Shown here: positions 1 through 48,535 of the stretch, in pieces
Layout of the letters: each line of letters starts with the position of its first letter
How positions within the stretch are numbered: position 1 is the first letter of the stretch
IMG/VR virus record: IMGVR_UViG_3300019861_000001
Location: 1-48,535 of that record
Direction: 5' to 3' (one strand)
DNA: 48,535 nt
Source of the DNA: a virus
The notes under the pieces: model-generated
Told to the model about the DNA's origin: nothing
The model's database searches: none
What the model saw: the letters and a program-made list of their open reading frames with translations, nothing else
Translations under genes and position numbers: made by a program

Positions 1-141
1 GAGTAAATAATAACTTAATTTATAGGAGGTATTAGTTATGGGTTTTTTAGACATCAACCTTGGAGATGCAAAAGAACCAAAAGCAGCTGCTGAAGGTGAG
101 TATCTTATTAGATGGCTGGATACTAATGAGGGGATAGATAA
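1..141. repeat. Terminal direct repeat, left copy (identical to 48395-48535)
   Basis: Compared base by base: 141/141 identity with the window end. The repeat contains the stop of ORF 48060-48404 and the first 104 nt of ORF 38-427. Confidence 0.95.
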
Positions 142-427
142 GAATGGACATAGTTACATCCAAGCCATTCTCGACATCCCTGGAGAGCCTGACTCTAAAA
201 GTTTTACTCACTTCGCTGGGCTTCCCTATGAAGGGATGGAGCCTAAGGTTCTAAACAACTGTAAGTGGAGACTCAAACAGTTGTTCGAGGCCTTCGGGAT
301 AGACCATTCCAAACAGATCGACTTTGTTGTCTGTAAAGGTCGACAAGCCTGGGCTATTCTTGGAGTGAATGAGGATGAGCAGTATGGTAAACAGAACTTC
401 GTAAAGAAGTTCGTGAGACCTGCATAA
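38..427 (+). CDS. Candidate phage SSB-like protein (DUF669-like) partnering the Sak4-like ATPase
   Basis: 129-aa ORF with SD TAGGAGG upstream of the ATG. Across the circular junction it lies two ORFs downstream of the AAA ATPase 47071-47904, as in Sak4+SSB modules. Family resemblance is from memory only. Confidence 0.4.
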   Translation: MGFLDINLGDAKEPKAAAEGEYLIRWLDTNEGIDKNGHSYIQAILDIPGEPDSKSFTHFAGLPYEGMEPKVLNNCKWRLKQLFEAFGIDHSKQIDFVVCKGRQAWAILGVNEDEQYGKQNFVKKFVRPA

Positions 428-433
428 TATATA

Positions 434-487
434 GGTAGGACTGGATAATAATAACCGCCTTTATTCCTCATATCGTCCAGTCCTACC
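434..487 (+). other. Long compound hairpin after ORF 38-427 and before tRNA-like gene 1
   Basis: 12-bp perfect stem GGTAGGACTGGA (434-445) / TCCAGTCCTACC (476-487). The 30-nt loop holds an inner AATAA/TTATT stem. It is followed by an A-run, not a U-run. Confidence 0.5.
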
Positions 488-498
488 TTACCAAAAAA

Positions 499-618
499 GG
501 TCAAGGTGGCGAAAAGGTAGACGCAGGTTAATTACCTCCTGCCCATCGAGCGTCTTATATAAAGTGATTAATACATAGGCGAGTTAAGCAGGTGAGGGTT
601 CGAATCCCTCCCTTGACC
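499..618 (+). tRNA. Oversized (~119 nt) tRNA-like gene 1, anticodon not assignable
   Basis: Acceptor GTCAAGG (500-506) / CCTTGAC (611-617). T at position 8. D arm GCG-AAAAGGTAGA-CGC with GG in the loop. Canonical T arm GAGGG-TTCGAAT-CCCTC (594-610). In place of a normal anticodon/variable region there is a short AGGT-TAATT-ACCT hairpin (525-537) and a CCTGC/GCAGG stem (538-542/588-592) enclosing 45 nt. Confidence 0.55.
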
Positions 619-644
619 CTTTAGTAATTTATAGAAGGAAGGTA

Positions 645-884
645 ATGATGGAAAAAAGAAATGCACTAAAACTTCTAGGAATACTGATAGTAGGTTTAGC
701 AGGGAGGTTTACATTGGCAGATGATAAATCGCCAAGATTAGAGTTTAGACCTCTTGACCTTAAACCACTTGACTATGTTATTTATGAAGGTAGCGTTCGT
801 AATATTATAATCTATACAAAAGAAGAAAGAAAGTTAGTGATACCTTTTGATGATATTGTTAAGGCATTGGAAACATCAGAATAA
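645..884 (+). CDS. Small protein with N-terminal signal/TM segment
   Basis: 79-aa ORF with SD GAAGGAAGG. Hydrophobic N-terminus ALKLLGILIVGLAG. Confidence 0.7.
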   Translation: MMEKRNALKLLGILIVGLAGRFTLADDKSPRLEFRPLDLKPLDYVIYEGSVRNIIIYTKEERKLVIPFDDIVKALETSE

Positions 885-898
885 ATAGGTGCGACAAG

Positions 899-1018
899 CC
901 TTGGACAGACAGCAATTAAGTGTGCTGTAAATTAATGCTTGGTGTTAATTTCCTCTATACCAAGACAATAATGTTATTTTACCGTTAGAGGCTAAAGGTG
1001 CAAATCCTTTTCCAAGGC
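899..1018 (+). tRNA. Oversized (~120 nt) tRNA-like gene 2, non-canonical, enclosed by an extra outer stem 889-1026
   Basis: Acceptor-like CCTTGGA (899-905) / TCCAAGG (1011-1017). T-arm-like AAAGG-TGCAAAT-CCTTT (994-1010). Hairpins ACAGC/GCTGT (909-913/924-928), AAATTAA/TTAATTT (929-935/945-951) and CCTCTA/TAGAGG (952-957/986-991). Outer stem GTGCGAC/GTCGCAC (889-895/1020-1026). Confidence 0.45.
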
Positions 1019-1046
1019 AGTCGCACTTTAAAGAAAGGAGGATTAA

Positions 1047-1451
1047 ATGCAATACGAAGAACTGGAAGAAACTAAACCTCCAAAGGGATTGACCCCAACC
1101 ACAATAAGTCCAATATATAAAACTATATGGCTACTTATTGCGATTATCTTCATAGTTTATATTATAGGAGACTACACCCAAAAACAAATGGAAAAAGACA
1201 AACCGGAACAAACACAACTAAAACCATTAGGGCCTATCATTGAGGTAGAGGAAGCACAGTTCACACTTGAGATTAATAATGGAGTAGCTGGAGTCTATGT
1301 TGCTGGCACTGGTGAAATAACCATTTCAAACTGTGTCTTCTACGGTGGTAACCTCTCAGACTATGGACTAAAAATTATTAGATTTAGGAAACATAAACCT
1401 AACTTGGTAAAAGGAGTCCTGATAAAAGGATGGAAAGAGCTATTAAAATAA
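1047..1451 (+). CDS. Membrane-anchored hypothetical protein
   Basis: 134-aa ORF with SD AAAGGAGG. TM segment IWLLIAIIFIVYIIG. Confidence 0.75.
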   Translation: MQYEELEETKPPKGLTPTTISPIYKTIWLLIAIIFIVYIIGDYTQKQMEKDKPEQTQLKPLGPIIEVEEAQFTLEINNGVAGVYVAGTGEITISNCVFYGGNLSDYGLKIIRFRKHKPNLVKGVLIKGWKELLK

Positions 1452-1472
1452 ATTAGAAAAGGAGGTATAGAA

Positions 1473-1664
1473 ATGATAAGAATAAAATACTCATTAGGTA
1501 AAACTATTAACTTAGGAAACTTCCAAAGTGCCAGAGTAGATGTAGGAATAGAAATGGATATAGATGAGTGTGACTCTACTATAGACAGAGGATTCACACT
1601 AGCTAAACAGGCTGTCAGACATCACCTAGATAAATCTATCAATGATAAAGACTGGGAGAAATAG
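1473..1664 (+). CDS. Hypothetical protein
   Basis: 63-aa ORF with SD AAAGGAGG 6 nt upstream. Confidence 0.65.
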   Translation: MIRIKYSLGKTINLGNFQSARVDVGIEMDIDECDSTIDRGFTLAKQAVRHHLDKSINDKDWEK

Positions 1665-1674
1665 GAGGTAAATT

Positions 1675-1947
1675 ATGGGCGATATGGCAGACTTTATTAC
1701 TGAGCGAGAATGGCTAGATGAGCCTTCTGCGGATGAAATTAACCTTGATTATGTCTGGGAGTCTAATACTGGAGACATACATATCTCAGATATGACCACT
1801 ACTCATCTTAATAATGCTATAAAGTATTTAGAAAGAATGTACCAAGCAATACATATAGTATTATGGAAACATTACTTACCAAACATTTACTATAATATGT
1901 GTGCTGAGAGAGATAAAAGAAAGGAGAAGACTAATGACCTCAGATGA
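1675..1947 (+). CDS. Hypothetical protein
   Basis: 90-aa ORF with SD AGGAGG upstream. Confidence 0.7.
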   Translation: MGDMADFITEREWLDEPSADEINLDYVWESNTGDIHISDMTTTHLNNAIKYLERMYQAIHIVLWKHYLPNIYYNMCAERDKRKEKTNDLR

Positions 1948-2188
1948 CCGCCAAAGACCACGTTTATCTATCGAGCTTACCGAGGAGCAAAATCAAGAGC
2001 TTATCCGTCTCATACCTTGGGGAGCTAAAAATCCACTCTTCTCGGCTATTGTAGATGATGTAATTGAGTTACTGCAGAAGAACGGCCCTATAATTATAGC
2101 TATGGTTCTAACTAAGAAACTTAGAGTTTCCGATATGAACTCCATTAATGAGGCTATAACTACTAAACCCAGGAAAGGTAAGAAATAA
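1934..2188 (+). CDS. Hypothetical protein (start moved to internal ATG)
   Basis: ATG 1934 is preceded by AAGGAG at 1921-1926. It overlaps the previous ORF by 14 nt. The track start 1901 lacks an SD. Confidence 0.6.
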   Translation: MTSDDRQRPRLSIELTEEQNQELIRLIPWGAKNPLFSAIVDDVIELLQKNGPIIIAMVLTKKLRVSDMNSINEAITTKPRKGKK

Positions 2189-2189
2189 C

Positions 2190-2432
2190 ATGGCTACTAT
2201 ATCTAACCTCGCCATTTCTATTAGTGAGATGGATGAAGAGACTTTATTCAACTTTATACGGTCTCTACGTAGTAATAGACGTAAATCTATGTTAGTTAAT
2301 CCAGTCAGAAAAACATCTACCACTCCTAAAACTCCTGCCGCTACATTAAACATAGAGTCAATATTATCTAACATGTCAGAAACGGATAAGGAAAACTTAC
2401 TACAGATATTGGAGGGTAAAACAAATGGTTAA
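2190..2432 (+). CDS. Hypothetical protein
   Basis: 80-aa ORF tightly packed between neighbours. Weak SD. Confidence 0.6.
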   Translation: MATISNLAISISEMDEETLFNFIRSLRSNRRKSMLVNPVRKTSTTPKTPAATLNIESILSNMSETDKENLLQILEGKTNG

Positions 2433-3789
2433 TGAGTATAGATTAGACGTTCTACCTATAGACAAAATAGAGTCTGTGGATAGATCTAGAACTGAGCTTG
2501 GAGATATAGATGAGTTAGTTAACTCATTCAAAAAGTATGGAATTATACAAACACTAGCAGTGTCAATAAACCAAGGTGCTACTGTAGATGGTAAACCCTA
2601 TCGTCTTTTAGTTGGTGGACGTAGATATGAAGCTGCTCTACGTGCAGGTATAACCGAGGTTCCTGTGAAGATATATACTGAAGAATTATCTGAAATGCAG
2701 ATGAAATCCATCGAGTTAGAGGAAAACCTCAGACGTAAAGACCTCACGTTTATTGAGAAATGTAAACTAACTCGTGAAATTCATGACTTGCAGATATCTC
2801 TATATGGGAGGAAAATTTCTACTTCGTCTGATGCTGTTGGTCATTCTCTACGTGATACAGCAGATATGCTAAACGTGAGTCATGCAACTGTAGTTAATGA
2901 CATGAAGTTAGCTAAGGCTATGGAACAGTTTCCTGAAGTAGACTGGGGAGGATGTAAGAATCAATCAGATGCCCTCAAAGTTCTTGCCAAGTTTGAGGAG
3001 CGTATAGTTAGGGCTGATCTATCAGATCGTGCATCTAAGATTATGAAATCCTCTAGAACACAGAAGATAATAGATTCCTATGTTCTAGGAGATTTCTTTG
3101 AGAAGGTCAAAGGAGTTCCATCTAACTCTATTGACTTAGTTGAGGTTGATCCTCCTTATGCAATAGACCTACCTAATATGAAAAAAGAACATACTATTAA
3201 CTATGGAGACTCTTATAACGAAATAGAGATGAGTGCTTATATCCCTTTCCTTGGTAAAGTTTTGGATGAGGCTTATAGAATTATGAAGGAGGATAGTTGG
3301 CTTATCTTCTGGTTCGGGCCTGAACCTTGGTTTGATATTGTTTATAATCTAATCAAACAAGCCAAGTTTGAAACTCGCAGACTCTGTGGTATATGGGCTA
3401 AAGCTACTGGACAGACTAAACATCCAGACATCTACCTCGCTCAGAGTTATGAGATGTTCTATTACGCCCGTAAAGGTAACGCAGTTATCAATATAGATAA
3501 ACGTGGTAGGAGTAACATCTTCGCTTTTGACCAAGTTTCTCCGACTAATAAAATTCATCCTACTGAACGTCCAGTTCCTTTAATGGAGGAACTCCTTCGT
3601 ACTTTTACGTGGGAAGGATCAAGGATTGTAGTTCCTTTCGCTGGTTCTGGAAACACCTTGAGAGCTGCATTTAATCTTAGTATGTTTCCTATAGGGTATG
3701 ACACATCCAAGGAGTATAAAGATAGTTTTACTGTTAGAGTCCTCAAAGAGGAGAAAGGAGAACAAGATGTTGAGAATAGTAGTAACTAA
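2425..3789 (+). CDS. ParB-N-domain / HTH / DNA methyltransferase fusion (N6-A or N4-C type)
   Basis: N-terminus YRLLVGGRRYEAALRAGITEVPV is ParB/Srx-like. Central HTH LRDTADMLNVSHATVVNDMKLAK. MTase motif IV VDPPY and motif I VVPFAGSGNT, in beta-class order. Confidence 0.8.
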   Translation: MVNEYRLDVLPIDKIESVDRSRTELGDIDELVNSFKKYGIIQTLAVSINQGATVDGKPYRLLVGGRRYEAALRAGITEVPVKIYTEELSEMQMKSIELEENLRRKDLTFIEKCKLTREIHDLQISLYGRKISTSSDAVGHSLRDTADMLNVSHATVVNDMKLAKAMEQFPEVDWGGCKNQSDALKVLAKFEERIVRADLSDRASKIMKSSRTQKIIDSYVLGDFFEKVKGVPSNSIDLVEVDPPYAIDLPNMKKEHTINYGDSYNEIEMSAYIPFLGKVLDEAYRIMKEDSWLIFWFGPEPWFDIVYNLIKQAKFETRRLCGIWAKATGQTKHPDIYLAQSYEMFYYARKGNAVINIDKRGRSNIFAFDQVSPTNKIHPTERPVPLMEELLRTFTWEGSRIVVPFAGSGNTLRAAFNLSMFPIGYDTSKEYKDSFTVRVLKEEKGEQDVENSSN

Positions 3790-4084
3790 TCTTGGTAATA
3801 TAGCTATTGGGGAGGAAGATGTCAGATCTACTACAGACCTACTAGATGAACTCTGTATACTGAACCCAAGAGAAATACAAATAGCTCAACAGGGAAACCA
3901 GACTAAATTTGCTATACTCCCATTACTAGGTAATCCATCTGTGATAATATATAGAAGAAGTAGTATAGCTTTTCATTACGTAGTAGAGGAAGAGAACCTC
4001 ATTAATCTCTATCAACAATCTACCAGTAAGATAGCTAAGCCTTCTATGTCTATGATAGCTAATATTAACAAGCGTCAGAACTAG
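3767..4084 (+). CDS. Hypothetical protein (start moved to internal ATG)
   Basis: ATG 3767 follows AAAGGAG. The track start 3698 lies deep inside the methylase gene. Confidence 0.6.
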   Translation: MLRIVVTNLGNIAIGEEDVRSTTDLLDELCILNPREIQIAQQGNQTKFAILPLLGNPSVIIYRRSSIAFHYVVEEENLINLYQQSTSKIAKPSMSMIANINKRQN

Positions 4085-4168
4085 AATGAGGGCTGAGATT
4101 ATTAATCAGGAGATGGAAAGAAGAAAATACAACTCAGTCCTCATTCTTACAATTTATAGGAGGTAGTT

Positions 4169-4318
4169 ATGAATAATGATAATGATGATACACCTCTCCC
4201 AGTACCTAACTGCCCTGGCTGTGGAGCTCCATGTATCAGAAGTATAAAACATCTACTCTTTGGAGATGTAGAAGTATGGGTATGTTCAGAGAACAAAACC
4301 TCTAGTTGTTTGGACTAA
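4169..4318 (+). CDS. Small Cys-rich (zinc-ribbon-like) protein, not in ORF track
   Basis: 49 codons with SD TAGGAGG 5 nt upstream. Contains CPGC...C...C. Confidence 0.5.
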   Translation: MNNDNDDTPLPVPNCPGCGAPCIRSIKHLLFGDVEVWVCSENKTSSCLD

Positions 4319-4320
4319 AC

Positions 4321-4343
4321 CTATGGTAAAAATTTTACCATAG
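4321..4343. repeat. 23-bp palindrome family copy CTATGGTAAAAATTTTACCATAG
   Basis: Perfect 11-bp arms. Lies 2 nt after the stop at 4318 and 33 nt before ATG 4377. Confidence 0.9.
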
Positions 4344-4376
4344 AATAATAACACCATAAGTGAAAGGAGTACTACC

Positions 4377-4700
4377 ATGACAAAAGAAGAATTTGAAGTA
4401 ATAGTCAGGGGACTCAATGCGAAACTTACTGCATTGAGAAATAAAAAAGGGGAGGAATATGCCCCAGGAGAAGATAGACTACAAAATTTCAAGACTGCTG
4501 CTGAGATGAACCACGAGACAGTTCAATCAGCTATATGGGGTATGATGAGTAAACATTTAGTTTCCCTTGCTGATATGATAAGAGAGGAATATAGAAACAT
4601 TGGAGGAGATTTTACTCTTAAAGAGTGGGAAGCTAAACTATTTGATACCATTATTTATCTACAACTACTTTACGCAGCGTTGAAGGAGGACAAAGAATGA
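4377..4700 (+). CDS. All-alpha protein, possibly DUF1599/MazG-like nucleotide-metabolism protein
   Basis: 107-aa ORF with SD AAAGGAG. Sits in the nucleotide-metabolism neighbourhood. Family call is weak and from memory. Confidence 0.35.
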   Translation: MTKEEFEVIVRGLNAKLTALRNKKGEEYAPGEDRLQNFKTAAEMNHETVQSAIWGMMSKHLVSLADMIREEYRNIGGDFTLKEWEAKLFDTIIYLQLLYAALKEDKE

Positions 4701-4855
4701 AAATACATCTAATTTGCTTATGCGGCTCTCAAATAAGTTTAAGTGGTGAGGAATACAGTATTAGGTCTTTAGCTACCGACTGGAGACAGCTCCATGATAA
4801 GTGTGTTATTAACACCTTACCTATACAACTTCTTCCAGAGGAGGATAAAGAATGA
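4697..4855 (+). CDS. Small Cys-containing protein, not in ORF track
   Basis: 52 codons, with ATGA overlap at both ends (4697-4700 and 4852-4855), which suggests translational coupling. Confidence 0.5.
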   Translation: MKIHLICLCGSQISLSGEEYSIRSLATDWRQLHDKCVINTLPIQLLPEEDKE

Positions 4856-5340
4856 ACAAGCCACAGTACTATCTCTCAATCGCTGAAGTAGTAGCTAAAC
4901 GCTCTAAGTGTCTATCACGTCAGATAGGTGCGGTCATTGTCAAGGATGATGCTATAATCTCCACAGGGTTTAATGGACCTCCTAGAGGAGTTCCTCACTG
5001 TGGGCTTGATAGGAGAAAAGTAGATCCTATGACAAAGGATCTTAATATTAGGTTAAATGAATGTCCTCGTAAGGTACTTGGATTTGGTAGTGGAGAAGGA
5101 TTGGAGTACTGTCCAGCTACTCACGCCGAAGCTAATGCTATAGTTCAAGCCGCTAAATCAGGTGTCAGCACTGACAGAGCTACTATGTATCTAACCTGTG
5201 GAGTACCATGCAAAAGTTGTTTAGGACTGATTATTAATTCAGGCATAGACACTGTCTACTGTACTAGTAAAGGTCTATATGATGATATTTCTAAATATAT
5301 AGCTGAGTATAGTAGAATAGTGTTTATGTCGTATGATTAA
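4852..5340 (+). CDS. dCMP (deoxycytidylate) deaminase
   Basis: Zinc motifs HAEANAI and PCKSC in a 162-aa protein. SD GAGGAGG. Confidence 0.85.
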   Translation: MNKPQYYLSIAEVVAKRSKCLSRQIGAVIVKDDAIISTGFNGPPRGVPHCGLDRRKVDPMTKDLNIRLNECPRKVLGFGSGEGLEYCPATHAEANAIVQAAKSGVSTDRATMYLTCGVPCKSCLGLIINSGIDTVYCTSKGLYDDISKYIAEYSRIVFMSYD

Positions 5341-5349
5341 GGAGGATTA

Positions 5350-7932
5350 ATGAAACCTCGTGCTTCTCGTGTCCCACCTAAGGGTGATAGGTCCACCTGT
5401 ATAATGGCTCTCGTTGGGGAACAGCCTGGTCGGGCTGAAGTTCGAAGACGTGAGCCATTCTGTGGACCTGCTGGTGATGAACTTGACAAGGATCTCGCAT
5501 CTGCAGGAATTCCTCGTTCTCATTGTTATATTACTAATACGTTTAAGGACTTGGATTTTTCTCTGGACTATTATGTCAAGTTCTCTAAGGGTAGTATCCT
5601 CTACTCAGCTGATGGGCTGGAGTATCTTAATGAGTTGAGAGATGAACTTATAAACTGTAAAGCTAATGTGATTGTAGCTGTTGGTGGAGTAGCTCTACAC
5701 GCCCTTACTAACCGTACAGGTATAATGAAGTGGAGGGGATCGGTTATAGAATCTACACTCATACCAGGACGAAAAGTGATTCCTATAATCCACCCCTCCA
5801 CAGTTATACCTCCTAAGAATCAGTTCCTCAACAAGCGACTAATAGTTTTTGATCTAATAAAAGCTCTTAAACATAGTGAGTTTTCTGAACTAGGACTGAC
5901 TCCAAGAAGGGTAGTAACTGAACCGTTCTATACTGGCTGCATAGAGTTTCTATCTGATTATATAACTAAGGGTCTTAATGGTGCTATAATAGACTTTGAT
6001 ATTGAGGTATACAAGGAAGAGATTTCCTGTATTAGTTTCTCAGCAAATCCTCTACTCTCAATCTCTATCCCATTCATAACTTCTCATGGAGACTACTTCA
6101 CTCCAGATCAGGAAGCTAAAGTATGGAGGAAGATTGCTGAGTTATTAGAAAATTCTAACATAGTTAAGAGAGGTCAAAACCTAACCTTCGACTGTTCTAT
6201 CCTCCTCTCCAAAATGGGAATAAAGGTTAGGAATATAGTGGATACTATGGTAGCTCAGAAAGTTATAATGCCTGATTATCCAGTTCGTCTAGACTTTATT
6301 ACATCTATCTTCACTGATATCCCCTACTATAAGGATGATGGGAAGAAGTGGTTTAAGATAGGTGGCGCGTGGCAGACGTTTTGGCACTACAATGGACTGG
6401 ATGCTATAGCAACTGGAGCATCCTATCCAGGTCAAATTGAGGAAGCTAATCGACAGAATAATCTACAGACTATTGAACGTCAGACTAAAATTATAGAACC
6501 ACTTGTCTATATGTCTCAGAGAGGGGTGAAGGTAGATATAAAAGGTCTTGAGGAACATAGAGATAAAATGACTGAGAGATTAGGAGTAGTAGCTGAGGAA
6601 CTGAGTTCTATAGTGGGAAGACCGGTCTTTGTAGATAAAGAACATTTAGCACAGTCTACTAAGCCAGACAACTTTCTACTACTATCTTCTCCTCAACAGC
6701 TATCACAGTATTTCTATGGAGACCTAGGACATAAGGCGTATCTTAAGAGAGGTAGAATTACTACAGATGAAACTGCTCTGGTAAGGTTAGCTAGAAAGGG
6801 AGTTAAGGAAGCTGTTCTTATCAAAGAGGTAAGAAGCCTAAGCAAGTTAATATCTACATATGCTAATATAGATAAGATTAGTGATGATGGTCGTCTTCAT
6901 TGTTCCTATAATCCTGTAGGCACTAAGACAGGTCGTCTCTCATCTAGTGAAGATATATTCGGTAAAGGAATGAATATGCAGAACTGGCCTCATAACCTTC
7001 TAAAGTTTCTAACTCCTGATGAAGGTTATGTGGTCTATACTATTGACCTCTCCCAAGCCGAGAATCGTATAGTCGCCTATGTCGGTAAGATACATAGAAT
7101 GATTAATGCTTTCGAAAACGAGGAAGATGTTCATAGACTTACAGCCGCACTAATCTTTGGAAAACCTCCTGAGGAAATTTCTGATAAAGACGGTTCATCT
7201 CCTATTGGTGGAGGTAGACACTCTGAAAGGTTTTGGGGAAAGAAATCTAATCACAGTTTCAACTACGATCTTGGATATAAAAACTTCTCCCTTGTAGTAG
7301 AAATTCCTGAGGGTGAGGCTAAATGGTTAGTAGAAAAATATCACTCGGCGTATCCTGAGGTAAGAGGAGTTTACCACCAGAACATCCGCCTACAGATTGC
7401 TAAGGATAAAACTATTACTAACCTAATGGGACGTAGACGAGTATTTACTGATAATTGGGGAGATGATCTATTCAAAAAAGCCTACGCTCAGATCCCTCAG
7501 TCAACAGTAGCTGATATAATAAACGAGAGGGGATTAATCCATATCTACTATAACCAAGATAGATTCAGTGAAGTAGAACTTCTAATGCAGGTTCATGATA
7601 GCATAGTATTTCAAATCCCCCTATCCATAGGATGGATACGACACTCGGAGATTCTTCTCGACATTAAGAAAGCTCTGGAAATACCACTAGTTACCAACGA
7701 TAAGGAGTTTATAATCCCTGCAGATATATCTATGGGACTAACCCTTTATAAGGAAGAGGGAGTAGACTTTAAACACGACAAAACTCCAGTTAATGTCTCT
7801 GAGTTTGCAGCAAGATTAGAAGAGGGATATAACAAATTACTGGAAAAGAAACCCACTGATACTTTGGAGGAGATCTATGACGTTGAAGAGACATCTACCG
7901 GACTGGTTGGAGAATTACCTGAAGTATACTGA
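5350..7932 (+). CDS. Family A DNA polymerase with 3'-5' exonuclease and an N-terminal UDG-superfamily (family 4-like) domain
   Basis: UDG motifs GEQPG..E..FCGPAGDEL and IHPS. Exo motifs IDFDIEV, NLTFD, YNGLDA. Pol motifs A (IDLSQAENRI), B (RFWGKKSNHSFNY) and C (VHDS). Confidence 0.85.
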   Translation: MKPRASRVPPKGDRSTCIMALVGEQPGRAEVRRREPFCGPAGDELDKDLASAGIPRSHCYITNTFKDLDFSLDYYVKFSKGSILYSADGLEYLNELRDELINCKANVIVAVGGVALHALTNRTGIMKWRGSVIESTLIPGRKVIPIIHPSTVIPPKNQFLNKRLIVFDLIKALKHSEFSELGLTPRRVVTEPFYTGCIEFLSDYITKGLNGAIIDFDIEVYKEEISCISFSANPLLSISIPFITSHGDYFTPDQEAKVWRKIAELLENSNIVKRGQNLTFDCSILLSKMGIKVRNIVDTMVAQKVIMPDYPVRLDFITSIFTDIPYYKDDGKKWFKIGGAWQTFWHYNGLDAIATGASYPGQIEEANRQNNLQTIERQTKIIEPLVYMSQRGVKVDIKGLEEHRDKMTERLGVVAEELSSIVGRPVFVDKEHLAQSTKPDNFLLLSSPQQLSQYFYGDLGHKAYLKRGRITTDETALVRLARKGVKEAVLIKEVRSLSKLISTYANIDKISDDGRLHCSYNPVGTKTGRLSSSEDIFGKGMNMQNWPHNLLKFLTPDEGYVVYTIDLSQAENRIVAYVGKIHRMINAFENEEDVHRLTAALIFGKPPEEISDKDGSSPIGGGRHSERFWGKKSNHSFNYDLGYKNFSLVVEIPEGEAKWLVEKYHSAYPEVRGVYHQNIRLQIAKDKTITNLMGRRRVFTDNWGDDLFKKAYAQIPQSTVADIINERGLIHIYYNQDRFSEVELLMQVHDSIVFQIPLSIGWIRHSEILLDIKKALEIPLVTNDKEFIIPADISMGLTLYKEEGVDFKHDKTPVNVSEFAARLEEGYNKLLEKKPTDTLEEIYDVEETSTGLVGELPEVY

Positions 7933-9079
7933 TAATAGTGAGCCTCCATTTCTATTCAGAACTTGGACTGCAATTAGTGTAATAGCCGGAGCTCTTAAAC
8001 GTAAGTGCAAACTCCCTTGGGGTATGCTTACATTCTATCCTAATATGTATATTATCTTAGTTGCTCCTCCTGGTAAGGCTAGGAAAGGAACGGCTATGGG
8101 GCCTGGTCTTGAGTTCTTGAATGAGTTAGGTATTAGATTAGCGGCTGAAGCTACAACACGTGAAGCACTTATTAAATGGTTAGGAGGAAGTAATGACACT
8201 ATTGTACACCCAGATGGAAAGACAGAATTCCATGCTTCACTCACTATTTATAGTGAGGAACTTACTGTATTTTTAGGATACCAAAATCGTCAACTTATTA
8301 ACGATCTTACTGATTGGTACGATTGTCGTGGTAGATGGACATACCGTACTAAGAATATGGGTACTGATGATATTATTGGGGTATGGGTTAATCTACTTGG
8401 TGCTACGACCCCAGATATGATACAGATGGCTATGCCCATCGAAACTGTAGGAGGAGGTCTAGCTAGTCGAATGATCTTTGTATTTGAGAGGAAGAAGGAA
8501 AAGACAGTTCCAGTAACTTTCCAGACTAAAGAAGAGTTAGAACTAAGGGAACTATTATTAAAGGATCTAGAACAGATACACATTATGCAAGGGGAGTTTA
8601 AGATAACCAATGATTTTCTAAATAGATGGATAGACTGGTACACCAGCCAAGGTGATAACCCTCCATTTGAGGACGATAAGTTTGCTGGGTATATAGAACG
8701 TAGACCAGCCCATATTCTAAAACTTAGTATGATACTCAATGCTTCAAGAACTAACTCTATGCTTCTTGATGTACAAGACTTTGAGCGGGCATTATCTATA
8801 CTTGGAGATACAGAGGTCAAAATGCCTCTAACATTTGGAGGAGTTGGAAAGTCTGTAATGTCAGATATAACATATAGGTTTATGGTTGAGATAGCTCTAC
8901 AAGGTGAGTGTACTATGTCCCACTTAATAGGCAGATTCTACAAAGATGTTAGTAAGTTCGAGATGCAGAAAATCCTTGAGTCGTTAGAATTAATGAAGTT
9001 TATATTCTACGTCTTCAAGGATAATCAGCAAAAAATAGTGTGGAATAAAGAGTGTAAGGAATCAGAGAAGTTTATGTAA
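7877..9079 (+). CDS. P-loop NTPase, candidate replicative helicase (DUF3987-like)
   Basis: 400-aa ORF with SD GGAGG. Overlaps the polymerase end by 56 nt. Walker A-like VAPPGKARKGT. Function rests on position next to the polymerase and a remembered family resemblance. Confidence 0.45.
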   Translation: MTLKRHLPDWLENYLKYTDNSEPPFLFRTWTAISVIAGALKRKCKLPWGMLTFYPNMYIILVAPPGKARKGTAMGPGLEFLNELGIRLAAEATTREALIKWLGGSNDTIVHPDGKTEFHASLTIYSEELTVFLGYQNRQLINDLTDWYDCRGRWTYRTKNMGTDDIIGVWVNLLGATTPDMIQMAMPIETVGGGLASRMIFVFERKKEKTVPVTFQTKEELELRELLLKDLEQIHIMQGEFKITNDFLNRWIDWYTSQGDNPPFEDDKFAGYIERRPAHILKLSMILNASRTNSMLLDVQDFERALSILGDTEVKMPLTFGGVGKSVMSDITYRFMVEIALQGECTMSHLIGRFYKDVSKFEMQKILESLELMKFIFYVFKDNQQKIVWNKECKESEKFM

Positions 9080-12000
9080 CTACAGCCCCTCTCCTAATCC
9101 TTCTCCCAATCCTCCAAGACCAGAATCTAGACCATTAGGTTTCTTGGTCTTGCGAGTATAGAATAGATACTCCTTAAGATTCCCTGTCTCACTAAGTTTC
9201 TTTATATCCTTAATTCCTCTAAATCCAGGAACTAGTCCACCTAATCTCTCTTTAAAGGAATCCCAAGTAGAGTCAAGATTTCTACCAGACTGTATAGCCC
9301 TTAATAACTGTATAAAATCCCAGACTAAGTTAGGGACATATCCAAAGTTATTAGGCATAGCCCCTAGAAGTATACTACTCTTATAGTCTATCCCAGTAAA
9401 TTTATTTAGAGCCCAGAATACTAAGAACTGACCTGCTGTTCTAGCAGCTGCTTTTCCATCCCTTTCCCTTACCATTGACATAAGGTGATCTATATACGAT
9501 AGTGACCAACTAGAAAACTGTAGTCCTAGCTTTCCAGTTCTACCTTGCATAATCATAGGTAAGTCTATTCCATATAACCAAGCTGTGTTTGCCATAGCTT
9601 TCTCACCAGCTCGTATCCAATAAGAACGTGGGAGTCTAGGTCTACTAGTTTTAGCTTCGTAATATCCAGTAGAGAATCCATTTACAGCCCCTCCAAGGTC
9701 TATGTATTTATAAGCTACCATAAGCTGGTCTCTAATCTTTCTGGGTAACTCGCTAAACCCATGGATAGGTAATTCCTCAACTAAAAATTGAGATAGTCTA
9801 AGCTTTGCCATAGGAGAGTCAGCCATAGCATCTTTTATCTCCTGAGAACGAGAATGCATTACTCCTCTTGCGTATGCCTCAATACCATACTTGTTGACTA
9901 TTAACCACTGTTGTAATGAGTCACGAAGTGCTGGTCTAGGAGCTGCACCAAGATATGCAGCGTAACTTGCATTTAATAGAATATCTTCTACCTGCCTCAG
10001 TATCTTACTTCCTTCATCTTCCTTCATCCAGAGTTTTTTAGCTAAGTTCTTAACTGATCTATCTTTGGCTTTATCTACTCCCATAGGCCGTCTCATTACA
10101 GCCACATTAAAAAACTCCTTTACTAACTCCTGTTTATCAGGACTCATTTTCTTCTCTATTGGAGCTGCTTCCTTAATAGCCTCATTAAATACCCTAGTTT
10201 TAAGACCTCGTCTGTAGTATTCATTAAATAGCTTTCTCGCATCTAACTCTGTATCTACCAATCCCCCCTCAAATGCCTCTCTAAAATCAGCCCAGAACTC
10301 TAGCTCCTTCACACCTCTAGGGGAAAAGGAATACCTTATTGCAGCCTTCCTATTTTCTTCTGGTGTTCTCTTAGGACTATAATAGGGCTCTCTCTTAGGA
10401 GCCTGTATATCGTACTTGTCATAGAGATAGTTATATACTTTATTAAGTTTATTAAACGCATCTAATTCAAGCGGGGATAGTTCAGAAATAGGTAACTCCA
10501 ATCTTTGTGCTAAGGATATTCTTTTAAGTGCATCTGTAACATATTTCTTCCTTTGACGTCTAGGTATATTAGGATTATTTCTAATTGCTTTATCCAGAGT
10601 ATCAAATATCTCTCTATCAAGCTCATCCCCAACTCTAAGTCCCTCAATCCACCTCACCATTGCAGTTCTATAAGGTCTCATAACTTCATCACCAGCCCTA
10701 CGTCTCATAGGAAGTAACCATTTAGCTACCCCTAGTACATCTTCTGAAGGTCTAGTTTCATAAAACCTCTGAAGGTCAGCAATAACCCTATTGACGTGGG
10801 CATCAGTTAGTATATCACTATTCAAATCGAGTTTGGAATTCTCTATAAAATCACTGAGAGCATCTTCACTAACCTCATATCTATTCACCCCTTTCCTAAG
10901 TTCCTCCTTTACCTTTTGGGAGATATCAGGATTATTCAGTATTTCTCTCTCACTTTCTAATACTATATTTTCTATACTCATCAACTTAGCTTTAAGTAAC
11001 TGAGCCTCCTTGAAGGTGAGTTCACTTAGATCCTTGACATACCTGATACTATTGCTAGCTATCTTCCTAACATCCTTCTCAGTAAACCCTTTCATGTTAC
11101 CTAGACCTTTGAGGTCTTGAATATCAAGTTGAGTTGCCGGAGGTTCGTTCTTACGGGCACGTTCTATATACTCTCGAGTTAGTTTAGCATCAGCTGTCTC
11201 TGTTTTGAAGAGTCGTTTGGAGACGAACTCTGAGAGCTGTTGGAGACCTAACATATCAAGAGTAGTTGTTCCTACAATCTCTGGAAGATTCTCGTCAAAT
11301 ACTACATAGTTCCGTTCACCTGAGGAAGCTCCTATATAAGTGTTTCCTGGGATGCCTGCTTTGAGGAGGAGTTTAGAAGTCTTCTCCTTCCCTATACCAT
11401 ATATAAGTTCACTTTGAATATCCTCTCCAGTCATCTTAACAAAGTCTCTGACTTCTGAAGGTAACTTAGCTTGGTCTCTTAGTTGATCTACTAAGCGAGT
11501 TGCATCCAAATGCTGTAGATTCTGTTTAGAAATTTCACCTGAAGATACTTCCTTGACTATCTCTTTAGCTATAGCCTCACATTTATTAGAAGGAGCAGGC
11601 TTATCCAAATCCAACCACTCAGCATCTTCGGGAAGTTTGACTTCGTGGAGGACCCTTGATGATGTAGTATCTATAATACCTTTAGATGCTTCTTTTAATT
11701 TATTAATAACATCTACAGTCTCATTAATATATCCAGGAGTTGCAAGTTTATTATTTTCAAGTGTTTTAATATACTCTAGTTTTTTAGTCTCCTCTTTTAT
11801 CCATCTATTTATATGATCTCTAATATATTCATTTCTCTCTTTGCTAGCAGGAAGGCTTAGATATGCCTCATTCTTTATATACCTAAGCTTACCATCTTCA
11901 AGAAATTCAGATGCATCTTTTCCATTAATAGTAATATCTATATTTCTTCCAATACTCTTAGCATACCACTCCCCAACCTTCTTCTTACTCGTAAAGTAAT

Positions 12001-15000
12001 GTCCCCATCCCTTCATCTGAGCACCTTCACCACTACCAATAAACTCATTCTTAAACTTATCAAACTTACTCTTAGTCCCATGCCAAACTACCATCCCTCT
12101 CTCATCCGTGAAGATCTTCCATTTCTTAGCCTCGTTATAGGCCTGACGAACTAACCCCTTGACATCGTTCCAGAGGTCTCCTACTATTTCCTTCATCCGT
12201 GAGCGAAACTCTCCGTATTTCTGTTTTCCTTCTAGGAAGATTCCACGAGAAATAGTTCTAAGATTTTCTATAGAAGGTAGTTCTCTTAATTTTTTAGTGG
12301 CTGATTCATAGACTCTCCTCAACCCTTCTCCAGTCGCTCCACCTATATCAAACAATAAAGGAGCTCTATCACCTGTAGGTTTCTCATAAGGCTCACCTTC
12401 AACAGGTTCACGAACTACCTCGGCCGGATCTAGCTCCAATACCTCCTGTAACCCATAAGGTTGTTGGGCTTCCTCTATATCCACCTTCTCCTGCTCTGAC
12501 TGAACTTTCCTAGCTACCTCTAACATCTTGTTAGCAGCTTCATTATGTTTCTGGAATGTCTCAAAGTCAGGAAAGTCCTCTCTAGTGAGAGAGATAGCTT
12601 TGTTAAGATCTTCGATAACATCGTCTATGTTAGCCTTGCCAGTACTAACTTTCTGTAATTTCTTCTGTGTCTTCTGCAGAGTTTTGAGCGGATTCTTACG
12701 AGCTTCCTCTATGGTAATTTTTTTACCATAGGTTGCAGGTTTGGTAACTACGTCAATCTTCTCTTCACTAGTTAGTTCCTGTTCAGGTTTTTCAGCAACA
12801 GTGTTCCTACGATCTATCTCCGCCTGAACTATATCAGCCTGAGTAGGATCAATACTTCTAGCAGCATCTCTCATTGCTTCAAGATCATCAATAGAGAGCT
12901 TATCCATCTCCTCACGATATTGACGTTCGAACTCTAAGTCCTCGTCAGGGGGTAGTTCCTCTATAGGCTCTCTCTGTCTCTTTATATCCTGTATCTTCTC
13001 CTCAGTCTTTCTCTGTAGCTCTTCTCCTTTCTTTCTCAACTCCTCTTCCTTAGCTTTATACTCAGGAGTTTCTCTAATAACTGTGAGTTTCTCTTCTAAC
13101 CTTTCCTCAGTAGTTTTAGGAACTTCTTCCTTCGGCTTTATCTTCTCCTCAAAAATCTCAACAGTCTTCTTATCAAGTGACTCCCTGAGTTTCTGTGCAT
13201 CTAATACTGCCTGAGCAGCTTCACGTTTAACCTTCTCTACCTCTTCAGGTTTCTTAGCTACTTTCTCCTTCGCAATAGCATCCAGCTGTGCTAACCTCTT
13301 TTCTACTACTGCCCTCTTCTCAGGCCTCTCCTCTAACCACTTCGCCAACTCAACATTATTCATATCCATAGGAATAACATTGTCCATCAGGGTCTTGAGT
13401 ACTCTCTGCTTATCAGCAGATTTAAAAGCCTGATTACTCTTGGTAAGTCCAAGGTCCTGAAGAACTTGATAATAAACATCTTTACCAAGTAACTTCTTAA
13501 GTTCTTTAGCCTTATCTAGATATACTTTATCTTGTGTTCTACGTTTAGTAACTTCTATCTTCTCAGTTACTATAGCTTTTTCAGTCGTACGTCTTTCCAA
13601 TTCAGCCTTGGCAGATGGAACACTCTCAGACATTTCTTTGAGAGCAGTATCACTAACCCTATACTTTCCTGTCTCAGGATTTTTCTCAGAAAATACTCCA
13701 CCTACACCCTCAGCAGATGGAGTTACTGTGGGAGCCTCAGTAGCTTCCTTACCTTTAAGTATCTCCTCAGCAACGGTCTTAGCACTCTTCTCCAATCCTT
13801 GCTCTTTTAACTTCTTATTAGTATCTGCTTCCATCTTAGTCAACGTAGCTGGATACCCATGCCAGACCATCATAGTAGTAAAGATAGCATTACCTACTCT
13901 ATCATAGAAATCCATCTGTTTAGATGTATCAGTCCCTGGGACAGGAGTTAATAGTGCTGTTCCAACAGCTATTCTCATTAACCTATTGAATGGAAAAGCT
14001 CCCCTTGCTAACCCTACAGCTCCACCCATCCTAGCTCCTGAGACATATGCCTGAGTAGCAGTCTTAATTTTACCCTCAAGAGTAGGAGCTGTAAGGATAT
14101 TACCTAATTGTTCAGTTGTAGCTGCAGTACCAAACTGTACTGCCTCTCTAACTATACCTGTAGCTACTCTTCGTGCCGTAGTCTTAGCTAGGGCATTACT
14201 CAGTTGTGGAAAAGCTTTCTTTAAAACTTTAGTTGAGAACGCTAAAGCCATAGCAGGAGCGGATACACGTTTCAAAGGAGTTAAATATGCTGCACCTTGA
14301 GCTGCCATAGTACCCAACTTCTCCCACTTAACAGCCTTTTCAGGATTCCACTTATCAGGGAAGAATATATCATTTAGAGTCTGTCCTGGTTCTAGATCTT
14401 TGCCAGAAGCTATTACCATACCAGCCTGAGGTAACTGCCCAGTTGCTGTGTTGACAAACTGAGCAGCACTACGTTTGAGGAGGCCTTCGAAAGACGGCTC
14501 TTCAGTAGAACCTGTCTTTATATACTTCTGCATCTTACCTAAAATTTCTAACTGTTTAGGTGAATACATAGTATTACTAAAAGTCTCCTGTCCCCTCTGA
14601 GCTATCGATGGCTCATTTAAATAGCCACGAATATAGGCATCGTGAATAGCTATCTCATTAGCGTCTTTTCCATTCACATCTTCCCACCAAGACTTCTTTG
14701 CAGCTATTCTCTTCATCTCCTCAGGAGTATAGTTCTGTTTGAACTCTTCTCTTAACTTAGTCCATTCTGGGTCTCTACTCATTCCATGAATCAGATCCCC
14801 ATAAACTGCCTTTCTTAATAACTCAGGATTATTCCTAAGCTCATCACTATACACCTCTACTACATTTTTTCCTCCTTCAGTAGGATGCTCCCATCCAGGT
14901 ATCCCAGTCTCATCAGAAGGCCAGTACTCCAGTCCTCCCATCTTACTACCTATCTTAGTTCTTTCAGGAGAAGCTAAAATAACATCAGTGTCTTCTAGTG

Positions 15001-15319
15001 AGTGGGTCTTCTTAAGTCCAGGATTAGCCTCCAGAACTTGAGCTAGTATATCTCTAGGACTAGGCCCCATATACTCAGCCTCTGTCTTAGGAAATACATT
15101 AGGACCTACTGCTCCTCTTGCTGCAACTTCCAGCACGGAAGGACCTGGAGGAGGAGCTAATGCCTCTTTAAGAAACGTTCCTGTTTTTGAAAGGAGCGAA
15201 GGCTGTTCCTCTTCCTCCACTCCTAAATCTAACTTAGGAATACCATACTTACTGAGCACACCAGAGGTTTCTTTACTGTCTTCAATAGTAGCAATCTGGT
15301 ACTTATCTAGCACACCCAT
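9080..15319 (-). CDS. Giant (2079 aa) polyvalent internal-virion/ejected protein with ART-like module
   Basis: Last gene of the late arm, after two Gly-rich virion proteins. Gly/Ala hydrophobic segment (about aa 330-500). Lys/Glu coiled coil (about aa 500-1000). Module VVWHGT..F..F..GSGEGAQMKGWGHYF ... NYVVFDE (about nt 11280-12100). Hydrophobic C-terminus ending GLGGLGEGLGEGL. The ORF itself is certain; the function is inferred. Confidence 0.6.
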   Translation of the reverse strand: MGVLDKYQIATIEDSKETSGVLSKYGIPKLDLGVEEEEQPSLLSKTGTFLKEALAPPPGPSVLEVAARGAVGPNVFPKTEAEYMGPSPRDILAQVLEANPGLKKTHSLEDTDVILASPERTKIGSKMGGLEYWPSDETGIPGWEHPTEGGKNVVEVYSDELRNNPELLRKAVYGDLIHGMSRDPEWTKLREEFKQNYTPEEMKRIAAKKSWWEDVNGKDANEIAIHDAYIRGYLNEPSIAQRGQETFSNTMYSPKQLEILGKMQKYIKTGSTEEPSFEGLLKRSAAQFVNTATGQLPQAGMVIASGKDLEPGQTLNDIFFPDKWNPEKAVKWEKLGTMAAQGAAYLTPLKRVSAPAMALAFSTKVLKKAFPQLSNALAKTTARRVATGIVREAVQFGTAATTEQLGNILTAPTLEGKIKTATQAYVSGARMGGAVGLARGAFPFNRLMRIAVGTALLTPVPGTDTSKQMDFYDRVGNAIFTTMMVWHGYPATLTKMEADTNKKLKEQGLEKSAKTVAEEILKGKEATEAPTVTPSAEGVGGVFSEKNPETGKYRVSDTALKEMSESVPSAKAELERRTTEKAIVTEKIEVTKRRTQDKVYLDKAKELKKLLGKDVYYQVLQDLGLTKSNQAFKSADKQRVLKTLMDNVIPMDMNNVELAKWLEERPEKRAVVEKRLAQLDAIAKEKVAKKPEEVEKVKREAAQAVLDAQKLRESLDKKTVEIFEEKIKPKEEVPKTTEERLEEKLTVIRETPEYKAKEEELRKKGEELQRKTEEKIQDIKRQREPIEELPPDEDLEFERQYREEMDKLSIDDLEAMRDAARSIDPTQADIVQAEIDRRNTVAEKPEQELTSEEKIDVVTKPATYGKKITIEEARKNPLKTLQKTQKKLQKVSTGKANIDDVIEDLNKAISLTREDFPDFETFQKHNEAANKMLEVARKVQSEQEKVDIEEAQQPYGLQEVLELDPAEVVREPVEGEPYEKPTGDRAPLLFDIGGATGEGLRRVYESATKKLRELPSIENLRTISRGIFLEGKQKYGEFRSRMKEIVGDLWNDVKGLVRQAYNEAKKWKIFTDERGMVVWHGTKSKFDKFKNEFIGSGEGAQMKGWGHYFTSKKKVGEWYAKSIGRNIDITINGKDASEFLEDGKLRYIKNEAYLSLPASKERNEYIRDHINRWIKEETKKLEYIKTLENNKLATPGYINETVDVINKLKEASKGIIDTTSSRVLHEVKLPEDAEWLDLDKPAPSNKCEAIAKEIVKEVSSGEISKQNLQHLDATRLVDQLRDQAKLPSEVRDFVKMTGEDIQSELIYGIGKEKTSKLLLKAGIPGNTYIGASSGERNYVVFDENLPEIVGTTTLDMLGLQQLSEFVSKRLFKTETADAKLTREYIERARKNEPPATQLDIQDLKGLGNMKGFTEKDVRKIASNSIRYVKDLSELTFKEAQLLKAKLMSIENIVLESEREILNNPDISQKVKEELRKGVNRYEVSEDALSDFIENSKLDLNSDILTDAHVNRVIADLQRFYETRPSEDVLGVAKWLLPMRRRAGDEVMRPYRTAMVRWIEGLRVGDELDREIFDTLDKAIRNNPNIPRRQRKKYVTDALKRISLAQRLELPISELSPLELDAFNKLNKVYNYLYDKYDIQAPKREPYYSPKRTPEENRKAAIRYSFSPRGVKELEFWADFREAFEGGLVDTELDARKLFNEYYRRGLKTRVFNEAIKEAAPIEKKMSPDKQELVKEFFNVAVMRRPMGVDKAKDRSVKNLAKKLWMKEDEGSKILRQVEDILLNASYAAYLGAAPRPALRDSLQQWLIVNKYGIEAYARGVMHSRSQEIKDAMADSPMAKLRLSQFLVEELPIHGFSELPRKIRDQLMVAYKYIDLGGAVNGFSTGYYEAKTSRPRLPRSYWIRAGEKAMANTAWLYGIDLPMIMQGRTGKLGLQFSSWSLSYIDHLMSMVRERDGKAAARTAGQFLVFWALNKFTGIDYKSSILLGAMPNNFGYVPNLVWDFIQLLRAIQSGRNLDSTWDSFKERLGGLVPGFRGIKDIKKLSETGNLKEYLFYTRKTKKPNGLDSGLGGLGEGLGEGL
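12709..12731. repeat. 23-bp palindrome family copy inside the giant ORF: CTATGGTAATTTTTTTACCATAG
   Basis: 9-bp perfect arms. Read in frame as YGKKITI on the minus strand. Confidence 0.85.
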
Positions 15320-15328
15320 CTCAATCTC

Positions 15329-16669
15329 CTATTTCTTTTTCTTGTTTTTATTGTCTTCTAACATCATTTGATAAGCCTCCCAAACCGTTACTCCCTCACC
15401 CTTCGCTACTTTCTGAACATCTCCCATAGTCCAGTCCCCAGGAAGAGTTACTCGTTCTTGTAGATTAAACAATCCCTTTCCAGGGTCATATATAATCCTA
15501 GAGTTAGGATCTGCAGTTTTATTCTGCACATCAACAGGATCTACAGTCCCAGCACTTATCCCTGCTTTAAGATTCAACTGTTCCTGCTCAGTTATCTCTC
15601 CTGGAGGACGTGGAGTAGGAGCATTACCTACTACAAATCCCTCCTTAGCAAGTCTAGCCCTCTCAGCATTAGCTCTAGCATATGTAGTAGTAATTGGAGG
15701 CATAGGTCTACCATCTTTAGGATTATAGTATTCTATTGTAGTAAGACCTTCCCAAGGATTAGCTCTATCACTTGGAGCACGATCACCTAACCTAATCATC
15801 TTCTGCCCTGTACTCTTATTATACAGCCATACTCCGTCAGAAAGTGTAACTTCTTCTAAGTCAGCCTTCTTAGATAACGGGATTCCAGTATCAAAAACTG
15901 AACCATCTCTCTCACTCATAAGCCATATATTACCATTAGGCCCATCTATCTGAACTCTTCTCTCAGCTTCTCCAGGTTTCAATACTTCTCGTAGAAAATC
16001 CGCAGTTTCTAACCCTAACCTCTGTCCTTGCATACTCCTTCCAGCCAGTGCGTCAATCATCTCTGGTGATAGCCCAGCATAATCAGCACTGGTCAATCCT
16101 GCTGGGCTACCTTGAAAACCCGATAAAGCCTTTATAAGAGTATCATAAGGGCCTGCTCCTCCACCACTCATAGGGGCAGTTGGAGCACTTGGAGTACCTG
16201 GAATATTAGGACTTCCTAATGTTAGGTCCTCCTTTCCAACTCCTCCTACTTTAGTCTGAGGTCCTACTCCTGGAACGTTACCTTTAATATTAAAAGTTCC
16301 ATCAGCATCCTCAGAGTAAGTAGTAGGTCCTGTAACTCCCTTAGAAGTTAACCCTCCTAACGCTCTTATTACACTCTGCACATAGGTCTGTTTTTCCCTA
16401 TCAGCCCTTTCCTGAGCTCTACCATAGATATTAGACGTTCCCATTCCAGTTGCAACAGCTCCAAGTCTCTGTTGCCAAGAGTCCTTAGGTGCAAGGGCAG
16501 TAGCTAACATTCCTAATGTCTGTCCTATCCTATCTCTATTCCACTGTCCTGCCTGAGGATTTGCTACTCCTGCAGCAGTTTCAGCTGCTGTAGCTTCTGG
16601 GAACCTAAACCCAGCTCTAGTAGCTCCCTCATTGAGCTTATCGAATAAACCACTCCAGTTAAAATCCAT
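15329..16669 (-). CDS. Gly/Pro-rich internal virion protein candidate
   Basis: 446-aa ORF with SD AGGAGGG. Low-complexity Gly/Pro stretches. Adjacent to the giant protein. Confidence 0.5.
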   Translation of the reverse strand: MDFNWSGLFDKLNEGATRAGFRFPEATAAETAAGVANPQAGQWNRDRIGQTLGMLATALAPKDSWQQRLGAVATGMGTSNIYGRAQERADREKQTYVQSVIRALGGLTSKGVTGPTTYSEDADGTFNIKGNVPGVGPQTKVGGVGKEDLTLGSPNIPGTPSAPTAPMSGGGAGPYDTLIKALSGFQGSPAGLTSADYAGLSPEMIDALAGRSMQGQRLGLETADFLREVLKPGEAERRVQIDGPNGNIWLMSERDGSVFDTGIPLSKKADLEEVTLSDGVWLYNKSTGQKMIRLGDRAPSDRANPWEGLTTIEYYNPKDGRPMPPITTTYARANAERARLAKEGFVVGNAPTPRPPGEITEQEQLNLKAGISAGTVDPVDVQNKTADPNSRIIYDPGKGLFNLQERVTLPGDWTMGDVQKVAKGEGVTVWEAYQMMLEDNKNKKKK

Positions 16670-16681
16670 CTTAGTTCCCTC

Positions 16682-17467
16682 CTATGGTATGAACATTGTA
16701 GCCAATCCTGCTATTCCCAGTACTCCACTTAGCCATCCTCCTCCACCACCACTTTCTTTAGTTTTAGAAGTAGTAGCCCCATTTAATGTACCTACAGCAA
16801 CTCTCTCATAATCTAAAACTGCAAAAGGCCATAGGGTATCTGCTATAGTCATTTCATAGTTATATTTATCTATACTACTCTTTATAGTAAAGAATAGTTT
16901 CATCATCTCTCCATAAAGAGTAATAGCCCCTCTATTCCACTCAAGATGTTTTCCCCATCTCTCAGTTGCTGTAGGAATAAGAGCTACTCTTGTAGTAGCA
17001 CTGAACTTAGAAACAGCTTGAACCTTCTTAGTTTCGATTAGTGCTTTTCCTATAACGAATGCACTACTCTGTAATGAGTTAATATCATGCATACCAGATT
17101 CAAACTCTAATCTATCACCGTCAATAATATCGTCTAAGTCATCAGATTCTGACGCTACAAGATCATTTACTGCAGGGGCATTTACTGTTTCTTCATAGAT
17201 TTGATCAAATAGTATATCAACATCTAACCCAAACACAAACTTTCCTCCCATATCATATAAGGAGGGAAAATCTGACATAATAAATCCAGTTCCAAAGAAC
17301 CCTACATCAACTGGAATAGCTGTGAATCCTGATAGAGGGGAACTATCCTTTAACGATTCTACATAAGTCTTAGTTGTCTCAAGAAGCCACTCGTGAGCAT
17401 CTTCTATATACGGTGCATATCTAATCGTTGTTTTAGTACTTCCGCTACCACCTTTTCCTCTGCCCAT
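16682..17467 (-). CDS. Virion protein candidate with C-terminal Gly-rich TM segment
   Basis: 261-aa ORF with SD TAGGAGG. C-terminus GGGGGWLSGVLGIAGLATMFIP. Confidence 0.5.
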   Translation of the reverse strand: MGRGKGGSGSTKTTIRYAPYIEDAHEWLLETTKTYVESLKDSSPLSGFTAIPVDVGFFGTGFIMSDFPSLYDMGGKFVFGLDVDILFDQIYEETVNAPAVNDLVASESDDLDDIIDGDRLEFESGMHDINSLQSSAFVIGKALIETKKVQAVSKFSATTRVALIPTATERWGKHLEWNRGAITLYGEMMKLFFTIKSSIDKYNYEMTIADTLWPFAVLDYERVAVGTLNGATTSKTKESGGGGGWLSGVLGIAGLATMFIP

Positions 17468-17468
17468 A

Positions 17469-17918
17469 TCAACCTCCTACATAAGTAAATGTGGTAAGAG
17501 TTTCTTCAAATCCTAGTCCTAACATAATATCCTTAACCCTCTGATTATTTGAGCAGCCTAATATAACTATCTTACCATCTTTATTTATACATCCGTTTTC
17601 CTTTCCATAGTGTTTAACTACACTAAAAAACTCCGTCCAATCTTTCTGCAATTTAAAAGAATATAAACATTCTATACTTAGTGATTTAAGACCTGTAAAC
17701 TTATTAAGGATTATAGAAGTAATAACTATCACCTCCACAGAACTTCCTTCATCATTCAACTTGAAGAAGCATTGATAGTTATTAGCTAATAGTTCTCCTA
17801 GAGCTATATTAGTTATAGACAGTACATCTTCTTCTGACACATCGAATACCTTTACTATAGCAAACTTTATTTTATCCCAGTGTTTAACAATATCGTCAAG
17901 TGATAATCTAATTATCAT
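17469..17918 (-). CDS. Hypothetical protein
   Basis: 149-aa ORF, tightly packed. Only a vague GNAT-like look, so not called. Confidence 0.6.
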   Translation of the reverse strand: MIIRLSLDDIVKHWDKIKFAIVKVFDVSEEDVLSITNIALGELLANNYQCFFKLNDEGSSVEVIVITSIILNKFTGLKSLSIECLYSFKLQKDWTEFFSVVKHYGKENGCINKDGKIVILGCSNNQRVKDIMLGLGFEETLTTFTYVGG

Positions 17919-19140
17919 TTATAGTTCCTCTTATATTAATATAGTCAATTTCAAAAGACGCATAGGTAGCAGTCTTAAGTCCAAATCTAAATTCCACTCC
18001 AGTACACATAGGATGAGCAATTCCCTTAGGACTTAAGTATTGCCAAGGTAAACGAGTAAAAGAAGCTACTTTATCTGATCTCCATTCTACTGACGTCTGC
18101 ATAGCAATAGATAGATCTACCCCAACTTCTACAAAGTGAATAGTCTTAGATCTTCTAGTTTTCATATCTTGAATATCTGTCCACTTCTCAAAGCCAGGAA
18201 TAGTAATAGTAGTTGGAGCAACAACCAGTATAGTTCCATCACGAGAATCTATTCCAGAAACATTGACAGGACCTGAAGCGAAACTTCCAGTTTTAGTACT
18301 ATAAACATAACCATAAGTTCCGTCACAGATATAGATAAATCCAGTATTATGGTCTAGAGACATTACTAACTTACTTCCAGTCATAACTGATAAAAACTCT
18401 GAGTAATCCAGCAACTCCAGTTTATCACTTAACCTCCACATCTGTCCAAGGTTGTCAATAAAATAGTGAGCAGAAACATCTCCACATACAGCTCCTTTTC
18501 CCTTCAATCCAACAGTATAAATAGTCTTATACCCATAAGTAAATCCCAGTTTGGTAGTTAACTTACTAAGTATAGAAACTCCATTCTCTCCATATGCCAT
18601 AGGAGTATTATTTAGAACCTTAATAGCCCAGACATATCCATACCAATCTAGTGGTATATCCCCAGATTTGTTTTGTTTATCTTTAGTGAAATCTACAGTT
18701 CCAAACTTAGCCCACTGTACCCAATTCTTACGAGGAGTTAGAATAAGCATACTACCAGAGATAGTACATACTGCTGTCATAGTAGCAGAATATACATTTC
18801 CTAATACTATTGCTCCTCCTAATCCCATATCTATTGTTCCAACTGCAATCATAGTAGTATTGAAGTCTACAAATGGAATACTTCCAGATATAGTACAAAC
18901 TGCAGTAAGAATAGATAGGTCTTCATCTATCCATATATCTAAATCAGGATTCCTATCAGCTGCCGGAGACATAGTAGGGACACCCTTGATAACACAGTAG
19001 GCTGTCATAATTGTAGCAGCTGCATCTATAGTAATGTCAAGTCCTCCAGGCACAAGTCTGGAACGCAGAGGAGTAGCTATACGAGAACTCAACGACTCCC
19101 CAGATACAAATACAACCCTAGGAATCTTTTTAATTATCAC
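17908..19140 (-). CDS. Hypothetical tail/virion protein
   Basis: 410-aa ORF in the structural block. No motif recognised. Confidence 0.6.
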   Translation of the reverse strand: MIIKKIPRVVFVSGESLSSRIATPLRSRLVPGGLDITIDAAATIMTAYCVIKGVPTMSPAADRNPDLDIWIDEDLSILTAVCTISGSIPFVDFNTTMIAVGTIDMGLGGAIVLGNVYSATMTAVCTISGSMLILTPRKNWVQWAKFGTVDFTKDKQNKSGDIPLDWYGYVWAIKVLNNTPMAYGENGVSILSKLTTKLGFTYGYKTIYTVGLKGKGAVCGDVSAHYFIDNLGQMWRLSDKLELLDYSEFLSVMTGSKLVMSLDHNTGFIYICDGTYGYVYSTKTGSFASGPVNVSGIDSRDGTILVVAPTTITIPGFEKWTDIQDMKTRRSKTIHFVEVGVDLSIAMQTSVEWRSDKVASFTRLPWQYLSPKGIAHPMCTGVEFRFGLKTATYASFEIDYINIRGTINDN

Positions 19141-19153
19141 ATTAGTCTCCTAA

Positions 19154-19588
19154 TTAGATATCTAACACTGCATAAGCATCCAGGACACTAGCAGCAGATA
19201 TATTCCATAGAACAACACTGGAACTCACAGGAATAACTAATCCCTCTGGAAATGTCCAGATAACTCCCTGACCAATAGTAGCAGGAAGAGATATTCTACG
19301 AATATAAGCTGCTGGAACAGTAGGACCAGTTCCCCAGGCCACGGCAGACTGTATTACAGCAGCAGCTATTACATCATTAGGATCTTCAGGAACGAAGTCT
19401 ACGGGAGCAGTAGGAATTAATCCAATAGCCGCAGGTCTACCAAGACCAATAACAGATGCAGTAGCAGCTACGAGAAAGAATCCTAACTCAATTAACCTTG
19501 CTCTTCCAGGAGTTGCACCTGTACGAATCTCCCACGCAGCAGCCGCAATAGTACCATTAGTAGTTCTTACGCCTAATGTATATCTCAT
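19154..19588 (-). CDS. Hypothetical virion protein
   Basis: 144-aa ORF with SD AAGGAGG. Confidence 0.6.
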   Translation of the reverse strand: MRYTLGVRTTNGTIAAAAWEIRTGATPGRARLIELGFFLVAATASVIGLGRPAAIGLIPTAPVDFVPEDPNDVIAAAVIQSAVAWGTGPTVPAAYIRRISLPATIGQGVIWTFPEGLVIPVSSSVVLWNISAASVLDAYAVLDI

Positions 19589-19603
19589 TTTTTAAATCCT
19601 CCT

Positions 19604-20032
19604 TTATGTTGTAAGTTCTACAGTTGGAGTAGGAATAGTAAACACTCCACCATCAGGTTCAGTTCCATCTCCACCAAAGTCAATATAGCCTACGATAATA
19701 TCACTAGCATGTGTATCGTCATAGATTATAGCTGAATTTGCAGGGCCTATAGGTCCACCAGCTGCAGTCCATTGAGGACTTGACCAAGTTATGGTTACCT
19801 TGTATAGAGTATCATTTCTAGTAATAGCTATACCAGCAAGAGCTTTAGTTCCAGCAGTATAACCATTTCCAGTACCCAATTCACTTGCAGACACGTCAGC
19901 ATATGTAAGATGAGTAGCCCTATTAAAGACAAATCCAGTAGCCATTAGAATAATAATAAAAGAGTTAGTATCACAATCTACCTCTCCCTTAGCCATATAA
20001 TACAGAAAGTTTTGAGAAAGTTTTGAAGCCAT
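19604..20032 (-). CDS. Hypothetical virion protein
   Basis: 142-aa ORF with SD AAGGAGGG. Confidence 0.6.
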   Translation of the reverse strand: MASKLSQNFLYYMAKGEVDCDTNSFIIILMATGFVFNRATHLTYADVSASELGTGNGYTAGTKALAGIAITRNDTLYKVTITWSSPQWTAAGGPIGPANSAIIYDDTHASDIIVGYIDFGGDGTEPDGGVFTIPTPTVELTT

Positions 20033-20065
20033 TTGTCCCTCCTTTAATTTAAGGAATTTAACTAT

Positions 20066-21103
20066 CTAATGAACAGAAATACAACGTATAGTATATGAGT
20101 TAACTACACTATGAACAGCCCATTCTCTTAAGAGAGTACCAGATAAGGAGTATACTTGAATTGTGTCAGCAACATCACTATTAAAAAATATCTCATCATC
20201 ATAGAAAGCTATGTCATTATTGGAAGGAACAGAAAAACTACTAATTATATCTCCAGAGAATGTCTCTTTTTCTATAACGTTATCTCCACGAACTATCCAG
20301 AATTCATCCTCATAAAATGTAGGATATTGAAAACTTCTATAATAAGGTGCTGTCCATGTTCTCAGATAAGATCCCCCACTTATCCTATGTACAGCGACTC
20401 TTACAGCTCTTACTGCAAAAGCTTCAGCCCCTTGACATGCTATCCCAAGTAATGCTCCTCCACCACCGTCATAAGGATACCACTTATCTATAAATACTCC
20501 AGCTAGACTAAACCTCTTTATTACTCCTCCTAATCCTCCTCCTCCATCATTCTCAGACGTATACACTATACCTCCATGTACACAAATCCCTCCCAGATGA
20601 GGATTCCCATCGTTATAAAAAGTTCCGTCTGTAGAAGTCCCCCATTTACGAAGGAAGTTTCCTTCTAAATCAAAAACTTGCACTCTAAAATTGCCAGGAT
20701 CTGTCGCATAGATTTCGTCATTATAGATGAATATATCACAAACACCAGAGTAACCTCCAAACTGTCCTTCTCCACTTCCATTAGAGCCAAATCGCTTATA
20801 AAGTACTCCAGTCAAAGAGAATATACTTATCTGATCTAGTCTATCTCCAACATATACCCTAGGAACATAATTCACAAGAGATCTTTTATGCCAGTGTCCA
20901 CAAGGAATATGTTTTTCTCCATTAGATCTTCTGACTTCATCAGGGGGAGTCCATACCTGTGGTTCAGCAATGTCACTAGAACTATATGACTCAGGTTTCT
21001 GTGAACTTAATTGCCACCTAGGATTATTTAGATATCCCCATTTATCAGGCTGCTCCTCAAAGTCCCAAGGTCCTAAACCTTTATCATCTTTCCAGTTCCT
21101 CAT
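20066..21103 (-). CDS. NHL-repeat beta-propeller protein (tail-associated candidate)
   Basis: Repeats of the type GSGEGQFGGYSGVCDIFIYNDEIYATDPGNFRVQVFDLEGNFLRKWG. Confidence 0.6.
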   Translation of the reverse strand: MRNWKDDKGLGPWDFEEQPDKWGYLNNPRWQLSSQKPESYSSSDIAEPQVWTPPDEVRRSNGEKHIPCGHWHKRSLVNYVPRVYVGDRLDQISIFSLTGVLYKRFGSNGSGEGQFGGYSGVCDIFIYNDEIYATDPGNFRVQVFDLEGNFLRKWGTSTDGTFYNDGNPHLGGICVHGGIVYTSENDGGGGLGGVIKRFSLAGVFIDKWYPYDGGGGALLGIACQGAEAFAVRAVRVAVHRISGGSYLRTWTAPYYRSFQYPTFYEDEFWIVRGDNVIEKETFSGDIISSFSVPSNNDIAFYDDEIFFNSDVADTIQVYSLSGTLLREWAVHSVVNSYTIRCISVH

Positions 21104-21633
21104 TATACTTCACCTAAAACAGTTGCAAGTGTAGGAGCTCCAACTATTATCTGTCCATTGAAATCACAGATAGATTGGACAATGGGAATATCTGTAGCAA
21201 GAGAGTAGACTCCATCATCAGGATTACGTTCGACTGCTACAACTCCATTACTCATATAGGCATAGAAACCCTTAGCTACACAACTCCATAGTTGCCCAGC
21301 TGTAACCGTAAGTTTAAGAGTAAGAGTAGATGTGGTAGGGTTATACTCATAAATCTTAGTACTTCCAAATACAATTACTAGTTCTGGAAACACGAAGATT
21401 TGTGGGTAAGGAAATCCATCAGTAATAATTGTCGTATCTATTCTAGTAAGGGAGGAAAGACGAGTAAGAACTCCATCCCTTCCAACTGCTCCACTACATA
21501 CCACATCATATTCAGTATTACGAGGAGAATGAGAAGAAGGTCTGAGACCTTTAGCTATATCCTCAGAATCAAGGGTTAAAGTAAAACCTTCATCTAATCC
21601 ATAATAGCCTCGTCTATCTAAAGTAATCTCCAT
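21103..21633 (-). CDS. Hypothetical virion protein
   Basis: 176-aa ORF whose start overlaps the upstream stop. Confidence 0.6.
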   Translation of the reverse strand: MEITLDRRGYYGLDEGFTLTLDSEDIAKGLRPSSHSPRNTEYDVVCSGAVGRDGVLTRLSSLTRIDTTIITDGFPYPQIFVFPELVIVFGSTKIYEYNPTTSTLTLKLTVTAGQLWSCVAKGFYAYMSNGVVAVERNPDDGVYSLATDIPIVQSICDFNGQIIVGAPTLATVLGEV

Positions 21634-21989
21634 TACAATTCTCCGTGAGTACTTAGGTTAGGTCTCTTCGTGGGATTAGACATATCCAGAGATTTTGTAC
21701 TTCTGATACGTCTTTCTATCTCAGGAATAGCTAGCTTTATAATATCAGTAGGTTTACTTAAAGTATTATTTCCCTCAGTTTGCATTAGTACTGAGGAGAC
21801 TATATTAGGGTGATTTTTAAACTCTGGATGTTGAGAGTAGATGGTTTCCCTAATTTTATAATTAGTCATATGTTGCTTTATTATATTACCCATTATAGTT
21901 GGAATATTAAGATAGATTAGCTCCTGAAACTCAGGGAACATCCTCTCCTTAAATTCCCTATAAAGCTGTTCTTTCTCCTCAGGGGTCAT
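21633..21989 (-). CDS. Hypothetical protein
   Basis: 118-aa ORF in the structural block. Confidence 0.6.
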   Translation of the reverse strand: MTPEEKEQLYREFKERMFPEFQELIYLNIPTIMGNIIKQHMTNYKIRETIYSQHPEFKNHPNIVSSVLMQTEGNNTLSKPTDIIKLAIPEIERRIRSTKSLDMSNPTKRPNLSTHGEL

Positions 21990-21991
21990 AA

Positions 21992-22711
21992 CTACACCTC
22001 TATCTCAGTTATTGCAGTTACTTCTTCTTCGGCTATATCCTTACCAATCTCAAGGACATCGTAGGCTATAGCATCTAGCATATTTTTGAGTTTATACCTA
22101 TCTTTGTAGAACAACTCGAGTTGATATACAGCTGCTTTTATAAGAACATCTGGAAACATAAGAGTCCAAATATTAGTATCAGCATCAAGGGAAAGAAGAG
22201 GTTGATAGAAGTCTCCTACTATCTCTACATCTATCTGTTCATCAGTTGCGGGCAGAACTATGATTCCTCTAAAATCCTTAGAGTTTGCTAGGGTATAGTT
22301 GTAGAATACCCCAGTAGCACCTTTATCAGTTGCGTCTACCTCACGTAGTTTAGCTGGGCAATAATATAGAGGTTCTCCATTATCTGATGCAGAGATAGTC
22401 TCTGGATATTCCCCTTTCAACCATTCCCAACTCTTCTTCTCTAACTGATAGCGTTCATCTGAAGTATTAATCCAGACGTCAGTTATAAACCTACAGCGTT
22501 TTTGGAAGGAAACGTAGTATCCTCCAACAGCTAATGTCTCCCATATTCTACCTTCTGAGTCAGGAAGTGTCCCTACAATTCGTTCCAGCATATCCTGACC
22601 AGCTTGGATATAGTAGTTAGCTCCATTGTCTACCCAAGCTGTAGTATCCACTACCAAGTCATACCTACCACTTATTTTAACAAATTGAGTTCTTACACTA
22701 AGTAAGTTCAT
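21992..22711 (-). CDS. Hypothetical virion protein (head-tail adaptor candidate by position)
   Basis: 239-aa ORF, two genes downstream of the capsid gene. Confidence 0.4.
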   Translation of the reverse strand: MNLLSVRTQFVKISGRYDLVVDTTAWVDNGANYYIQAGQDMLERIVGTLPDSEGRIWETLAVGGYYVSFQKRCRFITDVWINTSDERYQLEKKSWEWLKGEYPETISASDNGEPLYYCPAKLREVDATDKGATGVFYNYTLANSKDFRGIIVLPATDEQIDVEIVGDFYQPLLSLDADTNIWTLMFPDVLIKAAVYQLELFYKDRYKLKNMLDAIAYDVLEIGKDIAEEEVTAITEIEV

Positions 22712-22720
22712 CAGTATCTC

Positions 22721-22945
22721 CTAATAAACTAAATCAAGTTCCATTCTTACTTCAACATTCTCCACAGGTCCTGACCTTTCAGCAACTGGCTCAGGAGCAG
22801 TCTCGTTATCCCTCTTTCTATCCATACTAATATAACTAGCCCTCACTCCACACTCCTTCTCAAACCCCTGAACCAGTTTAAGAATAGCTCCCTCTAACTC
22901 TATCTTTTTCTTCTTAACATCTTCAATGGTGAGCTTCTTATTCAT
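22721..22945 (-). CDS. Hypothetical small protein
   Basis: 74-aa ORF. Its SD AAAGGAG overlaps the outer arm of the palindrome at 22954-22976. Confidence 0.6.
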   Translation of the reverse strand: MNKKLTIEDVKKKKIELEGAILKLVQGFEKECGVRASYISMDRKRDNETAPEPVAERSGPVENVEVRMELDLVY

Positions 22946-22953
22946 TGTCGCTC

Positions 22954-22976
22954 CTTTGGTAAATTTTTTACCATAG
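22954..22976. repeat. 23-bp palindrome family copy CTTTGGTAAATTTTTTACCATAG
   Basis: Lies between the capsid gene stop (23015) and ATG 22945. A GC hairpin GGAGGG..CCCTCC sits immediately upstream on the minus strand. Confidence 0.9.
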
Positions 22977-23014
22977 GAGGGCAGCTTATAGCCACCCTCC
23001 TCTGGAAAATAAAG

Positions 23015-24139
23015 TTATACAATATTATCTAACCCTACCCCATTGAGATAGCCCCAGCCAGTTGGGAAATGGAACTCAATGCCCATCTCAGTCAGGTATT
23101 CCTCGTTTGTCCCATCCTTCCTGGTATATCCAGTATTCTGTTTCTCATTGTCAGGATAGAAAGTAGTATCAGTAATGATCCTACTTTTCAGATTTGCCGG
23201 CTCATAGATAACCATACTATTCCTATTAGCCGCTTCATAAGAGAACAGAGGATGAGTTTTAATGTTGATCTTTCCAAATGGAGTTACCCACTCAATAACT
23301 TGAATCCCATAGGATTTAGTCTGAGGAGTAAATGTCCATTGACCATAGGTCTTAGCGATCTTGTTAAGACCCAGAAGTGCTCCACTACCAGCGAGACAGA
23401 GTTTCTCAGCACTACCATACCTGAACATAAGTTCAAGATAGGTATCAATCCAGTCCTCACCACTGGCAATCCACGTGTCTCCTGAGTAAGTAGCGTTGAG
23501 TGTGAAGTCATTGACATTAGCAGACGCATAGGTCTTGATAATATCAACTAGCCCTCGAGTTGTTCTCTCAGGCTTACCATTAGCCCCAATATTCTCAGTC
23601 ATGATACCCCAGATAGATGCTTTCTCCATCTCGATAGAATGGAGTTCCAAACACTCACGTTTCATCTCTTTATATGCATCTCCAGTCCTTAACTTAGTCT
23701 GCCGAGCAGTACGAGTAATATCCAGAGATGTTCTAAAGATCTGAGTATAATTGTAGATCTTGACAGGGTCATAACTGATAGCATCTGGCATAGTCGCACC
23801 CTCAGGGTTGATATTACCAATTACTAACAGTCTGTCGGCATCACTAATATCATGACTTTGAGCGGTAGTAGTGTCAGCCTCCAATAGTTTAACTGTTATA
23901 CAAGAACTAGCGCCATTCTTCTGGACAGCCATAACCTTGGCATTGACATCTACCTCATAATCACTCTGATCACGCAGAAGAACTTGATGTCCAGCTCTAA
24001 AGTGATCTGAGTCTGCTTCAGAACATTTGATGTAGAGAACAGAGCCAGCAACACCACCTGATACATATGCAGCAGTCATAGCCGCATCAGTATAGCGACC
24101 AGTAATAGTTGCTGCTTGAGTAGGTAGAGTCTTAGTCCA
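23015..24139 (-). CDS. Major capsid protein, exon 2
   Basis: The frame stays open 60 nt upstream of the track ATG (24079) back to WTKTLPTQAATITGRYTDAA, with no SD before 24079. It joins in frame to exon 1. The junction is uncertain by 1-5 nt. Confidence 0.7.
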   Translation of the reverse strand, partial: WTKTLPTQAATITGRYTDAAMTAAYVSGGVAGSVLYIKCSEADSDHFRAGHQVLLRDQSDYEVDVNAKVMAVQKNGASSCITVKLLEADTTTAQSHDISDADRLLVIGNINPEGATMPDAISYDPVKIYNYTQIFRTSLDITRTARQTKLRTGDAYKEMKRECLELHSIEMEKASIWGIMTENIGANGKPERTTRGLVDIIKTYASANVNDFTLNATYSGDTWIASGEDWIDTYLELMFRYGSAEKLCLAGSGALLGLNKIAKTYGQWTFTPQTKSYGIQVIEWVTPFGKINIKTHPLFSYEAANRNSMVIYEPANLKSRIITDTTFYPDNEKQNTGYTRKDGTNEEYLTEMGIEFHFPTGWGYLNGVGLDNIV

Positions 24140-25007
24140 CCCGGACTATCATTAAACTTTCATTTAATGCTGGACTATATCTTAACCCTTAGTCAAGGGT
24201 TTGACATTATAGTCTCTGAAGGTTTCATTGCATCTAAGTATTTATGGATTCTACTTGATTTTCTCATAACATGGAAGAAACATCCACTATCTATAAACGA
24301 GCGTATATTAGGTTTAATAACATACATAGTAGTCCCATGCCCAGAAATCTGCTCATGAATCTTTCCTACTTTTACTCCTAGTTTCTGGAGAAGTCTTGTT
24401 ACATCTTCTACTAGAGTTTTTATTCTTGCAGCATATCCAAGTCTCCACGATAGCCCAAATCTAGAACCTGGATTCTTATTCTCTACTATTGTCCCATCTG
24501 TATCAAACAATCCAGCTACGAAATTTAATCTAGCATTTTTACTAGCCCTGAAGATCTCGTCTGCAAGAAACAGTTTCTCTCTAATAAAATAATGAAAGAA
24601 ATCATAAATAAGCTCGTTATTAATAGCTAATGAGTACATAGTAGTTTTGTTAGGATTTACATAACTTGAGACAGTGTAGTTACCACCAAATAGTACATTA
24701 ATCTCCTCACATACTCTTACTACACATTCTAAATCCATATTAGCTATCATAACATTGTTGTTAGTTAACATTCTTTCACCATTCCAAGTAACATACTTCT
24801 TAACACTTCCATCACCTAATAAAGCTCCTATAGAGTATCCAACTACTTCGATGTATTTATCCATAACTTGCAATGAATTTCCCTGCTGATTGTCCATTGT
24901 GTTATCCTCCTTAGTTTTACGCTTTGGTCAAGAGAGGCTTTAGGATTTTCCAGCAATTTCTGTCATTTATTCGACGGGATTTCGCCCGAAGCAACCAGTG
25001 AACTCTA
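24140..25007 (-). mobile_element. Group-I-like intron (~868 nt) carrying a LAGLIDADG homing endonuclease ORF
   Basis: Interrupts the capsid ORF. P1-like pairing: exon CAACT (25007-25011) with intron GGTTG (24992-24996). Long-range helices bracket the ORF: TGCTGG/CCAGCA (24950-24955 / 24168-24173) and TCTTGACC/GGTTAAGA (24926-24933 / 24180-24187). The intron ends in G. Confidence 0.65.
24193..24897 (-). CDS. LAGLIDADG homing endonuclease (double-motif)
   Basis: Motifs IGALLGDGSV and FVAGLFDTDGTI. SD AAGGAGG 8 nt upstream. Confidence 0.85.
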   Translation of the reverse strand: MDNQQGNSLQVMDKYIEVVGYSIGALLGDGSVKKYVTWNGERMLTNNNVMIANMDLECVVRVCEEINVLFGGNYTVSSYVNPNKTTMYSLAINNELIYDFFHYFIREKLFLADEIFRASKNARLNFVAGLFDTDGTIVENKNPGSRFGLSWRLGYAARIKTLVEDVTRLLQKLGVKVGKIHEQISGHGTTMYVIKPNIRSFIDSGCFFHVMRKSSRIHKYLDAMKPSETIMSNP

Positions 25008-25172
25008 GTTGAACTCAGGATCATCTACCTTCTCTGACCCCAATTTAGACATTACTGCAGTTAAAGGAGCCGAGCCGTTAGGGTATTCATACAGAATAAC
25101 CTCTCTCCAGTTCTTCGGCCTCTGGTCAGTAGCCCAGTCTCCAGTTCCACGCATTCCTAAAAATCCAGCCAT
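25008..25172 (-). CDS. Major capsid protein, exon 1 (55 codons)
   Basis: ATG 25172 has SD AGGAGG. MAGFLGMRGTGDWATDQRPKNWREVILYEYPNGSAPLTAVMSKLGSEKVDDPEFN is, from memory, the conserved N-terminus of an HK97-fold podovirus capsid family. It runs into an in-frame TAG at 25005-25007. Confidence 0.7.
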
Positions 25173-25173
25173 T

Positions 25174-25485
25174 TTAAATACCTCCTATAAATTTTTCGTA
25201 GAGAGTAAAACTATCATCAGATAGCTTATTCTCTTTATCAAGTTTTTTTAGTTGATTAACTATGATACCATTAACAACATCACCAAAGTCAAAGTCCTTC
25301 ATTACACCAGCCTGGAGATTCCACTTAACTCGATCACCTTCCTGCACAAACATTAGGAGTTTATGTTCCTCCTCGCTAAAAGATAAATCTTCTCGGAGCT
25401 TACGCATCAGTTTAAGAGTTGTAAAGTTTCCCTCACGAGGGAGAATACTAAGTAATACTAATCTTTCCATTACATCAAGTTGCAT
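25174..25485 (-). CDS. Hypothetical protein
   Basis: 103-aa ORF directly upstream of capsid exon 1. Confidence 0.65.
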   Translation of the reverse strand: MQLDVMERLVLLSILPREGNFTTLKLMRKLREDLSFSEEEHKLLMFVQEGDRVKWNLQAGVMKDFDFGDVVNGIIVNQLKKLDKENKLSDDSFTLYEKFIGGI

Positions 25486-25510
25486 AGTGAAATCTCCTTT
25501 ATGTTAAAGT

Positions 25511-27064
25511 TTAAGCATGGAGCGTGTCATATAAGGCTATATAATACGCTACGTTATTAATAAGAACTTTAAGAGCTGCATCAGCTCCAACAGTTGTACC
25601 GTCTGGTGCCACAGCGGGAACCAGAGCATTGGCAACTACTGGTCCTGTACCAGCTGCAGGAAGAGCCATAAGATTTGTGGATACAGCACTTGCCATATCT
25701 ATTGCTGTAGTAACTGTTCCAGCAATACCAATAGCATTAACAACAGCTGCTCCGCCATCAACTGCAATTTTAAGTCCATTATCCATAGACGTTACTGCAG
25801 GATAGACCTCAATCATCACTCCATCGAACTGTCCAGTTACAGTAGCAGCTCCATCAATATGGAAGTGGCCAGCGTTAATGGTAGATGCAACAAAGTTATC
25901 TGCACCTACATCTAACTTAGCAGATAATGCAGACATAGCTGTGATTGCTCCAGTGCCCTGATGTCTTGCCCAGGGCTGACTGGCATAAGCAGCTGAAGCT
26001 ACAGAGTTATTAGCTCCACCTGTAACACCTACATATGCCCGTGAAGCATGGCCTACCAATGTAGTCCCAGAGTCACCACTACCTATCATATTGACTTTAT
26101 TGTAAACACCTATCAAGTCATCACAGTCCCCTGCCCCTGCAGAGTGGTTAATGTTGATAGTTTCTCCAATTACTGTAGCTCCAGGGTTGGTATTAAGAAC
26201 CATAGGAACTGCCACTGACCCCATATTAAAGAGGCCTACTCCAGTAGTGGTTTCATCAAACTCCAAAGTAATCTTTGTCTCAGCTGTAGCTACTGTAGTA
26301 CCCAAAGAAAGAAGTGAGTCGTTTGCTAACTTCAATCCAGTAGCACAGGCACCTATATTAATTCCAGTGGTCATAGTCCCACTAAGACTAATACCAGTAG
26401 TACATCCCATAGTAATGTTAAGACCTGTTGTTAGTACACAAGTCCCACTCATATCAGCATCATCTTCGATTTTAATACCATTACCATAGGTTCTACTACC
26501 TCCATCCATATCTCCAAATCTCAGAATAATCCCATGAACCTTGGTATAATCAGCTAACTGCCCACCAGTTACCTTCCCGAGAAATGGAGTGGCTTCAGTA
26601 GTAATTGTTTGTGCAGCTGAACTAGCATCCCAGGTAATTTCACTCTGGATACCATAGAGTTTACCTATAGTAATTCCAAGAGCTCCCTTGGCATAGCCAT
26701 AGACTAATGCTCCCCAAACACTTCCAGTGTTTACAGCATTAGCTACACCATAGATCTGTGCACCATAGATACTTGCAGCCGCATTGGCCTCCCTATTTTC
26801 AACCCTCAAATAAATACCTTTAAACTCAGAGAGGGTATAGACGTCTGCCCAATCAGACACATGATATCTGAGTTCAAAAGCCTCTGACCATTGAAATACA
26901 GAGGCATCAATACTAATTGAACTTCCTCCTGCTGTCCCCGTAGCTATACGTGCAGTAGAGAGAACTTGAGCGTCTTGAGCATTGATACCGAGACTAGTCG
27001 CAATAGAGATATGCCCGTTATCATACTCAATACCAGCCCTCAGAAGAAATCCACGCCAGCTCAT
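25511..27064 (-). CDS. Gly/Ala/Thr-rich repeat protein in the head module (decoration/fibre candidate)
   Basis: 517-aa ORF with SD GGAGGTGG. Repetitive small-residue stretches (TTGLNITMGCTTGISLSGTMTTGINIGACATG). Confidence 0.4.
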   Translation of the reverse strand: MSWRGFLLRAGIEYDNGHISIATSLGINAQDAQVLSTARIATGTAGGSSISIDASVFQWSEAFELRYHVSDWADVYTLSEFKGIYLRVENREANAAASIYGAQIYGVANAVNTGSVWGALVYGYAKGALGITIGKLYGIQSEITWDASSAAQTITTEATPFLGKVTGGQLADYTKVHGIILRFGDMDGGSRTYGNGIKIEDDADMSGTCVLTTGLNITMGCTTGISLSGTMTTGINIGACATGLKLANDSLLSLGTTVATAETKITLEFDETTTGVGLFNMGSVAVPMVLNTNPGATVIGETININHSAGAGDCDDLIGVYNKVNMIGSGDSGTTLVGHASRAYVGVTGGANNSVASAAYASQPWARHQGTGAITAMSALSAKLDVGADNFVASTINAGHFHIDGAATVTGQFDGVMIEVYPAVTSMDNGLKIAVDGGAAVVNAIGIAGTVTTAIDMASAVSTNLMALPAAGTGPVVANALVPAVAPDGTTVGADAALKVLINNVAYYIALYDTLHA

Positions 27065-27077
27065 AATCCACCTCCAG

Positions 27078-27455
27078 TTAAGTAGTTACAGCGTTGTGAA
27101 GAGTACACCATCTGTAACCAGTTGAGTACAGAACGATAGTTTGTGCAGTCGTAGCACTAATATCTCCTTTAGCTGCATCCCCACCTTTGTCAGCAATAGT
27201 AACTGACCCAGCAGCAAATGTAGGTGTAATAGCATAAATCTTGCCTGCAGCTTCCCTAACTGACGGAAGTGTCATAGTGAAAGCTGTAGCAGCTGCCAAG
27301 TCAATAAAGACCATCTGATCACTAACCTTCATCTCATATGCCGTGTCAGCGTCAACCAGAAAGATAGTCTTTCCACTTTTAGTAAGAGCACCACTGGCTC
27401 TCTCATCCCCAATCTTTAAAAGATCGAGTACACTTTTTCCTGTTTCAAGACTCAT
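27078..27455 (-). CDS. Hypothetical head-module protein
   Basis: 125-aa ORF with SD AGGAGG. Confidence 0.6.
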   Translation of the reverse strand: MSLETGKSVLDLLKIGDERASGALTKSGKTIFLVDADTAYEMKVSDQMVFIDLAAATAFTMTLPSVREAAGKIYAITPTFAAGSVTIADKGGDAAKGDISATTAQTIVLYSTGYRWCTLHNAVTT

Positions 27456-27466
27456 TTTGATACCTC

Positions 27467-28378
27467 CTAATGGGTAAGAATATCATCAATTTCTTTCTGC
27501 AGTCCTTCAATAATTCCAGATTTCTTTTTAGAAGTGGAACTATCTACAAACGCAGGATCATCAAACTTTTGATCTTTGTTCTTCACAATTTTCTTAATAC
27601 CTAACAGCTTACGAGTTCTTTCAGCAGCTTCATCAAGAACCTTGTCAACGGTTAGATCAGGTTTCTCTGCGTGAACCTGAGCTGCTACATGAGAGACTGT
27701 TTTTCTTACGAATAATAAGTCCTCATTGGCTTTGAAGAAATCGTTAGCTACAGTTTCAGAATCTCTCACCTCTCTTACTTTAGTACTTACAAGTTCTGGG
27801 ATAGTAGATAAGACAGTTTTAGCTGCCTCTTCCTTGGCAAAAAGTTTAGCAGATTGATAGACCTGGTTTAGTAGTTTATTCATCAAATCTTTACTATCTA
27901 TAATATCATCAATAGAAATATCACCTAAGAAGTCTATCATAGTATCTTTCTCTGGCTCTATTACTATGGTTGGAGTTGGAGTAGGCACTTCAACTCCCTT
28001 TTTCTCCTCAGACTTAGAAACTTGTAAGGGAGAAGGAGGTGAGGTAGAATATACTGGAGTAAGACTCTCAATATGTCCTAATAACAGCTTTATGCGTTCT
28101 CTTAACTCCTCCTCAGTCTCTCCACCCTCAGTAACTACTTTAGGGGCAGGAGTCGGTAATGGAGTTGCGGGTTCGCCTTCAGCAGGTTTAGGAGACGGCG
28201 CTCCTTCCTTATCATCTAGTTTAGGAGTTTCGACTAGAGAAGTTACAACAGGCTCCTCTACCTTTGGAGTCTCAACTTCAACCTTAGGAGACTCCTTACT
28301 AAGGTTCTCAACTGACGATGGCTCAGGGGTAAGGCTACCAATGAGATCGTCTATTTCTTTAGTTATATCATCTGGCAT
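27467..28378 (-). CDS. Scaffolding protein candidate (start moved to MPDDI)
   Basis: Acidic, Pro/Glu-rich and helical, lying between portal and capsid. ATG 28378 has SD AAGGAG 7 nt upstream, right after the upstream stop. Confidence 0.55.
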   Translation of the reverse strand: MPDDITKEIDDLIGSLTPEPSSVENLSKESPKVEVETPKVEEPVVTSLVETPKLDDKEGAPSPKPAEGEPATPLPTPAPKVVTEGGETEEELRERIKLLLGHIESLTPVYSTSPPSPLQVSKSEEKKGVEVPTPTPTIVIEPEKDTMIDFLGDISIDDIIDSKDLMNKLLNQVYQSAKLFAKEEAAKTVLSTIPELVSTKVREVRDSETVANDFFKANEDLLFVRKTVSHVAAQVHAEKPDLTVDKVLDEAAERTRKLLGIKKIVKNKDQKFDDPAFVDSSTSKKKSGIIEGLQKEIDDILTH

Positions 28379-28379
28379 A

Positions 28380-28637
28380 CTATTTCTCCTTTCTTTCATT
28401 ATCTTCAATAATATTATCTAAAATTATTTGAGGCATTAGTAAGAACTTTCTTACTGCCTCAGCACTACCTTGTAAATTTTTAAGTGTCTCAAAGTCAGGA
28501 GTTCTTTCCTTACTTTCTAAGGAGCTACGTATATCTTCTATCCACATCTCAAGTTCATGCGAGATATCTCTCCACACCGATCCCTCAAGAAATTCTCTAA
28601 AAGCAGTAGCAGAACTGATATATTCCCTATCACTCAT
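28380..28637 (-). CDS. Hypothetical small protein (start moved to MSDREY)
   Basis: ATG 28637 has SD GGAGG. Overlaps the portal stop by 8 nt. Confidence 0.55.
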   Translation of the reverse strand: MSDREYISSATAFREFLEGSVWRDISHELEMWIEDIRSSLESKERTPDFETLKNLQGSAEAVRKFLLMPQIILDNIIEDNERKEK

Positions 28638-30564
28638 ACATACCTCCCATAGTTTCAGGAGCAGGAACACCTCGCTGAGGTAGAGGAACTATATTTCCCC
28701 TATTAGCCTGCTCCATAACTTGCTCATCAGGAAGAACCTTAGGTTTTACCCTAAAATCTGAGACATTTTTAGCTCCTCCCAACGTAAAGATATACTCATA
28801 TATTCGTACCATATCAAACTGCTGTCCAACTCCAGGGTTTTCTGTTAGTATTTTAGCTATCTGAGACCATAATTCTGTAGGTCCATTAGGTAAACTACCA
28901 TCACTAATAGTAACATCATAATTAGTCATTATATCAAATGGAGTTACCTTAGCCCTTTTATCGTTCCCAAACATCTGAGCTAATTCTTCTTGCCATCTTC
29001 CTGTAATATCTACATAAGTCTCTTCACTCATTAGTTGCTTAGTGTGCTCAGCCATCATATATCCTAGATCATGGAAGGCTTGCATACTAATAATACGTGC
29101 AAGTCGCTCAACACGAGAGATAGCAGATGAACGTGTACCCTGAAATTCCCCTTTTGTTAGTCTCTCAGGACCTCCTTGACGTAGAATTCCCATCAAACTT
29201 TCATCTACAGCACCTATTCTCTGCATCCACTCGAGGATAAAGGAGGAATCCTGGATATTAGCACGAGTAATATCCGTAACATTGAGCTGTTGAACTACAT
29301 CCTTTACTCCTTTTCCCCATGCAGGCCGACGTAGACGAACAAACTTGCCAGGTCCAGGGTCTTTGAAATCAGCCATGTTGACCTGATAGGGATCAACTAC
29401 AAACATATCATTAATAGCTTTACGGACATTAGTGATATGAGAGTTAAAAAGAAAGTTTAGTACCTCCTGCATACCGTAAAGAATCTCAGTACGAGCAAGT
29501 GGAAGTACTGAGTAACCATCAAAGTCAGGAGCTGCAGTGATAATAGGGAACATATTATGAGTTAGACCAAGTTTTTTAGCTTGAATAATAATCTCATCAT
29601 TAGCTAGGGCAAATAACCACTTCTCTGGTTGTTCCACAGTCCCAAGTCTCCACTCTTTAGGGATAAGATCTACATACATCCAGATAACATCAACAGAGTT
29701 GTGAATAGTTACATCGAGAGTAGTGTAAGAGTCAGTTCCTGTTTTCTTATTACGATCTGACATTTTATCTTTGAATATTGAGCTACCCTGTAAGGTAGAA
29801 TCCTTTAGATACTTAACGTTAAACATAGTACCATTACTGGTAGATTCACGTTTCATTAGATCAATGCGTGTAGTGGGTTCCACCCATCCTACAAACTCCC
29901 CATCTTGAATTCGCTGTACTGGAACAGAAGGATCAGGGAGGTAAAAATAGGGGTCTATGTTATTAAGTTTATTCCCCTCATATATAACAGTCTCCCTAAA
30001 ATCCCTACCTCCATATAAGTTTCTATATGGTCTGTACCCCATATTCTTAACCCATACAGGGGCTCCAGCTCCTACTCCATAAACCAGAGAATCTCTGAGA
30101 AATGTATGAAGAGCAAGACCCATCTTGGAGCGATAAGTTTGATGCCTAATAACCTTCTCCAATAACATAGTACCTACCGTATCCTCTGGAGAAACTCCCT
30201 CGTACTTTAGAATAGGATCATTAAGGAAAGCCATAACTAGATAAGTAAGAATAGTCTCCATTATAACGAAGCTGTAAGGAAACACTATTGACACTGGTTT
30301 GCGACTATCTTCAGTCTTAAGTTTACTTTCCTTATCGTCTAACTCAATATACGCAGTTATAACTCGTTCTATCTCATTCCAAGAACTAGTACGGTTGGAG
30401 ATAAGATTATGAGACTCACGAGCCCGAAATAGTATCTCCTCTTTAAGTCTAACATGAGTAGGAGAACCAGGTCTAAGATCTAAACCATAAGGATAAGTAT
30501 ATCCCAGATCCTTATTTAGAAGATCTGTAGAACCAAAATTAAGTTGTCCTTGCAGTATCTGCAT
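28630..30564 (-). CDS. Portal protein
   Basis: 644-aa ORF abutting TerL with no gap. Called on size and position only; no motif was verified. Confidence 0.7.
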   Translation of the reverse strand: MQILQGQLNFGSTDLLNKDLGYTYPYGLDLRPGSPTHVRLKEEILFRARESHNLISNRTSSWNEIERVITAYIELDDKESKLKTEDSRKPVSIVFPYSFVIMETILTYLVMAFLNDPILKYEGVSPEDTVGTMLLEKVIRHQTYRSKMGLALHTFLRDSLVYGVGAGAPVWVKNMGYRPYRNLYGGRDFRETVIYEGNKLNNIDPYFYLPDPSVPVQRIQDGEFVGWVEPTTRIDLMKRESTSNGTMFNVKYLKDSTLQGSSIFKDKMSDRNKKTGTDSYTTLDVTIHNSVDVIWMYVDLIPKEWRLGTVEQPEKWLFALANDEIIIQAKKLGLTHNMFPIITAAPDFDGYSVLPLARTEILYGMQEVLNFLFNSHITNVRKAINDMFVVDPYQVNMADFKDPGPGKFVRLRRPAWGKGVKDVVQQLNVTDITRANIQDSSFILEWMQRIGAVDESLMGILRQGGPERLTKGEFQGTRSSAISRVERLARIISMQAFHDLGYMMAEHTKQLMSEETYVDITGRWQEELAQMFGNDKRAKVTPFDIMTNYDVTISDGSLPNGPTELWSQIAKILTENPGVGQQFDMVRIYEYIFTLGGAKNVSDFRVKPKVLPDEQVMEQANRGNIVPLPQRGVPAPETMGGMYE

Positions 30565-32145
30565 TTAGATTATCCTCCAATTCTCATAGGGTTTTTCGAA
30601 ATCCAGTTCTTCATATTCTTTTTCAGGGTCTTCCCCCATATCAGGAGGGTCGAAGTAGTAAGCCAACTCATCCATTATCTTGTTAATATAAGCAGCTGCA
30701 TCCATCACGTCCCACAACTTGGAACGAGGAAAGGAACGAAGTTGAGTCTCAAGAGGCCCACAGTTGTTCTTATTATGATACATATAGCCGAGTTTATATA
30801 GAGGAGCAAGATTAGCTATTCTTCCTTCTTTCTTCCCAATAGCCTGAAGTTCAATATATGTAGGGTGAACGTTACGAACTCTCATTTCGTTTTCAATAGG
30901 TTGAGAGATGAACTGGTGAAGAGAAGTTACTTCAACTCCCAATATCATACTTTTGTATCGTAATAGTTGCCCAAACATCATGTTGTATAGGGCATCAGGT
31001 CTAACCCGCCTAGATTCTATTGCCCGAACGAAGATTTTGTGAGATTCTCTATCAACTGCTATTGTCAAAACTGCACTCTCAGCAGAGTGAAGTTGGACAG
31101 TTTTAGCTGGATCACAAATAGTAACATGGAGTAGGCGAGAGGTAGGGATTTTTTCGTCTACAATAACTCCAGTCTCAGTTACTGACTTAACAACTAGTTC
31201 GTCTCCATAATCTTCAAAATAGTGAAAATACTCCTCCTTAAAAACCGCATCCTCAATGGATATAGGAAGATTCATACGCTCCATATAGAAGAGATCCATT
31301 AGACCTTTCCTACGATGTTCTTCTACTTCTTCCTTTATTTGTGTAGTAGTCATATAGTTTACATCATAAGATTCATAGTTCTCATTGCAGATAGAAAGAC
31401 GAATAGATGACCACTCAGGAGAATCAAGAAGAAGTTGGAGTAATGAGTCCTCATGTTTAATAGTATCAATATAGATAATAGTAGGAGGTTTCCCATACAT
31501 ATCTTCAGTTTTCATTACGTCAGAGAAAAACCACTCCTTTTGTTTCTGACGTAGATCCTCATTTCGTAGATCTTCTTTATTTTCTAGATCATCAATGATG
31601 ATTAGATCTGGACGATAGTTTGCCCAGTTCAATCCACGAATCTGCTGACCCATACCACGAGGGAGAACAAAAGTAGTACCAAAGGCTACCCACGCAAGTT
31701 TACTAAATGTGTCGTCTACTTCACCCACATCACTGATCTTAATACTGCCAAATAGAGACCTTACGGTTTTATTAGTTAATAGTGTACGTTTCATATTCTC
31801 AGTTTGCATTTCAGCTAGAGTAGCACTGTTTGAGAGATAGACTATAAAATGATAGTCTCTAAATAGTATTCCTTTATTAGCTATAGTACGTGCAATAGAA
31901 GTCTTTCCTAATCCACGTGGAGCAGCTATAGCTTTTTTGCTGTTGGAATTAGATATGGTCTCAAATATCTTATCATGAAGCATAGAGAAAGGAGCTGAAA
32001 AGATCTCAGGAAAAATAGCTTTACACATGAACTTAGTATCTATATAACAATTATGTAAGATACTTTTAGTTCTTTGAGTGAGATCACCTTCAACCTGTGG
32101 TAAAATTTTTACCATAGGTTCAGTCGTTTGGTACGTGTTTTCCAT
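30565..32145 (-). CDS. terL: Terminase large subunit
   Basis: Walker A AAPRGLGKTS and Walker B LIIIDDLE, with a C-terminal nuclease-sized domain. 526 aa. Confidence 0.85.
   Translation of the reverse strand: MENTYQTTEPMVKILPQVEGDLTQRTKSILHNCYIDTKFMCKAIFPEIFSAPFSMLHDKIFETISNSNSKKAIAAPRGLGKTSIARTIANKGILFRDYHFIVYLSNSATLAEMQTENMKRTLLTNKTVRSLFGSIKISDVGEVDDTFSKLAWVAFGTTFVLPRGMGQQIRGLNWANYRPDLIIIDDLENKEDLRNEDLRQKQKEWFFSDVMKTEDMYGKPPTIIYIDTIKHEDSLLQLLLDSPEWSSIRLSICNENYESYDVNYMTTTQIKEEVEEHRRKGLMDLFYMERMNLPISIEDAVFKEEYFHYFEDYGDELVVKSVTETGVIVDEKIPTSRLLHVTICDPAKTVQLHSAESAVLTIAVDRESHKIFVRAIESRRVRPDALYNMMFGQLLRYKSMILGVEVTSLHQFISQPIENEMRVRNVHPTYIELQAIGKKEGRIANLAPLYKLGYMYHNKNNCGPLETQLRSFPRSKLWDVMDAAAYINKIMDELAYYFDPPDMGEDPEKEYEELDFEKPYENWRII
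32095..32117. repeat. 23-bp palindrome family copy CTGTGGTAAAATTTTTACCATAG inside the TerL 5' end
   Basis: Encodes PMVKILPQ of TerL on the minus strand. Lies 3 nt past the stop of the upstream gene (32120). Confidence 0.85.
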
Positions 32146-32659
32146 ATACTACATAATCCCCAGTTTTCTTGCACCACTCATTGACTTCTCCTGGAGTCAT
32201 ATGATGCCCTATAAATCTCGGGTCTACTACTCCAATCTCATCAGCCCAATCACTACATATTTTCCAGAATGGTAACTGAAGTTTTCTGATATGTAGTTTT
32301 ATACCCAAAATCTGAAGAACATCATATTGACGTCTATACCAAGGTAACTTCAAATAGTCCTCGATAGTCCTAATAAGAAGTAATCTTCTTACACTATTCC
32401 ATATACTACATGTCCAGAACTTAAGATTATAACTTCCATCTAAATAGTCTACAACTGGAACCTCATGAAATATCCAGTCTTGAGTTGCAAACTTCCCAGG
32501 ATGAATCATCCACATAAAGTGATTCCATAAGGATTTAGTAGTTTGCCCTATTTCAGTAGCAAAGTGAGAGTAGTAGTTTCTTGAGAGAACTATAAGAGGC
32601 AAGTCCTTCTCAGGAATACATAGGATCTCTCTAGCAGTTAAAAACCTATCCTCGCTCAT
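32120..32659 (-). CDS. Hypothetical protein; possible permuted papain-like (YiiX-like) peptidase, or small terminase by position
   Basis: 179-aa ORF overlapping the TerL start. Motifs NHFMWMIHPG and KICSDW weakly recall YiiX-type His/Cys. Confidence 0.3.
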   Translation of the reverse strand: MSEDRFLTAREILCIPEKDLPLIVLSRNYYSHFATEIGQTTKSLWNHFMWMIHPGKFATQDWIFHEVPVVDYLDGSYNLKFWTCSIWNSVRRLLLIRTIEDYLKLPWYRRQYDVLQILGIKLHIRKLQLPFWKICSDWADEIGVVDPRFIGHHMTPGEVNEWCKKTGDYVVYGKHVPND

Positions 32660-32955
32660 TCAGTACCTCCAGTAATTAAAGGACCTATAGTTGGCTGAGA
32701 AGTAGGAACAGGTGGAGTAGACATTACACCTCCACTCACATATTTAGCATAACCCTGAATTGCTAATGCCATTATCTGATCAAGTTGAACTGAAGAGCCA
32801 GTACTAACTACTCCAGTACTTTCTGTCCACGAGATATTTAGGTTAGCAAAGATAGGCCGACTAAACTCTACTTTAGTTCCACTGGGAGACACTATAGTTC
32901 CAGAAGTACAACTACCAAACAGGAAAATTAAGCAAAGGACTAATAACTTTTTCAT
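32656..32955 (-). CDS. Outer-membrane spanin (lipoprotein)
   Basis: Signal plus lipobox MKKLLVLCLIFLFGSC. Pro-rich C-terminus. ATGA overlap with the i-spanin. Confidence 0.65.
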   Translation of the reverse strand: MKKLLVLCLIFLFGSCTSGTIVSPSGTKVEFSRPIFANLNISWTESTGVVSTGSSVQLDQIMALAIQGYAKYVSGGVMSTPPVPTSQPTIGPLITGGTE

Positions 32956-33347
32956 GTTGACTCCCTTCTTTGTGCTAATTTTAAAATTTCTGTACGCTCA
33001 AGAAGAATTGCTACATTGGTATGAGTTTCACGAGCTAGCTTTTCTAACTCTTCAGATTTCTTATCTCCCTTAGCCACCTTACTCTCTATTACCTTAAACT
33101 TATCTAAACAAAACTGTAATCTTTCATCACAATGAGGAAGCATACCGAGTCTTTCTTTGTCTTCTTTCTCGTTCTCTACCTTGTTTTTATTATTCCCTTT
33201 TATTACAAGAATATTTCCTCTTTTAAAATGTCTAGTGTATATAAAGAAAATCACGATAACTGCTGTTAGTGTAGGCCCAAAAAGAACAGCGAGATTTTCT
33301 ACCACTTTCAAGATAGAAATAAAGTCATCCATTAGAACATCCTCCAC
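32952..33347 (-). CDS. Inner-membrane spanin
   Basis: N-terminal TM LAVLFGPTLTAVIVIFFIY followed by a charged coiled coil. Confidence 0.6.
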   Translation of the reverse strand: MEDVLMDDFISILKVVENLAVLFGPTLTAVIVIFFIYTRHFKRGNILVIKGNNKNKVENEKEDKERLGMLPHCDERLQFCLDKFKVIESKVAKGDKKSEELEKLARETHTNVAILLERTEILKLAQRREST

Positions 33348-33576
33348 GATTTTTCATCATAGCTGTAATAGTTTCACTCTCCAGGTTCCTTCCCTCAATA
33401 GTTGATTTATCTGACACATAAACAGCCATCTTAATCATACATCCTTTTATACTTGCTAGATCAGAGGCAACAATACTATGATCACTACAACGAGGATGAG
33501 TTTTACCTCTAGTAATAGTCCATCCAATAGACCAACAGACCCCTATTATTGTTACAGCTTCTGGATAGCTAAGCAT
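33325..33576 (-). CDS. Holin candidate
   Basis: 83-aa protein with one TM (AVTIIGVCWSIGWTI), between the endolysin and the spanins. ATG is 1 nt after the endolysin stop. Confidence 0.4.
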   Translation of the reverse strand: MLSYPEAVTIIGVCWSIGWTITRGKTHPRCSDHSIVASDLASIKGCMIKMAVYVSDKSTIEGRNLESETITAMMKNRGGCSNG

Positions 33577-33577
33577 C

Positions 33578-33922
33578 TTACCATCTTCTCTCAGGTCCAA
33601 CATCTATATGAATAAAGTCTTCAGCCTGGTAGAAATGAAAACCTCCACTCCAACTCGTCAGCATTATAGCGAGATGTCTCATAGAATACTCCTCAATTCT
33701 AAAATCAATAGCATTTCCTAACATATGCTGAGATCCCTTAGCTCCTCTTATCTCATCGTTATGTTTCTTGCAGCGATACCCACTAAGAATAAGTACAGGG
33801 AGGTCTACTATATCTCTGATAACTTGCAAACGCTGAACGATAGCGGGATTAATAGCCATTAGTCCACAGCCACATCTACAAGTAAATTCTTCTCTATAAA
33901 AATTAGGAGTTATCTTTTCCAT
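33578..33922 (-). CDS. Endolysin, peptidase M15 (zinc D-Ala-D-Ala carboxypeptidase-like) family
   Basis: SGYRCKKHN...GSQHMLGNAIDF...FIHID zinc-ligand pattern (H, D, H). Confidence 0.8.
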   Translation of the reverse strand: MEKITPNFYREEFTCRCGCGLMAINPAIVQRLQVIRDIVDLPVLILSGYRCKKHNDEIRGAKGSQHMLGNAIDFRIEEYSMRHLAIMLTSWSGGFHFYQAEDFIHIDVGPERRW

Positions 33923-33924
33923 AG

Positions 33925-35391
33925 CTAATTAATAGTCCCATAAATGTTTCCTGACTCGTTATACTCATAACACCCAATAGGATAACCACCTCCCTTTGGC
34001 ATAGCTGTCAAAGCCAGGTCAGTTGGGTTGGTTTGAATGTAATAGTTTGGCAGACCACTGTCTTTATAGGGAGACGTTGCCGTAAGGGTATAATCGTTGG
34101 TAGCCAGTGAGGTATAAGCCGGACTGTCCGTAAGGGGAGTACTGTAAAGATAAAGTGAACCTCCCGCTGCAACCACTCCCGCGGTACAGTTATTAACGCA
34201 ATTATTATAGAAGGAACTTGCCCCCGCAGACTGGATGAGGGCTTTTGTCAATCCGGTAAAATTAGAGTTCCAAACATAACCTATACAGGCGGCATTAGCT
34301 ATGCTTATTCCATACCCATCTCCGGCTACCCCTGCCGTAGTGTCATCAAAGGTACAGTTGGTAATATTACCAACAACGGCGGCAGTACCAAGCTTTATCC
34401 CAGCTTTTGCGCTTGGCATAGCATAAAATAGACAGTTATCAATGTTGTATGTCGCCGCAGCGGTTAAATCTATAAAATTGTCCACACAACTATAAAATTT
34501 GCTCCGACTAACTTTTAATGCTCCGGCAATAAGCCCCAGAGCCGAGTCGCCACTGGCTGTAAATGTGGAGTCATAAATATAATTAGTGGTTCCAGCTGAA
34601 CATTTAAAAAGCATACAATTATCAGTATTTAATCCAGTAATATTTAACCCATTAAAGGTCAACGTCCCATTTGCATTAGCCATATTAGCGGTTTGAGAGG
34701 TAGCAAATAGGTTAGAAACCGTCATTGTGTTTATGGTAACAGTTGAACCGGCTGCACTTTGGGTCAATACAAAGGAATCGGCAGTTACTCCACCTGTCCC
34801 ATTAATAGTAATATTGTTCAAGGTTGCCGTGAAAGTGTGGGCCGTTGCGAGTCCTAATCTTAGAGCGTTCTGAAAATCCCCAGTAATTGACATTGTGTTG
34901 ACAGTTACTGATGTCGAATTATGGGAGATTTGTAGACCATCTTCACATGAAGTGGTGATAGCAATATTATTTAGAATTGCCCCTAATGCACTATTGTTTA
35001 CCGTAACTGCCGAAACAGTCGTGCTGTCAATAGTGAATCCCGTTACGGTTACATAGTTTTTGGCATTGATCGTTATTCCGGTAGCCATTGCTGATAAAGT
35101 ACAGGGATATGTGGCGTGGTTTCCCAGAACAGTTACCCTGTGGCTTGAGTCTGCTCCACCATCAGGTACGGTTACAGCTGTTGTTATTACTCCACATAAA
35201 TATACTGTATCGTCGTCAAGAGCATCGAAGGGAACATTACCAGCATTAAAATCACTAATAGGGGCTGCTGTCTCATAAGTTAAATTTGCACCATCGTCTC
35301 CGAGACCGGCTTGAGTTACATAATAGGTCTCTGCCCAAGCGGGAGCAACTAAAAACAAAATTATAAAAATACTTAAAAGAAATTTTCTCAT
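33925..35391 (-). CDS. Signal-peptide right-handed beta-helix protein (polysaccharide lyase/depolymerase-like)
   Basis: MRKFLLSIFIILFLVAPAWA/ETYYVTQAG. Periodic N/T/G-rich repeats (NCTF, NNCV). Confidence 0.6.
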   Translation of the reverse strand: MRKFLLSIFIILFLVAPAWAETYYVTQAGLGDDGANLTYETAAPISDFNAGNVPFDALDDDTVYLCGVITTAVTVPDGGADSSHRVTVLGNHATYPCTLSAMATGITINAKNYVTVTGFTIDSTTVSAVTVNNSALGAILNNIAITTSCEDGLQISHNSTSVTVNTMSITGDFQNALRLGLATAHTFTATLNNITINGTGGVTADSFVLTQSAAGSTVTINTMTVSNLFATSQTANMANANGTLTFNGLNITGLNTDNCMLFKCSAGTTNYIYDSTFTASGDSALGLIAGALKVSRSKFYSCVDNFIDLTAAATYNIDNCLFYAMPSAKAGIKLGTAAVVGNITNCTFDDTTAGVAGDGYGISIANAACIGYVWNSNFTGLTKALIQSAGASSFYNNCVNNCTAGVVAAGGSLYLYSTPLTDSPAYTSLATNDYTLTATSPYKDSGLPNYYIQTNPTDLALTAMPKGGGYPIGCYEYNESGNIYGTIN

Positions 35392-36848
35392 CTTATCTGA
35401 CCTCCATTAACCTCATAAGCTCCAATGTCCATGCCTATTCCTGCTGGTTTAGAAACCCCATTCTTTGACGTGGAGCCCCATTTGTTTAATCCTATATTGA
35501 TAAGCGGTGAGTCTGCCTGTAAATCCAAATCCTCTGAACCAGTAGTTATAGAATCGAGTTTGATGGTAGTGTTCCCATCTGCATATTGAGTGCTTCCAAC
35601 TACCAAATCAGCGTTGTTAGTTTGAAAGGTAGCCCAGGTAATCGAACCATCTACATTGTTTTCTTTATATGATAATGACCCAGCAGCTAAATTCACAAAA
35701 GTATTATAGCTAAGACAAAGGTTAGTGGGTTTAACGGTTGCCGGTAAGTCGGCAAGGGTTTGGGCCGCGTGGGCTTCAGCACCATCGGCATAAGGGGTGT
35801 CCCGCTGATTCCAAGAAAAAAGGAAACCGGCAGAAACTATACAAAAGAGATTGTTGTAAACGTAGATATTTTCATTTCCAAGCAACACTCCGGCGGCATT
35901 TTCCAGATCATCTTCAACTCGACTTATCGTAACCCCGCCAAGTAAACTTGTGTTGTTATAGATATAAACATCCTTAACGCTTTTTAAGACAAACGCTGTA
36001 CCAAAATTGCCGGTAGCGGTAGACGCTCCATAAATATAGTTATTTCTCGCCACAGCATTAATAACTTGGTTGGATAAGCCTAAAGCCACATCTCCAGTAC
36101 AAGATTCCCCTAACCCAACAGCAGCAATAGAGCAGTTATGAATCTTATTCTGTTCAATTAGTATATCTTGACTACAGCCCTTACATAAAATCCCAATACT
36201 CTTGGTATCGTAAATCTCATTTCCTCTTATTATTAAAGCCCAACTTCCGCCACCATCAGGGGTGGGTTTAGTTCCTGTAACTACTACGTGATGACTTGCC
36301 GTATCAAAACCGTTTTCTGCAATATGATGAATAATATTATTGTAGATTAACACCCCATGTTTATCTGTACCGGGAACAAATCTAATGCCATCACCACTCC
36401 CACCATCATAGGCAAGATCACCATTAGATATATCGCAGTTCTGTATAGTTATGTGGCTATCTGCTATCTGAATAACATTATAGTTTCCAACTGCTGTCCT
36501 AATTAACGTAAGACCATCAACCGTAGAACCTTCTGAGCCAGACGGGAAAGACAATACCGGATTACCTGCATAAGAACTTGTTATTACAGGAGTCTCACCT
36601 GGATATGCTTTTAGTGTTACTCCTGCCAGGTCTACATCTATTTTTGCGGTTTCAGTATAAGCTCCACCCCTAAAGTATAAGGTATCTCCAGCTCCCAACT
36701 TGTCCACAGAAGTAGAGGGCATAGGCCCCCAAGGAGCCGCCAGTGAACCGACTGCACCATCGCTACCCGTTGGAGAGATATAATAATCAGTTCCAAATAC
36801 TATTGATGGTAAAAATAGTATTAGAAAAATAAGGAGTATTTTTTTCAT
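35388..36848 (-). CDS. Signal-peptide right-handed beta-helix protein (DUF1565/pectate-lyase-like)
   Basis: MKKILLIFLILFLPSIVFG/TDYYISPTGSDGAVGSLAAPWG. Repeats such as NNIIHH, GNEIYD and NNYIYG. Confidence 0.6.
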   Translation of the reverse strand: MKKILLIFLILFLPSIVFGTDYYISPTGSDGAVGSLAAPWGPMPSTSVDKLGAGDTLYFRGGAYTETAKIDVDLAGVTLKAYPGETPVITSSYAGNPVLSFPSGSEGSTVDGLTLIRTAVGNYNVIQIADSHITIQNCDISNGDLAYDGGSGDGIRFVPGTDKHGVLIYNNIIHHIAENGFDTASHHVVVTGTKPTPDGGGSWALIIRGNEIYDTKSIGILCKGCSQDILIEQNKIHNCSIAAVGLGESCTGDVALGLSNQVINAVARNNYIYGASTATGNFGTAFVLKSVKDVYIYNNTSLLGGVTISRVEDDLENAAGVLLGNENIYVYNNLFCIVSAGFLFSWNQRDTPYADGAEAHAAQTLADLPATVKPTNLCLSYNTFVNLAAGSLSYKENNVDGSITWATFQTNNADLVVGSTQYADGNTTIKLDSITTGSEDLDLQADSPLINIGLNKWGSTSKNGVSKPAGIGMDIGAYEVNGGQIR

Positions 36849-36857
36849 ACAGAACCC

Positions 36858-38075
36858 TTAATAACTTTGCAAAAACTCTACTCTTACATAACTAATCGTC
36901 ACTGTGTCAGTAGCATCATCACTCCCGATCCTACACTTTATTGTCTTAGCACCTCCAGCAAAGTCAGTTGTATCTACAGCCTGGTCATAAATAACGTGCT
37001 GACCATTGACAAGTAGTGTTCCAGTACAAAACTGGTGAGCGTAGTCAGTGTATTCAGATACAGTAAACTCAACTTTAAAATCTCCCTGAACAGTATCAGC
37101 TGTAGCAAGTGTAACTATATCAGCATTATCAACATAGAGGTAAATACTCGTTACACCAGCACCACCTGCTACATTCCCAGATAATGTCCACTTTAGAGTT
37201 TTCCCTGCACAAAAGGTATCGTCACTTAAAGTTATACTAGAACCTGTAACATCTTCAGTACCAGCATCTGTTTCGGTAGTTGCAGTAAATCCCTGGGAAA
37301 TAACTAATGGAATTGCCCCGTTGTTTGCTCCTACATCTGGTTGATACATAGTTCCATTTTCTTTAAATCCAGTACCTAAAGGTGGAGCAGAAAAGGTTAG
37401 TGAACTATCCCCATCCGTAGTCATGGCTTCATAAAATTGATGAGCCTGGGGATTGTCTGTCCTTGTGGTTGAAAGACTAGCCCCAGATACATTACCAGTA
37501 GCTGCTACTGTAGTAGACGCAGTTACCGAGGTAAAAGCTCCCGTTGATGCTATGGTTGAACCAATAGGTGTACTTTGAAGTGATGGTAATATCCACTCTC
37601 CATTACCATAAACAGTTCCAATAGCAGTCGTATAGTTATAGAACATGACAGGAGTTTCGGCTGCTCCTAACGCCTGCCACCCAGTACCGTTCTTCTTACC
37701 ACCACGAATAACGACAGCAGGGTAACTGTCAGTAGGATCAGTAGCTCCTATAATACCGGTCAACCTTAAAGCTCCAGACTGATTTGCTTCAGTCATACCA
37801 TAGAGATCAAATCCTCCAGAAGCTCCAATCTGAAAGGCAGCCATATAGTCAGCAGTTGGAGCGATAGAAGTCATTCCATGAGTTACATCAGCCCCGTATA
37901 GATATTCATCAGTGAATGTAGCTGTATCAGGTGTAGTAGCTCCTATCTCTCCTGGCTCTGAGAGATCAACAGATCCTCCTCCTCCTCCAATCATTCCTCC
38001 TCCTATTTGCCCATAAGAATAAGGACATACCAATAGGAATAAGAATATGATGAATAGATAAATAAATCTTTTCAT
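36858..38075 (-). CDS. Signal-peptide Gly/Thr-rich protein (fibre/receptor-binding candidate; start moved)
   Basis: ATG 38075 has SD GGAGGA 5 nt upstream. MKRFIYLFIIFLFLLVCPYSYG/QIGGGMIGGGGGS. Confidence 0.5.
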   Translation of the reverse strand: MKRFIYLFIIFLFLLVCPYSYGQIGGGMIGGGGGSVDLSEPGEIGATTPDTATFTDEYLYGADVTHGMTSIAPTADYMAAFQIGASGGFDLYGMTEANQSGALRLTGIIGATDPTDSYPAVVIRGGKKNGTGWQALGAAETPVMFYNYTTAIGTVYGNGEWILPSLQSTPIGSTIASTGAFTSVTASTTVAATGNVSGASLSTTRTDNPQAHQFYEAMTTDGDSSLTFSAPPLGTGFKENGTMYQPDVGANNGAIPLVISQGFTATTETDAGTEDVTGSSITLSDDTFCAGKTLKWTLSGNVAGGAGVTSIYLYVDNADIVTLATADTVQGDFKVEFTVSEYTDYAHQFCTGTLLVNGQHVIYDQAVDTTDFAGGAKTIKCRIGSDDATDTVTISYVRVEFLQSY

Positions 38076-38085
38076 TATAATCCTC

Positions 38086-38418
38086 CTATGCTCTAGAAGC
38101 AAACTTATAAGTTACTTTTAACGATGCAGCTAAAGTTACTTTTATAGCTCTAAAGTTAACTATATCAGCTGGATTCTTTATGGTAAGGTTCTGCCCCTTT
38201 TCTAGAAGATGTCCTATTAATGCTGTTGGAGTAGTCCCATCCAAAGTAAATCTAATATCATCAGTCTCCAACGTACAAAGAACTTCTTGACACACTTTGC
38301 CCAAGAAGTTCCCTGATGTAGGTTTGATCTTTGTAGCTGTAAAACCTATAACTGTATCTACAGTTAAAGCCTCATATCCACCTGAGATATATCCACCTTC
38401 TATTATAATATCGCTCAT
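38086..38418 (-). CDS. Hypothetical protein (start moved to MSDIII)
   Basis: ATG 38418 has SD GAGGAG. The alternative start 38457 overlaps the upstream stop (ATGA). Confidence 0.55.
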   Translation of the reverse strand: MSDIIIEGGYISGGYEALTVDTVIGFTATKIKPTSGNFLGKVCQEVLCTLETDDIRFTLDGTTPTALIGHLLEKGQNLTIKNPADIVNFRAIKVTLAASLKVTYKFASRA

Positions 38419-38453
38419 GATGATCTCCTCTATGGAAAATAATTTTACATAGG

Positions 38454-38984
38454 TCATATGTCAATAACTTGACCACTCTCCTTAGCCCGTTTCTTAATAT
38501 CCTCGATATCTTGAGCTGTGAAATGTCCATGTAGATGTAGGTTGGCTCCAGGTTTTTGTGCTGGATAACCAGCTCTATCAAGCCAGCGTTCTGCAGTAGC
38601 TACTGTAAGGGAAGGAGAAACTAGGGATCCTACTGTATCAGGTTTACGATCTATAACGTCCTCCAGTACCTCCAAAACCTTAGGAAGTTTAGCTTTTATT
38701 CTAGCCATCACGTCTATAACTTCGCAATCTCTAGCTCCCTGCATAAGCTCCATTTTATCCTTGACAACTTGGGAGTTGCGGGTGTAAGAAACAGTAGCTT
38801 CACTGATCCCTAAACGTTCTGCTATTTCAGTATTTTTGAGGCCCAGAAGGACTAGGCGAGAAATCTCGTGGTGAATGTCCCACATCTTGGACACCTCGAA
38901 GGTTCTGCGGTCAGAAGGAGGAACCGTGCGTAGATCTGGGCCTCTATTCCCATCAAAGTACTTATACTTACCATTACTTCCCAT
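38454..38984 (-). CDS. HTH (LuxR/sigma-region-4-like) DNA-binding protein: late regulator or small terminase candidate
   Basis: ISRLVLLGLKNTEIAERLGISEATVSY. C-terminal ERWLDRAGY resembles small-terminase tails. Second gene of the late arm. Confidence 0.45.
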   Translation of the reverse strand: MGSNGKYKYFDGNRGPDLRTVPPSDRRTFEVSKMWDIHHEISRLVLLGLKNTEIAERLGISEATVSYTRNSQVVKDKMELMQGARDCEVIDVMARIKAKLPKVLEVLEDVIDRKPDTVGSLVSPSLTVATAERWLDRAGYPAQKPGANLHLHGHFTAQDIEDIKKRAKESGQVIDI

Positions 38985-39130
38985 TATCTCTTCCTACCTC
39001 CTCTATCTGGCTTAAACCCATGCTTGACGGCTTCAGCTACCCTCTCAAAATTCTCCCGCTTTTTAGATGATTTAAACTTCCTTACCGAGCCATCACTCAT
39101 TTTTAACCTATTACCACTGAGTTTAGTCAT
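38984..39130 (-). CDS. Small, very basic protein (48 aa), first gene of the late arm, not in ORF track
   Basis: SD AAGGAGGG 4 nt upstream of ATG 39130. Its stop overlaps the next ATG (TAATG). 15 of 48 residues are K or R. Confidence 0.55.
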   Translation of the reverse strand: MTKLSGNRLKMSDGSVRKFKSSKKRENFERVAEAVKHGFKPDRGGRKR

Positions 39131-39153
39131 AACACCCTCCTTATTATAAACCC

Positions 39154-39182
39154 ATTTTAACACACAATTACTTAGCTGTCAA
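39154..39182 (-). promoter_or_regulatory. Sigma70-type promoter of the minus (late) arm
   Basis: Minus strand reads TTGACA-17 nt-TAAAAT. A TTTCCACAAA box (39191-39200) lies 8 nt upstream of the -35. Confidence 0.6.
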
Positions 39183-39239
39183 GTCAAATTTTTGTGGAAA
39201 TAACTCCAGTAAAGTACCCACAGTACCCATTAGTACTTC

Positions 39240-39262
39240 CTATGGTAAATTTTTTACCATAG
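39240..39262. repeat. 23-bp palindrome family copy CTATGGTAAATTTTTTACCATAG in the divergent control region
   Basis: Perfect 10-bp arms, 57 bp upstream of the minus-arm -35. Followed by hairpin GAGGAC-ctc-GTCCTC. Confidence 0.9.
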
Positions 39263-39299
39263 AGGACCTCGTCCTCCTCGTGGTGGACGTTAGTCCATT

Positions 39300-39313
39300 C
39301 CACAAAATTGTGG
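39300..39313. repeat. Inverted repeat CCACAA-AA-TTGTGG (dyad version of the TTCCACAAA box)
   Basis: 6-bp arms, read directly from the sequence. Confidence 0.7.
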
Positions 39314-39455
39314 TAATAGGAAAACTGGACATAATCTAAAACTGCCTTATAGCCCGAAAATTTCTACGTTTTCCCCCTTTGAGTTGTGCAAATGACACAC
39401 TCAGTTGTCCTAATGACAAAATATGCAATGAAAACAACGAGTTGTAAAATAACTG

Positions 39456-39484
39456 TTGACATTCACAAAAATCACTGGTAAAAT
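39456..39484 (+). promoter_or_regulatory. Sigma70-type promoter P1 of the plus (early) arm
   Basis: TTGACA-17 nt-TAAAAT. About 118-nt leader before ATG 39609. A degenerate palindrome copy overlaps the -10. Confidence 0.6.
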
Positions 39485-39608
39485 GTGAACCATGAAATCG
39501 AAATGGTTTCTATGTCATACATACGTAGTATGATATTGCTCTTTGACAATTGAATAGTAAACCGTCCAAGTTCTCCATGATACCACAAACATAGAAAGCG
39601 AGGTTGTC

Positions 39609-39968
39609 ATGGAAACAATCAAAATACAGACCAATTCACTAAAGGGCGGAGATCTACCAGAGGACTTCACCATAGTCGATCCGATTATAGTCCTCGAGAA
39701 CGATACTCCAGAACAGTTCCCAAAGGGAGATATGTTGACACTGTTTATCGAAGGTGCGAGAGTACGAGCGCAAAGAGTACTACGGGCAAAAGGCGTTGCA
39801 TATCTAAAAGGGAAGAAAGAATTCACACTCAAGATGTCGGAACTGTTCGAGCGTAGGTCTACCGTGAAAGTACTAACACCTGACGAGTACGTGGACATGA
39901 TATTGAAGAGTGGCGATAAGAAAGCTATCGCTGAACTCGAAGAAAAATTGGCAAAAGCAAAAAAGTAA
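39609..39968 (+). CDS. Early hypothetical protein
   Basis: 119-aa ORF, first on the plus arm. SD GAGG. Confidence 0.7.
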   Translation: METIKIQTNSLKGGDLPEDFTIVDPIIVLENDTPEQFPKGDMLTLFIEGARVRAQRVLRAKGVAYLKGKKEFTLKMSELFERRSTVKVLTPDEYVDMILKSGDKKAIAELEEKLAKAKK

Positions 39969-40030
39969 TACTAATCGGAGAACTGGACGGTAAACTATTC
40001 AAAACAACACTATAACAAACGAGGTATAAA

Positions 40031-40159
40031 ATGTATACAGTGGAAACAGGTATAGGATCAATCAATCCTAAGAGCATAGACGATTTAATAGAGTGGATAA
40101 GAATTACAGATACATTCTTCGATAGTTTTGAGATGTCTATTACCAAAACTAAAGAATAA
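40031..40159 (+). CDS. Small early ORF (42 aa), not in ORF track
   Basis: SD GAGGT 5 nt upstream of the ATG. Confidence 0.4.
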   Translation: MYTVETGIGSINPKSIDDLIEWIRITDTFFDSFEMSITKTKE

Positions 40160-40186
40160 ACTCTCCAAATCTTTCATTCCAACTCC

Positions 40187-40215
40187 TTGACATTGTTTGG
40201 GAGTTGTGGTATAAT
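40187..40215 (+). promoter_or_regulatory. Sigma70-type early promoter P2 with extended -10
   Basis: TTGACA-17 nt-TATAAT. Shares AGTTGTGGTATAAT with P3 and P4. Confidence 0.7.
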
Positions 40216-40245
40216 AACAGTAAACACTAATAAAAGGATAAAACT

Positions 40246-40476
40246 ATGAAACGCTATTCCTATTCAACTACGTCTTATGACTACGCACAAACTGGGGCTA
40301 TATTCTTAATGGGATATCTTATTAGTTTTAGTTATCGTAGCGAGAATCGAGGTGGAACGAGATGGTATGTCCTAACTGTTATCTTCGAGAACGAAGAGGA
40401 TGCCAATAAACTATGGAGACTACTTAATGACACTATAGGGAATATAGGTGCGTTTAGTTTTGGGCATAGGAGATAA
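40246..40476 (+). CDS. Early hypothetical protein
   Basis: 76-aa ORF downstream of P2. Confidence 0.6.
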   Translation: MKRYSYSTTSYDYAQTGAIFLMGYLISFSYRSENRGGTRWYVLTVIFENEEDANKLWRLLNDTIGNIGAFSFGHRR

Positions 40477-40565
40477 CAATGAAGAGGGCCGAGGTGGATA
40501 TGGAGTTGTCAAGGTAGTACTACGACCATAGATGATGTAAATGTGGAATCCCTAACCCTAGGGCT

Positions 40566-40781
40566 TTAGTCCTTAGTTGCTAGTTGGGGGGGTGGTATGG
40601 GAAATACATTTTACCATAGATGAACATATAAGAATGGGTGTAACTACTCTTTTCTTCTAAAAAAAAAAATAAATAAAAAAAAATAAGAAGAAAGAAATAG
40701 AATAACATTATCTACGTAAATATTCATCTATGGTAAATTTCATTAATTGAAGCGAGGTGGGGACTAGCAACTAAGGACTAA
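40566..40781. repeat. 216-bp nested imperfect palindrome around an A/T-only tract (origin-like or structured-RNA element)
   Basis: Three arm pairs: 40566-40584/40763-40781 (19 bp perfect), 40610-40624/40723-40737 (15 bp perfect) and 40652-40658/40686-40692 (7 bp). They flank a 27-nt A/T-only run at 40659-40685. Confidence 0.85.
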
Positions 40782-40822
40782 CCACTAAACACAGGAGATT
40801 AGTATTTCCACAAAATATTACA

Positions 40823-40851
40823 TTTACAAATGTAATTAGTTGTGGTATAAT
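40823..40851 (+). promoter_or_regulatory. Sigma70-type early promoter P3
   Basis: TTTACA-17 nt-TATAAT with AGTTGTGGTATAAT. A TTTCCACAAA box (40805-40814) lies 8 nt upstream of the -35. Confidence 0.65.
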
Positions 40852-40877
40852 TAATAATATAGAGAGTGAGGTACTAG

Positions 40878-41072
40878 ATGGTAGAACTAACAACAGAGCA
40901 GAGAGAGGCAGTAAACAAAGGTATAAATGCTATCGCAGATATTTATAGGCAGTTAATGTGGGAGTGGGATTGGAAGTATGTGAAGGAGTATAACGGGGCT
41001 ACAGAGAATGGAGATGGGATACTCAGGGTTACAAAGTATAATGGAGTAGCGCACGAAGGTAGGTTTATTTAA
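40878..41072 (+). CDS. Early hypothetical protein
   Basis: 64-aa ORF with SD GTGAGGT. Confidence 0.6.
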   Translation: MVELTTEQREAVNKGINAIADIYRQLMWEWDWKYVKEYNGATENGDGILRVTKYNGVAHEGRFI

Positions 41073-41095
41073 TAATAGAGAAAGTGAGGTACTAG

Positions 41096-41215
41096 ATGGA
41101 AATATTAGATTATAACTGGGCTATATATGATTACTGTCTTTACTGGCAGATGTGGCATAGTTATCCTCATGACTTGGACGGTAGAGGATATACAAAGTAT
41201 AATGAGAAAATATAG
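41096..41215 (+). CDS. Small early ORF (39 aa, Trp/Tyr-rich), not in ORF track
   Basis: Same initiation region (AGTGAGGTACTAGATGG) as ORF 40878. Confidence 0.4.
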   Translation: MEILDYNWAIYDYCLYWQMWHSYPHDLDGRGYTKYNEKI

Positions 41216-41224
41216 GGAGTAATT

Positions 41225-41401
41225 ATGAGTGGTATAACTATTAAAATCAGACTAAGTTACAATGACTTAGAAGATTTAGAGGTTATAAATGAGTGGGCTA
41301 GAAAGAAACTATCTATATCCTCAGGAAGTAAACAGCAGACTATACAGATAGCTACAGAGATAGTAGCTAAACATGCTAGGAAGGAGTTGGGATATGAGTA
41401 A
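41225..41401 (+). CDS. Small early ORF (58 aa), not in ORF track
   Basis: SD GGGAG upstream. Overlaps the next start by 8 nt. Confidence 0.45.
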   Translation: MSGITIKIRLSYNDLEDLEVINEWARKKLSISSGSKQQTIQIATEIVAKHARKELGYE

Positions 41402-41867
41402 TACACCAAGAAATGATAGCACGTTAGAGGTTAGTTGTAAACGGACTATGCTGGCTAATCTTACGAAGTGGTATGTACTAAATTATGGAAGAAATCCCAA
41501 GAGTAAAGCGGATTTACTACGAACGGTTCTGGAGGAAGCAGAGCGGGCGATTATAGTTGATGGAGTTATAGAGCCGGTTGGGAGTATTGAGGAAGCTCAG
41601 GCGGTGTTAGGAGAAGCAGGGCTATACGAGTTGAATAGGTTGGGGAAGATGAGTAAGGGGTTGAGTATAAATATTAGGGCCGAGAAGAATAGGAACAAGT
41701 ATTCTCCTGAGGATATTATTAGTGGAGCAAAACAGTTTCTCGATGATATGAGGAAGAAAGAAGAGGTAAAGATTAAGGAACAGGATTACTCGGCCGAGAA
41801 TCTACGCAAACAACTTGGGACGGTGCCGGAGGGGATAGTGGTGAAAACAGATGAACGGAGTGAGTAG
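41394..41867 (+). CDS. Early hypothetical protein (start moved to MSNTPRN)
   Basis: ATG 41394 has SD AAGGAG 7 nt upstream. Confidence 0.65.
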   Translation: MSNTPRNDSTLEVSCKRTMLANLTKWYVLNYGRNPKSKADLLRTVLEEAERAIIVDGVIEPVGSIEEAQAVLGEAGLYELNRLGKMSKGLSINIRAEKNRNKYSPEDIISGAKQFLDDMRKKEEVKIKEQDYSAENLRKQLGTVPEGIVVKTDERSE

Positions 41868-41891
41868 TATAAATAGTAATAGTATTATCGT

Positions 41892-41914
41892 CTATGGTAA
41901 ATATTTTACCATAG
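41892..41914. repeat. 23-bp palindrome family copy CTATGGTAAATATTTTACCATAG
   Basis: Lies 25 nt after the stop at 41867 and 39 nt upstream of the P4 -35. Confidence 0.9.
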
Positions 41915-41952
41915 ATGAGCAACAAACTCTTAAAGAGTTTTGGTGCAACTAC

Positions 41953-41981
41953 TTGACAAACCATTATAGTTGTGGTATAAT
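41953..41981 (+). promoter_or_regulatory. Sigma70-type early promoter P4
   Basis: TTGACA-17 nt-TATAAT with AGTTGTGGTATAAT. Confidence 0.7.
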
Positions 41982-42024
41982 ATGGCTATAATAGTTAATA
42001 TTAATAATTCTTTTGGAGGATATT

Positions 42025-42204
42025 ATGACCTACAAACAATTAGTTAAAAAGTTTGAGGATATTGAGGGACCTTTCTCACATAACGTAGCCTATACAGACA
42101 ACCCAAGTTGGTGGGAAGGATACGCATCAGCACTCGCTGATACAGAGCAAATAACAGAAAAAATATTCGATAGATTTATAGAGTTTCTAAAAACCAGAAC
42201 ATAG
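42025..42204 (+). CDS. Early hypothetical protein (ATG start)
   Basis: ATG 42025 has SD GGAGGA. The track start is a TTG 12 nt upstream. Confidence 0.6.
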   Translation: MTYKQLVKKFEDIEGPFSHNVAYTDNPSWWEGYASALADTEQITEKIFDRFIEFLKTRT

Positions 42205-42238
42205 TGAAGTATAAGCATAAGGAAGGAGGTGATATAAA

Positions 42239-42382
42239 ATGACTATGGAGTTTATAGCTATTTGGTTCTTCGGGACAATAGGAGTTATGATGGGAGTTCT
42301 GGCAGGGAATCTATGGCTGGATAGAATCAGCCGTAGGAAGAGGACAAGAAAAATAATTCTTAGAAGGTTGAAGGAGGTATAG
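42239..42382 (+). CDS. Small membrane protein (47 aa), not in ORF track
   Basis: SD GGAAGGAGG. TM FIAIWFFGTIGVMMGVLAG followed by a basic tail. Confidence 0.5.
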   Translation: MTMEFIAIWFFGTIGVMMGVLAGNLWLDRISRRKRTRKIILRRLKEV

Positions 42383-42383
42383 C

Positions 42384-42728
42384 ATGTGGATAGAAGTCCA
42401 ACCTCCAGTCGAGATGGCTGGGCTATCTCCGGATGAGATAGTAGAAATGGCAATAGAAAAGCTCAAAGAGCTTCATAAGAAGATAAGGGTTTTGGAGGAG
42501 CAACTGGCTCCTCTCAATAGGGAGTTTCTATTCTGGTGGAAACTCAAGAAACAGGAGTTGTTAAAGAAAACTCCCATAACTAAGGTTCCTGAGGGAGTAT
42601 CAGCGAGGGATAGGGAGGTATCGTGGAGGTTAAAACAGGTAGATATTGAGAGCTTCGTCAGCCAGATGAGCGATGAAAGTAGAATGGCGTTACTAACAAA
42701 ACTTCAAGAAAGGAGCAAGGAACTATAA
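42384..42728 (+). CDS. Early hypothetical protein (coiled coil)
   Basis: 114-aa ORF with SD GAAGGAGG. Confidence 0.65.
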   Translation: MWIEVQPPVEMAGLSPDEIVEMAIEKLKELHKKIRVLEEQLAPLNREFLFWWKLKKQELLKKTPITKVPEGVSARDREVSWRLKQVDIESFVSQMSDESRMALLTKLQERSKEL

Positions 42729-42997
42729 TGGGAATGATAACAGCAGTAGTAACTGTACTCCCTCAGTGTAGTTTCTGCAATGAAGTAGCTCACTATGATT
42801 TTAGAACTTATAATGGTAGTTGGGCTTATGGATGTGAGAAACATTGGAGAGGGTATAGAGCAACTGAAGGATTGGGACTGGGAGAAGGGCAACTTCTCAT
42901 TAGTGCCAAGGAGATTAGGAAAATGCACGAATATATAGTAAGAAAGAAGGTGGAATATGAAGAGGCTTTTATTTCTACTTGGACTGAAGAAAGTTGA
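42728..42997 (+). CDS. Early Cys-rich hypothetical protein
   Basis: 89-aa ORF containing CSFC...GCEKH. Confidence 0.6.
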   Translation: MGMITAVVTVLPQCSFCNEVAHYDFRTYNGSWAYGCEKHWRGYRATEGLGLGEGQLLISAKEIRKMHEYIVRKKVEYEEAFISTWTEES

Positions 42998-43069
42998 TCT
43001 ACTGGATGTTCCTCTGGAAAGAAGGTTACTAATAAACTATTTAATCAGGTTTAATAGGAGGAATATACT

Positions 43070-43276
43070 ATGGAATGGGAGAATCATAGAGAACTAACTC
43101 CTCAGGAGAAGATAGATATTCTTATGGGAGTTGGAAAGTATAAGCAAGCGGCTACTATAGCCGAGGAACTTGGGAGGAGGATAGAGATTAAGGATAGTAG
43201 AGGAACCATGTATAGAATAGCTCCTGATGGGTCAGTTAGACGGTTAGTCAGTAAAAGAAGAAGAAGAGGACGTTAA
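43070..43276 (+). CDS. Early hypothetical protein with basic tail
   Basis: 68-aa ORF with SD AGGAGG. C-terminus KRRRRGR. Confidence 0.6.
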   Translation: MEWENHRELTPQEKIDILMGVGKYKQAATIAEELGRRIEIKDSRGTMYRIAPDGSVRRLVSKRRRRGR

Positions 43277-43277
43277 T

Positions 43278-43300
43278 CTTTGGTAAAATTTTTACCATAG
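43278..43300. repeat. 23-bp palindrome family copy CTTTGGTAAAATTTTTACCATAG
   Basis: Starts 2 nt after the stop at 43276. Its right arm runs into the SD (ATAGGAG) of ORF 43310. Confidence 0.9.
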
Positions 43301-43309
43301 GAGAATAGT

Positions 43310-43501
43310 ATGATAAGGAAAATATATGTATTTGGTAAGATTGTGGAGGTAGAGTTTAGCTATGAAGAACCAGAGAGAGGTTCTAACTATGTAGGTGGTT
43401 ATGAGGTTTATGAGATAGACGACATTCCGTCTCACTTCTTTACCAATGATTATATATCTGAAGTAATTAGACGTTTAGAAGAACTGAGGAGTGCAAGGTG
43501 A
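43310..43501 (+). CDS. Early hypothetical protein
   Basis: 63-aa ORF. Confidence 0.6.
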   Translation: MIRKIYVFGKIVEVEFSYEEPERGSNYVGGYEVYEIDDIPSHFFTNDYISEVIRRLEELRSAR

Positions 43502-43523
43502 TATATTTCCACAAATTATTACA

Positions 43524-43552
43524 TTGACCAACAAGCCAAGTTATGTTAATAT
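43524..43552 (+). promoter_or_regulatory. Sigma70-type promoter P5
   Basis: TTGACC-17 nt-TAATAT. A TTTCCACAAA box (43506-43515) lies 8 nt upstream of the -35. Confidence 0.55.
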
Positions 43553-43675
43553 GGTTATTAATCAGTTAAAGGTTTAATATAGTTTGGAGAAAGGAGGTCT
43601 GTGCGGAATACCTATAAAACAGTTTAATTGTGTCTATAGTATTATAAACTAATTATTAAGAAAAGGAGAAAAATT

Positions 43676-44026
43676 ATGGCTATGACAGAAATTACAGCAA
43701 AAAAGAAAATAGGAGATGTAGACAAGGTCGCAACTATAGTGTATGACTTCGGGGCTAATCTGAAAGAGATGGCTAGTAAGTTCGGTGAAGAGGTCGTGTT
43801 TACTAACGCTCGAGGCTCGTTTGTTATTACAGCTCAGGCAATCATGAGGAAAGCTTTAGAGACTGGTAAGTCTCAGGAAGAAGTTGCCGCCAAGATGAGT
43901 GCTTGGAAACCTGGTATTGCTATTGCTCGTACAGTTGATCCCGCAGCTGCACTGGTAGCTCAGTGGGCTTCCTACACTCCAGAGAAACAGCAGGAGATCC
44001 TGGCTGCTCTCAAAGGTAGGAAGTAG
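43676..44026 (+). CDS. Hypothetical protein in its own promoter-to-terminator unit
   Basis: 116-aa ORF with SD AAAGGAG, between P5 and the terminator at 44045. Confidence 0.7.
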   Translation: MAMTEITAKKKIGDVDKVATIVYDFGANLKEMASKFGEEVVFTNARGSFVITAQAIMRKALETGKSQEEVAAKMSAWKPGIAIARTVDPAAALVAQWASYTPEKQQEILAALKGRK

Positions 44027-44044
44027 ACTGTTAAATTAAGAGTT

Positions 44045-44072
44045 GGGGAGGTTATTCCTCCCCTCTCTTTTT
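44045..44072 (+). terminator. Rho-independent terminator
   Basis: GGGGAGG-ttatt-CCTCCCC followed by TCTCTTTTT. Confidence 0.8.
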
Positions 44073-44127
44073 GTCTTCTTAATGCCACAATTTTGAGTTA
44101 TTATAAGAACTATAAGGAGAACAAGGA

Positions 44128-44418
44128 ATGAGGAATAATCCCTTTCTAAACACCAGACTGAAGATAGCTATACTTAATAGACATAAGTTAGTAAAAGTAG
44201 TAGCTAAAGAGACTGGAATAGGATACTCACAACTATCACACCTAATATCAGGAAGACGCAGACCTACTAAAGAGCAGAAAAGGATACTATCTAAGTATCT
44301 AAAGACCACCCAAAAAAGTATATTCCCAAGTAACCATCCTTATATGCCTAAAGGCTTATCAGTAAGAAGATATATTATAAGTGGATTAGGAATACAGAAA
44401 AAACTAAATTTAGAATAA
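44128..44418 (+). CDS. XRE-family HTH regulator
   Basis: LKIAILNRHKLVKVVAKETGIGYSQLSHLISGRRRPTKEQ. Confidence 0.65.
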   Translation: MRNNPFLNTRLKIAILNRHKLVKVVAKETGIGYSQLSHLISGRRRPTKEQKRILSKYLKTTQKSIFPSNHPYMPKGLSVRRYIISGLGIQKKLNLE

Positions 44419-44429
44419 GGAGAACTGCT

Positions 44430-45296
44430 ATGGCAGAACGAAAAGGGATTCAACTATGTTATCCATTCGATGAGAAACGTCTCAATAGATGGAGACTTCC
44501 ATATATAGTCCAGCCTAAATTAGATGGTGAGAGATGTAGAGCAAAAATCTATGGAAAAGGTTACTTATATAATACCTTTGATAAAGTAGTTTTACTCTCC
44601 TCATCAGAACAGGAAATAACCTCTGTCCCGCACATAAATGAAGAGTTACTAAAGTTTGCTATTCCAGGAAAAATGATAGAGTTAGATGGTGAACTCTATA
44701 ATCACCACCTAAGTTTTGAGGAAATCTCCTCAAGAGTCTCTCGTACAGTTAATATCCACCCAGAGTCTGAGGACATTTACTATCATGTCTTTGACCAGGT
44801 AAATAATTATCCTCAATGGGAAAGGCTTCTGCAACTCAAAGTCATGTTGAAGTCAGCTCCTGAGCATATAGTAAAAGTTCCCGAGAGAATAGGTATTGAC
44901 CTAGACGAGGTTATGGAGATCTATAACTTTATTCTAGCTTGTGGATTTGAAGGAATTGTCGTTAGAAACTTCTTTTCTCTTTATGAGAGAAAACGTTCTA
45001 CTAACGTTATGAAGTTCAAACCTAAGAAAGATGATTTCTATAAAATCGTGGGCTGGGAACAAATGATAGATAAAAATGGTTTAGCTAAAGAAATGTTAGG
45101 TGCTCTTGTGCTTACCTCTGATGAGGGAACTATATTCTCAGTAGGTAGTGGTATGACTGATGAGTTTCGCAGAAGGTGGTGGCCTAAGGAAGAAGCAACT
45201 AAACTGCTTGGTAGGATTTGTCATATCCAGTACCAACATCTAACCACAGGTAAAATTCCTAGATTTCCTGTATTCGTGGAGGTAATAGAGATATGA
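44430..45296 (+). CDS. ATP-dependent DNA ligase
   Basis: Adenylation motif I, PKLDGERC. 288 aa. Confidence 0.8.
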   Translation: MAERKGIQLCYPFDEKRLNRWRLPYIVQPKLDGERCRAKIYGKGYLYNTFDKVVLLSSSEQEITSVPHINEELLKFAIPGKMIELDGELYNHHLSFEEISSRVSRTVNIHPESEDIYYHVFDQVNNYPQWERLLQLKVMLKSAPEHIVKVPERIGIDLDEVMEIYNFILACGFEGIVVRNFFSLYERKRSTNVMKFKPKKDDFYKIVGWEQMIDKNGLAKEMLGALVLTSDEGTIFSVGSGMTDEFRRRWWPKEEATKLLGRICHIQYQHLTTGKIPRFPVFVEVIEI

Positions 45297-45363
45297 AAAT
45301 TACTGTAGCGACTGTTGTCTACGTAATAATACTAATAATACTAGTATTTTATATGGGATAGAT

Positions 45364-45702
45364 ATGACTAAAGTCTACATAGTAAATCGTGGAGGACATG
45401 ACCACAGCGATGCTGAGAGATTTGGAGAACTTATCTATCTCTCTGAGGGTGTAATGTCTCGTTATGGAACAACTCAGATTTATAGACTGTTCGCTGAGAA
45501 ACTAAAGGATTCCTCACCTAATGACTATATCCTCCCCACAGGTTTGAGTACTATGGGACATATAGCATGTAGTATCTTCTCCTTTATGCACGGCAAACTT
45601 AATTTGCTGTTGTATAAAGGCGGTAGTAACGGTGGTAAGTATATAGAAAGAACTCTTAAGATGGATGAACTATTGGTGAAGGGAGGTGAAGTAGATGAAT
45701 AG
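45364..45702 (+). CDS. Hypothetical protein
   Basis: 112-aa ORF with a weak SD. Confidence 0.55.
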   Translation: MTKVYIVNRGGHDHSDAERFGELIYLSEGVMSRYGTTQIYRLFAEKLKDSSPNDYILPTGLSTMGHIACSIFSFMHGKLNLLLYKGGSNGGKYIERTLKMDELLVKGGEVDE

Positions 45703-45877
45703 TCCTATACTAGGTGAGTATAGAGAACCTACTGAATCAGAAAGAATATTTGTAGAAAATCTGAATAAGGAATGTCCACTATTTCTATTTCAGATTGTCA
45801 ACAAAAACTTAAATTTAAGAGGATATATGTTAGATATATCTCTTATAGAGGAGATTATATCATGCACTCAAATATAA
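45695..45877 (+). CDS. Hypothetical small protein
   Basis: 60-aa ORF with SD GGAGG 8 nt upstream. Overlaps both neighbours. Confidence 0.4.
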   Translation: MNSPILGEYREPTESERIFVENLNKECPLFLFQIVNKNLNLRGYMLDISLIEEIISCTQI

Positions 45878-46812
45878 TAATCCACCCTACTTGGAACATC
45901 ATAGACTCCAGCAAGATACAGGACTTTATGATGTGTCCTAGATATTATTTCTATCAGTATATGTTAGGTTGGAAACCTGAAGAGCCTAATCATGACTTGG
46001 TCTTTGGTGAAGCCTGGCATGCAGCTATGTTATGGCTTAAACTCCATAGTTATTCCGATGAAGATGTTATTATGGCTTTTAATAAGTTTCTGGAAGTTTA
46101 CCGTCCTATGTTCCCAGAGGAAACAGATGAGTTATGGGCACCTAAAACTCCTATGAGTGCACTGAAAATGCTAGGTAAATATACTGCTGATTATCAGTAC
46201 GATAAACAGGGAGGTTTTGATGTACTGTACGCTGAAGTAGGTGGAACGGTGTCTATTGACAAGGACAGAGTCCTCTCGTTCAGGCAGGATACTATTTGTC
46301 GTGGAGCTAATGGCATCTTCTCATTGGAACACAAGACCTCGGCTAAGTCCCTTAATGATACTTGGTTTCGTCAGTGGATGCTAAAGATTCAGATAGGAAC
46401 TTATTCCCATGTTCTCCACTGTCTATTTCCTGAGGAGAAAATCTCTGGAGTTATGATTAACGGAGCTTCGTTTATGAAGACTAAACAGGATCTTCAGCGA
46501 AGGTTAATAGACACTCAACTTCCCTATATGCAACAGTGGCTATGGAATGTACTAAGATGGGTAGACCAGATTTATTGGGAGATGGAGAAACTTGATGGGT
46601 GTAAGGAGGGAGACCCTATACTATTTGCTTTCCCTTTAAACACCGAGAGTTGCACGAAGTACTGGGGCTGTAGATACCTCGACTACTGTTATACCTGGAG
46701 TAATCCTTTACAGCATTGTCAGGTTCCTCCAATAGGTTTGAAGATTGAGTACTGGAATCCTCTAGAACAGAAGATTACTACCAAGGTGGAAGATGGTAAG
46801 TTGGTTGCTTAA
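45862..46812 (+). CDS. PD-(D/E)XK nuclease with Cas4/RecB-like Fe-S cysteines (start moved)
   Basis: N-terminal Cys in FMMCPRYY plus C-terminal CTKYWGCRYLDYC. ATG 45862 has SD GAGGAG. Confidence 0.65.
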   Translation: MHSNIIIHPTWNIIDSSKIQDFMMCPRYYFYQYMLGWKPEEPNHDLVFGEAWHAAMLWLKLHSYSDEDVIMAFNKFLEVYRPMFPEETDELWAPKTPMSALKMLGKYTADYQYDKQGGFDVLYAEVGGTVSIDKDRVLSFRQDTICRGANGIFSLEHKTSAKSLNDTWFRQWMLKIQIGTYSHVLHCLFPEEKISGVMINGASFMKTKQDLQRRLIDTQLPYMQQWLWNVLRWVDQIYWEMEKLDGCKEGDPILFAFPLNTESCTKYWGCRYLDYCYTWSNPLQHCQVPPIGLKIEYWNPLEQKITTKVEDGKLVA

Positions 46813-46813
46813 C

Positions 46814-46836
46814 CTTTGGTAAAAAATTTACCATAG
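46814..46836. repeat. 23-bp palindrome family copy CTTTGGTAAAAAATTTACCATAG
   Basis: Starts 2 nt after the stop at 46812. Followed by SD GGGAGG of ORF 46851. Confidence 0.9.
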
Positions 46837-46850
46837 AAGGGAGGTGAACT

Positions 46851-47066
46851 ATGCCAAGAATAACTATAAAGTATCTTCAAGAGTCAAATGAGTTTTTGAG
46901 AAAGAAATGTTATTCATTAGAAGAGAGATTAGAATTACATAGAAGAGAAGAAGAACATCTAAAGGGAATACTAAAAACTTACCAAGGAATGACTTCTCTT
47001 ACAGTAGCCTGTGAAAGGGTATGTGAGTCATTAGCTCATGTAATATCTGATATAAAAAGGAGGTGA
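46851..47066 (+). CDS. Hypothetical coiled-coil protein
   Basis: 71-aa ORF with SD GGGAGG. Confidence 0.65.
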   Translation: MPRITIKYLQESNEFLRKKCYSLEERLELHRREEEHLKGILKTYQGMTSLTVACERVCESLAHVISDIKRR

Positions 47067-47070
47067 TTAA

Positions 47071-47904
47071 GTGACAGACAACTTAGCAATAAAAGTAGAA
47101 GCAGAAAAGCTACAACAAATGTACTCCGAAGACCCACGTTCGCATAGTTACAACGCCATAATCTATGGAGCGACTGGGAGTGGTAAAACTTCATTGATAC
47201 GTACTTGTCGTATGCCTATTCACGTGGACTCCTTTGACCCAGGTGGAACGAAGGTACTAAGGGGTGAAGCTATTGTCAATGGTAAGAGATACCCAGATGA
47301 GATGTCTAAGGGAAACATCATAGTTGACTCACGGTTTGAGAACGAAGATCCTATGAATCCTACTGTAGCGAAGTTGTGGGATGATGAGTTTCATCGTAGA
47401 AAGCAGATGGGATACTTTGATAGGTTAGGTACTTACGTTATTGATAGTATGACAACCTGGTCTCAAACTATAATGTATAGTGTCCTCAAAACAGCTGGGA
47501 GGACTGGAGGAACTCCACAGAAAAATGATTGGCTTCCACAGATGACGGTGATAGAGAAATGTATGAGAAGTTTTATCTCTATGCCCTGTGATTGTATTCT
47601 TATTGGGCATGAGGATTCTATGACTGATGAACCTAGTGGAAGAGTAATAGTAACCCTTCTCATAACTGGAAAACTTTCCACTCGTATTCCTGCTCTGTTT
47701 GATGAGATCTATCACGCAGATACTAAGGAAACTTCTAGTGGAATACAATATCAACTATTGACCCGTAAGACAGGTATCTATGTAGCCTGCTCACGGCTAA
47801 GTAATATGGGACAACTAGACATGTACGAAGTTCCAGACATTAAGAACATACTTAAAAAGGCAGGATATGATTACTCAGATAAACCTAGTTTGATGGAGGT
47901 ATGA
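47071..47904 (+). CDS. RecA-fold AAA ATPase (Sak4/AAA_24-like recombination protein)
   Basis: GTG start after AGGAGG. Walker A GATGSGKTS. Walker B-like YVIDSMT. Confidence 0.6.
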   Translation: MTDNLAIKVEAEKLQQMYSEDPRSHSYNAIIYGATGSGKTSLIRTCRMPIHVDSFDPGGTKVLRGEAIVNGKRYPDEMSKGNIIVDSRFENEDPMNPTVAKLWDDEFHRRKQMGYFDRLGTYVIDSMTTWSQTIMYSVLKTAGRTGGTPQKNDWLPQMTVIEKCMRSFISMPCDCILIGHEDSMTDEPSGRVIVTLLITGKLSTRIPALFDEIYHADTKETSSGIQYQLLTRKTGIYVACSRLSNMGQLDMYEVPDIKNILKKAGYDYSDKPSLMEV

Positions 47905-48059
47905 TGACTGAAGATATACAAGATAGTATAACTAGTCTTAGGAATGAGGTAGAACTTTTAGGAGAAAGACTTGTAGAAGTACAGAATCAGGTAATAAGTC
48001 TAATCTTACTAAGAGACAAACTTCTTACTAATCGAGTAACTAAATTGCTGGAGGTGTAG
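47901..48059 (+). CDS. Small coiled-coil ORF (52 aa), not in ORF track
   Basis: ATGATG overlaps the upstream stop. SD GGAGG. Ends 1 nt before ATG 48060. Confidence 0.45.
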   Translation: MMTEDIQDSITSLRNEVELLGERLVEVQNQVISLILLRDKLLTNRVTKLLEV

Positions 48060-48404
48060 ATGATACATATTAGAACCAACAGATCAGAAACATCAACCGA
48101 AATATTAAGAGTAGAGGAAGTAGCTTTCATCAGAGGAAAGATTGAGGATAGAAAGTACAAGACTCAGGTCTTTCTAAAGTGTGGGACTATTGTTCATATG
48201 AATCTAGACAAGAAGGAATTTCAATCTTTGAAGGACTCTATTTATCCACCTACTCAAGTGGAAGTCTGCAAAAACTATAATGATAAGCCGGCTCAAACAG
48301 GACTTGGACCTTTATTCATACAGACAGATGAATCTCCAGATGAATCGCCAAAAGATATAGTAGACACAATGTTGGATGATCTCTCAGATACTGAGAGTAA
48401 ATAA
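48060..48404 (+). CDS. Hypothetical protein with acidic C-terminus
   Basis: 114-aa ORF with SD GGAGG. Confidence 0.65.
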   Translation: MIHIRTNRSETSTEILRVEEVAFIRGKIEDRKYKTQVFLKCGTIVHMNLDKKEFQSLKDSIYPPTQVEVCKNYNDKPAQTGLGPLFIQTDESPDESPKDIVDTMLDDLSDTESK

Positions 48405-48535
48405 TAACTTAATTTATAGGAGGTATTAGTTATGGGTTTTTTAGACATCAACCTTGGAGATGCAAAAGAACCAAAAGCAGCTGCTGAAGGTGAGTATCTT
48501 ATTAGATGGCTGGATACTAATGAGGGGATAGATAA
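48395..48535. repeat. Terminal direct repeat, right copy (identical to 1-141)
   Basis: See 1-141. Confidence 0.95.
48432..48535 (+). CDS. Duplicate 5' fragment of ORF 38-427 created by the terminal overlap
   Basis: Identical sequence, truncated by the window end. Not a separate gene. Confidence 0.9.
   Translation, partial: MGFLDINLGDAKEPKAAAEGEYLIRWLDTNEGID

What the first reader, a model, noticed from the sequence alone, without database searches (positions are those of the whole stretch)
496..1026. Two ~120-nt tRNA-like RNAs with a perfect acceptor/T-arm frame but no readable anticodon arm
Element 1 (499-618) has a canonical 5' half resembling class II tRNA-Leu/Ser: T8, a 3-bp D stem and GG in the D loop. 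It also has a canonical GGGTTCGAATCCC T arm and a 7-8 bp acceptor. Between D and T arms there are 69 nt: a 4-bp/5-nt mini-hairpin (AGGT-TAATT-ACCT) plus a 5-bp stem enclosing 45 nt.

Element 2 (899-1018) repeats this architecture with less canonical loops. Its T loop is TGCAAAT, its acceptor starts with C, and it has a 7-bp AT stem with a 9-nt loop and a 6-bp stem enclosing 28 nt.

Both have their terminal helix extended by extra flanking pairs across a bulge: 496-498/620-622 for element 1 and 889-895/1020-1026 for element 2.

Possible identities:
- tRNAs with short introns or giant variable arms;
- tRNA mimics of the bacterial Y-RNA (YrlA) type;
- decoys for tRNA-targeting host defences.
Basis: partly seen in the sequence, partly recalled or inferred. 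Interest (0 to 1): 0.7.

Follow-up and report, generated by a model that had tools for sequence, protein, structure and literature searches.

The report
Anticodon-less tRNA-Leu look-alike in phage
Element 1 belongs to a widespread phage family of tRNA-shaped RNAs, not in Rfam or the papers I could search, that keep the amino-acid-accepting half of a leucine tRNA but have no anticodon arm; element 2 is a different, merely well-folded intergenic RNA.

Summary

**Element 1 (499-619)**
- It has a 7-bp acceptor stem, U8, a tRNA-Leu-type D arm, a canonical T arm and pre-tRNA-like flanks.
- Where the anticodon arm should be there is a 13-nt linker. A long arm sits in the variable-arm position.
- A covariance model built only from unrelated phage contigs finds it at 59 bits (E 1e-13). 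It is the only significant hit in the window.
- At least 120 IMG/VR viral contigs carry the same frame.
- Among 42 copies sharing one acceptor sequence, frames are 96% identical. Their centres are no more alike than shuffled sequence.
- The centres still keep a helix abutting the T stem (z = 7.1), often in a pseudoknot arrangement (z = 4.8).
- Intron-mode ARAGORN assigns 44 different "anticodons" to family members, so the intron reading is arbitrary.
- The family has no Rfam family of its own and was not found in cultured-phage records. It is nearly absent from bacterial genomes.

My best reading is inferred, not shown. Element 1 is cut out of the early operon like a tRNA and acts as a non-decoding tRNA mimic. 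That mimic would be read by factors that recognise the acceptor stem and the elbow.

**Element 2 (887-1028)**
- It is strongly structured (z = -5.5).
- It does not match the family model (10 bits, E 0.9).
- Its one homologue keeps only the closing stem.

The parts
433..488 (+). Stable hairpin (14-bp stem plus 3 inner pairs) between the stop codon of ORF 38-427 and element 1. It may act as a 3' protective or processing hairpin for the upstream cistron.
   Evidence: -23.8 kcal/mol, z = -4.7, 0 of 200 shuffles as stable. Relatives carry a hairpin of different sequence at the same place.
499..619 (+). Element 1: an anticodon-arm-less, tRNA-Leu-type tRNA-like RNA, spanning G-1 to C74.
   Evidence: Model R1 gives 59.1 bits, E 1e-13. 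ARAGORN default and Rfam find nothing. ARAGORN calls it only in intron mode.
500..506 (+). Acceptor stem 5' strand (GTCAAGG). It pairs with 611-617. G499 (-1) can pair with C618 (position 73).
   Evidence: In the family, all 7 acceptor pairs show changes on both sides.
507..524 (+). U8, G9 and a class II (tRNA-Leu-type) D arm: stem 509-511/522-524 and loop AAAAGGTAGA with G18G19 at 516-517.
   Evidence: The same 20-mer occurs in a bona fide phage tRNA-Leu(CAA) in L008. The D stem is 99.6% paired in the family.
525..537 (+). A 13-nt linker in place of the 17-nt anticodon arm. It can form the 4-bp/5-nt mini-hairpin AGGT-TAATT-ACCT. Alternatively 527-533 can pair with 566-572 in a pseudoknot.
   Evidence: In the family, the strand that opens the long arm most often starts 12-13 nt after the D stem.
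538..592 (+). Expanded arm in the variable-arm position: closing helix CCTGC 538-542 / GCAGG 588-592 and inner helix 551-555/577-581.
   Evidence: minimum-free-energy and centroid folds. In the family, a helix abutting the T stem has z = 7.1 against dinucleotide shuffles.
594..610 (+). T arm GAGGG-TTCGAAT-CCCTC.
   Evidence: The T stem is 100% paired in the family, with 3 of 5 pairs changed on both sides.
611..619 (+). Acceptor stem 3' strand (611-617), discriminator C618 and C619. No CCA is encoded.
   Evidence: C74 occurs in 84 of 98 family frames and in 109 of 116 true tRNAs of the same loci.
887..1028 (+). Element 2: an intergenic RNA closed by a stem. The closing helix has two parts, 887-895/1020-1028 and 898-905/1011-1018. 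The interior has several branches. It ends a few bases before the Shine-Dalgarno sequence of ORF 1047-1451.
   Evidence: -50.4 kcal/mol, z = -5.46. The L002 homologue keeps only the closing helix and the position next to the ribosome-binding site. R1 gives 10.3 bits, E 0.9.
994..1010 (+). T-arm-like hairpin of element 2, AAAGG-TGCAAAT-CCTTT. It has G where U55 should be.
   Evidence: It is not conserved as a hairpin in L002.

Best explanation
**Element 1** is a gene for a non-decoding tRNA mimic.

- It belongs to a phage-borne family derived from class II tRNA-Leu.
- The family keeps the acceptor stem, the U8/D-arm/T-arm core (the tRNA elbow) and an arm in the variable-arm position.
- It has lost the anticodon arm, which is replaced by a linker of about 12 nt that often pairs into the loop of the long arm.
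- Element 1 lies inside the + strand early/replication operon and has no promoter or terminator of its own.

Proposed mechanism (inferred):
1. The RNA is excised from the polycistronic transcript like a pre-tRNA. RNase P cuts at the 5' end, an endonuclease or exonucleases trim the 3' end, and CCA is added.
2. This also separates the upstream DUF669-like cistron, which ends in its own hairpin, from the small accessory genes downstream.
3. The released RNA of about 118 nt has a tRNA-like L shape. It is read by factors that recognise only the acceptor end and elbow, such as a synthetase, the CCA-adding enzyme, or enzymes and toxins that target the acceptor end. It cannot enter decoding.

Most family members keep the determinants named for LeuRS in the one study I read: A73, the core tertiary pairs and a variable arm. 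They lack only the arm that LeuRS does not need. Element 1 itself has C73 with G-1, so its charging identity, if any, is not leucine.

**Element 2** is a separate thing. It is an intercistronic RNA closed by a long stem, and probably a processing, stability or translation-control element for the gene that follows it.

Shown: the anatomy, family membership, conservation pattern and genomic context. Inferred: the processing, any charging and the function in trans.
For: **Membership**
- Model R1 was built without the window's clade. It hits 499-619 at 59.1 bits, E 1e-13. The next best hit in the window is 14 bits.

**Family size**
The pattern constrains neither the acceptor nor the centre.
- For 101 of those 120 hits a complementary 7-nt acceptor strand was found at the expected place.

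**Synteny**
- Relatives of the window phage carry such elements directly after the same gene: L002, L003, L039, L040, L045, L047, L079 and L080.

**Frame pairing**
- Acceptor 98.9% paired, with changes on both sides at all 7 pairs. T stem 100% paired.

**Centre**
- Frames are 96% identical while centres are 53.8% identical, against 52.3% for shuffled centres.
- A helix abutting the T stem has z = 7.1. The pseudoknot arrangement has z = 4.8. Two serial hairpins reach only z = 1.7.
- That helix most often opens 12-13 nt after the D stem.
- L002 and L003 both show the pseudoknot arrangement with different sequences.

**No anticodon**
- ARAGORN default of 79 members. Intron mode gives 44 different anticodons.

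**Flanks**
- T-1, A73 and C74 occur as in true tRNAs of the same loci.

**Transcription context**
- No promoter or terminator lies near either element. Consensus early promoters are at 40187 and 41953, and a terminator at 44045-44063.

**LeuRS determinants**
- A73, U8-A14, G18-U55, G19-C56 and variable-arm orientation matter. The anticodon arm is dispensable for aminoacylation (PMC2377443).

**Precedent**
- T4 RNAC is a stable RNA of unknown role with a T arm and an acceptor-like stem. R1 scores it at 24 bits, E 0.0013.
Against: - No expression, processing or aminoacylation data exist for any member.
- Element 1 has C73. An A73C change lowered leucylation 48-fold in Aquifex aeolicus.
- Element 1's own central fold is ambiguous. 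At least three mutually exclusive pairings involve ACCTCCTGC (534-542). There is no close homologue with informative variation, because L001 and L009 are identical to the window.
- The search pattern fixed part of the D and T arms, and my filters required acceptor and T-stem pairing. Percent-paired figures are therefore inflated.
- No conserved protein partner was found near family members. The best cluster occurs in 23 loci of the 131 in the id range I selected, not all of which hold a sequence.
- Most relatives of the window phage have only a hairpin at this position, so the element is dispensable for this lineage.
- Near-identical frames across diverse phages could reflect a DNA-level role in recombination or homing rather than an RNA function.
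Confidence: 0.5

Rival explanations
1. A purely cis-acting "tRNA punctuation" signal. The element would exist only so that the host's tRNA-processing enzymes cut the early polycistronic mRNA at this point. The released RNA would have no function of its own.
For: - It is embedded in an operon with no promoter or terminator of its own.
- A hairpin lies just upstream and a ribosome-binding site begins about 15-20 nt downstream.
- In relatives the same slot holds assorted structured elements, some with T-arm-like hairpins, for example in L006, L043 and L064.
- Only the acceptor, T and D parts are conserved.
Against: - In large phages, members sit inside tRNA arrays where true tRNAs already provide cut sites. 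Up to three copies occur per locus, each with a different centre.
- The centre keeps a specific helix and pseudoknot arrangement. From general knowledge, a minihelix substrate for RNase P would not need this.
- The full Leu-type D arm and A73 are kept.
Confidence: 0.22
2. A functional decoding tRNA that carries a short intron and/or a giant variable arm, spliced to a normal size.
For: - Intron-mode ARAGORN at default threshold calls exactly one gene in the window: tRNA-Thr(AGT) at 500-619 with a 29-nt intron.
- The Rfam tRNA model passes its gathering score on some family members by skipping the centre.
Against: - The same mode yields 44 different anticodons on one uniform Leu-type body. Only 6 of the 67 calls are Leu.
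- The "anticodon stem" it picks for element 1 is 4 A-U pairs plus 1 G-U pair. The leftover 21-nt "variable arm" has no stem.
- Only about 12 nt lie between the D stem and the long arm, too few for a 17-nt anticodon arm.
- From general knowledge, bacteria are not known to have protein-spliced tRNA introns, and 30-45 nt is far too short for a group I intron.
Confidence: 0.06
3. A decaying tRNA-Leu pseudogene, or a recombination or homing scar. On this view the conserved ends matter at the DNA level, as cassette boundaries, and the RNA has no function.
For: - Orphan 3' halves and a truncated 5' half occur in relatives: L016 1062-1090, L003 5745-5770 and L004 5232-5300.
- Duplicated 3' halves occur in L199.
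- Frames are 96% identical while centres are unrelated.
- The distribution among relatives is sporadic.
Against: - Acceptor and T stems stay perfectly paired through changes on both sides across subfamilies.
- The centres keep a helix in a fixed place despite random-level sequence similarity.
- Optional D-loop hairpins covary.
- These are marks of selection on RNA structure.
Confidence: 0.1
4. A bacterial Y-RNA (YrlA-like) module that binds a Ro/Rsr protein.
For: - YrlA also mimics the T and D arms of tRNA (my recollection of the literature, not tested here).
- Element 2 has a long terminal stem.
Against: - No Rfam match, even at E <= 10.
- The termini of element 1 are in the acceptor stem.
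- No TROVE/Ro or RtcB match appeared among the window proteins I scanned. That scan was not exhaustive.
Confidence: 0.02

Closest known systems
Bacteriophage T4 RNAC (species 1 RNA), with RNAD
   Same: - A phage-encoded stable RNA of 139 nt.
- It has a canonical T arm (CCGGG-TTCGAAT-CCCGG), an acceptor-like terminal stem and long hairpins where the anticodon arm would be.
- It is transcribed with tRNAs and its function is still unknown.
- The family model scores it weakly but significantly: 24 bits, E 0.0013.
   Different: - T4 RNAC has no tRNA-Leu-type D arm.
- Its acceptor helix is imperfect.
- It is a single gene in a tRNA cluster, with no known family of hypervariable centres.
- Sequence homology to element 1 is not established.
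Class II tRNA-Leu (RF00005)
   Same: - The acceptor, U8, D arm (GGCGAAA..GGTAGACGC) and T arm are those of bacterial tRNA-Leu.
- The element's 20-mer GGTGGCGAAAAGGTAGACGC occurs in a true phage tRNA-Leu(CAA).
- The long arm occupies the variable-arm position.
- Some family members pass the Rfam tRNA gathering score.
   Different: - There is no anticodon arm.
- ARAGORN default and Rfam do not call element 1.
- The discriminator is C73, not A73.
tRNA-like non-coding RNAs cut out by tRNA-processing enzymes (mascRNA of MALAT1, herpesvirus MHV68 tRNA-like RNAs, laboratory tRNA scaffolds)
   Same: The concept is the same: a tRNA frame that directs processing and stability while the anticodon region is altered or replaced. 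This comparison rests on my recollection of the literature and was not tested here.
   Different: - Those are eukaryotic or artificial and have no sequence relation to this family.
- mascRNA gave only an 18-bit sub-threshold match on a relative, L003.
tmRNA and YrlA (bacterial tRNA mimics)
   Same: Both combine a tRNA-like acceptor/T module with non-tRNA domains, including pseudoknots in tmRNA.
   Different: - ARAGORN's tmRNA mode finds nothing.
- Position 3:70 of element 1 is a T-A pair, not G-U, and there is no tag reading frame.
- From my recollection of the literature, tmRNA lacks a full D arm, whereas element 1 has one.
- From the same source, the termini of YrlA lie in the Ro-binding stem rather than the acceptor stem.
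- There are no Rfam hits.

Membership tests
Canonical decoding tRNA (Rfam RF00005 / ARAGORN) | A 7-bp acceptor stem with a discriminator, a D arm with G18G19, and a T arm with a TTCRANY loop | tested here: met
   Met for element 1. Element 2 meets this only loosely: an 8-bp acceptor-like stem, a 6-bp D-like stem and the T loop TGCAAAT.
Canonical decoding tRNA (Rfam RF00005 / ARAGORN) | An anticodon arm (5-bp stem, 7-nt loop) directly after position 26 | tested here: not met
   Element 1 has 13 nt (525-537) before the long arm. They form at best a 4-bp stem with a 5-nt loop. The family-wide linker is most often 12-13 nt.
Canonical decoding tRNA (Rfam RF00005 / ARAGORN) | Detection by standard tools at default thresholds | tested here: not met
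   ARAGORN finds 0 genes. Rfam finds nothing at gathering score and no tRNA hit at E <= 10. tRNAscan-SE was not available.
Intron-containing tRNA | Removing the intron restores a cloverleaf whose anticodon agrees with the tRNA body and is consistent across homologues | tested here: not met
   Intron-mode ARAGORN gives Thr(AGT) for element 1, whose body is Leu-type. Across 67 of 79 family members it gives 44 different anticodons.
Intron-containing tRNA | A recognisable splice signal (archaeal bulge-helix-bulge motif or a group I intron core) | tested here: inconclusive
   There is no Rfam intron hit, and the insert is only 30-45 nt. I did not run a formal bulge-helix-bulge search.
Phage anticodon-less tRNA-Leu-like RNAs (family defined here, model R1) | A significant match to a model built from independent members | tested here: met
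   Element 1 scores 59.1 bits, E 1e-13. Element 2 scores 10.3 bits, E 0.9, so it does not meet this test.
Phage anticodon-less tRNA-Leu-like RNAs (family defined here, model R1) | A helix whose 3' strand ends 0-4 nt before the T stem and whose 5' strand opens about 9-18 nt after the D stem | tested here: met
   In element 1, CCTGC 538-542 pairs with GCAGG 588-592. The helix opens at offset 13 and ends 1 nt before the T stem.
YrlA / bacterial Y RNA | An Rfam YrlA match, termini in a Ro-binding stem, and a neighbouring rsr gene | tested here: not met
   No Rfam hit. The termini of element 1 are in the acceptor stem. No TROVE match appeared among the proteins scanned, and that scan was not exhaustive.
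tmRNA | A G3:U70 alanine identity pair, a tag reading frame, and detection by ARAGORN's tmRNA mode | tested here: not met
   ARAGORN -m finds 0 genes even at the lowered threshold. Position 3:70 is a T-A pair.
Substrate of LeuRS (leucine identity) | A73, the tertiary pairs U8-A14, G18-U55 and G19-C56, and an oriented variable arm (PMC2377443) | tested here: inconclusive
   The core nucleotides and an arm in the variable-arm position are present in element 1. Its discriminator is C73, and A73C lowered leucylation 48-fold. A73 is present in 118 of 141 candidate frames. Charging itself cannot be tested with these tools.
Intercistronic RNase III-type processing or stabiliser hairpin (considered for element 2) | A long, mostly double-stranded closing helix between cistrons that is cleaved in vivo | not testable with these tools
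   A closing helix of 9 + 8 bp is present and is conserved with the L002 homologue. Cleavage is unknown.

The most novel reading that the evidence does not exclude
Phages of many lineages may carry a previously undescribed class of RNA. It would be a sequence-conserved tRNA-Leu "top half plus elbow" scaffold bearing a hypervariable, pseudoknotted cargo in place of the anticodon arm.

The scaffold would secure tRNA-type processing and perhaps aminoacylation: by LeuRS for A73 members, and possibly a His-like identity for G-1:C73 members such as element 1.

The fast-evolving cargo would give each copy its specificity, for example by neutralising particular host factors or defences that act on tRNA or RNA.
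Probability: 0.3. Interest if true: 0.85.

Novelty: new variant of a known kind. Interest (0 to 1): 0.72.

Why it matters
Standard annotation misses these genes or mislabels them. Depending on the tool they come out as nothing, as a "tRNA", or as an intron-bearing tRNA of arbitrary isotype.

If the family is real, it is a common phage non-coding RNA with an unusual evolutionary signature: a near-invariant tRNA frame around a centre with no detectable sequence similarity.

What it could open up:
- It offers a natural example of the laboratory "tRNA scaffold" idea.
- It gives many new relatives-in-kind for T4 RNAC, whose role is still unknown.
- It yields a testable hypothesis that phages make tRNA mimics which can be processed, and perhaps charged, but never decode.

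Such RNAs could bear on phage takeover of translation factors or on evasion of tRNA-directed defences.

Tried and rejected
**Detectors on the window**
- ARAGORN default and Rfam, at gathering score and at E <= 10, found no tRNA, tmRNA or Y RNA.

**Public collections**
- Megablast and blastn of the region against cultured-phage records found nothing.
- A typical family member also found nothing there.
- An exact search for the 3' frame of element 1 in IMG/VR found only near-identical relatives and ordinary tRNAs.

**Guide or antisense idea**
- The centres of elements 1 and 2 have no significant complementarity elsewhere in the 48.5-kb genome. The best match is 20 nt with 2 mismatches, in the sense orientation.
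- Family centres match nothing in 1.5 Mb of fetched loci apart from copies of themselves.

**Conserved protein partner**
- None was found. The neighbours are varied replication and recombination genes.

**The -1:73 "eighth base pair" as a family signature**
- Rejected, because true tRNAs in the same loci show the same T-1, A73 and C74.

**Host mimicry of the AGTCAGG frame**
- Rejected, because the frame is absent from 185,579 species genomes apart from 11 short metagenome-assembled contigs.

**Other**
- Literature searches found no description of such RNAs.
- A first sliding-window structure scan timed out. The repeat is only a rough guide.
- I did not run the concatenated-centre search against phage records. 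Its expected yield was low and the query very long.
Full report
**1. Setting**

The window is a phage genome of about 48.5 kb.
- The + strand carries an early/replication module. It encodes a DNA ligase, a PD-(D/E)XK nuclease, an AAA_24 ATPase, a ParB-methylase fusion, a dCMP deaminase, a UDG-PolA fusion and a DUF3987 protein.
- The - strand carries structural genes, including an SU10-type capsid protein and portal.
- Both elements lie in intergenic gaps of the + strand module. Element 1 sits between ORF 38-427 and ORF 645-884. Element 2 sits between ORF 645-884 and ORF 1047-1451.
- ORF 38-427 is only weakly DUF669/SSB-like.
- No promoter-like or terminator-like site flanks either element.
- Perfect consensus promoters lie at 40187 and 41953. 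A clean intrinsic terminator lies at 44045-44063.
- I therefore infer that both elements are transcribed as part of long mRNAs.

**2. The observation**

- Element 1 has a tRNA-Leu-type 5' half: acceptor, T, G, then GCG-AAAAGGTAGA-CGC. It has a textbook T arm. Between them are 69 nt: a 4-bp mini-hairpin and a 5-bp stem enclosing 45 nt.
- Element 2 has an 8-bp acceptor-like stem extended by a 9-bp outer stem. It also has a 6-bp D-like hairpin, an AT hairpin, a 6-bp stem enclosing 28 nt, and a T-like hairpin with the loop TGCAAAT.

**3. Standard detectors**

- ARAGORN default finds no tRNA or tmRNA in the window.
- Rfam 15 finds nothing at gathering thresholds. It finds no tRNA, tmRNA or Y-RNA match at E <= 10 in 380-1100.
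- In intron mode at default threshold, ARAGORN calls exactly one gene: "tRNA-Thr(AGT)" at 500-619 with a 29-nt intron and a stemless 21-nt variable region.
- At a lowered threshold it also calls "tRNA-Asn(GTT)" at 898-1019.

**4. Relatives by synteny**

Homologues of ORF 38-427 retrieved 6 IMG/VR loci and 80 metagenome loci.
- L001 and L009 are identical to the window.
- L002 (protein 73% identical) and L003 (76%) carry element 1 homologues with the same acceptor and T arm. These span 218 and 285 nt. They have a large structured insertion in the D loop and different centres.
- More distant relatives carry elements of 97-221 nt with the same Leu-type frame directly after the same gene: L039, L040, L045, L047, L079 and L080. 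L003 carries a second copy.
- That second L003 copy passes the Rfam tRNA gathering score only because the aligner skips a 122-nt centre.
- Most relatives have only a simple hairpin in this slot.
- L016, L003 and L004 hold orphan halves of such elements.
- The element is therefore accessory and is gained and lost.

**5. A large family**

The pattern GGTAGACGC-N50-80-GGTTCGAATCC is too long-spaced to match a normal tRNA-Leu.

*Frames*
- For 101 of the 120 hits, a complementary 7-nt acceptor strand followed by T-G-GCG lies at the expected place. That requirement was not part of the pattern.
- Sizes are 97-146 nt.
- Many contigs share nearly the same frame, tAGTCAGGTGGCGGAAT(T)GGTAGACGC ... ACAGGTTCGAATCCTGTCCTGACTAc, with entirely different centres.
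- Among 42 distinct centres with this acceptor, from 37 loci, frames are 96% identical. Centres are 53.8% identical, and the shuffled control gives 52.3%.

*Distribution*
- Up to three copies with different centres occur in one locus, next to ordinary tRNA arrays.
- The true tRNA-Leu genes of those phages have different frames.
- The AGTCAGG frame is absent from the cultured-phage collection.
- In 185,579 species genomes it occurs only on 11 short metagenome-assembled contigs of mixed taxonomy. It is therefore a phage frame rather than a copy of a host tRNA.

**6. Structure statistics**

*The frame.* The alignment holds 79 non-redundant members, with the window's clade left out.
- The acceptor is 98.9% paired, with changes on both sides at all 7 pairs.
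- The T stem is 100% paired, with 3 of 5 pairs changed on both sides.
- Sliding the 3' partner of each pair drops pairing to 32-39%.
- These percentages are inflated, because I selected sequences for pairing. The variety of compensated pair types is the informative part.

*The centres.* I compared 103 centres with 100 dinucleotide shuffles.
- A helix whose 3' strand ends 0-4 nt before the T stem is strongly enriched (z = 7.1, 0 of 100 shuffles).
- A pseudoknot arrangement, in which the first nucleotides after the D stem pair into that helix's loop, is enriched (z = 4.8).
- Two serial hairpins are not enriched (z = 1.7).
- The helix most often opens 12-13 nt after the D stem. In a class II tRNA I would expect about 19-20 nt there.

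*Resulting anatomy.*
- The anticodon arm is replaced by a short linker, and the variable arm is expanded.
- Element 1 fits exactly. Its linker is 525-537. Its helix is 538-542/588-592, which opens at offset 13 and ends 1 nt before the T stem.
- L002 (GCAGGT/ACCTGC crossing GAGAATAGA/TCTGTTCTC) and L003 (CTGGAG/CTCCAG crossing CCTTAAAGCT/AGCTTTAAGG) show the pseudoknot arrangement with unrelated sequences.
- Element 1's own centre allows several mutually exclusive pairings, and I could not decide between them.
- Some members carry an extra covarying hairpin in the D loop between A14-A15 and G18. From general knowledge of tRNA structure, insertions are tolerated at that site.

**7. Independent membership test**

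Model R1 was built from the 79-member alignment.
- In the window it finds 499-619 at 59.1 bits, E 1e-13. The next best hit is 14.3 bits.
- Element 2 scores 10.3 bits, E 0.9, which is within the noise.
- R1 also scores the second L003 copy (54 bits), true class II tRNAs (29-43 bits) and, weakly, T4 RNAC (24 bits, E 0.0013).

**8. The intron reading**

- On the 79 members, ARAGORN default.
- Intron mode, with 44 different anticodons covering most amino acids. Only 6 of the 67 calls are Leu, although every body is Leu-type.
- The "anticodon" is therefore an artefact of the freedom that the intron model allows.

**9. Processing context**

- Family members have T at -1 (59 of 77 frames with A73), A73 (118 of 141 candidates) and C74 (84 of 98 frames).
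- True tRNAs in the same loci show the same pattern: T at -1 in 73 of 116, and C74 in 109 of 116.
- The flanks thus look like ordinary pre-tRNA flanks. The helix does not extend beyond -1:73.
- Frames with C73, including the window's clade, almost always have G-1 (10 of 11). From general knowledge, G-1:C73 is the signature of bacterial tRNA-His.

**10. What it most likely does**

*Shown:* a conserved acceptor, D and T core; an arm in the variable-arm position; no anticodon arm; pre-tRNA-like flanks; an operon context.

*Inferred:* tRNA-type excision and CCA addition, giving a stable L-shaped RNA that cannot decode.

The retained parts coincide with the LeuRS determinants in PMC2377443, and the missing part is the one dispensable for aminoacylation.
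- Dispensable: the anticodon arm.

This makes "chargeable but non-decoding" the most economical reading for the A73 majority. Element 1 has C73, and A73C lowered leucylation 48-fold in that study. Its identity is therefore open.

Whether the RNA acts as a decoy, a sink, a non-ribosomal aminoacyl carrier or a scaffold for a specific cargo cannot be decided here. A cis role as an mRNA cut site is compatible with any of these and may coexist with them.

**11. Element 2**

- It is very stable (-50.4 kcal/mol, z = -5.46).
- Its only homologue, in L002, keeps the two-part closing helix. That includes one G-C to G-U change in the outer stem. It also keeps the position just before a ribosome-binding site.
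- That homologue has a shorter, different interior without a T-arm hairpin.
- Related phages carry other elements closed by a long stem before ribosome-binding sites.
- I read element 2 as an intercistronic processing, stability or translation-control structure. Its resemblance to a tRNA is not above chance.

**12. Comparison with known systems, and novelty**

- The closest known thing in kind is T4 RNAC, with RNAD. These are stable phage RNAs of unknown role (PMC3014915, PMC9697503). RNAC has a T arm and an acceptor-like stem but no anticodon arm.
- The family has no Rfam family of its own. Some members pass as "tRNA" under RF00005.
- I found no description of it in the searchable literature.
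- I rate it a new variant of a known kind, namely tRNA-like non-coding RNA.
- Its distinctive trait is a conserved scaffold around a hypervariable centre.

Noticed in passing
window 24193-24897 (- strand), next to 23015-24079: A LAGLIDADG homing-endonuclease ORF (PF14528, E 8e-11) lies directly upstream of the SU10-type major capsid ORF. The capsid ORF's Pfam match begins only at profile position 56. The capsid gene may be interrupted by an intron or intein. Rfam found no group I intron.
   Followed up: partly
window 433-488: A strong hairpin (z = -4.7) follows the stop codon of ORF 38-427. Relatives have a hairpin of unrelated sequence at the same position, with or without a tRNA-like element after it.
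   Followed up: partly
L016 1062-1090; L003 5745-5770; L004 5232-5300; L199 (reverse strand) about 9310-9336: Orphan 3' halves (T arm plus acceptor strand, or the acceptor strand plus the conserved TTTAGTAAT trailer) and a truncated 5' half of tRNA-like elements. These suggest cassette replacement by recombination at the conserved frames.
   Followed up: partly
L199 (reverse strand) about 9180-9310 and L099 (reverse strand) about 2550-2650: A shared sequence, CTAGCCTT(G/T)(A/T)TTTGGGGCAAG(T/C)GCTCGT..GCGGG(T/C)AAGTCAATACTAAA, follows a tRNA-like element in two different phage contigs. It is unidentified and may be another structured RNA.
   Followed up: no
L002 4444-4560, L003 5186-5262, L045, L080, L069; also L133, L166, L208, L211, L115, L127: An optional hairpin is inserted in the D loop of family members. 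Its base is conserved (TGRCAAG...CTTGYCA in the window's lineage) and its stems covary. In L003 and L004 a second small hairpin capped by GTAA or GAAA follows it.
   Followed up: partly
window 534-540: The linker of element 1 contains ACCTCCT. From my knowledge this matches the anti-Shine-Dalgarno sequence of 16S rRNA. It is complementary to the AGGAGGT-type ribosome-binding sites of this phage, for example at 47058-47070. It is also conserved in L003 (TTACCTCCAGCC). This may be chance.
   Followed up: no
L006 4397-4478, 4485-4600, 5045-5155: A more distant relative has three intergenic elements closed by TGTGCC/GGCACA or TGTGGCAG/CTGCCACA stems. One holds a T-arm-like CCAGGTTCGATCCCTGG and scores 21.7 bits with R1.
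   Followed up: no
window 40187-40215, 41953-41981, 44045-44063: Two perfect extended -10 sigma-70 consensus promoters (12 of 12 matches, with TG) and a clean intrinsic terminator mark out the early transcription units upstream of the elements.
   Followed up: no

Follow-up and report, generated by a model that had tools for sequence, protein, structure and literature searches.

A 2079-aa phage protein with an ART-PolyVal module at the end of a podovirus-type late arm

Genome and gene context

The window, by which we mean the whole 48,535-nt stretch of DNA analysed, is a complete phage genome of ~48.4 kb with a terminal overlap of 141 nt. Its minus strand carries an ORF at 9080..15319 which starts with ATG (15317-15319), closes with a stop codon at 9080-9082 and encodes 2079 aa. 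An earlier note on this DNA had described a single ORF of this length taking up 13% of the genome, and this was confirmed, as it accounts for 6240 of 48535 nt (12.9% of the window). An AGGAG Shine-Dalgarno sequence (15326..15330, minus strand) lies 7 nt 5' of the ATG and shares nucleotides with the TAG stop codon of the preceding gene, which encodes 446 aa; this overlap indicates that the two genes are coupled and belong to one operon.

The genes for terminase, portal, capsid and adaptor lie in the same minus-strand late arm, of which the 2079-aa gene is the last member. Its placement at the end of the arm had been claimed before and is correct: no further minus-strand gene lies downstream, and its stop codon abuts that of a convergent primase gene ending at 9079. 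The two proteins encoded upstream had been put forward as Gly-rich internal-protein candidates. Two proteins do precede the ORF, but their Gly content is merely moderate (12.6% and 10.7%).

For both capsid and portal, matches were found in the podophages Kuura and Tiera, which TEM shows to be podoviruses (PMC9959647). The capsid also matches Pfam SU10_MCP, and the adaptor weakly matches SU10_adaptor. Megablast of the 2079-aa gene against 50,697 phage records returned zero matches, and tblastn of the protein against the same 50,697 records gave two weak matches only, both to its ADP-ribosyltransferase (ART) module. Searches of Pfam, PHROGs, NCBIfam and PDB sequences brought up no known internal or ejection protein; the NCBIfam scan gave no match at all, and phmmer against PDB sequences found nothing relevant. 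The positional counterpart in Desulfofustis phage LS06-2018-MD01 (1577 aa) showed no similarity to the protein either.

Segment layout, scaffold and cargo

The segment order given in the earlier note (N-terminal globular part, Gly/Ala stretch, Lys/Glu region, module, C-terminal part) proved right. All segments are given here in minus-strand coordinates. The conserved core of the N-terminal globular domain, seen in an alignment and modelled by AF2 with pLDDT >90, covers aa ~85-272 (14504..15067). It is followed by an Ala/Gly/Thr-rich backbone segment at aa 276-500 (13820..14494), which is well conserved in the syntenic orthologues P0002 and P0003. The Ala/Gly/Thr-rich character is most marked at aa ~335-500, where the stretch is mildly hydrophobic (G+A ~0.28). 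A clear transmembrane helix is absent, as no 19-residue window of the 2079-aa protein reaches a Kyte-Doolittle value of 1.5. The Glu/Lys-rich spacer at aa 501-985 (12365..13819), with E+K up to 0.42 per 50-aa block, is variable and the least conserved part among orthologues. A conserved helical linker of ~90 aa (aa 986-1076; 12092..12364), which relatives keep with or without the ART, leads into the ART-PolyVal module at aa 1077-1348 (11276..12091). Beyond the module, the junction motif TLDMLGLQ (aa 1353-1360; 11240..11263) marks the start of a conserved C-terminal domain at aa 1361-2079 (9083..11239), with 35-51% identity in syntenic orthologues. The C-terminal region as a whole (aa 1353-2079) ends in GLGGLGEGLGEGL.

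P0002 and P0003 have this backbone in common with the 2079-aa protein and do not carry the ART. Their N-termini also differ. The N-terminal domain is missing from P0002, and P0003 has in its place an SLT lytic transglycosylase at aa 31-127 (99 bits). An N-terminal SLT is also found in the ART-bearing relative P0031, and sibling proteins pair the ART with a DNA methylase, an InPase or an SLT. Because neither orthologue has the ART and one bears an SLT at the place of the N-terminal domain, both the ART and that domain appear to be exchangeable cargo on a conserved scaffold. The ART is dispensable for virion function, since close relatives do without it.

The C-terminal domain is distantly related to that of other ART-bearing giant proteins (hhalign probability 88.6%, E 2.6e-6, 535 columns). 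TLDMLGLQ also stands after the ART in the 7 giant proteins most closely related, and the junction motif precedes the linker in P0002, P0003 and P0033; in the 2079-aa protein the linker itself starts with a degenerate copy of it, LLFDIGG...RRVYE. LDMLGLQ was considered as a general ART-flanking or cleavage motif and rejected, as it follows the ART in only 7/189 copies. All 7 belong to the subfamily with a related C-terminal domain, so the motif marks the start of that domain.

The N-terminal domain contains GGLEYWP at aa 128 and has ten invariant residues (E131, W133, E137, H145, E155, H178, R190, D227, Y229 and R231). It matched no Pfam family. Its relatives are standalone proteins of ~200 aa, which sit within the structural modules of other phages, and parts of other giant proteins, including the helicase-bearing P0005 of 3284 aa. 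Foldseek with the N-terminal model gave anthrax lethal factor as the best PDB match, which is weak (E 0.49, TM 0.34); in BFVD it gave one uncharacterised phage protein (E 1.5e-6) and, below it, weak matches of crAss-like and SprT-like type. We rejected a metallopeptidase assignment, since these hints of a zincin-like fold are weak and the domain has no HExxH motif.

The 2079-aa protein thus has at least two unrelated globular domains that are recombined among relatives, and it is phage-encoded within a late arm of virion genes (terminase, portal, capsid and adaptor), as expected of polyvalent proteins. Within it, an activity is predicted for the ART alone.

The ART-PolyVal module

The computed position of the module (nt 11276-12091) agrees with the earlier estimate of about nt 11280-12100. 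It is supported by Pfam, homologues, residue conservation and an AF2 model, and its two ends carry VVWHGT (from aa 1077) and NYVVFDE (from aa 1337). In the whole protein, Pfam ART-PolyVal (PF18760) matched aa 1076-1122 with 34.3 bits, the gathering score being 31.2; the module alone scored 33.4 bits, again above the gathering cut-off. The match covers profile positions ~7-51 of 140, the first third of the family profile, because helical inserts interrupt the rest of the domain. There are two such inserts (aa ~1142-1215 and ~1244-1320), which is normal for the family, where module length runs from 180 to 430 aa and the ~275 aa seen here is typical. We identified 6810 relatives of the module (counted as clusters at 50% identity) at E<=1e-3 and 454 at E<=1e-10. 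They lie mostly inside proteins of 1600-7200 aa, often in several copies. The G+C content of the module is lower than that of its flanks (36.2%, v 42.5% in the linker).

Every family-conserved residue was kept when 190 family copies were compared. In the H1080-G-T motif, H1080 (nt 12080-12082) is conserved in 185/190 copies and G1081 in 186/190. The two tyrosines, Y1108 (nt 11996-11998) and Y1119 (nt 11963-11965), are conserved in 189/190 and 188/190 copies, and towards the end of the module N1337 (nt 11309-11311) and D1342 (nt 11294-11296), all on the minus strand, in 178/190 and 159/190. Judged by these residues, the module looks catalytically intact.

The catalytic pattern had been read earlier as H...Y...E. 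The His and Tyr are present (H1080, Y1108), but the third residue is D1342 and not the adjacent Glu; the published ART-PolyVal triad is H-Y-D, with His on strand 1, Tyr on strand 2 and Asp on strand 5 (Iyer et al. 2017, PMC5512222). D1342 was chosen as the signature Asp by way of the family motif NYV[VI]FD, which a minimal 135-aa copy also has. Diphtheria toxin (Y54/Y65) and PARP1 (Y896/Y907) share the H-G-[ST] motif and the 11-residue Y-to-Y spacing, and N1337, aligned by eye, corresponds to the position of the catalytic Glu in PARP and diphtheria toxin. The Arg-Ser-Glu signature of T4 Alt, ModA and ModB is not present in the module, which reads H-G-T ... Y ... Y ... N-x4-D. A Pfam scan of 33 alignment members matched ART-PolyVal in 32/33, DUF3990 in 18/33, RES in 2/33 and the PARP catalytic domain in 2/33, the best cross-matches having E-values of 6.8e-4 (RES) and 0.0089 (PARP catalytic domain).

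The AF2 model of the module has a pLDDT of 86.2 and a pTM of 0.75. H1080 and Y1108 lie within strands, and D1342 falls two residues past the end of the strand at 1336-1340. Profile and structure searches had been proposed as the check on an ART fold, and they parted here: Pfam gave the match above cut-off, but Foldseek of the model against the PDB gave no match with E<1, the long helical inserts dominating the alignments. Tankyrase PARP domains did appear in that search, as local alignments of 32-41 columns that were not significant (E 5.6-8.3), and a profile search of PDB sequences found no ART. The claim of an ART-like module is nevertheless supported by the PF18760 match, the 6810 relatives and the retention of all family-conserved residues. 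The finding is sound and is not new in kind, the ART-PolyVal family having already been described in phage polyvalent proteins.

Delivery, activity and significance

The protein resembles several known systems in part. Pseudomonas phage PaMx41 encodes gp24 (1849 aa, annotated 'structural protein') at the same position, as the last late-arm gene, and in both phages the late arm converges on an arm with primase and DNA polymerase. The capsids are distantly related (27% identity), but gp24 has no detectable sequence similarity to the 2079-aa protein. The 2079-aa protein has its ART family in common with the polyvalent proteins (Iyer et al. 2017, J Bacteriol 199:e00245-17), passing the PF18760 cut-off with an H-Y-D signature, and like them it is a giant phage protein of several domains whose gene lies among late or virion genes. 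The prototype of polyvalent ART-PolyVal (Tox-ART-HYD2 clade) is the vRNAP protein of Roseovarius Plymouth podovirus 1 (PMC5512222). Unlike that prototype, the 2079-aa protein has neither an N4-like RNA polymerase nor an HExxH metallopeptidase domain, and its scaffold of Ala/Gly-rich segment and ~720-aa C-terminal domain is lineage-specific, with distant relatives only.

Like T7 gp16, the protein is large, and its gene closes the structural block of a podovirus-type genome. T7 gp16 carries an N-terminal SLT lytic transglycosylase, a likeness that lies in the relatives P0003 and P0031 and not in the 2079-aa protein, which has no SLT. No sequence similarity to gp16 was detected, and gp16 has no ART. 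T4 Alt, a head-packaged ART injected with the DNA, offers a model for delivery (PMC5512222). The proposed logic is alike, with an ART delivered with the DNA and host targets modified at time zero. However, Alt is a member of the R-S-E (Alt/VIP2) clade and the module here is H-Y-D; Alt is also a single-domain myovirus protein, not part of a 2079-aa scaffold.

The late structural context and the SLT of an orthologue fit an ejected virion protein, and we consider that this is probably a polyvalent virion protein of a short-tailed (podovirus-type) phage, ejected to deliver its ART. We infer its packaging, ejection, enzymatic activity and target; virion delivery is suggested by the place of the gene, the SLT of orthologues and the way the PaMx41 counterpart is annotated. 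The scaffold would comprise the Ala/Gly-rich segment (aa 276-500), the linker (aa 986-1076) and the ~720-aa C-terminal domain, and the cargo the N-terminal domain and the internal ART of the ART-PolyVal / Tox-ART-HYD2 family. The protein would be synthesised late, be packaged along with capsid or tail, and then be ejected with or ahead of the DNA, as happens to internal proteins in T7-like and N4-like phages. At the onset of infection the ART would ADP-ribosylate a host macromolecule from NAD+, like T4 Alt.

Several other readings were weighed against this one. The great length, largely helical character and Gly/Ala-rich stretches would suit the tail tape measure protein of a long-tailed phage, which is highly improbable given that no gene follows on the same strand, and hence no distal-tail or baseplate genes lie downstream. 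Pfam and PHROGs gave no match to tape-measure, tail-tube or tail-chaperone families, and the kinship of capsid and portal with those of short-tailed phages argues against it, as do the SU10_MCP and weak SU10_adaptor matches and nearest cultured relatives that are podophages by TEM. It is also unlikely that the protein is made late but stays unpackaged, acting in the infected cell in host takeover, in superinfection exclusion or as an assembly factor. It has no homology to known internal virion proteins, and T4 ModA and ModB are unpackaged phage ARTs (PMC5512222), but its gene closes a structural operon to which it is translationally coupled, its positional analogue in PaMx41 is annotated as structural, and a length of 2079 aa built on a conserved scaffold is usual for ejected proteins. 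Orthologues moreover bear a cell-wall-cutting SLT, which at such a genome position usually serves entry.

As for the module itself, a degenerate, catalytically dead remnant retained for structure seems improbable. Pfam aligns profile positions 7-49 of 140 only, the ART was lost in two close orthologues, and the G+C of the module departs from that of the linker; against this, the conserved residues are all retained, the family-normal helical inserts explain the short match, and the AF2 model is confident (pLDDT 86). More plausible, though still clearly less likely than Alt-like delivery, is a true ART-superfamily enzyme that does not modify host proteins as Alt does and instead hydrolyses or phosphorolyses NAD+, modifies DNA or RNA, or counters an NAD+-dependent host defence. 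The target cannot be read from sequence, and RES and some other ART-fold toxins hydrolyse or phosphorolyse NAD+. The weak cross-matches of family members to RES (NAD+-degrading toxins, 6.8e-4), and also to PARP, would be consistent with such an activity, as would the near-invariant Asn (N1337, 178/190) found, by eye, where PARP and diphtheria toxin have the catalytic Glu. Iyer et al. group ART-PolyVal with a polymorphic-toxin clade, but the same authors place the Tox-ART-HYD2 clade near protein-modifying ARTs, namely PARPs and the diphtheria and cholix toxins (Iyer et al. 2017, PMC5512222), and we found no pointer to a nucleic-acid target.

A more elaborate reading combines several of these elements and is, taken jointly, doubtful. 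The protein could represent an undescribed podoviral ejection-scaffold subfamily in which recombination at the repeated junction motif [TI][LI]DMLGLQ..Y[ED] swaps effector cassettes in and out. Its N-terminal domain (invariant E/E/H/E/H/D, confident model) might then be a new enzyme family replacing the entry SLT of sister phages, and its ART could have a target other than protein, or oppose a host defence that depends on NAD+.

The 2079-aa protein leaves the present view of polyvalent proteins as it was. ART-PolyVal is very abundant (6810 clusters), yet we found no biochemical characterisation of any member in the literature searched. In near-syntenic phages the scaffold protein comes with the ART (this genome) or lacks it (P0002 and P0003), and its N-terminus bears an SLT, an uncharacterised domain or nothing. 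This natural comparison with and without the ART would make these phages well suited to studying what an injected ART adds to infection.

The giant gene and its genomic setting

The window begins and ends with the same 141 nt (1–141 and 48395–48535), and it is therefore a complete genome, a circularly closed assembly of ~48.4 kb (about 48,394 bp). The gene for the 2079-aa protein occupies 12.9% of it. The open reading frame described in the earlier note was recovered exactly (9080–15319, minus strand, ATG start), and a Shine-Dalgarno-type AGGAG lies 7 nt 5' of the ATG, overlapping the stop of the preceding 446-aa gene. The order of segments proposed there also held throughout: a globular N-terminal domain (core aa ~85–272), a mildly hydrophobic Ala/Gly/Thr-rich stretch (aa ~335–500), a Glu/Lys-rich region (aa ~501–985), the ADP-ribosyltransferase (ART) module, bounded by VVWHGT (aa 1077) and NYVVFDE (aa 1337), and a long C-terminal region with the tail GLGEGLGEGL. 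No transmembrane helix was found in aa ~335–500, where every window fell below the hydrophobicity needed.

The gene is the final one of a minus-strand arm, the late operon, that carries the large terminase (30565–32145), the portal (28630–30564), a capsid protein matching Pfam SU10_MCP (23015–24079), a weak match to SU10_adaptor (21992–22711) and eight more genes without an informative family match. This arm converges on an opposing plus-strand arm whose last genes encode DNA polymerase and primase. The primase gene runs up to 9079 (+), where it abuts the stop codon of the giant gene (9080–9082, minus strand) with 0 intergenic bases, and equally tight convergence is found in relatives. There was no terminator-like site between the two genes, the nearest being at 9433–9447 (+), within the large ORF.

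Among annotated phages the closest is Desulfofustis phage LS06-2018-MD01, whose capsid protein is 46% and whose portal is 44% identical. Caulobacter phage Kuura and Pseudomonas phages PaMx41 and 119X are among the remoter matches, and the portal additionally matches Polaromonas phage Tiera; electron microscopy has shown Kuura and Tiera to be podophages (PMC9959647). The convergent layout recurs in LS06-2018-MD01 and PaMx41, whose late arms likewise close with a very large gene, of 1577 aa in the former and 1849 aa in the latter; that of PaMx41 is annotated 'structural protein'. We found no sequence similarity between the 2079-aa protein and either of these large proteins. The genome context speaks strongly against a tape measure protein and fits an internal or ejected virion protein.

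Two other loci were observed in the same genome. A 454-aa fusion of a ParB-like N-terminal domain and a DNA methyltransferase (2425–3789, plus strand) is kept in relatives as ParB_N + N6_N4_Mtase. Compared with the capsid protein of intact relatives, the major capsid gene is split (23018–25172, minus strand), residues 1–55 being encoded at 25172..25008 and residues 57–430 at 24139..23018. The ~868 nt between the parts hold an HNH-endonuclease-like ORF (24193–24897) and an Rfam group I intron match that stays below the gathering score (24151–24304; 36.4 bits where 50 are required, E 2.6e-7). The capsid gene is probably interrupted by a group I intron that carries a homing endonuclease.

The ADP-ribosyltransferase module

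By profile comparison the module belongs to the ART-PolyVal family (PF18760), whose profile matches aa 1076–1122 with 34.3 bits (gathering score 31.2). The alignment is limited to profile positions 7–49 of 140, a truncation caused by helical inserts. An exhaustive phmmer search with aa 1060–1360 as query returned 6810 cluster representatives at E ≤ 1e-3, of which 454 reached E ≤ 1e-10, and in many hits the full 275 aa were aligned. The hosts were mostly proteins of 1600–7200 aa, often with multiple copies; a few were standalone (270–350 aa). Across 189 extracted copies the distance between the N- and C-terminal motifs ranged from 135 to 434 aa, a spread from which the two helical inserts are read as variable elements normal for the family. 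The minimal copy, the first in the relative P0158, spans 135 aa and has both module ends, including NYTIFDD.

In the Tox-ART-HYD2 clade the active site is formed by a His in strand 1, a Tyr in strand 2 and an Asp in strand 5 (Iyer et al. 2017, PMC5512222). The counterparts here are H1080, Y1108 and D1342. The His and Tyr of the H-Y-E pattern put forward in the earlier note were thus retained, and its Glu was replaced by Asp (H-Y-D), because the Glu following D1342 is not conserved as such. Among 190 ART copies, the residue of the query was shared at H1080 by 185, G1081 by 186, S/T at 1082 by 183, G1097 by 188, E1098 by 177, G1099 by 186, G1104 by 189, G1106 by all 190, Y1108 by 189, Y1119 by 188, N1337 by 178, V1339 by 186 and D1342 by 159; the query retains all 13 positions. 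In diphtheria toxin (H21, Y54, Y65) and PARP1 (H862, Y896, Y907) the NAD+ pocket is marked by H-G-[ST] and two Tyr 11 residues apart, and the Tyr-Tyr spacing of the query is the same.

An AlphaFold2 model of the module built from a 33-sequence alignment was confident (pLDDT 86.2, pTM 0.75) and placed H1080 and Y1108 in beta-strands. Foldseek of this model against the PDB gave no match at E<1; the helical hairpins drew efflux-adaptor proteins, and tankyrase PARP domains matched only locally (32–41 columns, E 5.6–8.3). A profile search for the module among PDB sequences was empty. A Pfam scan of the 33 alignment members matched ART-PolyVal in 32, DUF3990 in 18, RES in two (best E 6.8e-4) and the PARP catalytic domain in two (best E 0.0089), cross-matches that lend some support to the putative ART fold.

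Exchangeable domains on a common backbone

A word-indexed search brought up just two close relatives, the syntenic orthologues P0002 (1604 aa) and P0003 (1716 aa), on contigs of 46–48 kb with the same gene order. In a three-way alignment the proteins shared a backbone that runs from aa 276 through the C-terminus, with exactly two large differences. Aa 1–275 are replaced in P0003 by an SLT lytic transglycosylase (aa 31–127, 99 bits) and are mostly missing in P0002, and the ART module (aa ~1080–1351) is missing in both. At the ART junction P0003 reads ...GQRGMVSWGKEEK, P0002 ...GQKGVINFEYTKKD and the query ...DERGMVVWHGTKSK. The P0002 and P0003 junctions look like leftovers of ART strand 1 that lack its His, and RGMVSWGK in P0003, against RGMVVWHGTK in the query, hints that the module was lost there; we infer two independent deletions. 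The G+C content of the ART-coding segment (11267–12091) is 36.2% (GC3 26.9%), against 42.5% (GC3 39.6%) in the adjacent linker, the conserved helical aa 986–1076, and 39.2% in the whole genome; the lower value relative to the linker faintly hints at the history of the module.

A cassette of linker, ART and LDMLGLQ is common to seven further giant proteins (P0031 to P0040), whose C-terminal domains show distant kinship to that of the query (hhalign 88.6%, E 2.6e-6, 535 columns). There the ART is partnered with SLT, DNA methylase or InPase. The junction motif, [TI][LI]D[ML]LG[LM]Q..[YF/L][ED], recurs where domains join, ahead of the linker and behind the ART (12335–12364 and 11240–11263 in the window; aa 791 and 884 of P0002; aa 907 of P0003). 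It was present in 7 of 189 ART copies, confined to the subfamily with the related C-terminal domain, and may mark a site of cleavage, a joint left by recombination or simply a domain's first helix.

The N-terminal domain (aa ~85–272) has 21 word-index relatives, mostly standalone proteins of ~200 aa and none with a Pfam assignment, and it also occurs within P0004 and the helicase-bearing, 3284-aa P0005. E, W, E, H, E, H, R, D, Y and R are invariant in the family. Its AlphaFold2 model was confident (core pLDDT above 90), with anthrax lethal factor as top PDB match (E 0.49) and an uncharacterised phage protein as top viral structure match. Standalone homologues of 188–217 aa lie in structural modules of SU10_adaptor-bearing phage contigs (L009, 8001–8654; L010, 6360–6926); in L010 the homologue is immediately flanked by the large terminase gene on one side and by a 640-aa gene, probably encoding the portal, on the other.

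Proposed role

The 2079-aa protein is most likely a virion-packaged, ejected scaffold with which an active ART enters the cell; its packaging, ejection, catalysis and target we infer. Under the polyvalent-protein model of Iyer et al., which is patterned on T4 Alt, the ejected scaffold would deliver the ART at the onset of infection. The protein is a new, divergent representative of an already known type, and its practical value lies in the ART-plus and ART-minus versions of one scaffold in near-syntenic phages.

Follow-up and report, generated by a model that had tools for sequence, protein, structure and literature searches.

Group I introns that interrupt phage capsid genes and carry LAGLIDADG genes are already known, and the phage intron described here adds another. 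In the Cluster J mycobacteriophage LittleE, the major capsid subunit gene holds a group I intron with a LAGLIDADG-type endonuclease (PMC3706429). The two systems are alike in that exon 1 ends in U, the intron ends in G, and only some related genomes carry the intron (PMC3706429). However, the LittleE endonuclease is encoded on the opposite strand as a 177-aa, I-CreI-like protein with a single motif, and splicing was demonstrated by RT-PCR (PMC3706429), whereas here it is predicted from the sequence. Furthermore, the capsid family and host of LittleE are unrelated to those of this phage.

According to the part of the published account considered here, the MCP gene and other core genes of Delta and Zeta crAss-like phages also contain group I introns (PMC7886860). 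As in our case, these genomes are metagenomic, the MCP gene is broken by endonuclease-encoding group I introns (LAGLIDADG included), and some genes have several introns (PMC7886860), as does the capsid gene of one relative in our set, L095. The same part of that account indicates that the introns were recognized via protein domains, and it contains no covariation analysis of the intron RNA (PMC7886860). The capsid family differs, Crass_capsid being only a weak second Pfam match for the capsid protein studied here.

Among deposited phage genomes, the only detectable DNA similarity is to Lak phages and to introns of the virion RNA polymerase beta-subunit gene in Bacillus phages AR9 and PBS1 (77-79% identity over ~70 nt of P4-P5a), the AR9 match lying inside a gene annotated as a join of 6 pieces. 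The AR9/PBS1 introns differ from ours in host gene and in having a neighboring HNH endonuclease, and they resemble it over no more than a portion of the core. When the 2.4-kb region was compared with deposited phages by megablast, no match was obtained.

In the T4 td intron, the ORF for I-TevI is looped out of P6, an in-frame stop lies directly after the 5' splice site, and RNA structure at the ribosome-binding site restrains translation of the endonuclease. The present intron likewise has an ORF looped from the P6 region, a stop near the 5' splice site, and an endonuclease Shine-Dalgarno sequence (SD) in an RNA helix. However, its ORF also crosses P4', P6, P7, and P3' and enters P8, and it lacks the P7.1/P7.2 extensions of T4 introns. 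I-TevI is moreover a GIY-YIG enzyme. A LAGLIDADG endonuclease sets the present intron apart from classical phage introns, for which GIY-YIG or HNH enzymes are typical. With regard to the protein, the archaeal I-DmoI and the endonuclease domain of PI-PfuI share the monomeric two-motif LAGLIDADG fold predicted for our enzyme (target-normalized TM-score of 0.74 for I-DmoI against the model), but sequence identity is only 20-24%, and they reside in an rRNA intron and an intein, respectively, rather than in a phage group I intron.

Borders of the intron and predicted restoration of the capsid reading frame

We analyzed the whole 48,535-nt stretch of viral DNA, hereafter the window. In it, a mobile group I intron very probably interrupts the phage's single SU10/PF17236-type capsid gene, splitting the first of the two Trp codons in the conserved motif DDPEFNWWTK. 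The split of the gene, the exact borders of the insertion, an RNA secondary structure with covariation, and presence/absence polymorphism among relatives are all demonstrated here. The reading frames and borders are as follows.

25172..25007, minus strand: major capsid exon 1, comprising codons 1-55 and one base of Trp56 (the first); over residues 1-55 it is 100% collinear with homologs that lack an interruption
25172..25005, minus strand: 55-codon ORF, with SD AGGAGG at 25186..25181, 8 nt 5' of its ATG
25006..24142, minus strand: group I intron of 865 nt, beginning with A25006 and ending with G24142 (the terminal or omega-G), with borders from intron-less alleles L001-L005
24897..24193, minus strand: homing endonuclease ORF of 234 aa, double-motif LAGLIDADG, Pfam LAGLIDADG_3
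24141..23015, minus strand: exon 2 of the major capsid gene, from the last two bases of Trp56 to residue 430 and the stop codon
24079..23015, minus strand: 354-aa ORF, starting at an internal ATG (24079) in a frame that is open further upstream

A preliminary description of this DNA had proposed that the 55-codon ORF, with its strong SD, and the 354-aa ORF are parts of one capsid protein. This is borne out by the joined sequence, which matches the SU10 family (PF17236) at 4.4e-30 (105.6 bits against a cut-off of 24.1, with residues 37-422 covered), and by the contiguity of the protein in ~120 relatives listed of the 3453 homologs found. The best homolog is 90% identical, and uninterrupted relatives of 430 aa, 87-90% identical, read EFNWWTK.

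The intron-less alleles L001-L005 read GA(A/G)T(T/A)CAACTGGTGGAC, or EFNWWT in translation, and their DNA at the insertion site is ...TTCAACTGGTGGAC... The join therefore falls at 25007|24141 (AACT|GGTGG), splitting the first Trp codon, and since different bases stand at the two borders, no other placement of them is possible. When joined, the exons form a 1293-nt CDS for 430 aa with EFNWWTK, which has the same length and register as the intron-less alleles and is 82% identical in DNA to L001. The predicted spliced junction is GAGTTCAACT|GGTGGACT, also written GAGTTCAACT|GGTGGACTAAG.

This comparison with intron-less homologs, which the preliminary description had recommended, fixes the junction and revises several of its figures: the intron measures 865 rather than 868 nt, and the spliced product has 430 rather than 429 aa. 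Two candidate joins, EFN/WTK and PEL/WTK, were rejected because the homologs read EFNWWTK; both lack the second Trp, which is invariant in homologs, and PEL/WTK also alters the conserved Phe-Asn. The supposed problem of a C instead of U at -1 disappears, since the join falls inside a codon (AACT|GG), and so does the conflict between the U(-1) and terminal-G rules: AACT|GGTGG gives a U at -1, paired to G in P1, together with a terminal G. That G had been anticipated, but it lies at 24142 and not where the earlier joins put it. Likewise, the frame of the 354-aa ORF is open upstream as claimed, but for 22 codons and not 20; the codons that follow the TAG at 24148-24146 begin with S G W T K.

We also considered that the capsid gene is naturally split, with a free-standing endonuclease gene between 55-aa and ~354-aa pieces that are made separately and with no RNA splicing. 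T4-like phages offer precedents for genes divided by a free-standing endonuclease gene, and both pieces here are ORFs, the 3' piece having the internal ATG at 24079. Nevertheless, we hold such an arrangement to be extremely improbable. Starting at that ATG would lose 20 conserved codons 5' of it (WTKTLPTQ...), and no SD precedes it, as had been seen earlier. The "stop" of the 5' piece is made by the insertion itself, because TAG at 25007-25005 consists of the last exon base and the first two intron bases. Furthermore, a covarying group I core flanks the endonuclease ORF, and exact excision gives back the length and sequence of the intron-less alleles.

The interrupted gene lies within a structural module that includes the large terminase and a portal-like gene, and the GC content of the intron is 0.349 compared with 0.47 and 0.43 for the exons. 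No second capsid or endonuclease copy was found in the window, and a tRNA scan of the window found none. Because only one capsid gene is present in the window, the capsid supply of the phage would have to depend on splicing, as previously suggested, and the locus would represent a well-documented added case of an essential late structural gene with such a dependence. As the contig is a metagenomic assembly, this particular genome is presumptively viable. With respect to annotation, gene callers report the 55-aa ORF and the truncated 354-aa protein, the latter being an entry found in protein databases (P0008), and the corrected 430-aa product with its exact junction repairs this.

Secondary structure and covariation of the intron RNA

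That the insertion is a group I intron whose ORF is a LAGLIDADG gene of the double-motif type is supported by the RNA structure and the protein comparisons described below. In the recommended search with group I models, Rfam Intron_gpI (RF00028) gave two matches: one of 36.4 bits at 24304..24151, with E=4.7e-7 for the region and 9.1e-6 for the entire window, and a partial one of 17.6 bits at 24955..24848, which covers P4-P6. No other Rfam family matched anywhere in the window. The better of the two scores falls short of the curated gathering score (50), which is a threshold of the database and not a property of the RNA; the core is split by the 705-nt ORF. Relatives score 24-36 bits (27-36 for L006, L010, L011, L086, and L092; 25 bits with E=0.01 for L009).

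Since LAGLIDADG domains also occur in inteins and some group II introns, and since the best PDB match of the endonuclease is to the intein enzyme PI-PfuI, both of these classes were weighed, and both are refuted by the sequence. An intein is incompatible with the TAG across the 5' junction and with an endonuclease ORF that is out of frame with exon 1 (275 nt offset), and Pfam reveals no Hint domain. For a group II intron, there is no reverse transcriptase domain and no Rfam group II match at E<=10 in the region.

The RNA contains the canonical order of core elements from P3 to P9, including the P3/P7 pseudoknot, as listed below from 5' to 3'.

25011..24992, minus strand: P1, exon CAACU (25011..25007) and intron AG (25006..25005) with guide CUGGUUG (24998..24992)
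25004..24997, minus strand: P10 guide AGUUCACU, pairing with GGUGGACU (24141..24134), the 8 bases with which exon 2 begins
24988..24975, minus strand: P2 hairpin CGGG(C)-GAAA-(U)CCCG with a GAAA loop; compensatory changes in 5/5 pairs
24965..24961, minus strand: P3 5' strand UGACA, pairing with UGUCA 24206..24202; compensatory changes in 5/5 pairs, 98.9% of cells paired
24955..24950, minus strand: P4 5' strand UGCUGG, pairing with UCAGCA 24889..24884 within endonuclease codons 3-5
24945..24943, minus strand: P5 5' strand UCC, with 3' strand 24895..24893 (G of the endonuclease AUG and the next two bases)
24937..24906, minus strand: P5a stem-loop, CCUcUCUU (24937..24930) with AAGGAGG (24912..24906); 5/7 pairs compensatory, 97% of cells paired
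24883..24881, minus strand: P6 5' strand GGG, with 3' strand CCU 24222..24220
24877..24869, minus strand: P6a 5' strand UUCAUUGCA, with 3' strand UGCAAUGAA 24232..24224; 9 nt, 100% complementary (I17); helix 7, with 7/8 pairs compensatory
Within 24219..24202, minus strand: J6/7 UCA, 5' of the P7 5' strand
24216..24209, minus strand: P7 5' strand G[A]GACUAU, bulged A at 24215, followed by AA and then the P3 3' strand
24206..24202, minus strand: P3 3' strand UGUCA, pairing with 24965..24961
24201..24184, minus strand: P8 hairpin AACCCUU-GACU-AAGGGUU; 5/7 pairs compensatory
24183..24172, minus strand: J8/7 AAGAU, then P7 3' strand AUAGUCC (24178..24172)
24169..24150, minus strand: P9 hairpin CAUUAAAU-GAAA-GUUUAAUG; 7/8 pairs compensatory

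Most pairings noted previously recur in this structure. The P1-like pairing CAACU/GGUUG (25011..25007 in the exon, 24996..24992 in the intron) continues into a 7-bp helix, CAACU|AG with CUGGUUG, and places U25007 opposite G (24996) as a U.G wobble at the splice site. The long-range helix closing the ORF loop is the perfect 9-bp P6a, and the hairpins AACCCUU/AAGGGUU and CAUUAAA(U)/(G)UUUAAUG are P8 and P9. The direct repeat GAGTTCA noted at the 5' junction has the P10 guide, which pairs with exon 2, as its intron copy. The core, thought to be only about 160 nt, appeared so small because the ORF runs over P5', P4', P6, P6a, J6/7, P7, and P3' as well as one half of P8; about 250 nt make up the functional ribozyme. 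L2 and L9 are GAAA tetraloops and P7.1/P7.2 are absent, a combination that we take to resemble small IC3-type introns.

Conservation of this structure was assessed with 19 related introns from other phage contigs, all splitting the same capsid motif. In their alignment (A3), P2-P9 are paired in 94.2% of cells compared with 34-48% in slid controls, a comparison that favors the structure because it was hand-drawn on the window sequence before counting. Compensatory changes, which arise in other sequences and are independent of that choice, are present in 37 of the 59 pairs, and covariation scores 0.526, compared with 0.185 in shuffled alignments (0/500 shuffles reach the observed value). P4 is invariant in 19/19 sequences and hence uninformative, and P7 is mostly invariant and likewise uninformative, with one compensatory change in L104 and a second in L013 seen by eye. 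A pairing of P5 UCC with a GGA inside the SD was dropped, as covariation backs the GGA of AUGGAC, and a distant clade shows ACC/GGU, CCG/CGG, and CCC/GGG at P5. The ORF-deleted intron folds with z=-3.2, which like the Rfam E-values goes beyond chance expectation, although a minimum-free-energy fold is only a rough check in which P3 and P7 cannot co-occur because they form a pseudoknot.

It could be argued that the intron is decayed in a defective genome and that the capsid gene is a pseudogene, given that the contig is metagenomic and the Rfam score is below the gathering threshold. However, no helix is broken in the window sequence, neither exon has a frameshift, and both are 87-90% identical to homologs that are themselves intact. 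The ORF of the endonuclease likewise has its full length. In addition, an identical endonuclease protein is found in two sources (NCBI and JGI; a cluster of three member sequences) and the exon-2 ORF in three (NCBI, JGI, and Logan; a cluster of three member sequences). Decay is therefore very unlikely.

For a functional intron, we propose that the late transcript would carry exon 1, intron, and exon 2 in one RNA, in which the intron would fold into a compact P1-P2-P3-P4-P5/P5a-P6/P6a-P7-P8-P9 core. The guide would hold the end of exon 1 through P1, with U.G at the splice site, and the start of exon 2 through P10. Two guanosine-dependent transesterifications, presumably catalyzed by the intron, would then join AACU to GGUGG and restore the 430-aa capsid ORF. 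On unspliced RNA, ribosomes would halt at the UAG across the 5' splice site and would therefore be kept out of the ribozyme.

The intron-encoded endonuclease

The ORF threaded through the P6a loop is predicted to encode a monomeric double-motif LAGLIDADG endonuclease. Its assignment, made earlier from the sequence, agrees with a match to LAGLIDADG_3 at 7.8e-11 (42.5 bits, cut-off 22.5), and 80 clusters of homologs were found. Motif 1 is GALLGDG (D29) and motif 2 is AGLFDTDG (D134), and residues G28, D29, G30, D132, D134, and G135 are invariant in 29 endonuclease homologs. By sequence, PI-PfuI is matched in the PDB at 4.6e-6. The AF2 model (pLDDT 91.2, pTM 0.87) is predicted to adopt the pseudo-dimeric alpha-beta-beta-alpha-beta-beta-alpha fold, and Foldseek matches it to PI-PfuI (5.7e-11) and I-DmoI (1.3e-10). 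These data establish the fold and catalytic residues of the enzyme. When compared by tblastn with deposited phages, the endonuclease gave one weak match only, to an Aphanizomenon phage terminase gene.

Protein and RNA functions are superimposed along much of this ORF. AAGGAGG (24912..24906), the 3' strand of P5a, is the SD of the endonuclease, and the start codon lies in P5, so that both translation signals are built into ribozyme helices. The 3' strands of P6a and P6 fall within the last codons, the J6/7-P7-P3' stretch (24219..24202) codes for PSETIM, a C-terminal peptide that is conserved among these endonucleases, and the stop codon UGA (24195..24193) is at the P8 loop. Because the SD is in the P5a 3' strand and the AUG in the P5 3' strand, the folded ribozyme should limit translation, and we infer that endonuclease synthesis is controlled in this way. 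A scan of 22600-25600 showed promoter-like sites no commoner than in shuffles and no terminator, so that it lends no support to a transcript specific for the endonuclease.

Some group I introns with LAGLIDADG ORFs require the protein as a maturase; therefore, "self"-splicing may be only partly true here. Accordingly, we weighed the possibility that the intron is spliced but not autonomous, needing its LAGLIDADG protein or a host factor, and that DNA cleavage and homing may have been lost. The core is small and poor in peripheral elements, LAGLIDADG maturases are also among the Foldseek matches (bI3 ranks 37th and I-AniI, 1p8k, 45th), and the overlap of the ORF with eight core elements implies that protein and RNA have tightly co-evolved. 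Against this, the invariance of both catalytic Asp residues and their flanking Gly residues in the 29 family members points to retained nuclease function, and GAAA tetraloops like those of L2 and L9 occur in small autonomous introns. Recent mobility is also indicated by presence/absence polymorphism and by the presence of the introns in capsid genes only 52-63% identical. On balance, we consider dependence on a maturase with loss of homing to be unlikely.

If the endonuclease is active, it would be expected to cut the intron-less motif of related phages in mixed infections, and repair after cleavage would copy the intron in (homing). The target in L001, AGACGATCCTGAATTCAACTGGTGGACGAAGACG, differs at 2/26 central bases, and L001 and L003 have a near-identical target, which together with the presence/absence polymorphism is indirect evidence of cleavage and homing. 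The endonucleases of this family are candidates for new meganuclease specificities of the 20-bp class.

Related introns and their splice positions

Twenty-two introns could be delimited in capsid genes that encode proteins with only 52-63% identity to the one studied here. All of them split the same motif, as do insertions at further related loci, only some of which can be delimited. The splice positions are four in number and lie within 6 nt of each other (GAGT|, GAGTT|, GAGTTY|, and AAYT|), each with its own matching P1 and P10 guides. Guide and exon co-vary among the 22 introns as uaacu/GGUUA, ucauu/GGUGA or GAUGA, gaguuu/GAACUC, aguau/GUACU, and cagu/GGCUG. At the site used by our intron, the P10 guides of other introns are GUCCACU, GUCUACU, and CCACU, which differ only at the U/C opposite G. 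An in-frame stop occurs 0-25 nt from the 5' splice site in 22/22 introns, and a terminal G is present in 22/22 delimited relatives, although the terminal-G rule itself was used to choose between sites B and C.

These observations suggest one tentative explanation, namely that a single capsid-intron family has repeatedly moved its insertion point within GAG TTY AAY TGG TGG and had its guides rewritten each time. Because LAGLIDADG enzymes leave a 3' overhang of 4 nt, and sites C and D are exactly 4 nt apart, flanking AAYT, the positions may record a staggered cut with re-insertion on either side of the overhang. We regard this as possible but doubtful; if true, the positions would document natural "intron sliding", a succession of events that could be dated and that would be driven by the geometry of the endonuclease. 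The 22 delimited members, with their divergent capsid genes and four adjacent splice positions, form a data set for the retargeting of introns and endonucleases. The endonuclease tree is discordant with the positions, as L008, an intron at site C, falls among introns at site B with 95% bootstrap support.

A split capsid gene and its probable splice junction

All features of the locus (capsid pieces and endonuclease ORF) lie on the minus strand of the window, which holds this one capsid gene when searched over its whole length. The gene is part of a late structural module, where its neighbors include the large terminase gene (30565..32145) and a portal-like gene. Farther downstream in the module lies a 2079-aa ORF (9080-15319, minus strand), whose only match is a weak one to a PHROG of unknown function. 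The coordinates and hairpins reported in the preliminary description were found to be right when the sequence was rechecked.

Features of the capsid locus
25172..25005, minus strand: 55-codon ORF, the 5′ capsid piece, with AGGAGG 8 nt upstream of its ATG
25006..24142, minus strand: putative group I intron of 865 nt, with borders from the intron-less relatives L001-L005
24897..24193, minus strand: 234-aa ORF, the middle frame, with a LAGLIDADG_3 match (7.8e-11)
24079..23015, minus strand: 354-aa ORF, the 3′ capsid piece, whose frame is open upstream until the TAG at 24148-24146

When the outer two ORFs are joined, the product matches PF17236, the major capsid family of SU10 type (4.4e-30), and has 3453 homologs in a protein search; among the matches listed, nearly all are uninterrupted, with lengths of ~430 aa and identities of up to 90%. 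The preliminary description proposed a join that would give EFN-WTK, which is not borne out because every aligned homolog reads EFNWWTK. DNA of the intron-less capsid alleles (L001-L005) reads ...GA(A/G)T(T/A)CAACTGGTGGAC..., and the window reads ...GAGTTCAACT|AGAGTT......TAGTCCG|GGTGGACT... at its junctions, which places the end of exon 1 at T 25007 and the start of exon 2 at 24141. Because the border bases are unlike on either side, this join cannot be shifted. The 55-aa ORF ends in an apparent stop codon composed of the final exon base and intron bases 1 and 2, and the spliced coding sequence is 1293 nt (430 aa), the same as in the intron-less relatives. The earlier conflict over U(-1) and the terminal G also dissolves, since the corrected join has U at -1 and G at the intron end. 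The observation is upheld, the reading of a capsid gene split by a group I intron with a LAGLIDADG gene is supported, its junction is replaced, and splicing of a group I intron at 25007|24141 is very probable. The truncated 354-aa fragment of the window (P0008) is itself among the listed homologs; public protein collections give it as this contig's capsid protein, an annotation error that arises because the intron interrupts the gene.

A probable ribozyme overlapped by its endonuclease frame

In an Rfam scan of the region, Intron_gpI matched at 24304..24151 (36.4 bits, E=4.7e-7), with a second piece covering P4-P6 at 24955..24848; a scan of the whole window yielded this family as the sole RNA match. 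Because the score is below the Rfam gathering value of 50, independent evidence was sought. The fold of the ORF-deleted intron beats shuffles (z=-3.2) and recovers P1, P4, P6a, P7, P8, and P9. Twenty-two related introns were delimited (loci within L006-L014 and L086-L112), 19 of which were aligned as ORF-deleted versions; helices were drawn on the window sequence and their pairs were then counted over this alignment. Standard pairs occupy 94.2% of the cells versus 34-48% with partners slid, and compensatory changes occur in 37 of 59 pairs. The covariation score is 0.526 versus 0.185 for shuffles, none of which (0/500) reach the observed value. Helices P2, P3, P5a, P6a, P8, and P9 each contain five to seven covarying pairs; P4 and the greater part of P7 do not vary and hence carry no covariation information for or against them. 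P7 has the classical bulged A, and GAAA loops are present at L2 and L9. At its 3′ tail (AUAGUCCG, 24142-24149, minus strand), the intron duplicates the P7 3′ strand AUAGUCC (24172-24178), and this copy could base-pair with the 5′ strand of P7 (complementary match I22). The related intron L092 shows the same arrangement, but no other family member does.

Exon CAACU and intron AG together pair with CUGGUUG to form P1, in which a U.G wobble occupies the splice site. Immediately upstream of this guide, AGUUCACU pairs with exon 2 GGUGGACU as P10; what had been described as a direct repeat is, in its intron half, this P10 element. An in-frame stop occurs 0-25 nt inside the intron in 22 of 22 delimited introns.

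The preliminary description regarded a non-ORF core of ~160 nt as odd. Its size is right (109 nt before the ORF and 51 nt after it), and the oddity is explained because the endonuclease ORF runs through the ribozyme helices, starting in the P5 3′ strand (AUGGAc) and ending at the P8 loop. Among the homologs of the endonuclease (80 clusters), conservation is unusually high at the N-terminus (MDNQQGN) and the C-terminus (PSETIM); the codons for the former overlap P5′/P4′/P6 and those for the latter overlap J6/7-P7-P3′. The Shine-Dalgarno (SD) sequence AAGGAGG is itself the 3′ strand of P5a, which has five covarying pairs, and ribozyme folding should mask both the SD and the AUG. The catalytic Asp is retained in both LAGLIDADG motifs (D29, D134) and is invariant in 29 sequences. 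A confident AlphaFold model (pLDDT 91.2) superposes on the monomeric two-motif enzymes PI-PfuI and I-DmoI.

Shifting splice positions and proposed intron mobility

Group I introns in capsid genes are known from lactococcal phage Tuc2009 and mycobacteriophage LittleE, the latter with a LAGLIDADG-type gene and demonstrated splicing (PMC3706429), and also from crAss-like phages (PMC7886860). The intron in the window therefore belongs to an established kind, and the main points of interest are retargeting across the intron family and the overlap of ORF and ribozyme. DNA similarity to deposited phages is confined to ~70-84 nt of P4-P5a, common to AR9/PBS1 and Lak phages; in AR9, this stretch falls in a gene annotated as six joined pieces.

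Viral and metagenome contigs were scanned with the endonuclease family, which yielded loci L006-L014, L046, and L086-L115. The capsid gene is split at the same motif in nearly all loci with adequate flanks (exceptions, L113 and L114), and the capsid proteins at split loci are only 52-63% identical to that of the window. Four different splice positions were assigned within this motif from the restored conserved peptide, the terminal-G rule, and the U.G pair in P1.

Splice positions within GAG TTY AAY TGG TGG
Site A, after GAGT: 9 loci
Site B, after GAGTT: 4 members
Site C, after GAGTTY: 6 members
Site D, after AAYT: the window and 3 members

The P1 and P10 guides match each position and vary in step with exon sequence across the family. 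Endonuclease phylogeny does not track splice position. In the neighbor-joining tree, the site-C intron L008 joins the site-B introns L009 and L088 (95% bootstrap), separate from the main site-C clade (99% bootstrap), which indicates at least one change of position inside the closer clade. A distance of 4 nt separates sites C and D, the same length as a LAGLIDADG overhang, and the spacing could conceivably be a consequence of that overhang. In L008 (2389-2400, 3250-3262), the intron starts AATT|AG, like the exon end of site-D introns, and exon 2 starts AACT; in effect, a 4-nt AAYT flanks the intron on both sides, the pattern expected if a 4-nt overhang had been filled in.

We propose that the capsid gene would be transcribed within the late operon and that the intron would splice itself out, restoring the capsid mRNA. 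Translation of unfolded RNA or of the excised intron may supply small amounts of endonuclease. During mixed infection, this enzyme could cleave the intron-less motif in relatives such as L001, whose target has two mismatches to the window over the central 26 nt, and repair would then copy the intron into the relative. Both the low GC content of the intron (0.349 versus 0.43-0.47 in exons) and the patchiness of its distribution are consistent with a mobile element.

Two further arrangements were observed. The capsid gene of L095 (Ga0180009_10010548, 379-2300) appears to hold two group I introns, one at the usual EFNWW motif and an extra one following residue ~32 that has a distinct LAGLIDADG ORF (575-1270) and an Intron_gpI match (1029-1305, 29.4 bits). 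L113 and L114 (OFRG01000244 and OFRM01000148, 498-2248) carry a relative of the endonuclease (30% identity) inside a gene lacking a match to this capsid family, with two Rfam group I matches (498-669 and 2114-2248) and a GIY-YIG-like ORF (690-1217) in the first intron.

Follow-up and report, generated by a model that had tools for sequence, protein, structure and literature searches.

Gene context and structure of the inverted repeat

The window analysed here is a 48,535-nucleotide IMG/VR virus record (IMGVR_UViG_3300019861_000001) and contains a complete phage genome of 48.4 kb. A 141-bp terminal repeat of the window looks like the overlap of a circular assembly; it was set aside as a physical genome end and treated as assembly overlap. 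Neither close nor remote matches among deposited phages turned up at the DNA level, and no tRNA or tmRNA genes were found. The locus of interest is a 400-bp non-coding gap with an early ORF (40246-40476) on one side and a strong sigma-70 promoter (40823-40851, plus strand) on the other. The early ORF is preceded by a consensus, TG-extended sigma-70 promoter (TTGACA-17-TATAAT; 40187-40215, plus strand). The promoter to the right has an extended -10 element (TTTACA-17-TGGTATAAT) and drives an ORF starting at 40878. An operator-like motif, TTCCACAAA (40806-40814), lies 8 nt before its -35 hexamer, recurs at divergent promoters and is found in inverted form left of the repeat described below. The flanking small ORFs have no Pfam or PHROG family and hence gave no lead on an origin-binding protein. 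Further left, the minus strand encodes a small-terminase-like protein with an N-terminal LuxR-type HTH (38454-38984; profile match to PDB 7joq, E = 8.6e-07), whose gene follows a 59-aa ORF (38984-39163) close to where the leftward late operon begins and served as the synteny anchor.

The gap holds a 216-bp inverted repeat (40566-40781) made of three nested arm pairs, whose coordinates, proposed from the sequence-only reading, were confirmed base for base. The outer arms are TTAGTCCTTAGTTGCTAGT (40566-40584) and its exact complement at 40763-40781, with 19/19 positions paired. The middle arms, TTTACCATAGATGAA (40610-40624) and 40723-40737, pair at 15/15 positions and can be extended to 28 nt at 82% complementarity, and the inner arms, TTCTTCT (40652-40658) and AGAAGAA (40686-40692), to 15 nt at 80%. 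A common axis at 40673.5 runs through the outer and middle pairs, which are separated by gaps of 25 nt on each side, as had been claimed. The location between early ORF and promoter and the lack of a credible ORF also agree with that earlier description, the sole ORF inside the repeat, 42 aa of low complexity, being an artefact that arises from the poly-A run. Its single-arm score is 19, against best scores of 9.5-12 in 21 background 4-kb segments. No second copy of the outer-arm 19-mer was found in the window with up to three mismatches allowed. The sole match in a search with the exact arms was the same phage at 98.9% identity, which gave no covariation.

Each outer arm is an array of short repeats. 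On the left (40564-40584, plus strand), three tandem heptamers, CTTTAGT-CCTTAGT-TGCTAGT, follow one another in 7-bp steps and have the core YTAGT. On the right (40763-40790, plus strand) there are four, ACTAGCA-ACTAAGG-ACTAACC-ACTAAAC, reversed with respect to the left array, and the fourth falls outside the complementary arm. Exact arrays of TAGT-N3-TAGT-N3-TAGT are confined to the two arms of the repeat. Just inside the left arm is a G7 run (40586-40592), the only 7-G run in the genome, and just inside the right arm is a G4 run on the same strand (40759-40762), so that the palindrome is broken there. The extended middle arms (40603-40630 and 40717-40744) hold TTTACCATAG (40610-40619) and its partner CTATGGTAAA (40728-40737), correctly identified beforehand as everted half-sites of a 23-bp palindrome family. 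TTTACCATAG occurs 13 times in the window against 0.25 expected and builds eight 23-bp palindromes of the form CTnTGGTAAAwwwTTTACCATAG. The innermost stem is formed by a CT (pyrimidine) tract (40644-40658) as its left half and a GA (purine) tract (40686-40700) as its right half.

Between these tracts lies the central A/T-only core, A11-T-A3-T-A9-TA on the plus strand, confirmed at 40659-40685 and regarded here as a candidate DNA unwinding element. It accounts for the longest A/T-only run of the genome (29 nt, against 17 for the next), and both of the genome's A runs of at least 8 lie within it. Nearest-neighbour free energies place the least stable 50-bp duplex of the 48.5-kb genome at 40655-40704 and the least stable 100-bp duplex at 40648-40747; as computed, the centre of the repeat is the easiest place in the genome to unwind. 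A switch of skew at the repeat, proposed as a check of an origin there, did not appear: the cumulative GC, purine and AT minima fall at 39721, 39411 and 39299, about 1 kb to its left. These minima coincide with the switch in gene orientation, so skew does not discriminate and lends no independent support to an origin.

Conservation of position and plan in related phages

The repeat is not due to chance: quasi-palindromes of 206-381 bp were found at the same position in 16 related contigs, including that of Desulfofustis phage MD01, among which protein identity drops to about 35-45%. The element lies 0.9-2.3 kb toward the early genes from the small-terminase gene, and its arms score 19-32.5 against a background of 9.5-13. 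The family to which these phages belong is large: the protein collection contains 2055 relatives of the helicase, and IMG/VR more than 500 contigs.

The sequences of the arms vary from phage to phage, while the overall plan is constant and both arms change together. The outer arms consist of short, strictly polar cores in 7-9-bp steps; such cores were scored in 11 of 15 relatives, with few copies in the wrong orientation. In three of the contigs (L041, L043 and L045), as in the window, extra cores on the right side have no pairing partner. The inner stem keeps the order CT tract, A-run, GA tract. The centre is AT-rich in all elements, and the core reads T-A(8-17)-T on the early-gene sense strand, with an A-run in 15 of the 16 and a T-run in none. 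G runs outnumber C runs by 20 to 5 in the elements, and same-strand G-runs stand at mirror positions in 6 of 16. A promoter follows 24-76 nt past the right arm in 13 of 16. The middle arms had been read as protein-site dyads; the half-sites of the 23-bp palindrome are indeed present, but they occur in only 3 of 16 lineages and are absent from MD01, and the conserved dyads are the outer-arm arrays, which had gone unrecognised. Arm cores also change between close relatives in which the early promoters and the TTCCACAAA motifs are unchanged.

Transcription across the element was compared as well. In the window no terminator separates the 40187 promoter from the repeat, so that transcripts should read into it, and the arrangement is compatible with such read-in in 14 relatives. 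The exception is MD01, where the element, which includes three 17-bp direct repeats and one inverted copy, lies between a strong intrinsic terminator (12-bp stem, 150 nt before the element) and the next promoter. The element is therefore retained although transcription from upstream should end before it. In the early transcript that would carry the element there is a second, likewise conserved, long-range inverted repeat, which brackets the first ORF; long stems thus seem to be in use in the early RNA of this phage family.

A candidate helicase and likeness to known origins

The phage encodes a DUF3987 protein (7877-9079, plus strand), which is an AAA+ helicase of the MCM-like (SF6) type and carries a winged helix at its C-terminus (about residues 327-390). 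In its AF2 model (pLDDT 85.6) the C-terminus has the order H-b-H-H-b-b, and the top 50 PDB matches of a fold search with this model were all MCM, with E-values down to 8e-10. A sequence search of the same protein against PDB gave chance matches only and none to solved structures. DUF3987 proteins are regarded as phage replicative helicases (PMC4889955). Among relatives, the winged helix is 19-33% identical and the ATPase core 47-59%; the former evolves far faster, as do the arms of the element. When three close pairs were compared, the recognition helix differed in all three close relatives, whatever the arm core. The protein is a candidate origin-binding, self-loading helicase. The family pairs it with a family-A polymerase (5350-7932 in the window), and no primase was recognisable among the scanned proteins.

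Origins of staphylococcal pathogenicity islands (SaPI) consist of 6-12 penta- or hexanucleotide iterons in two opposed sets around an AT-rich centre, and are bound by a self-loading helicase (Rep or PriRep), an AAA+ hexamer, through its C-terminal winged helix (PMC9371898). The element described here likewise has opposed sets of short repeats with a 5-7-nt core (three heptamers on the left and four on the right) around an AT-rich centre that is the computed stability minimum, all within a few hundred bp. The phage also encodes an AAA+ helicase whose C-terminal winged helix is predicted by the model, diverges fast and would be the candidate source of specificity, as in SaPIs and other PICIs. 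By analogy, then, the architecture matches that of origins served by self-loading helicases of the SaPI type. The two differ in several respects. The SaPI origin is immediately downstream of rep, whereas here the helicase gene ends at 9079 against a convergent late gene, about 17 kb from the repeat on the circular map. The helicase is of the DUF3987/SF6 type and finds no sequence match among solved structures. Finally, the whole element is quasi-palindromic to its centre, and its A-run and G-runs are strand-fixed.

Other systems share parts of this arrangement. The oriS and oriL origins of HSV are palindromes of 45-144 bp with an A+T-rich spacer at the centre and a single binding box per arm; they lie between divergent genes, their initiator UL9 is an SF2 helicase, and intrastrand hairpins have been proposed to stabilise the activated origin. 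The palindrome on an A+T-rich centre with inverted (here candidate) sites on its arms is common to both, but arrays replace the single boxes here, the helicase is SF6, and placement between divergent genes holds for MD01 only. The primary origin of T7, ori(uvsY) and ori(34) of T4, and the ColE1 origin are activated by transcription or primed by a transcript. These resemble the element in the strong promoter beside an A+T-rich unwinding element and in the purine- and G-rich non-template strand, as well as in the combination of a family-A polymerase with no recognisable dedicated primase; they are, however, without a large inverted repeat or repeat arrays, and the terminator before the MD01 element indicates that read-in transcription is not a universal requirement. 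In the satellite phage P4, octamer repeats in both orientations at ori and crr are bound by the C-terminal domain of the alpha primase-helicase. Multiple short repeats in both orientations and a phage-encoded AAA+ helicase, whose binding is proposed here, are again shared, whereas alpha is an SF3 primase-helicase fusion, the second cis site crr is needed, and P4 has no palindrome or poly-A centre.

We tentatively read the element as DNA acting in cis, and most probably as the origin from which the phage family replicates in lytic growth, a reading to which we give a little less than an even chance. The sequence-only reading had offered an origin and a large structured RNA as alternatives, and both survive: the origin has gained support from the stability minimum, the conserved plan, the polar arrays and the MCM-like helicase, while the RNA is neither supported nor excluded, given that neither strand is consistently preferred and that Rfam holds no match. 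We infer that protein binding, helicase loading, priming and the start of replication would all take place at the repeat. The two opposed short-repeat arrays, with YTAGT here and other cores elsewhere, would form symmetric landing pads flanking the A-run core. The DUF3987 helicase would bind them through its fast-evolving C-terminal winged helix and load as two oppositely facing hexamers, as has been proposed for SaPI Rep. Opening would be aided by the negative supercoiling that the strong promoter, 42 nt beyond the right arm, leaves in its wake, and the quasi-palindrome would allow the separated strands to fold back and keep the bubble open. Since no primase is recognisable, the first primer may be a transcript made by host RNA polymerase from the 40187 promoter, and the purine richness of the sense strand, with its G-runs, A-run and GA tract, would help to make an RNA-DNA hybrid stable.

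Several observations count against an origin. Besides the distance of about 17 kb from the helicase gene, complementarity spans the whole element, beyond the repeat cores, which a simple two-array origin would not call for. The strand-fixed A-run and G-runs point to a strand-specific process, which a transcript function explains equally well, and in 15 of the 16 elements nothing halts upstream transcription across the element.

Alternative functions and significance

The last of these observations are also the ones that favour a function as RNA, which we consider unlikely. Read-through from an early promoter (the one at 40187 here, a rightward promoter beside the terminase gene in relatives) would in this case produce a hairpin of 200-380 nt with a poly-A apical loop, which would be cleaved or bound, RNase III, the enzyme that cuts T7 early mRNAs, being one example. 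Such a hairpin may fix the 3' end of the upstream message and its stability, shield that message from the next operon, or titrate a host factor with affinity for A-rich RNA. The second conserved inverted repeat in the same early transcript is in keeping with this, as is the strength of the folds. Both strands of the repeat fold far better than dinucleotide shuffles (z = -4.9 and -8.9 as RNA; -5.3 and -7.6 as DNA), and the sense-strand folds across elements have z-scores of -4.9 to -9.9. In five of six elements the sense strand has the better raw fold energy, but this preference is gone once composition is controlled with dinucleotide shuffles; z-scores are then similar, the direction varies among relatives, and neither strand is consistently favoured. 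Similar folding of both strands is what symmetry at the DNA level would be expected to give. Mismatches in the sense-strand arms lean toward G-T (101, against 57 A-C), although such an excess is predicted by the genome's own G>C, or mutational, skew. Further points against an RNA are the strictly polar extra cores, which lie outside the paired arms and are not needed for pairing, and the retention of the MD01 element behind its terminator. A search of Rfam (Rfam 15) gave no match at the gathering score over the whole window; with the cutoff relaxed to E = 1, the stretch 40100-41100 was likewise without a match. Expression downstream needs no RNA processing either, because a separate strong promoter follows directly.

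A role in controlling the early promoter at 40823 is less probable still. The A-tract bend, the TTCCACAAA sites and the TTTACCATAG half-sites would here come together in a looped complex with a repressor or activator, or in a cruciform sensitive to supercoiling, by which the early operon is insulated or timed. The close spacing of element and promoter in 13 of 16 phages is compatible with this, and so are the position of TTCCACAAA immediately before the -35 hexamer, with further copies at divergent promoters and inverted left of the repeat, and the presence in the middle arms of half-sites of a genome-wide regulatory palindrome in three lineages. Those half-sites are missing, however, from most relatives and from MD01, and in close relatives the arm cores change while the early promoters and TTCCACAAA stay constant. 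The centre of the A-run is 150-200 bp upstream of the -35 hexamer, too distant for an UP element, and promoter control does not require the deepest stability minimum of the genome.

We regard it as somewhat more doubtful again that the element is a packaging signal (pac or cos) or a physical genome end, where the small terminase would bind the inverted arrays around a bend and cut nearby. The lambda cosB site and the P1 pac hexamers are repeated short protein sites near terminase genes with a bent or cleaved centre, and the short repeats on both sides of a centre near a terminase gene are alike here. The small-terminase-like anchor gene is 1.6 kb away and in MD01 lies directly upstream of the large terminase. 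The early and the late gene block begin on either side of the element, and it is in this region that genome ends tend to fall in phages of such convergent layout. Two metagenomic contigs, L046 and L038, stop precisely at the element's outer edge, one on each side, but such a pair of ends flanking an inverted repeat resembles assembly breaks. The terminase itself argues against this function: the window, L043 and L041 have one and the same recognition helix (SEATVSYTRNSQVV) but differing cores (TTAGT and CTATCCT), and L044 (GAGGATA cores) and L045 likewise combine one recognition helix with different cores. This lack of co-variation between terminase HTH and arm repeats lowered packaging in our assessment. 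In addition, the element and the terminase gene are kept apart by divergent promoters and by between one and three ORFs of opposite orientation, the poly-A centre is unlike known cohesive ends, and a 23-bp palindrome at 39240, much nearer the terminase gene, would be a more natural terminase site. A selfish MITE-like element or a mechanically generated, functionless palindrome is very improbable and was rejected: terminal inverted repeats, subterminal short repeats and an A-rich interior are present, but the element is single-copy in the genome, has no target-site duplication in its flanks (GGGCT on the left, CCACT on the right), keeps its syntenic position at 35-45% protein identity with arms that change together, and is without a transposase.

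A lytic origin stays our preferred reading, although its simple two-array form leaves the strand-fixed poly-A core and the palindrome-breaking G-runs unexplained. A more speculative proposal, improbable to about the same degree as promoter control, is that the folded form is the working state. A hairpin of 200-380 nt, formed by a host-polymerase transcript or by the displaced sense strand in phages that have no recognisable primase, may then present its poly-A loop and conserved G-against-G bubbles as the loading and priming substrate for the MCM-like helicase and the family-A polymerase; or the element may represent a new class of large structured ncRNA shared by hundreds of uncultured phages. 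If true, the hairpin substrate would amount to a palindrome-assisted, strand-specific mode of initiation undescribed for tailed phages. Very few uncultured phages have a known origin, and no loading site is known for an MCM-like helicase of this kind in a bacterial virus. Conserved and easy to recognise, the element is a concrete, testable candidate for the place and manner of SF6 helicase loading in bacteria, and could be used as a landmark when the genomes of this phage family are oriented and annotated.

Geometry and genome setting of the inverted repeat

The nested arms, three pairs in all, and the A/T core of the 216-bp inverted repeat at 40566-40781 sit exactly at the positions given in the sequence-only reading. 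The outer arms (40566-40584 / 40763-40781) are complementary at 19/19 positions, the middle arms (40610-40624 / 40723-40737) at 15/15, or over 28 nt at 82% when extended, and the inner arms at 7/7, or over 15 nt at 80% when extended. Outer and middle pairs share a common axis with 25-nt gaps on either side. As that reading also held, the element lies between an early gene and a promoter, filling the 400-bp gap from ORF 40246-40476 to promoter 40823, and contains no credible ORF, its sole ORF being a 42-aa low-complexity reading of the poly-A run. No other copy of the 19-mer outer arm was found in the window, even at three mismatches, and the outer arm alone scored 19, against best inverted-repeat scores of 9.5-12 across 21 background segments of 4 kb taken from this genome.

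An exact 141-bp direct terminal repeat (1-141 and 48395-48535) is present, and the window therefore appears to be a complete, circularly assembled genome of ~48.4 kb. The length of 141 bp is that of a common assembler maximum k-mer, and the terminal repeat most likely marks circular assembly, not physical genome ends. Early and replication genes occupy the + strand from ~39.5 kb through the ends to 9.08 kb, encoding a UDG-PolA fusion, a DUF3987 protein, an ATP-dependent ligase, a PD-(D/E)XK nuclease, a Sak4-like ATPase, a ParB-methylase and a dCMP-deaminase-like protein. Late genes, including the large terminase (30565-32145), lie on the - strand between 39.16 and 9.08 kb. Strong sigma-70 promoters with an extended -10 are located at 39456, 40187, 40823 and 41953 (+) and at 39182 (-). 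The family-A DNA polymerase (5350-7932, +) has an N-terminal family-4 / UdgX-like uracil-DNA glycosylase domain, and the dCMP-deaminase-like gene (4852-5340) is directly upstream of it. No deposited phage matched at the DNA level; the nearest named relative is Desulfofustis phage LS06-2018-MD01 (MD01, OP947158.1; PolA 45% identical), predicted to be strictly lytic by its authors (PMC10370329).

Several other repeats were identified. TTTACCATAG occurs 13 times in the window versus 0.25 expected and builds eight 23-bp palindromes (CTnTGGTAAAwwwTTTACCATAG; 4321, 12709, 22954, 32095, 39240, 41892, 43278 and 46814), mostly at gene boundaries and in both transcription units; the middle arms of the element are indeed everted half-sites of this family. 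The palindrome sequence is absent from MD01 and is kept in relatives at about 40% protein identity, and this conservation implies a specific binding protein, for which the LuxR-type HTH of the small-terminase-like protein is a candidate. A third motif, TTCCACAAA, is found at 39191-39199 (-), 39298-39306, 40806-40814 and 43507-43515, with a palindrome, CCACAAAATTGTGG, at 39300-39313; this palindromic form suggests an operator. TTCCACAAA stands 8 nt before the -35 of promoter 40823, where close relatives retain it, occurs in the divergent promoter region and, inverted, directly left of the repeat (40542-40548), and is similar to the TCCACA core of the DnaA box. The first rightward ORF (39609-39968) is enclosed exactly by a second conserved inverted repeat (39550-39568 / 39984-40002), whose 19-nt arms match at 89% and stand 415 nt apart. 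Equivalent geometry with different arm sequences is seen in nearly all relatives (e.g. contigs L051, L046 and L048), and in the early transcript this arm pair could form a long-range RNA stem. Promoter 40187 and ORF 40246-40476 are enclosed in a comparable way by 40137-40153 / 40453-40469.

Conservation across relatives

Relatives were retrieved by searching IMG/VR with the 23-bp palindrome and then mapped by tblastn, and further loci were collected with a conserved anchor gene, the small-terminase-like gene at 38454-38984 (-), close to where the late operon starts. A large imperfect inverted repeat of unrelated arm sequence was found at the equivalent place in relatives whose proteins are 35-55% identical, and MD01 has it but lacks any 23-bp palindromes. 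A quasi-palindrome was present in 14 of the 17 anchored loci; these 14, the window and MD01 make up the 16 elements analysed together. Elements lie 0.9-2.3 kb from the anchor gene on its early-gene side, with arms of 26-83 nt and inverted-repeat scores of 19-32.5 versus a background of 9.5-13. Arms are spaced 110-205 nt apart in the anchored loci; the spacing in MD01 is 271 nt. The repeat first noted is confirmed and proves to belong to a family-wide, position-conserved and sequence-divergent quasi-palindromic element.

A common plan is apparent when all elements are placed in one orientation. The outer arms carry short cores with a period of 7-9 bp: TTAGT/ACTAA in the clade of the window, TGTA(A/C)/TACA in a distant clade, CGTAAT in MD01 and GAGGATA in contigs L041 and L044. 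A G-run and then a CTCCC-like segment are often present, the interior passes from a CT-rich tract through an A-run to a GA-rich tract, and in 13/16 elements a TTGACA-type promoter lies 24-76 nt past the right arm. Within the 55-nt arms of the MD01 element, 43140-43225 holds a 17-bp direct repeat in three copies (TAGTGGGATAATATYCC), a G9 run and, ahead of the A17 run, an inverted copy (GGGATATTAT), a more classical iteron set than that of the window element. Two independent metagenomic contigs stop at the element on opposite sides, L046 at the right edge and L038 15 nt beyond the left edge. Such ends could come from assembly breaking at a region that forms hairpins and contains poly-A, or could hint at a physical discontinuity.

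Polar arrays, strand symmetry and duplex stability

The repeated cores are strictly polar: left-hand copies point one way, right-hand copies the other, and copies in the wrong orientation are almost absent. Exact TAGT-N3-TAGT-N3-TAGT arrays are confined to the two arms, and the right side has more core copies than the left in the window and in contigs L041, L043 and L045, the extras having no pairing partner. The arms are thus not only stems but arrays: polarity and unpaired extras are needed for protein binding and not for pairing alone.

Whether modelled as RNA or as DNA, each strand of the window element folds far more stably than its dinucleotide shuffles. Raw folding energies favoured the sense (early-gene) strand in five of six elements, whereas comparison with shuffles gave z = -6 to -10 on both strands, with the favoured strand differing among relatives. 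As DNA, the strands of the window element fold alike (-34.2 and -34.9 kcal/mol). Since neither strand is consistently favoured relative to shuffles and the DNA folds are alike, the conserved property appears to be DNA-level symmetry. The G-T excess among arm mismatches on the sense strand (101 vs 57) is predicted by the G>C bias of the genome on that strand. A central A run of at least 6 lies no more than 27 nt from the geometric centre in 15/16 elements, and T runs of at least 6 are absent from all 16; likewise TAAAAAAA occurs in 15/16 and its complement in 0/16. Runs of at least 4 number 20 for G versus 5 for C in the 16 elements, and in six elements same-strand G-runs at mirror positions of both arms break the palindrome. 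These strand-fixed A-runs and G-runs are not explained by a simple symmetric model.

By nearest-neighbour free energy, the least stable 50-bp (40655-40704) and 100-bp (40648-40747) stretches of the genome both fall at the repeat centre, which also holds the longest A/T-only run (29 nt versus 17 for the runner-up), both genome A runs of at least 8 and the sole G7 run. The skew switch expected at about 40.7 kb was not borne out, as the cumulative minima fall at 39299 (AT), 39411 (purine) and 39721 (GC). To the left of the repeat, 39500-40560 carries + strand genes and its skew is already positive, so the switch follows the direction of the genes and speaks neither for nor against an origin at 40.7 kb.

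A candidate initiator helicase and alternative roles

The DUF3987 protein (7877-9079, +) has 2055 relatives, many from 45-52-kb contigs. AlphaFold predicts its structure with confidence (pLDDT 85.6) and places an H-b-H-H-b-b winged helix at the C-terminus, and the best 50 PDB matches in a fold search were all MCM helicases (E down to 8e-10). PHROGs labels the protein 'DNA primase', but its predicted fold is that of an MCM-like AAA+ helicase that has a winged helix and lacks a primase domain. No primase was recognised among the scanned proteins of the window. The fold is in line with Kazlauskas et al. (PMC4889955), who place DUF3987 proteins in SF6 as MCM-like replicative helicases of phages that carry a wHTH at the C-terminus and usually have a primase as partner. 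The winged helix is 19-33% identical versus 47-59% for the ATPase core among distant relatives, and ~59% versus 77% among close ones; the arms, like the winged helix, evolve quickly. In the three close relatives compared, the recognition helix of the winged helix differs among all of them, whatever the arm core.

SaPI origins offer a precedent: their 6-12 penta- or hexanucleotide iterons are divided equally between the two flanks of a central AT-rich region, at least two per flank in opposing orientations. A self-loading helicase, Rep or PriRep, binds these iterons through its C-terminal winged helix, and one hexamer is proposed to load on either side (PMC9371898). The window element likewise has two opposed short-repeat sets around an AT-rich centre. 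Unlike SaPI origins, it lies ~17 kb from the helicase gene, is palindromic throughout and has a strand-fixed poly-A core, and the phage helicase is of the DUF3987 family. Of the two roles first proposed, origin or structured RNA, the origin is now the better supported, and we tentatively favour, at somewhat under even chances, a lytic replication origin in which two arrays flank a central unwinding site. The MCM-like helicase of the phage would serve it, probably assisted by the adjoining promoter.

Transcription across the element would matter both for transcript priming at an origin and for a transcribed hairpin RNA, which is retained as an unlikely alternative. In MD01 an unannotated + strand ORF is followed, 150 nt ahead of the element, by a strong intrinsic terminator with a 12-bp stem and T8, so the element is retained even where upstream transcription should end. 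The other 15 of 16 elements have no comparable terminator ahead of them, so that read-through may occur there and either transcript priming or an RNA role could follow. Rfam gave no match to the element, and the strand preferred in folding varies among relatives. In the GenBank record of MD01, three small - strand ORFs are annotated in this part (42356-42817 / 42863-42901 region), and the inverted repeat (43076-43537) is likewise covered with small ORFs. The better fit is one + strand ORF of 153 aa (42356-42817) followed by the terminator (42863-42901), and the deposited annotation of this region is thus probably wrong.

A promoter-control or insulator element is rather less probable again. 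Lower still we place a packaging site, considered because the anchor gene is small-terminase-like: although Pfam recognises only a LuxR/sigma-70-region-4 HTH, a profile built from the family hits small terminases of solved structure (7joq, E = 8.6e-07), and the MD01 homologue is directly upstream of the large terminase. This reading is weakened, however, by a terminase HTH recognition helix that is identical in the window, L043 and L041 despite differing arm cores, by a single helix in contigs L044 and L045 with different arm cores, by divergent promoters and oppositely oriented ORFs between element and terminase gene, and by the two contig ends, on opposite sides of the element, that look like assembly breaks. 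In the window, the anchor gene and the large terminase are ~6 kb apart, with additional genes in between, among them those for an endolysin-like peptidase and a beta-helix protein. A selfish element is very improbable.

As a putative lytic origin, the element would provide a concrete loading-site candidate for the MCM-like helicases of bacterial viruses.
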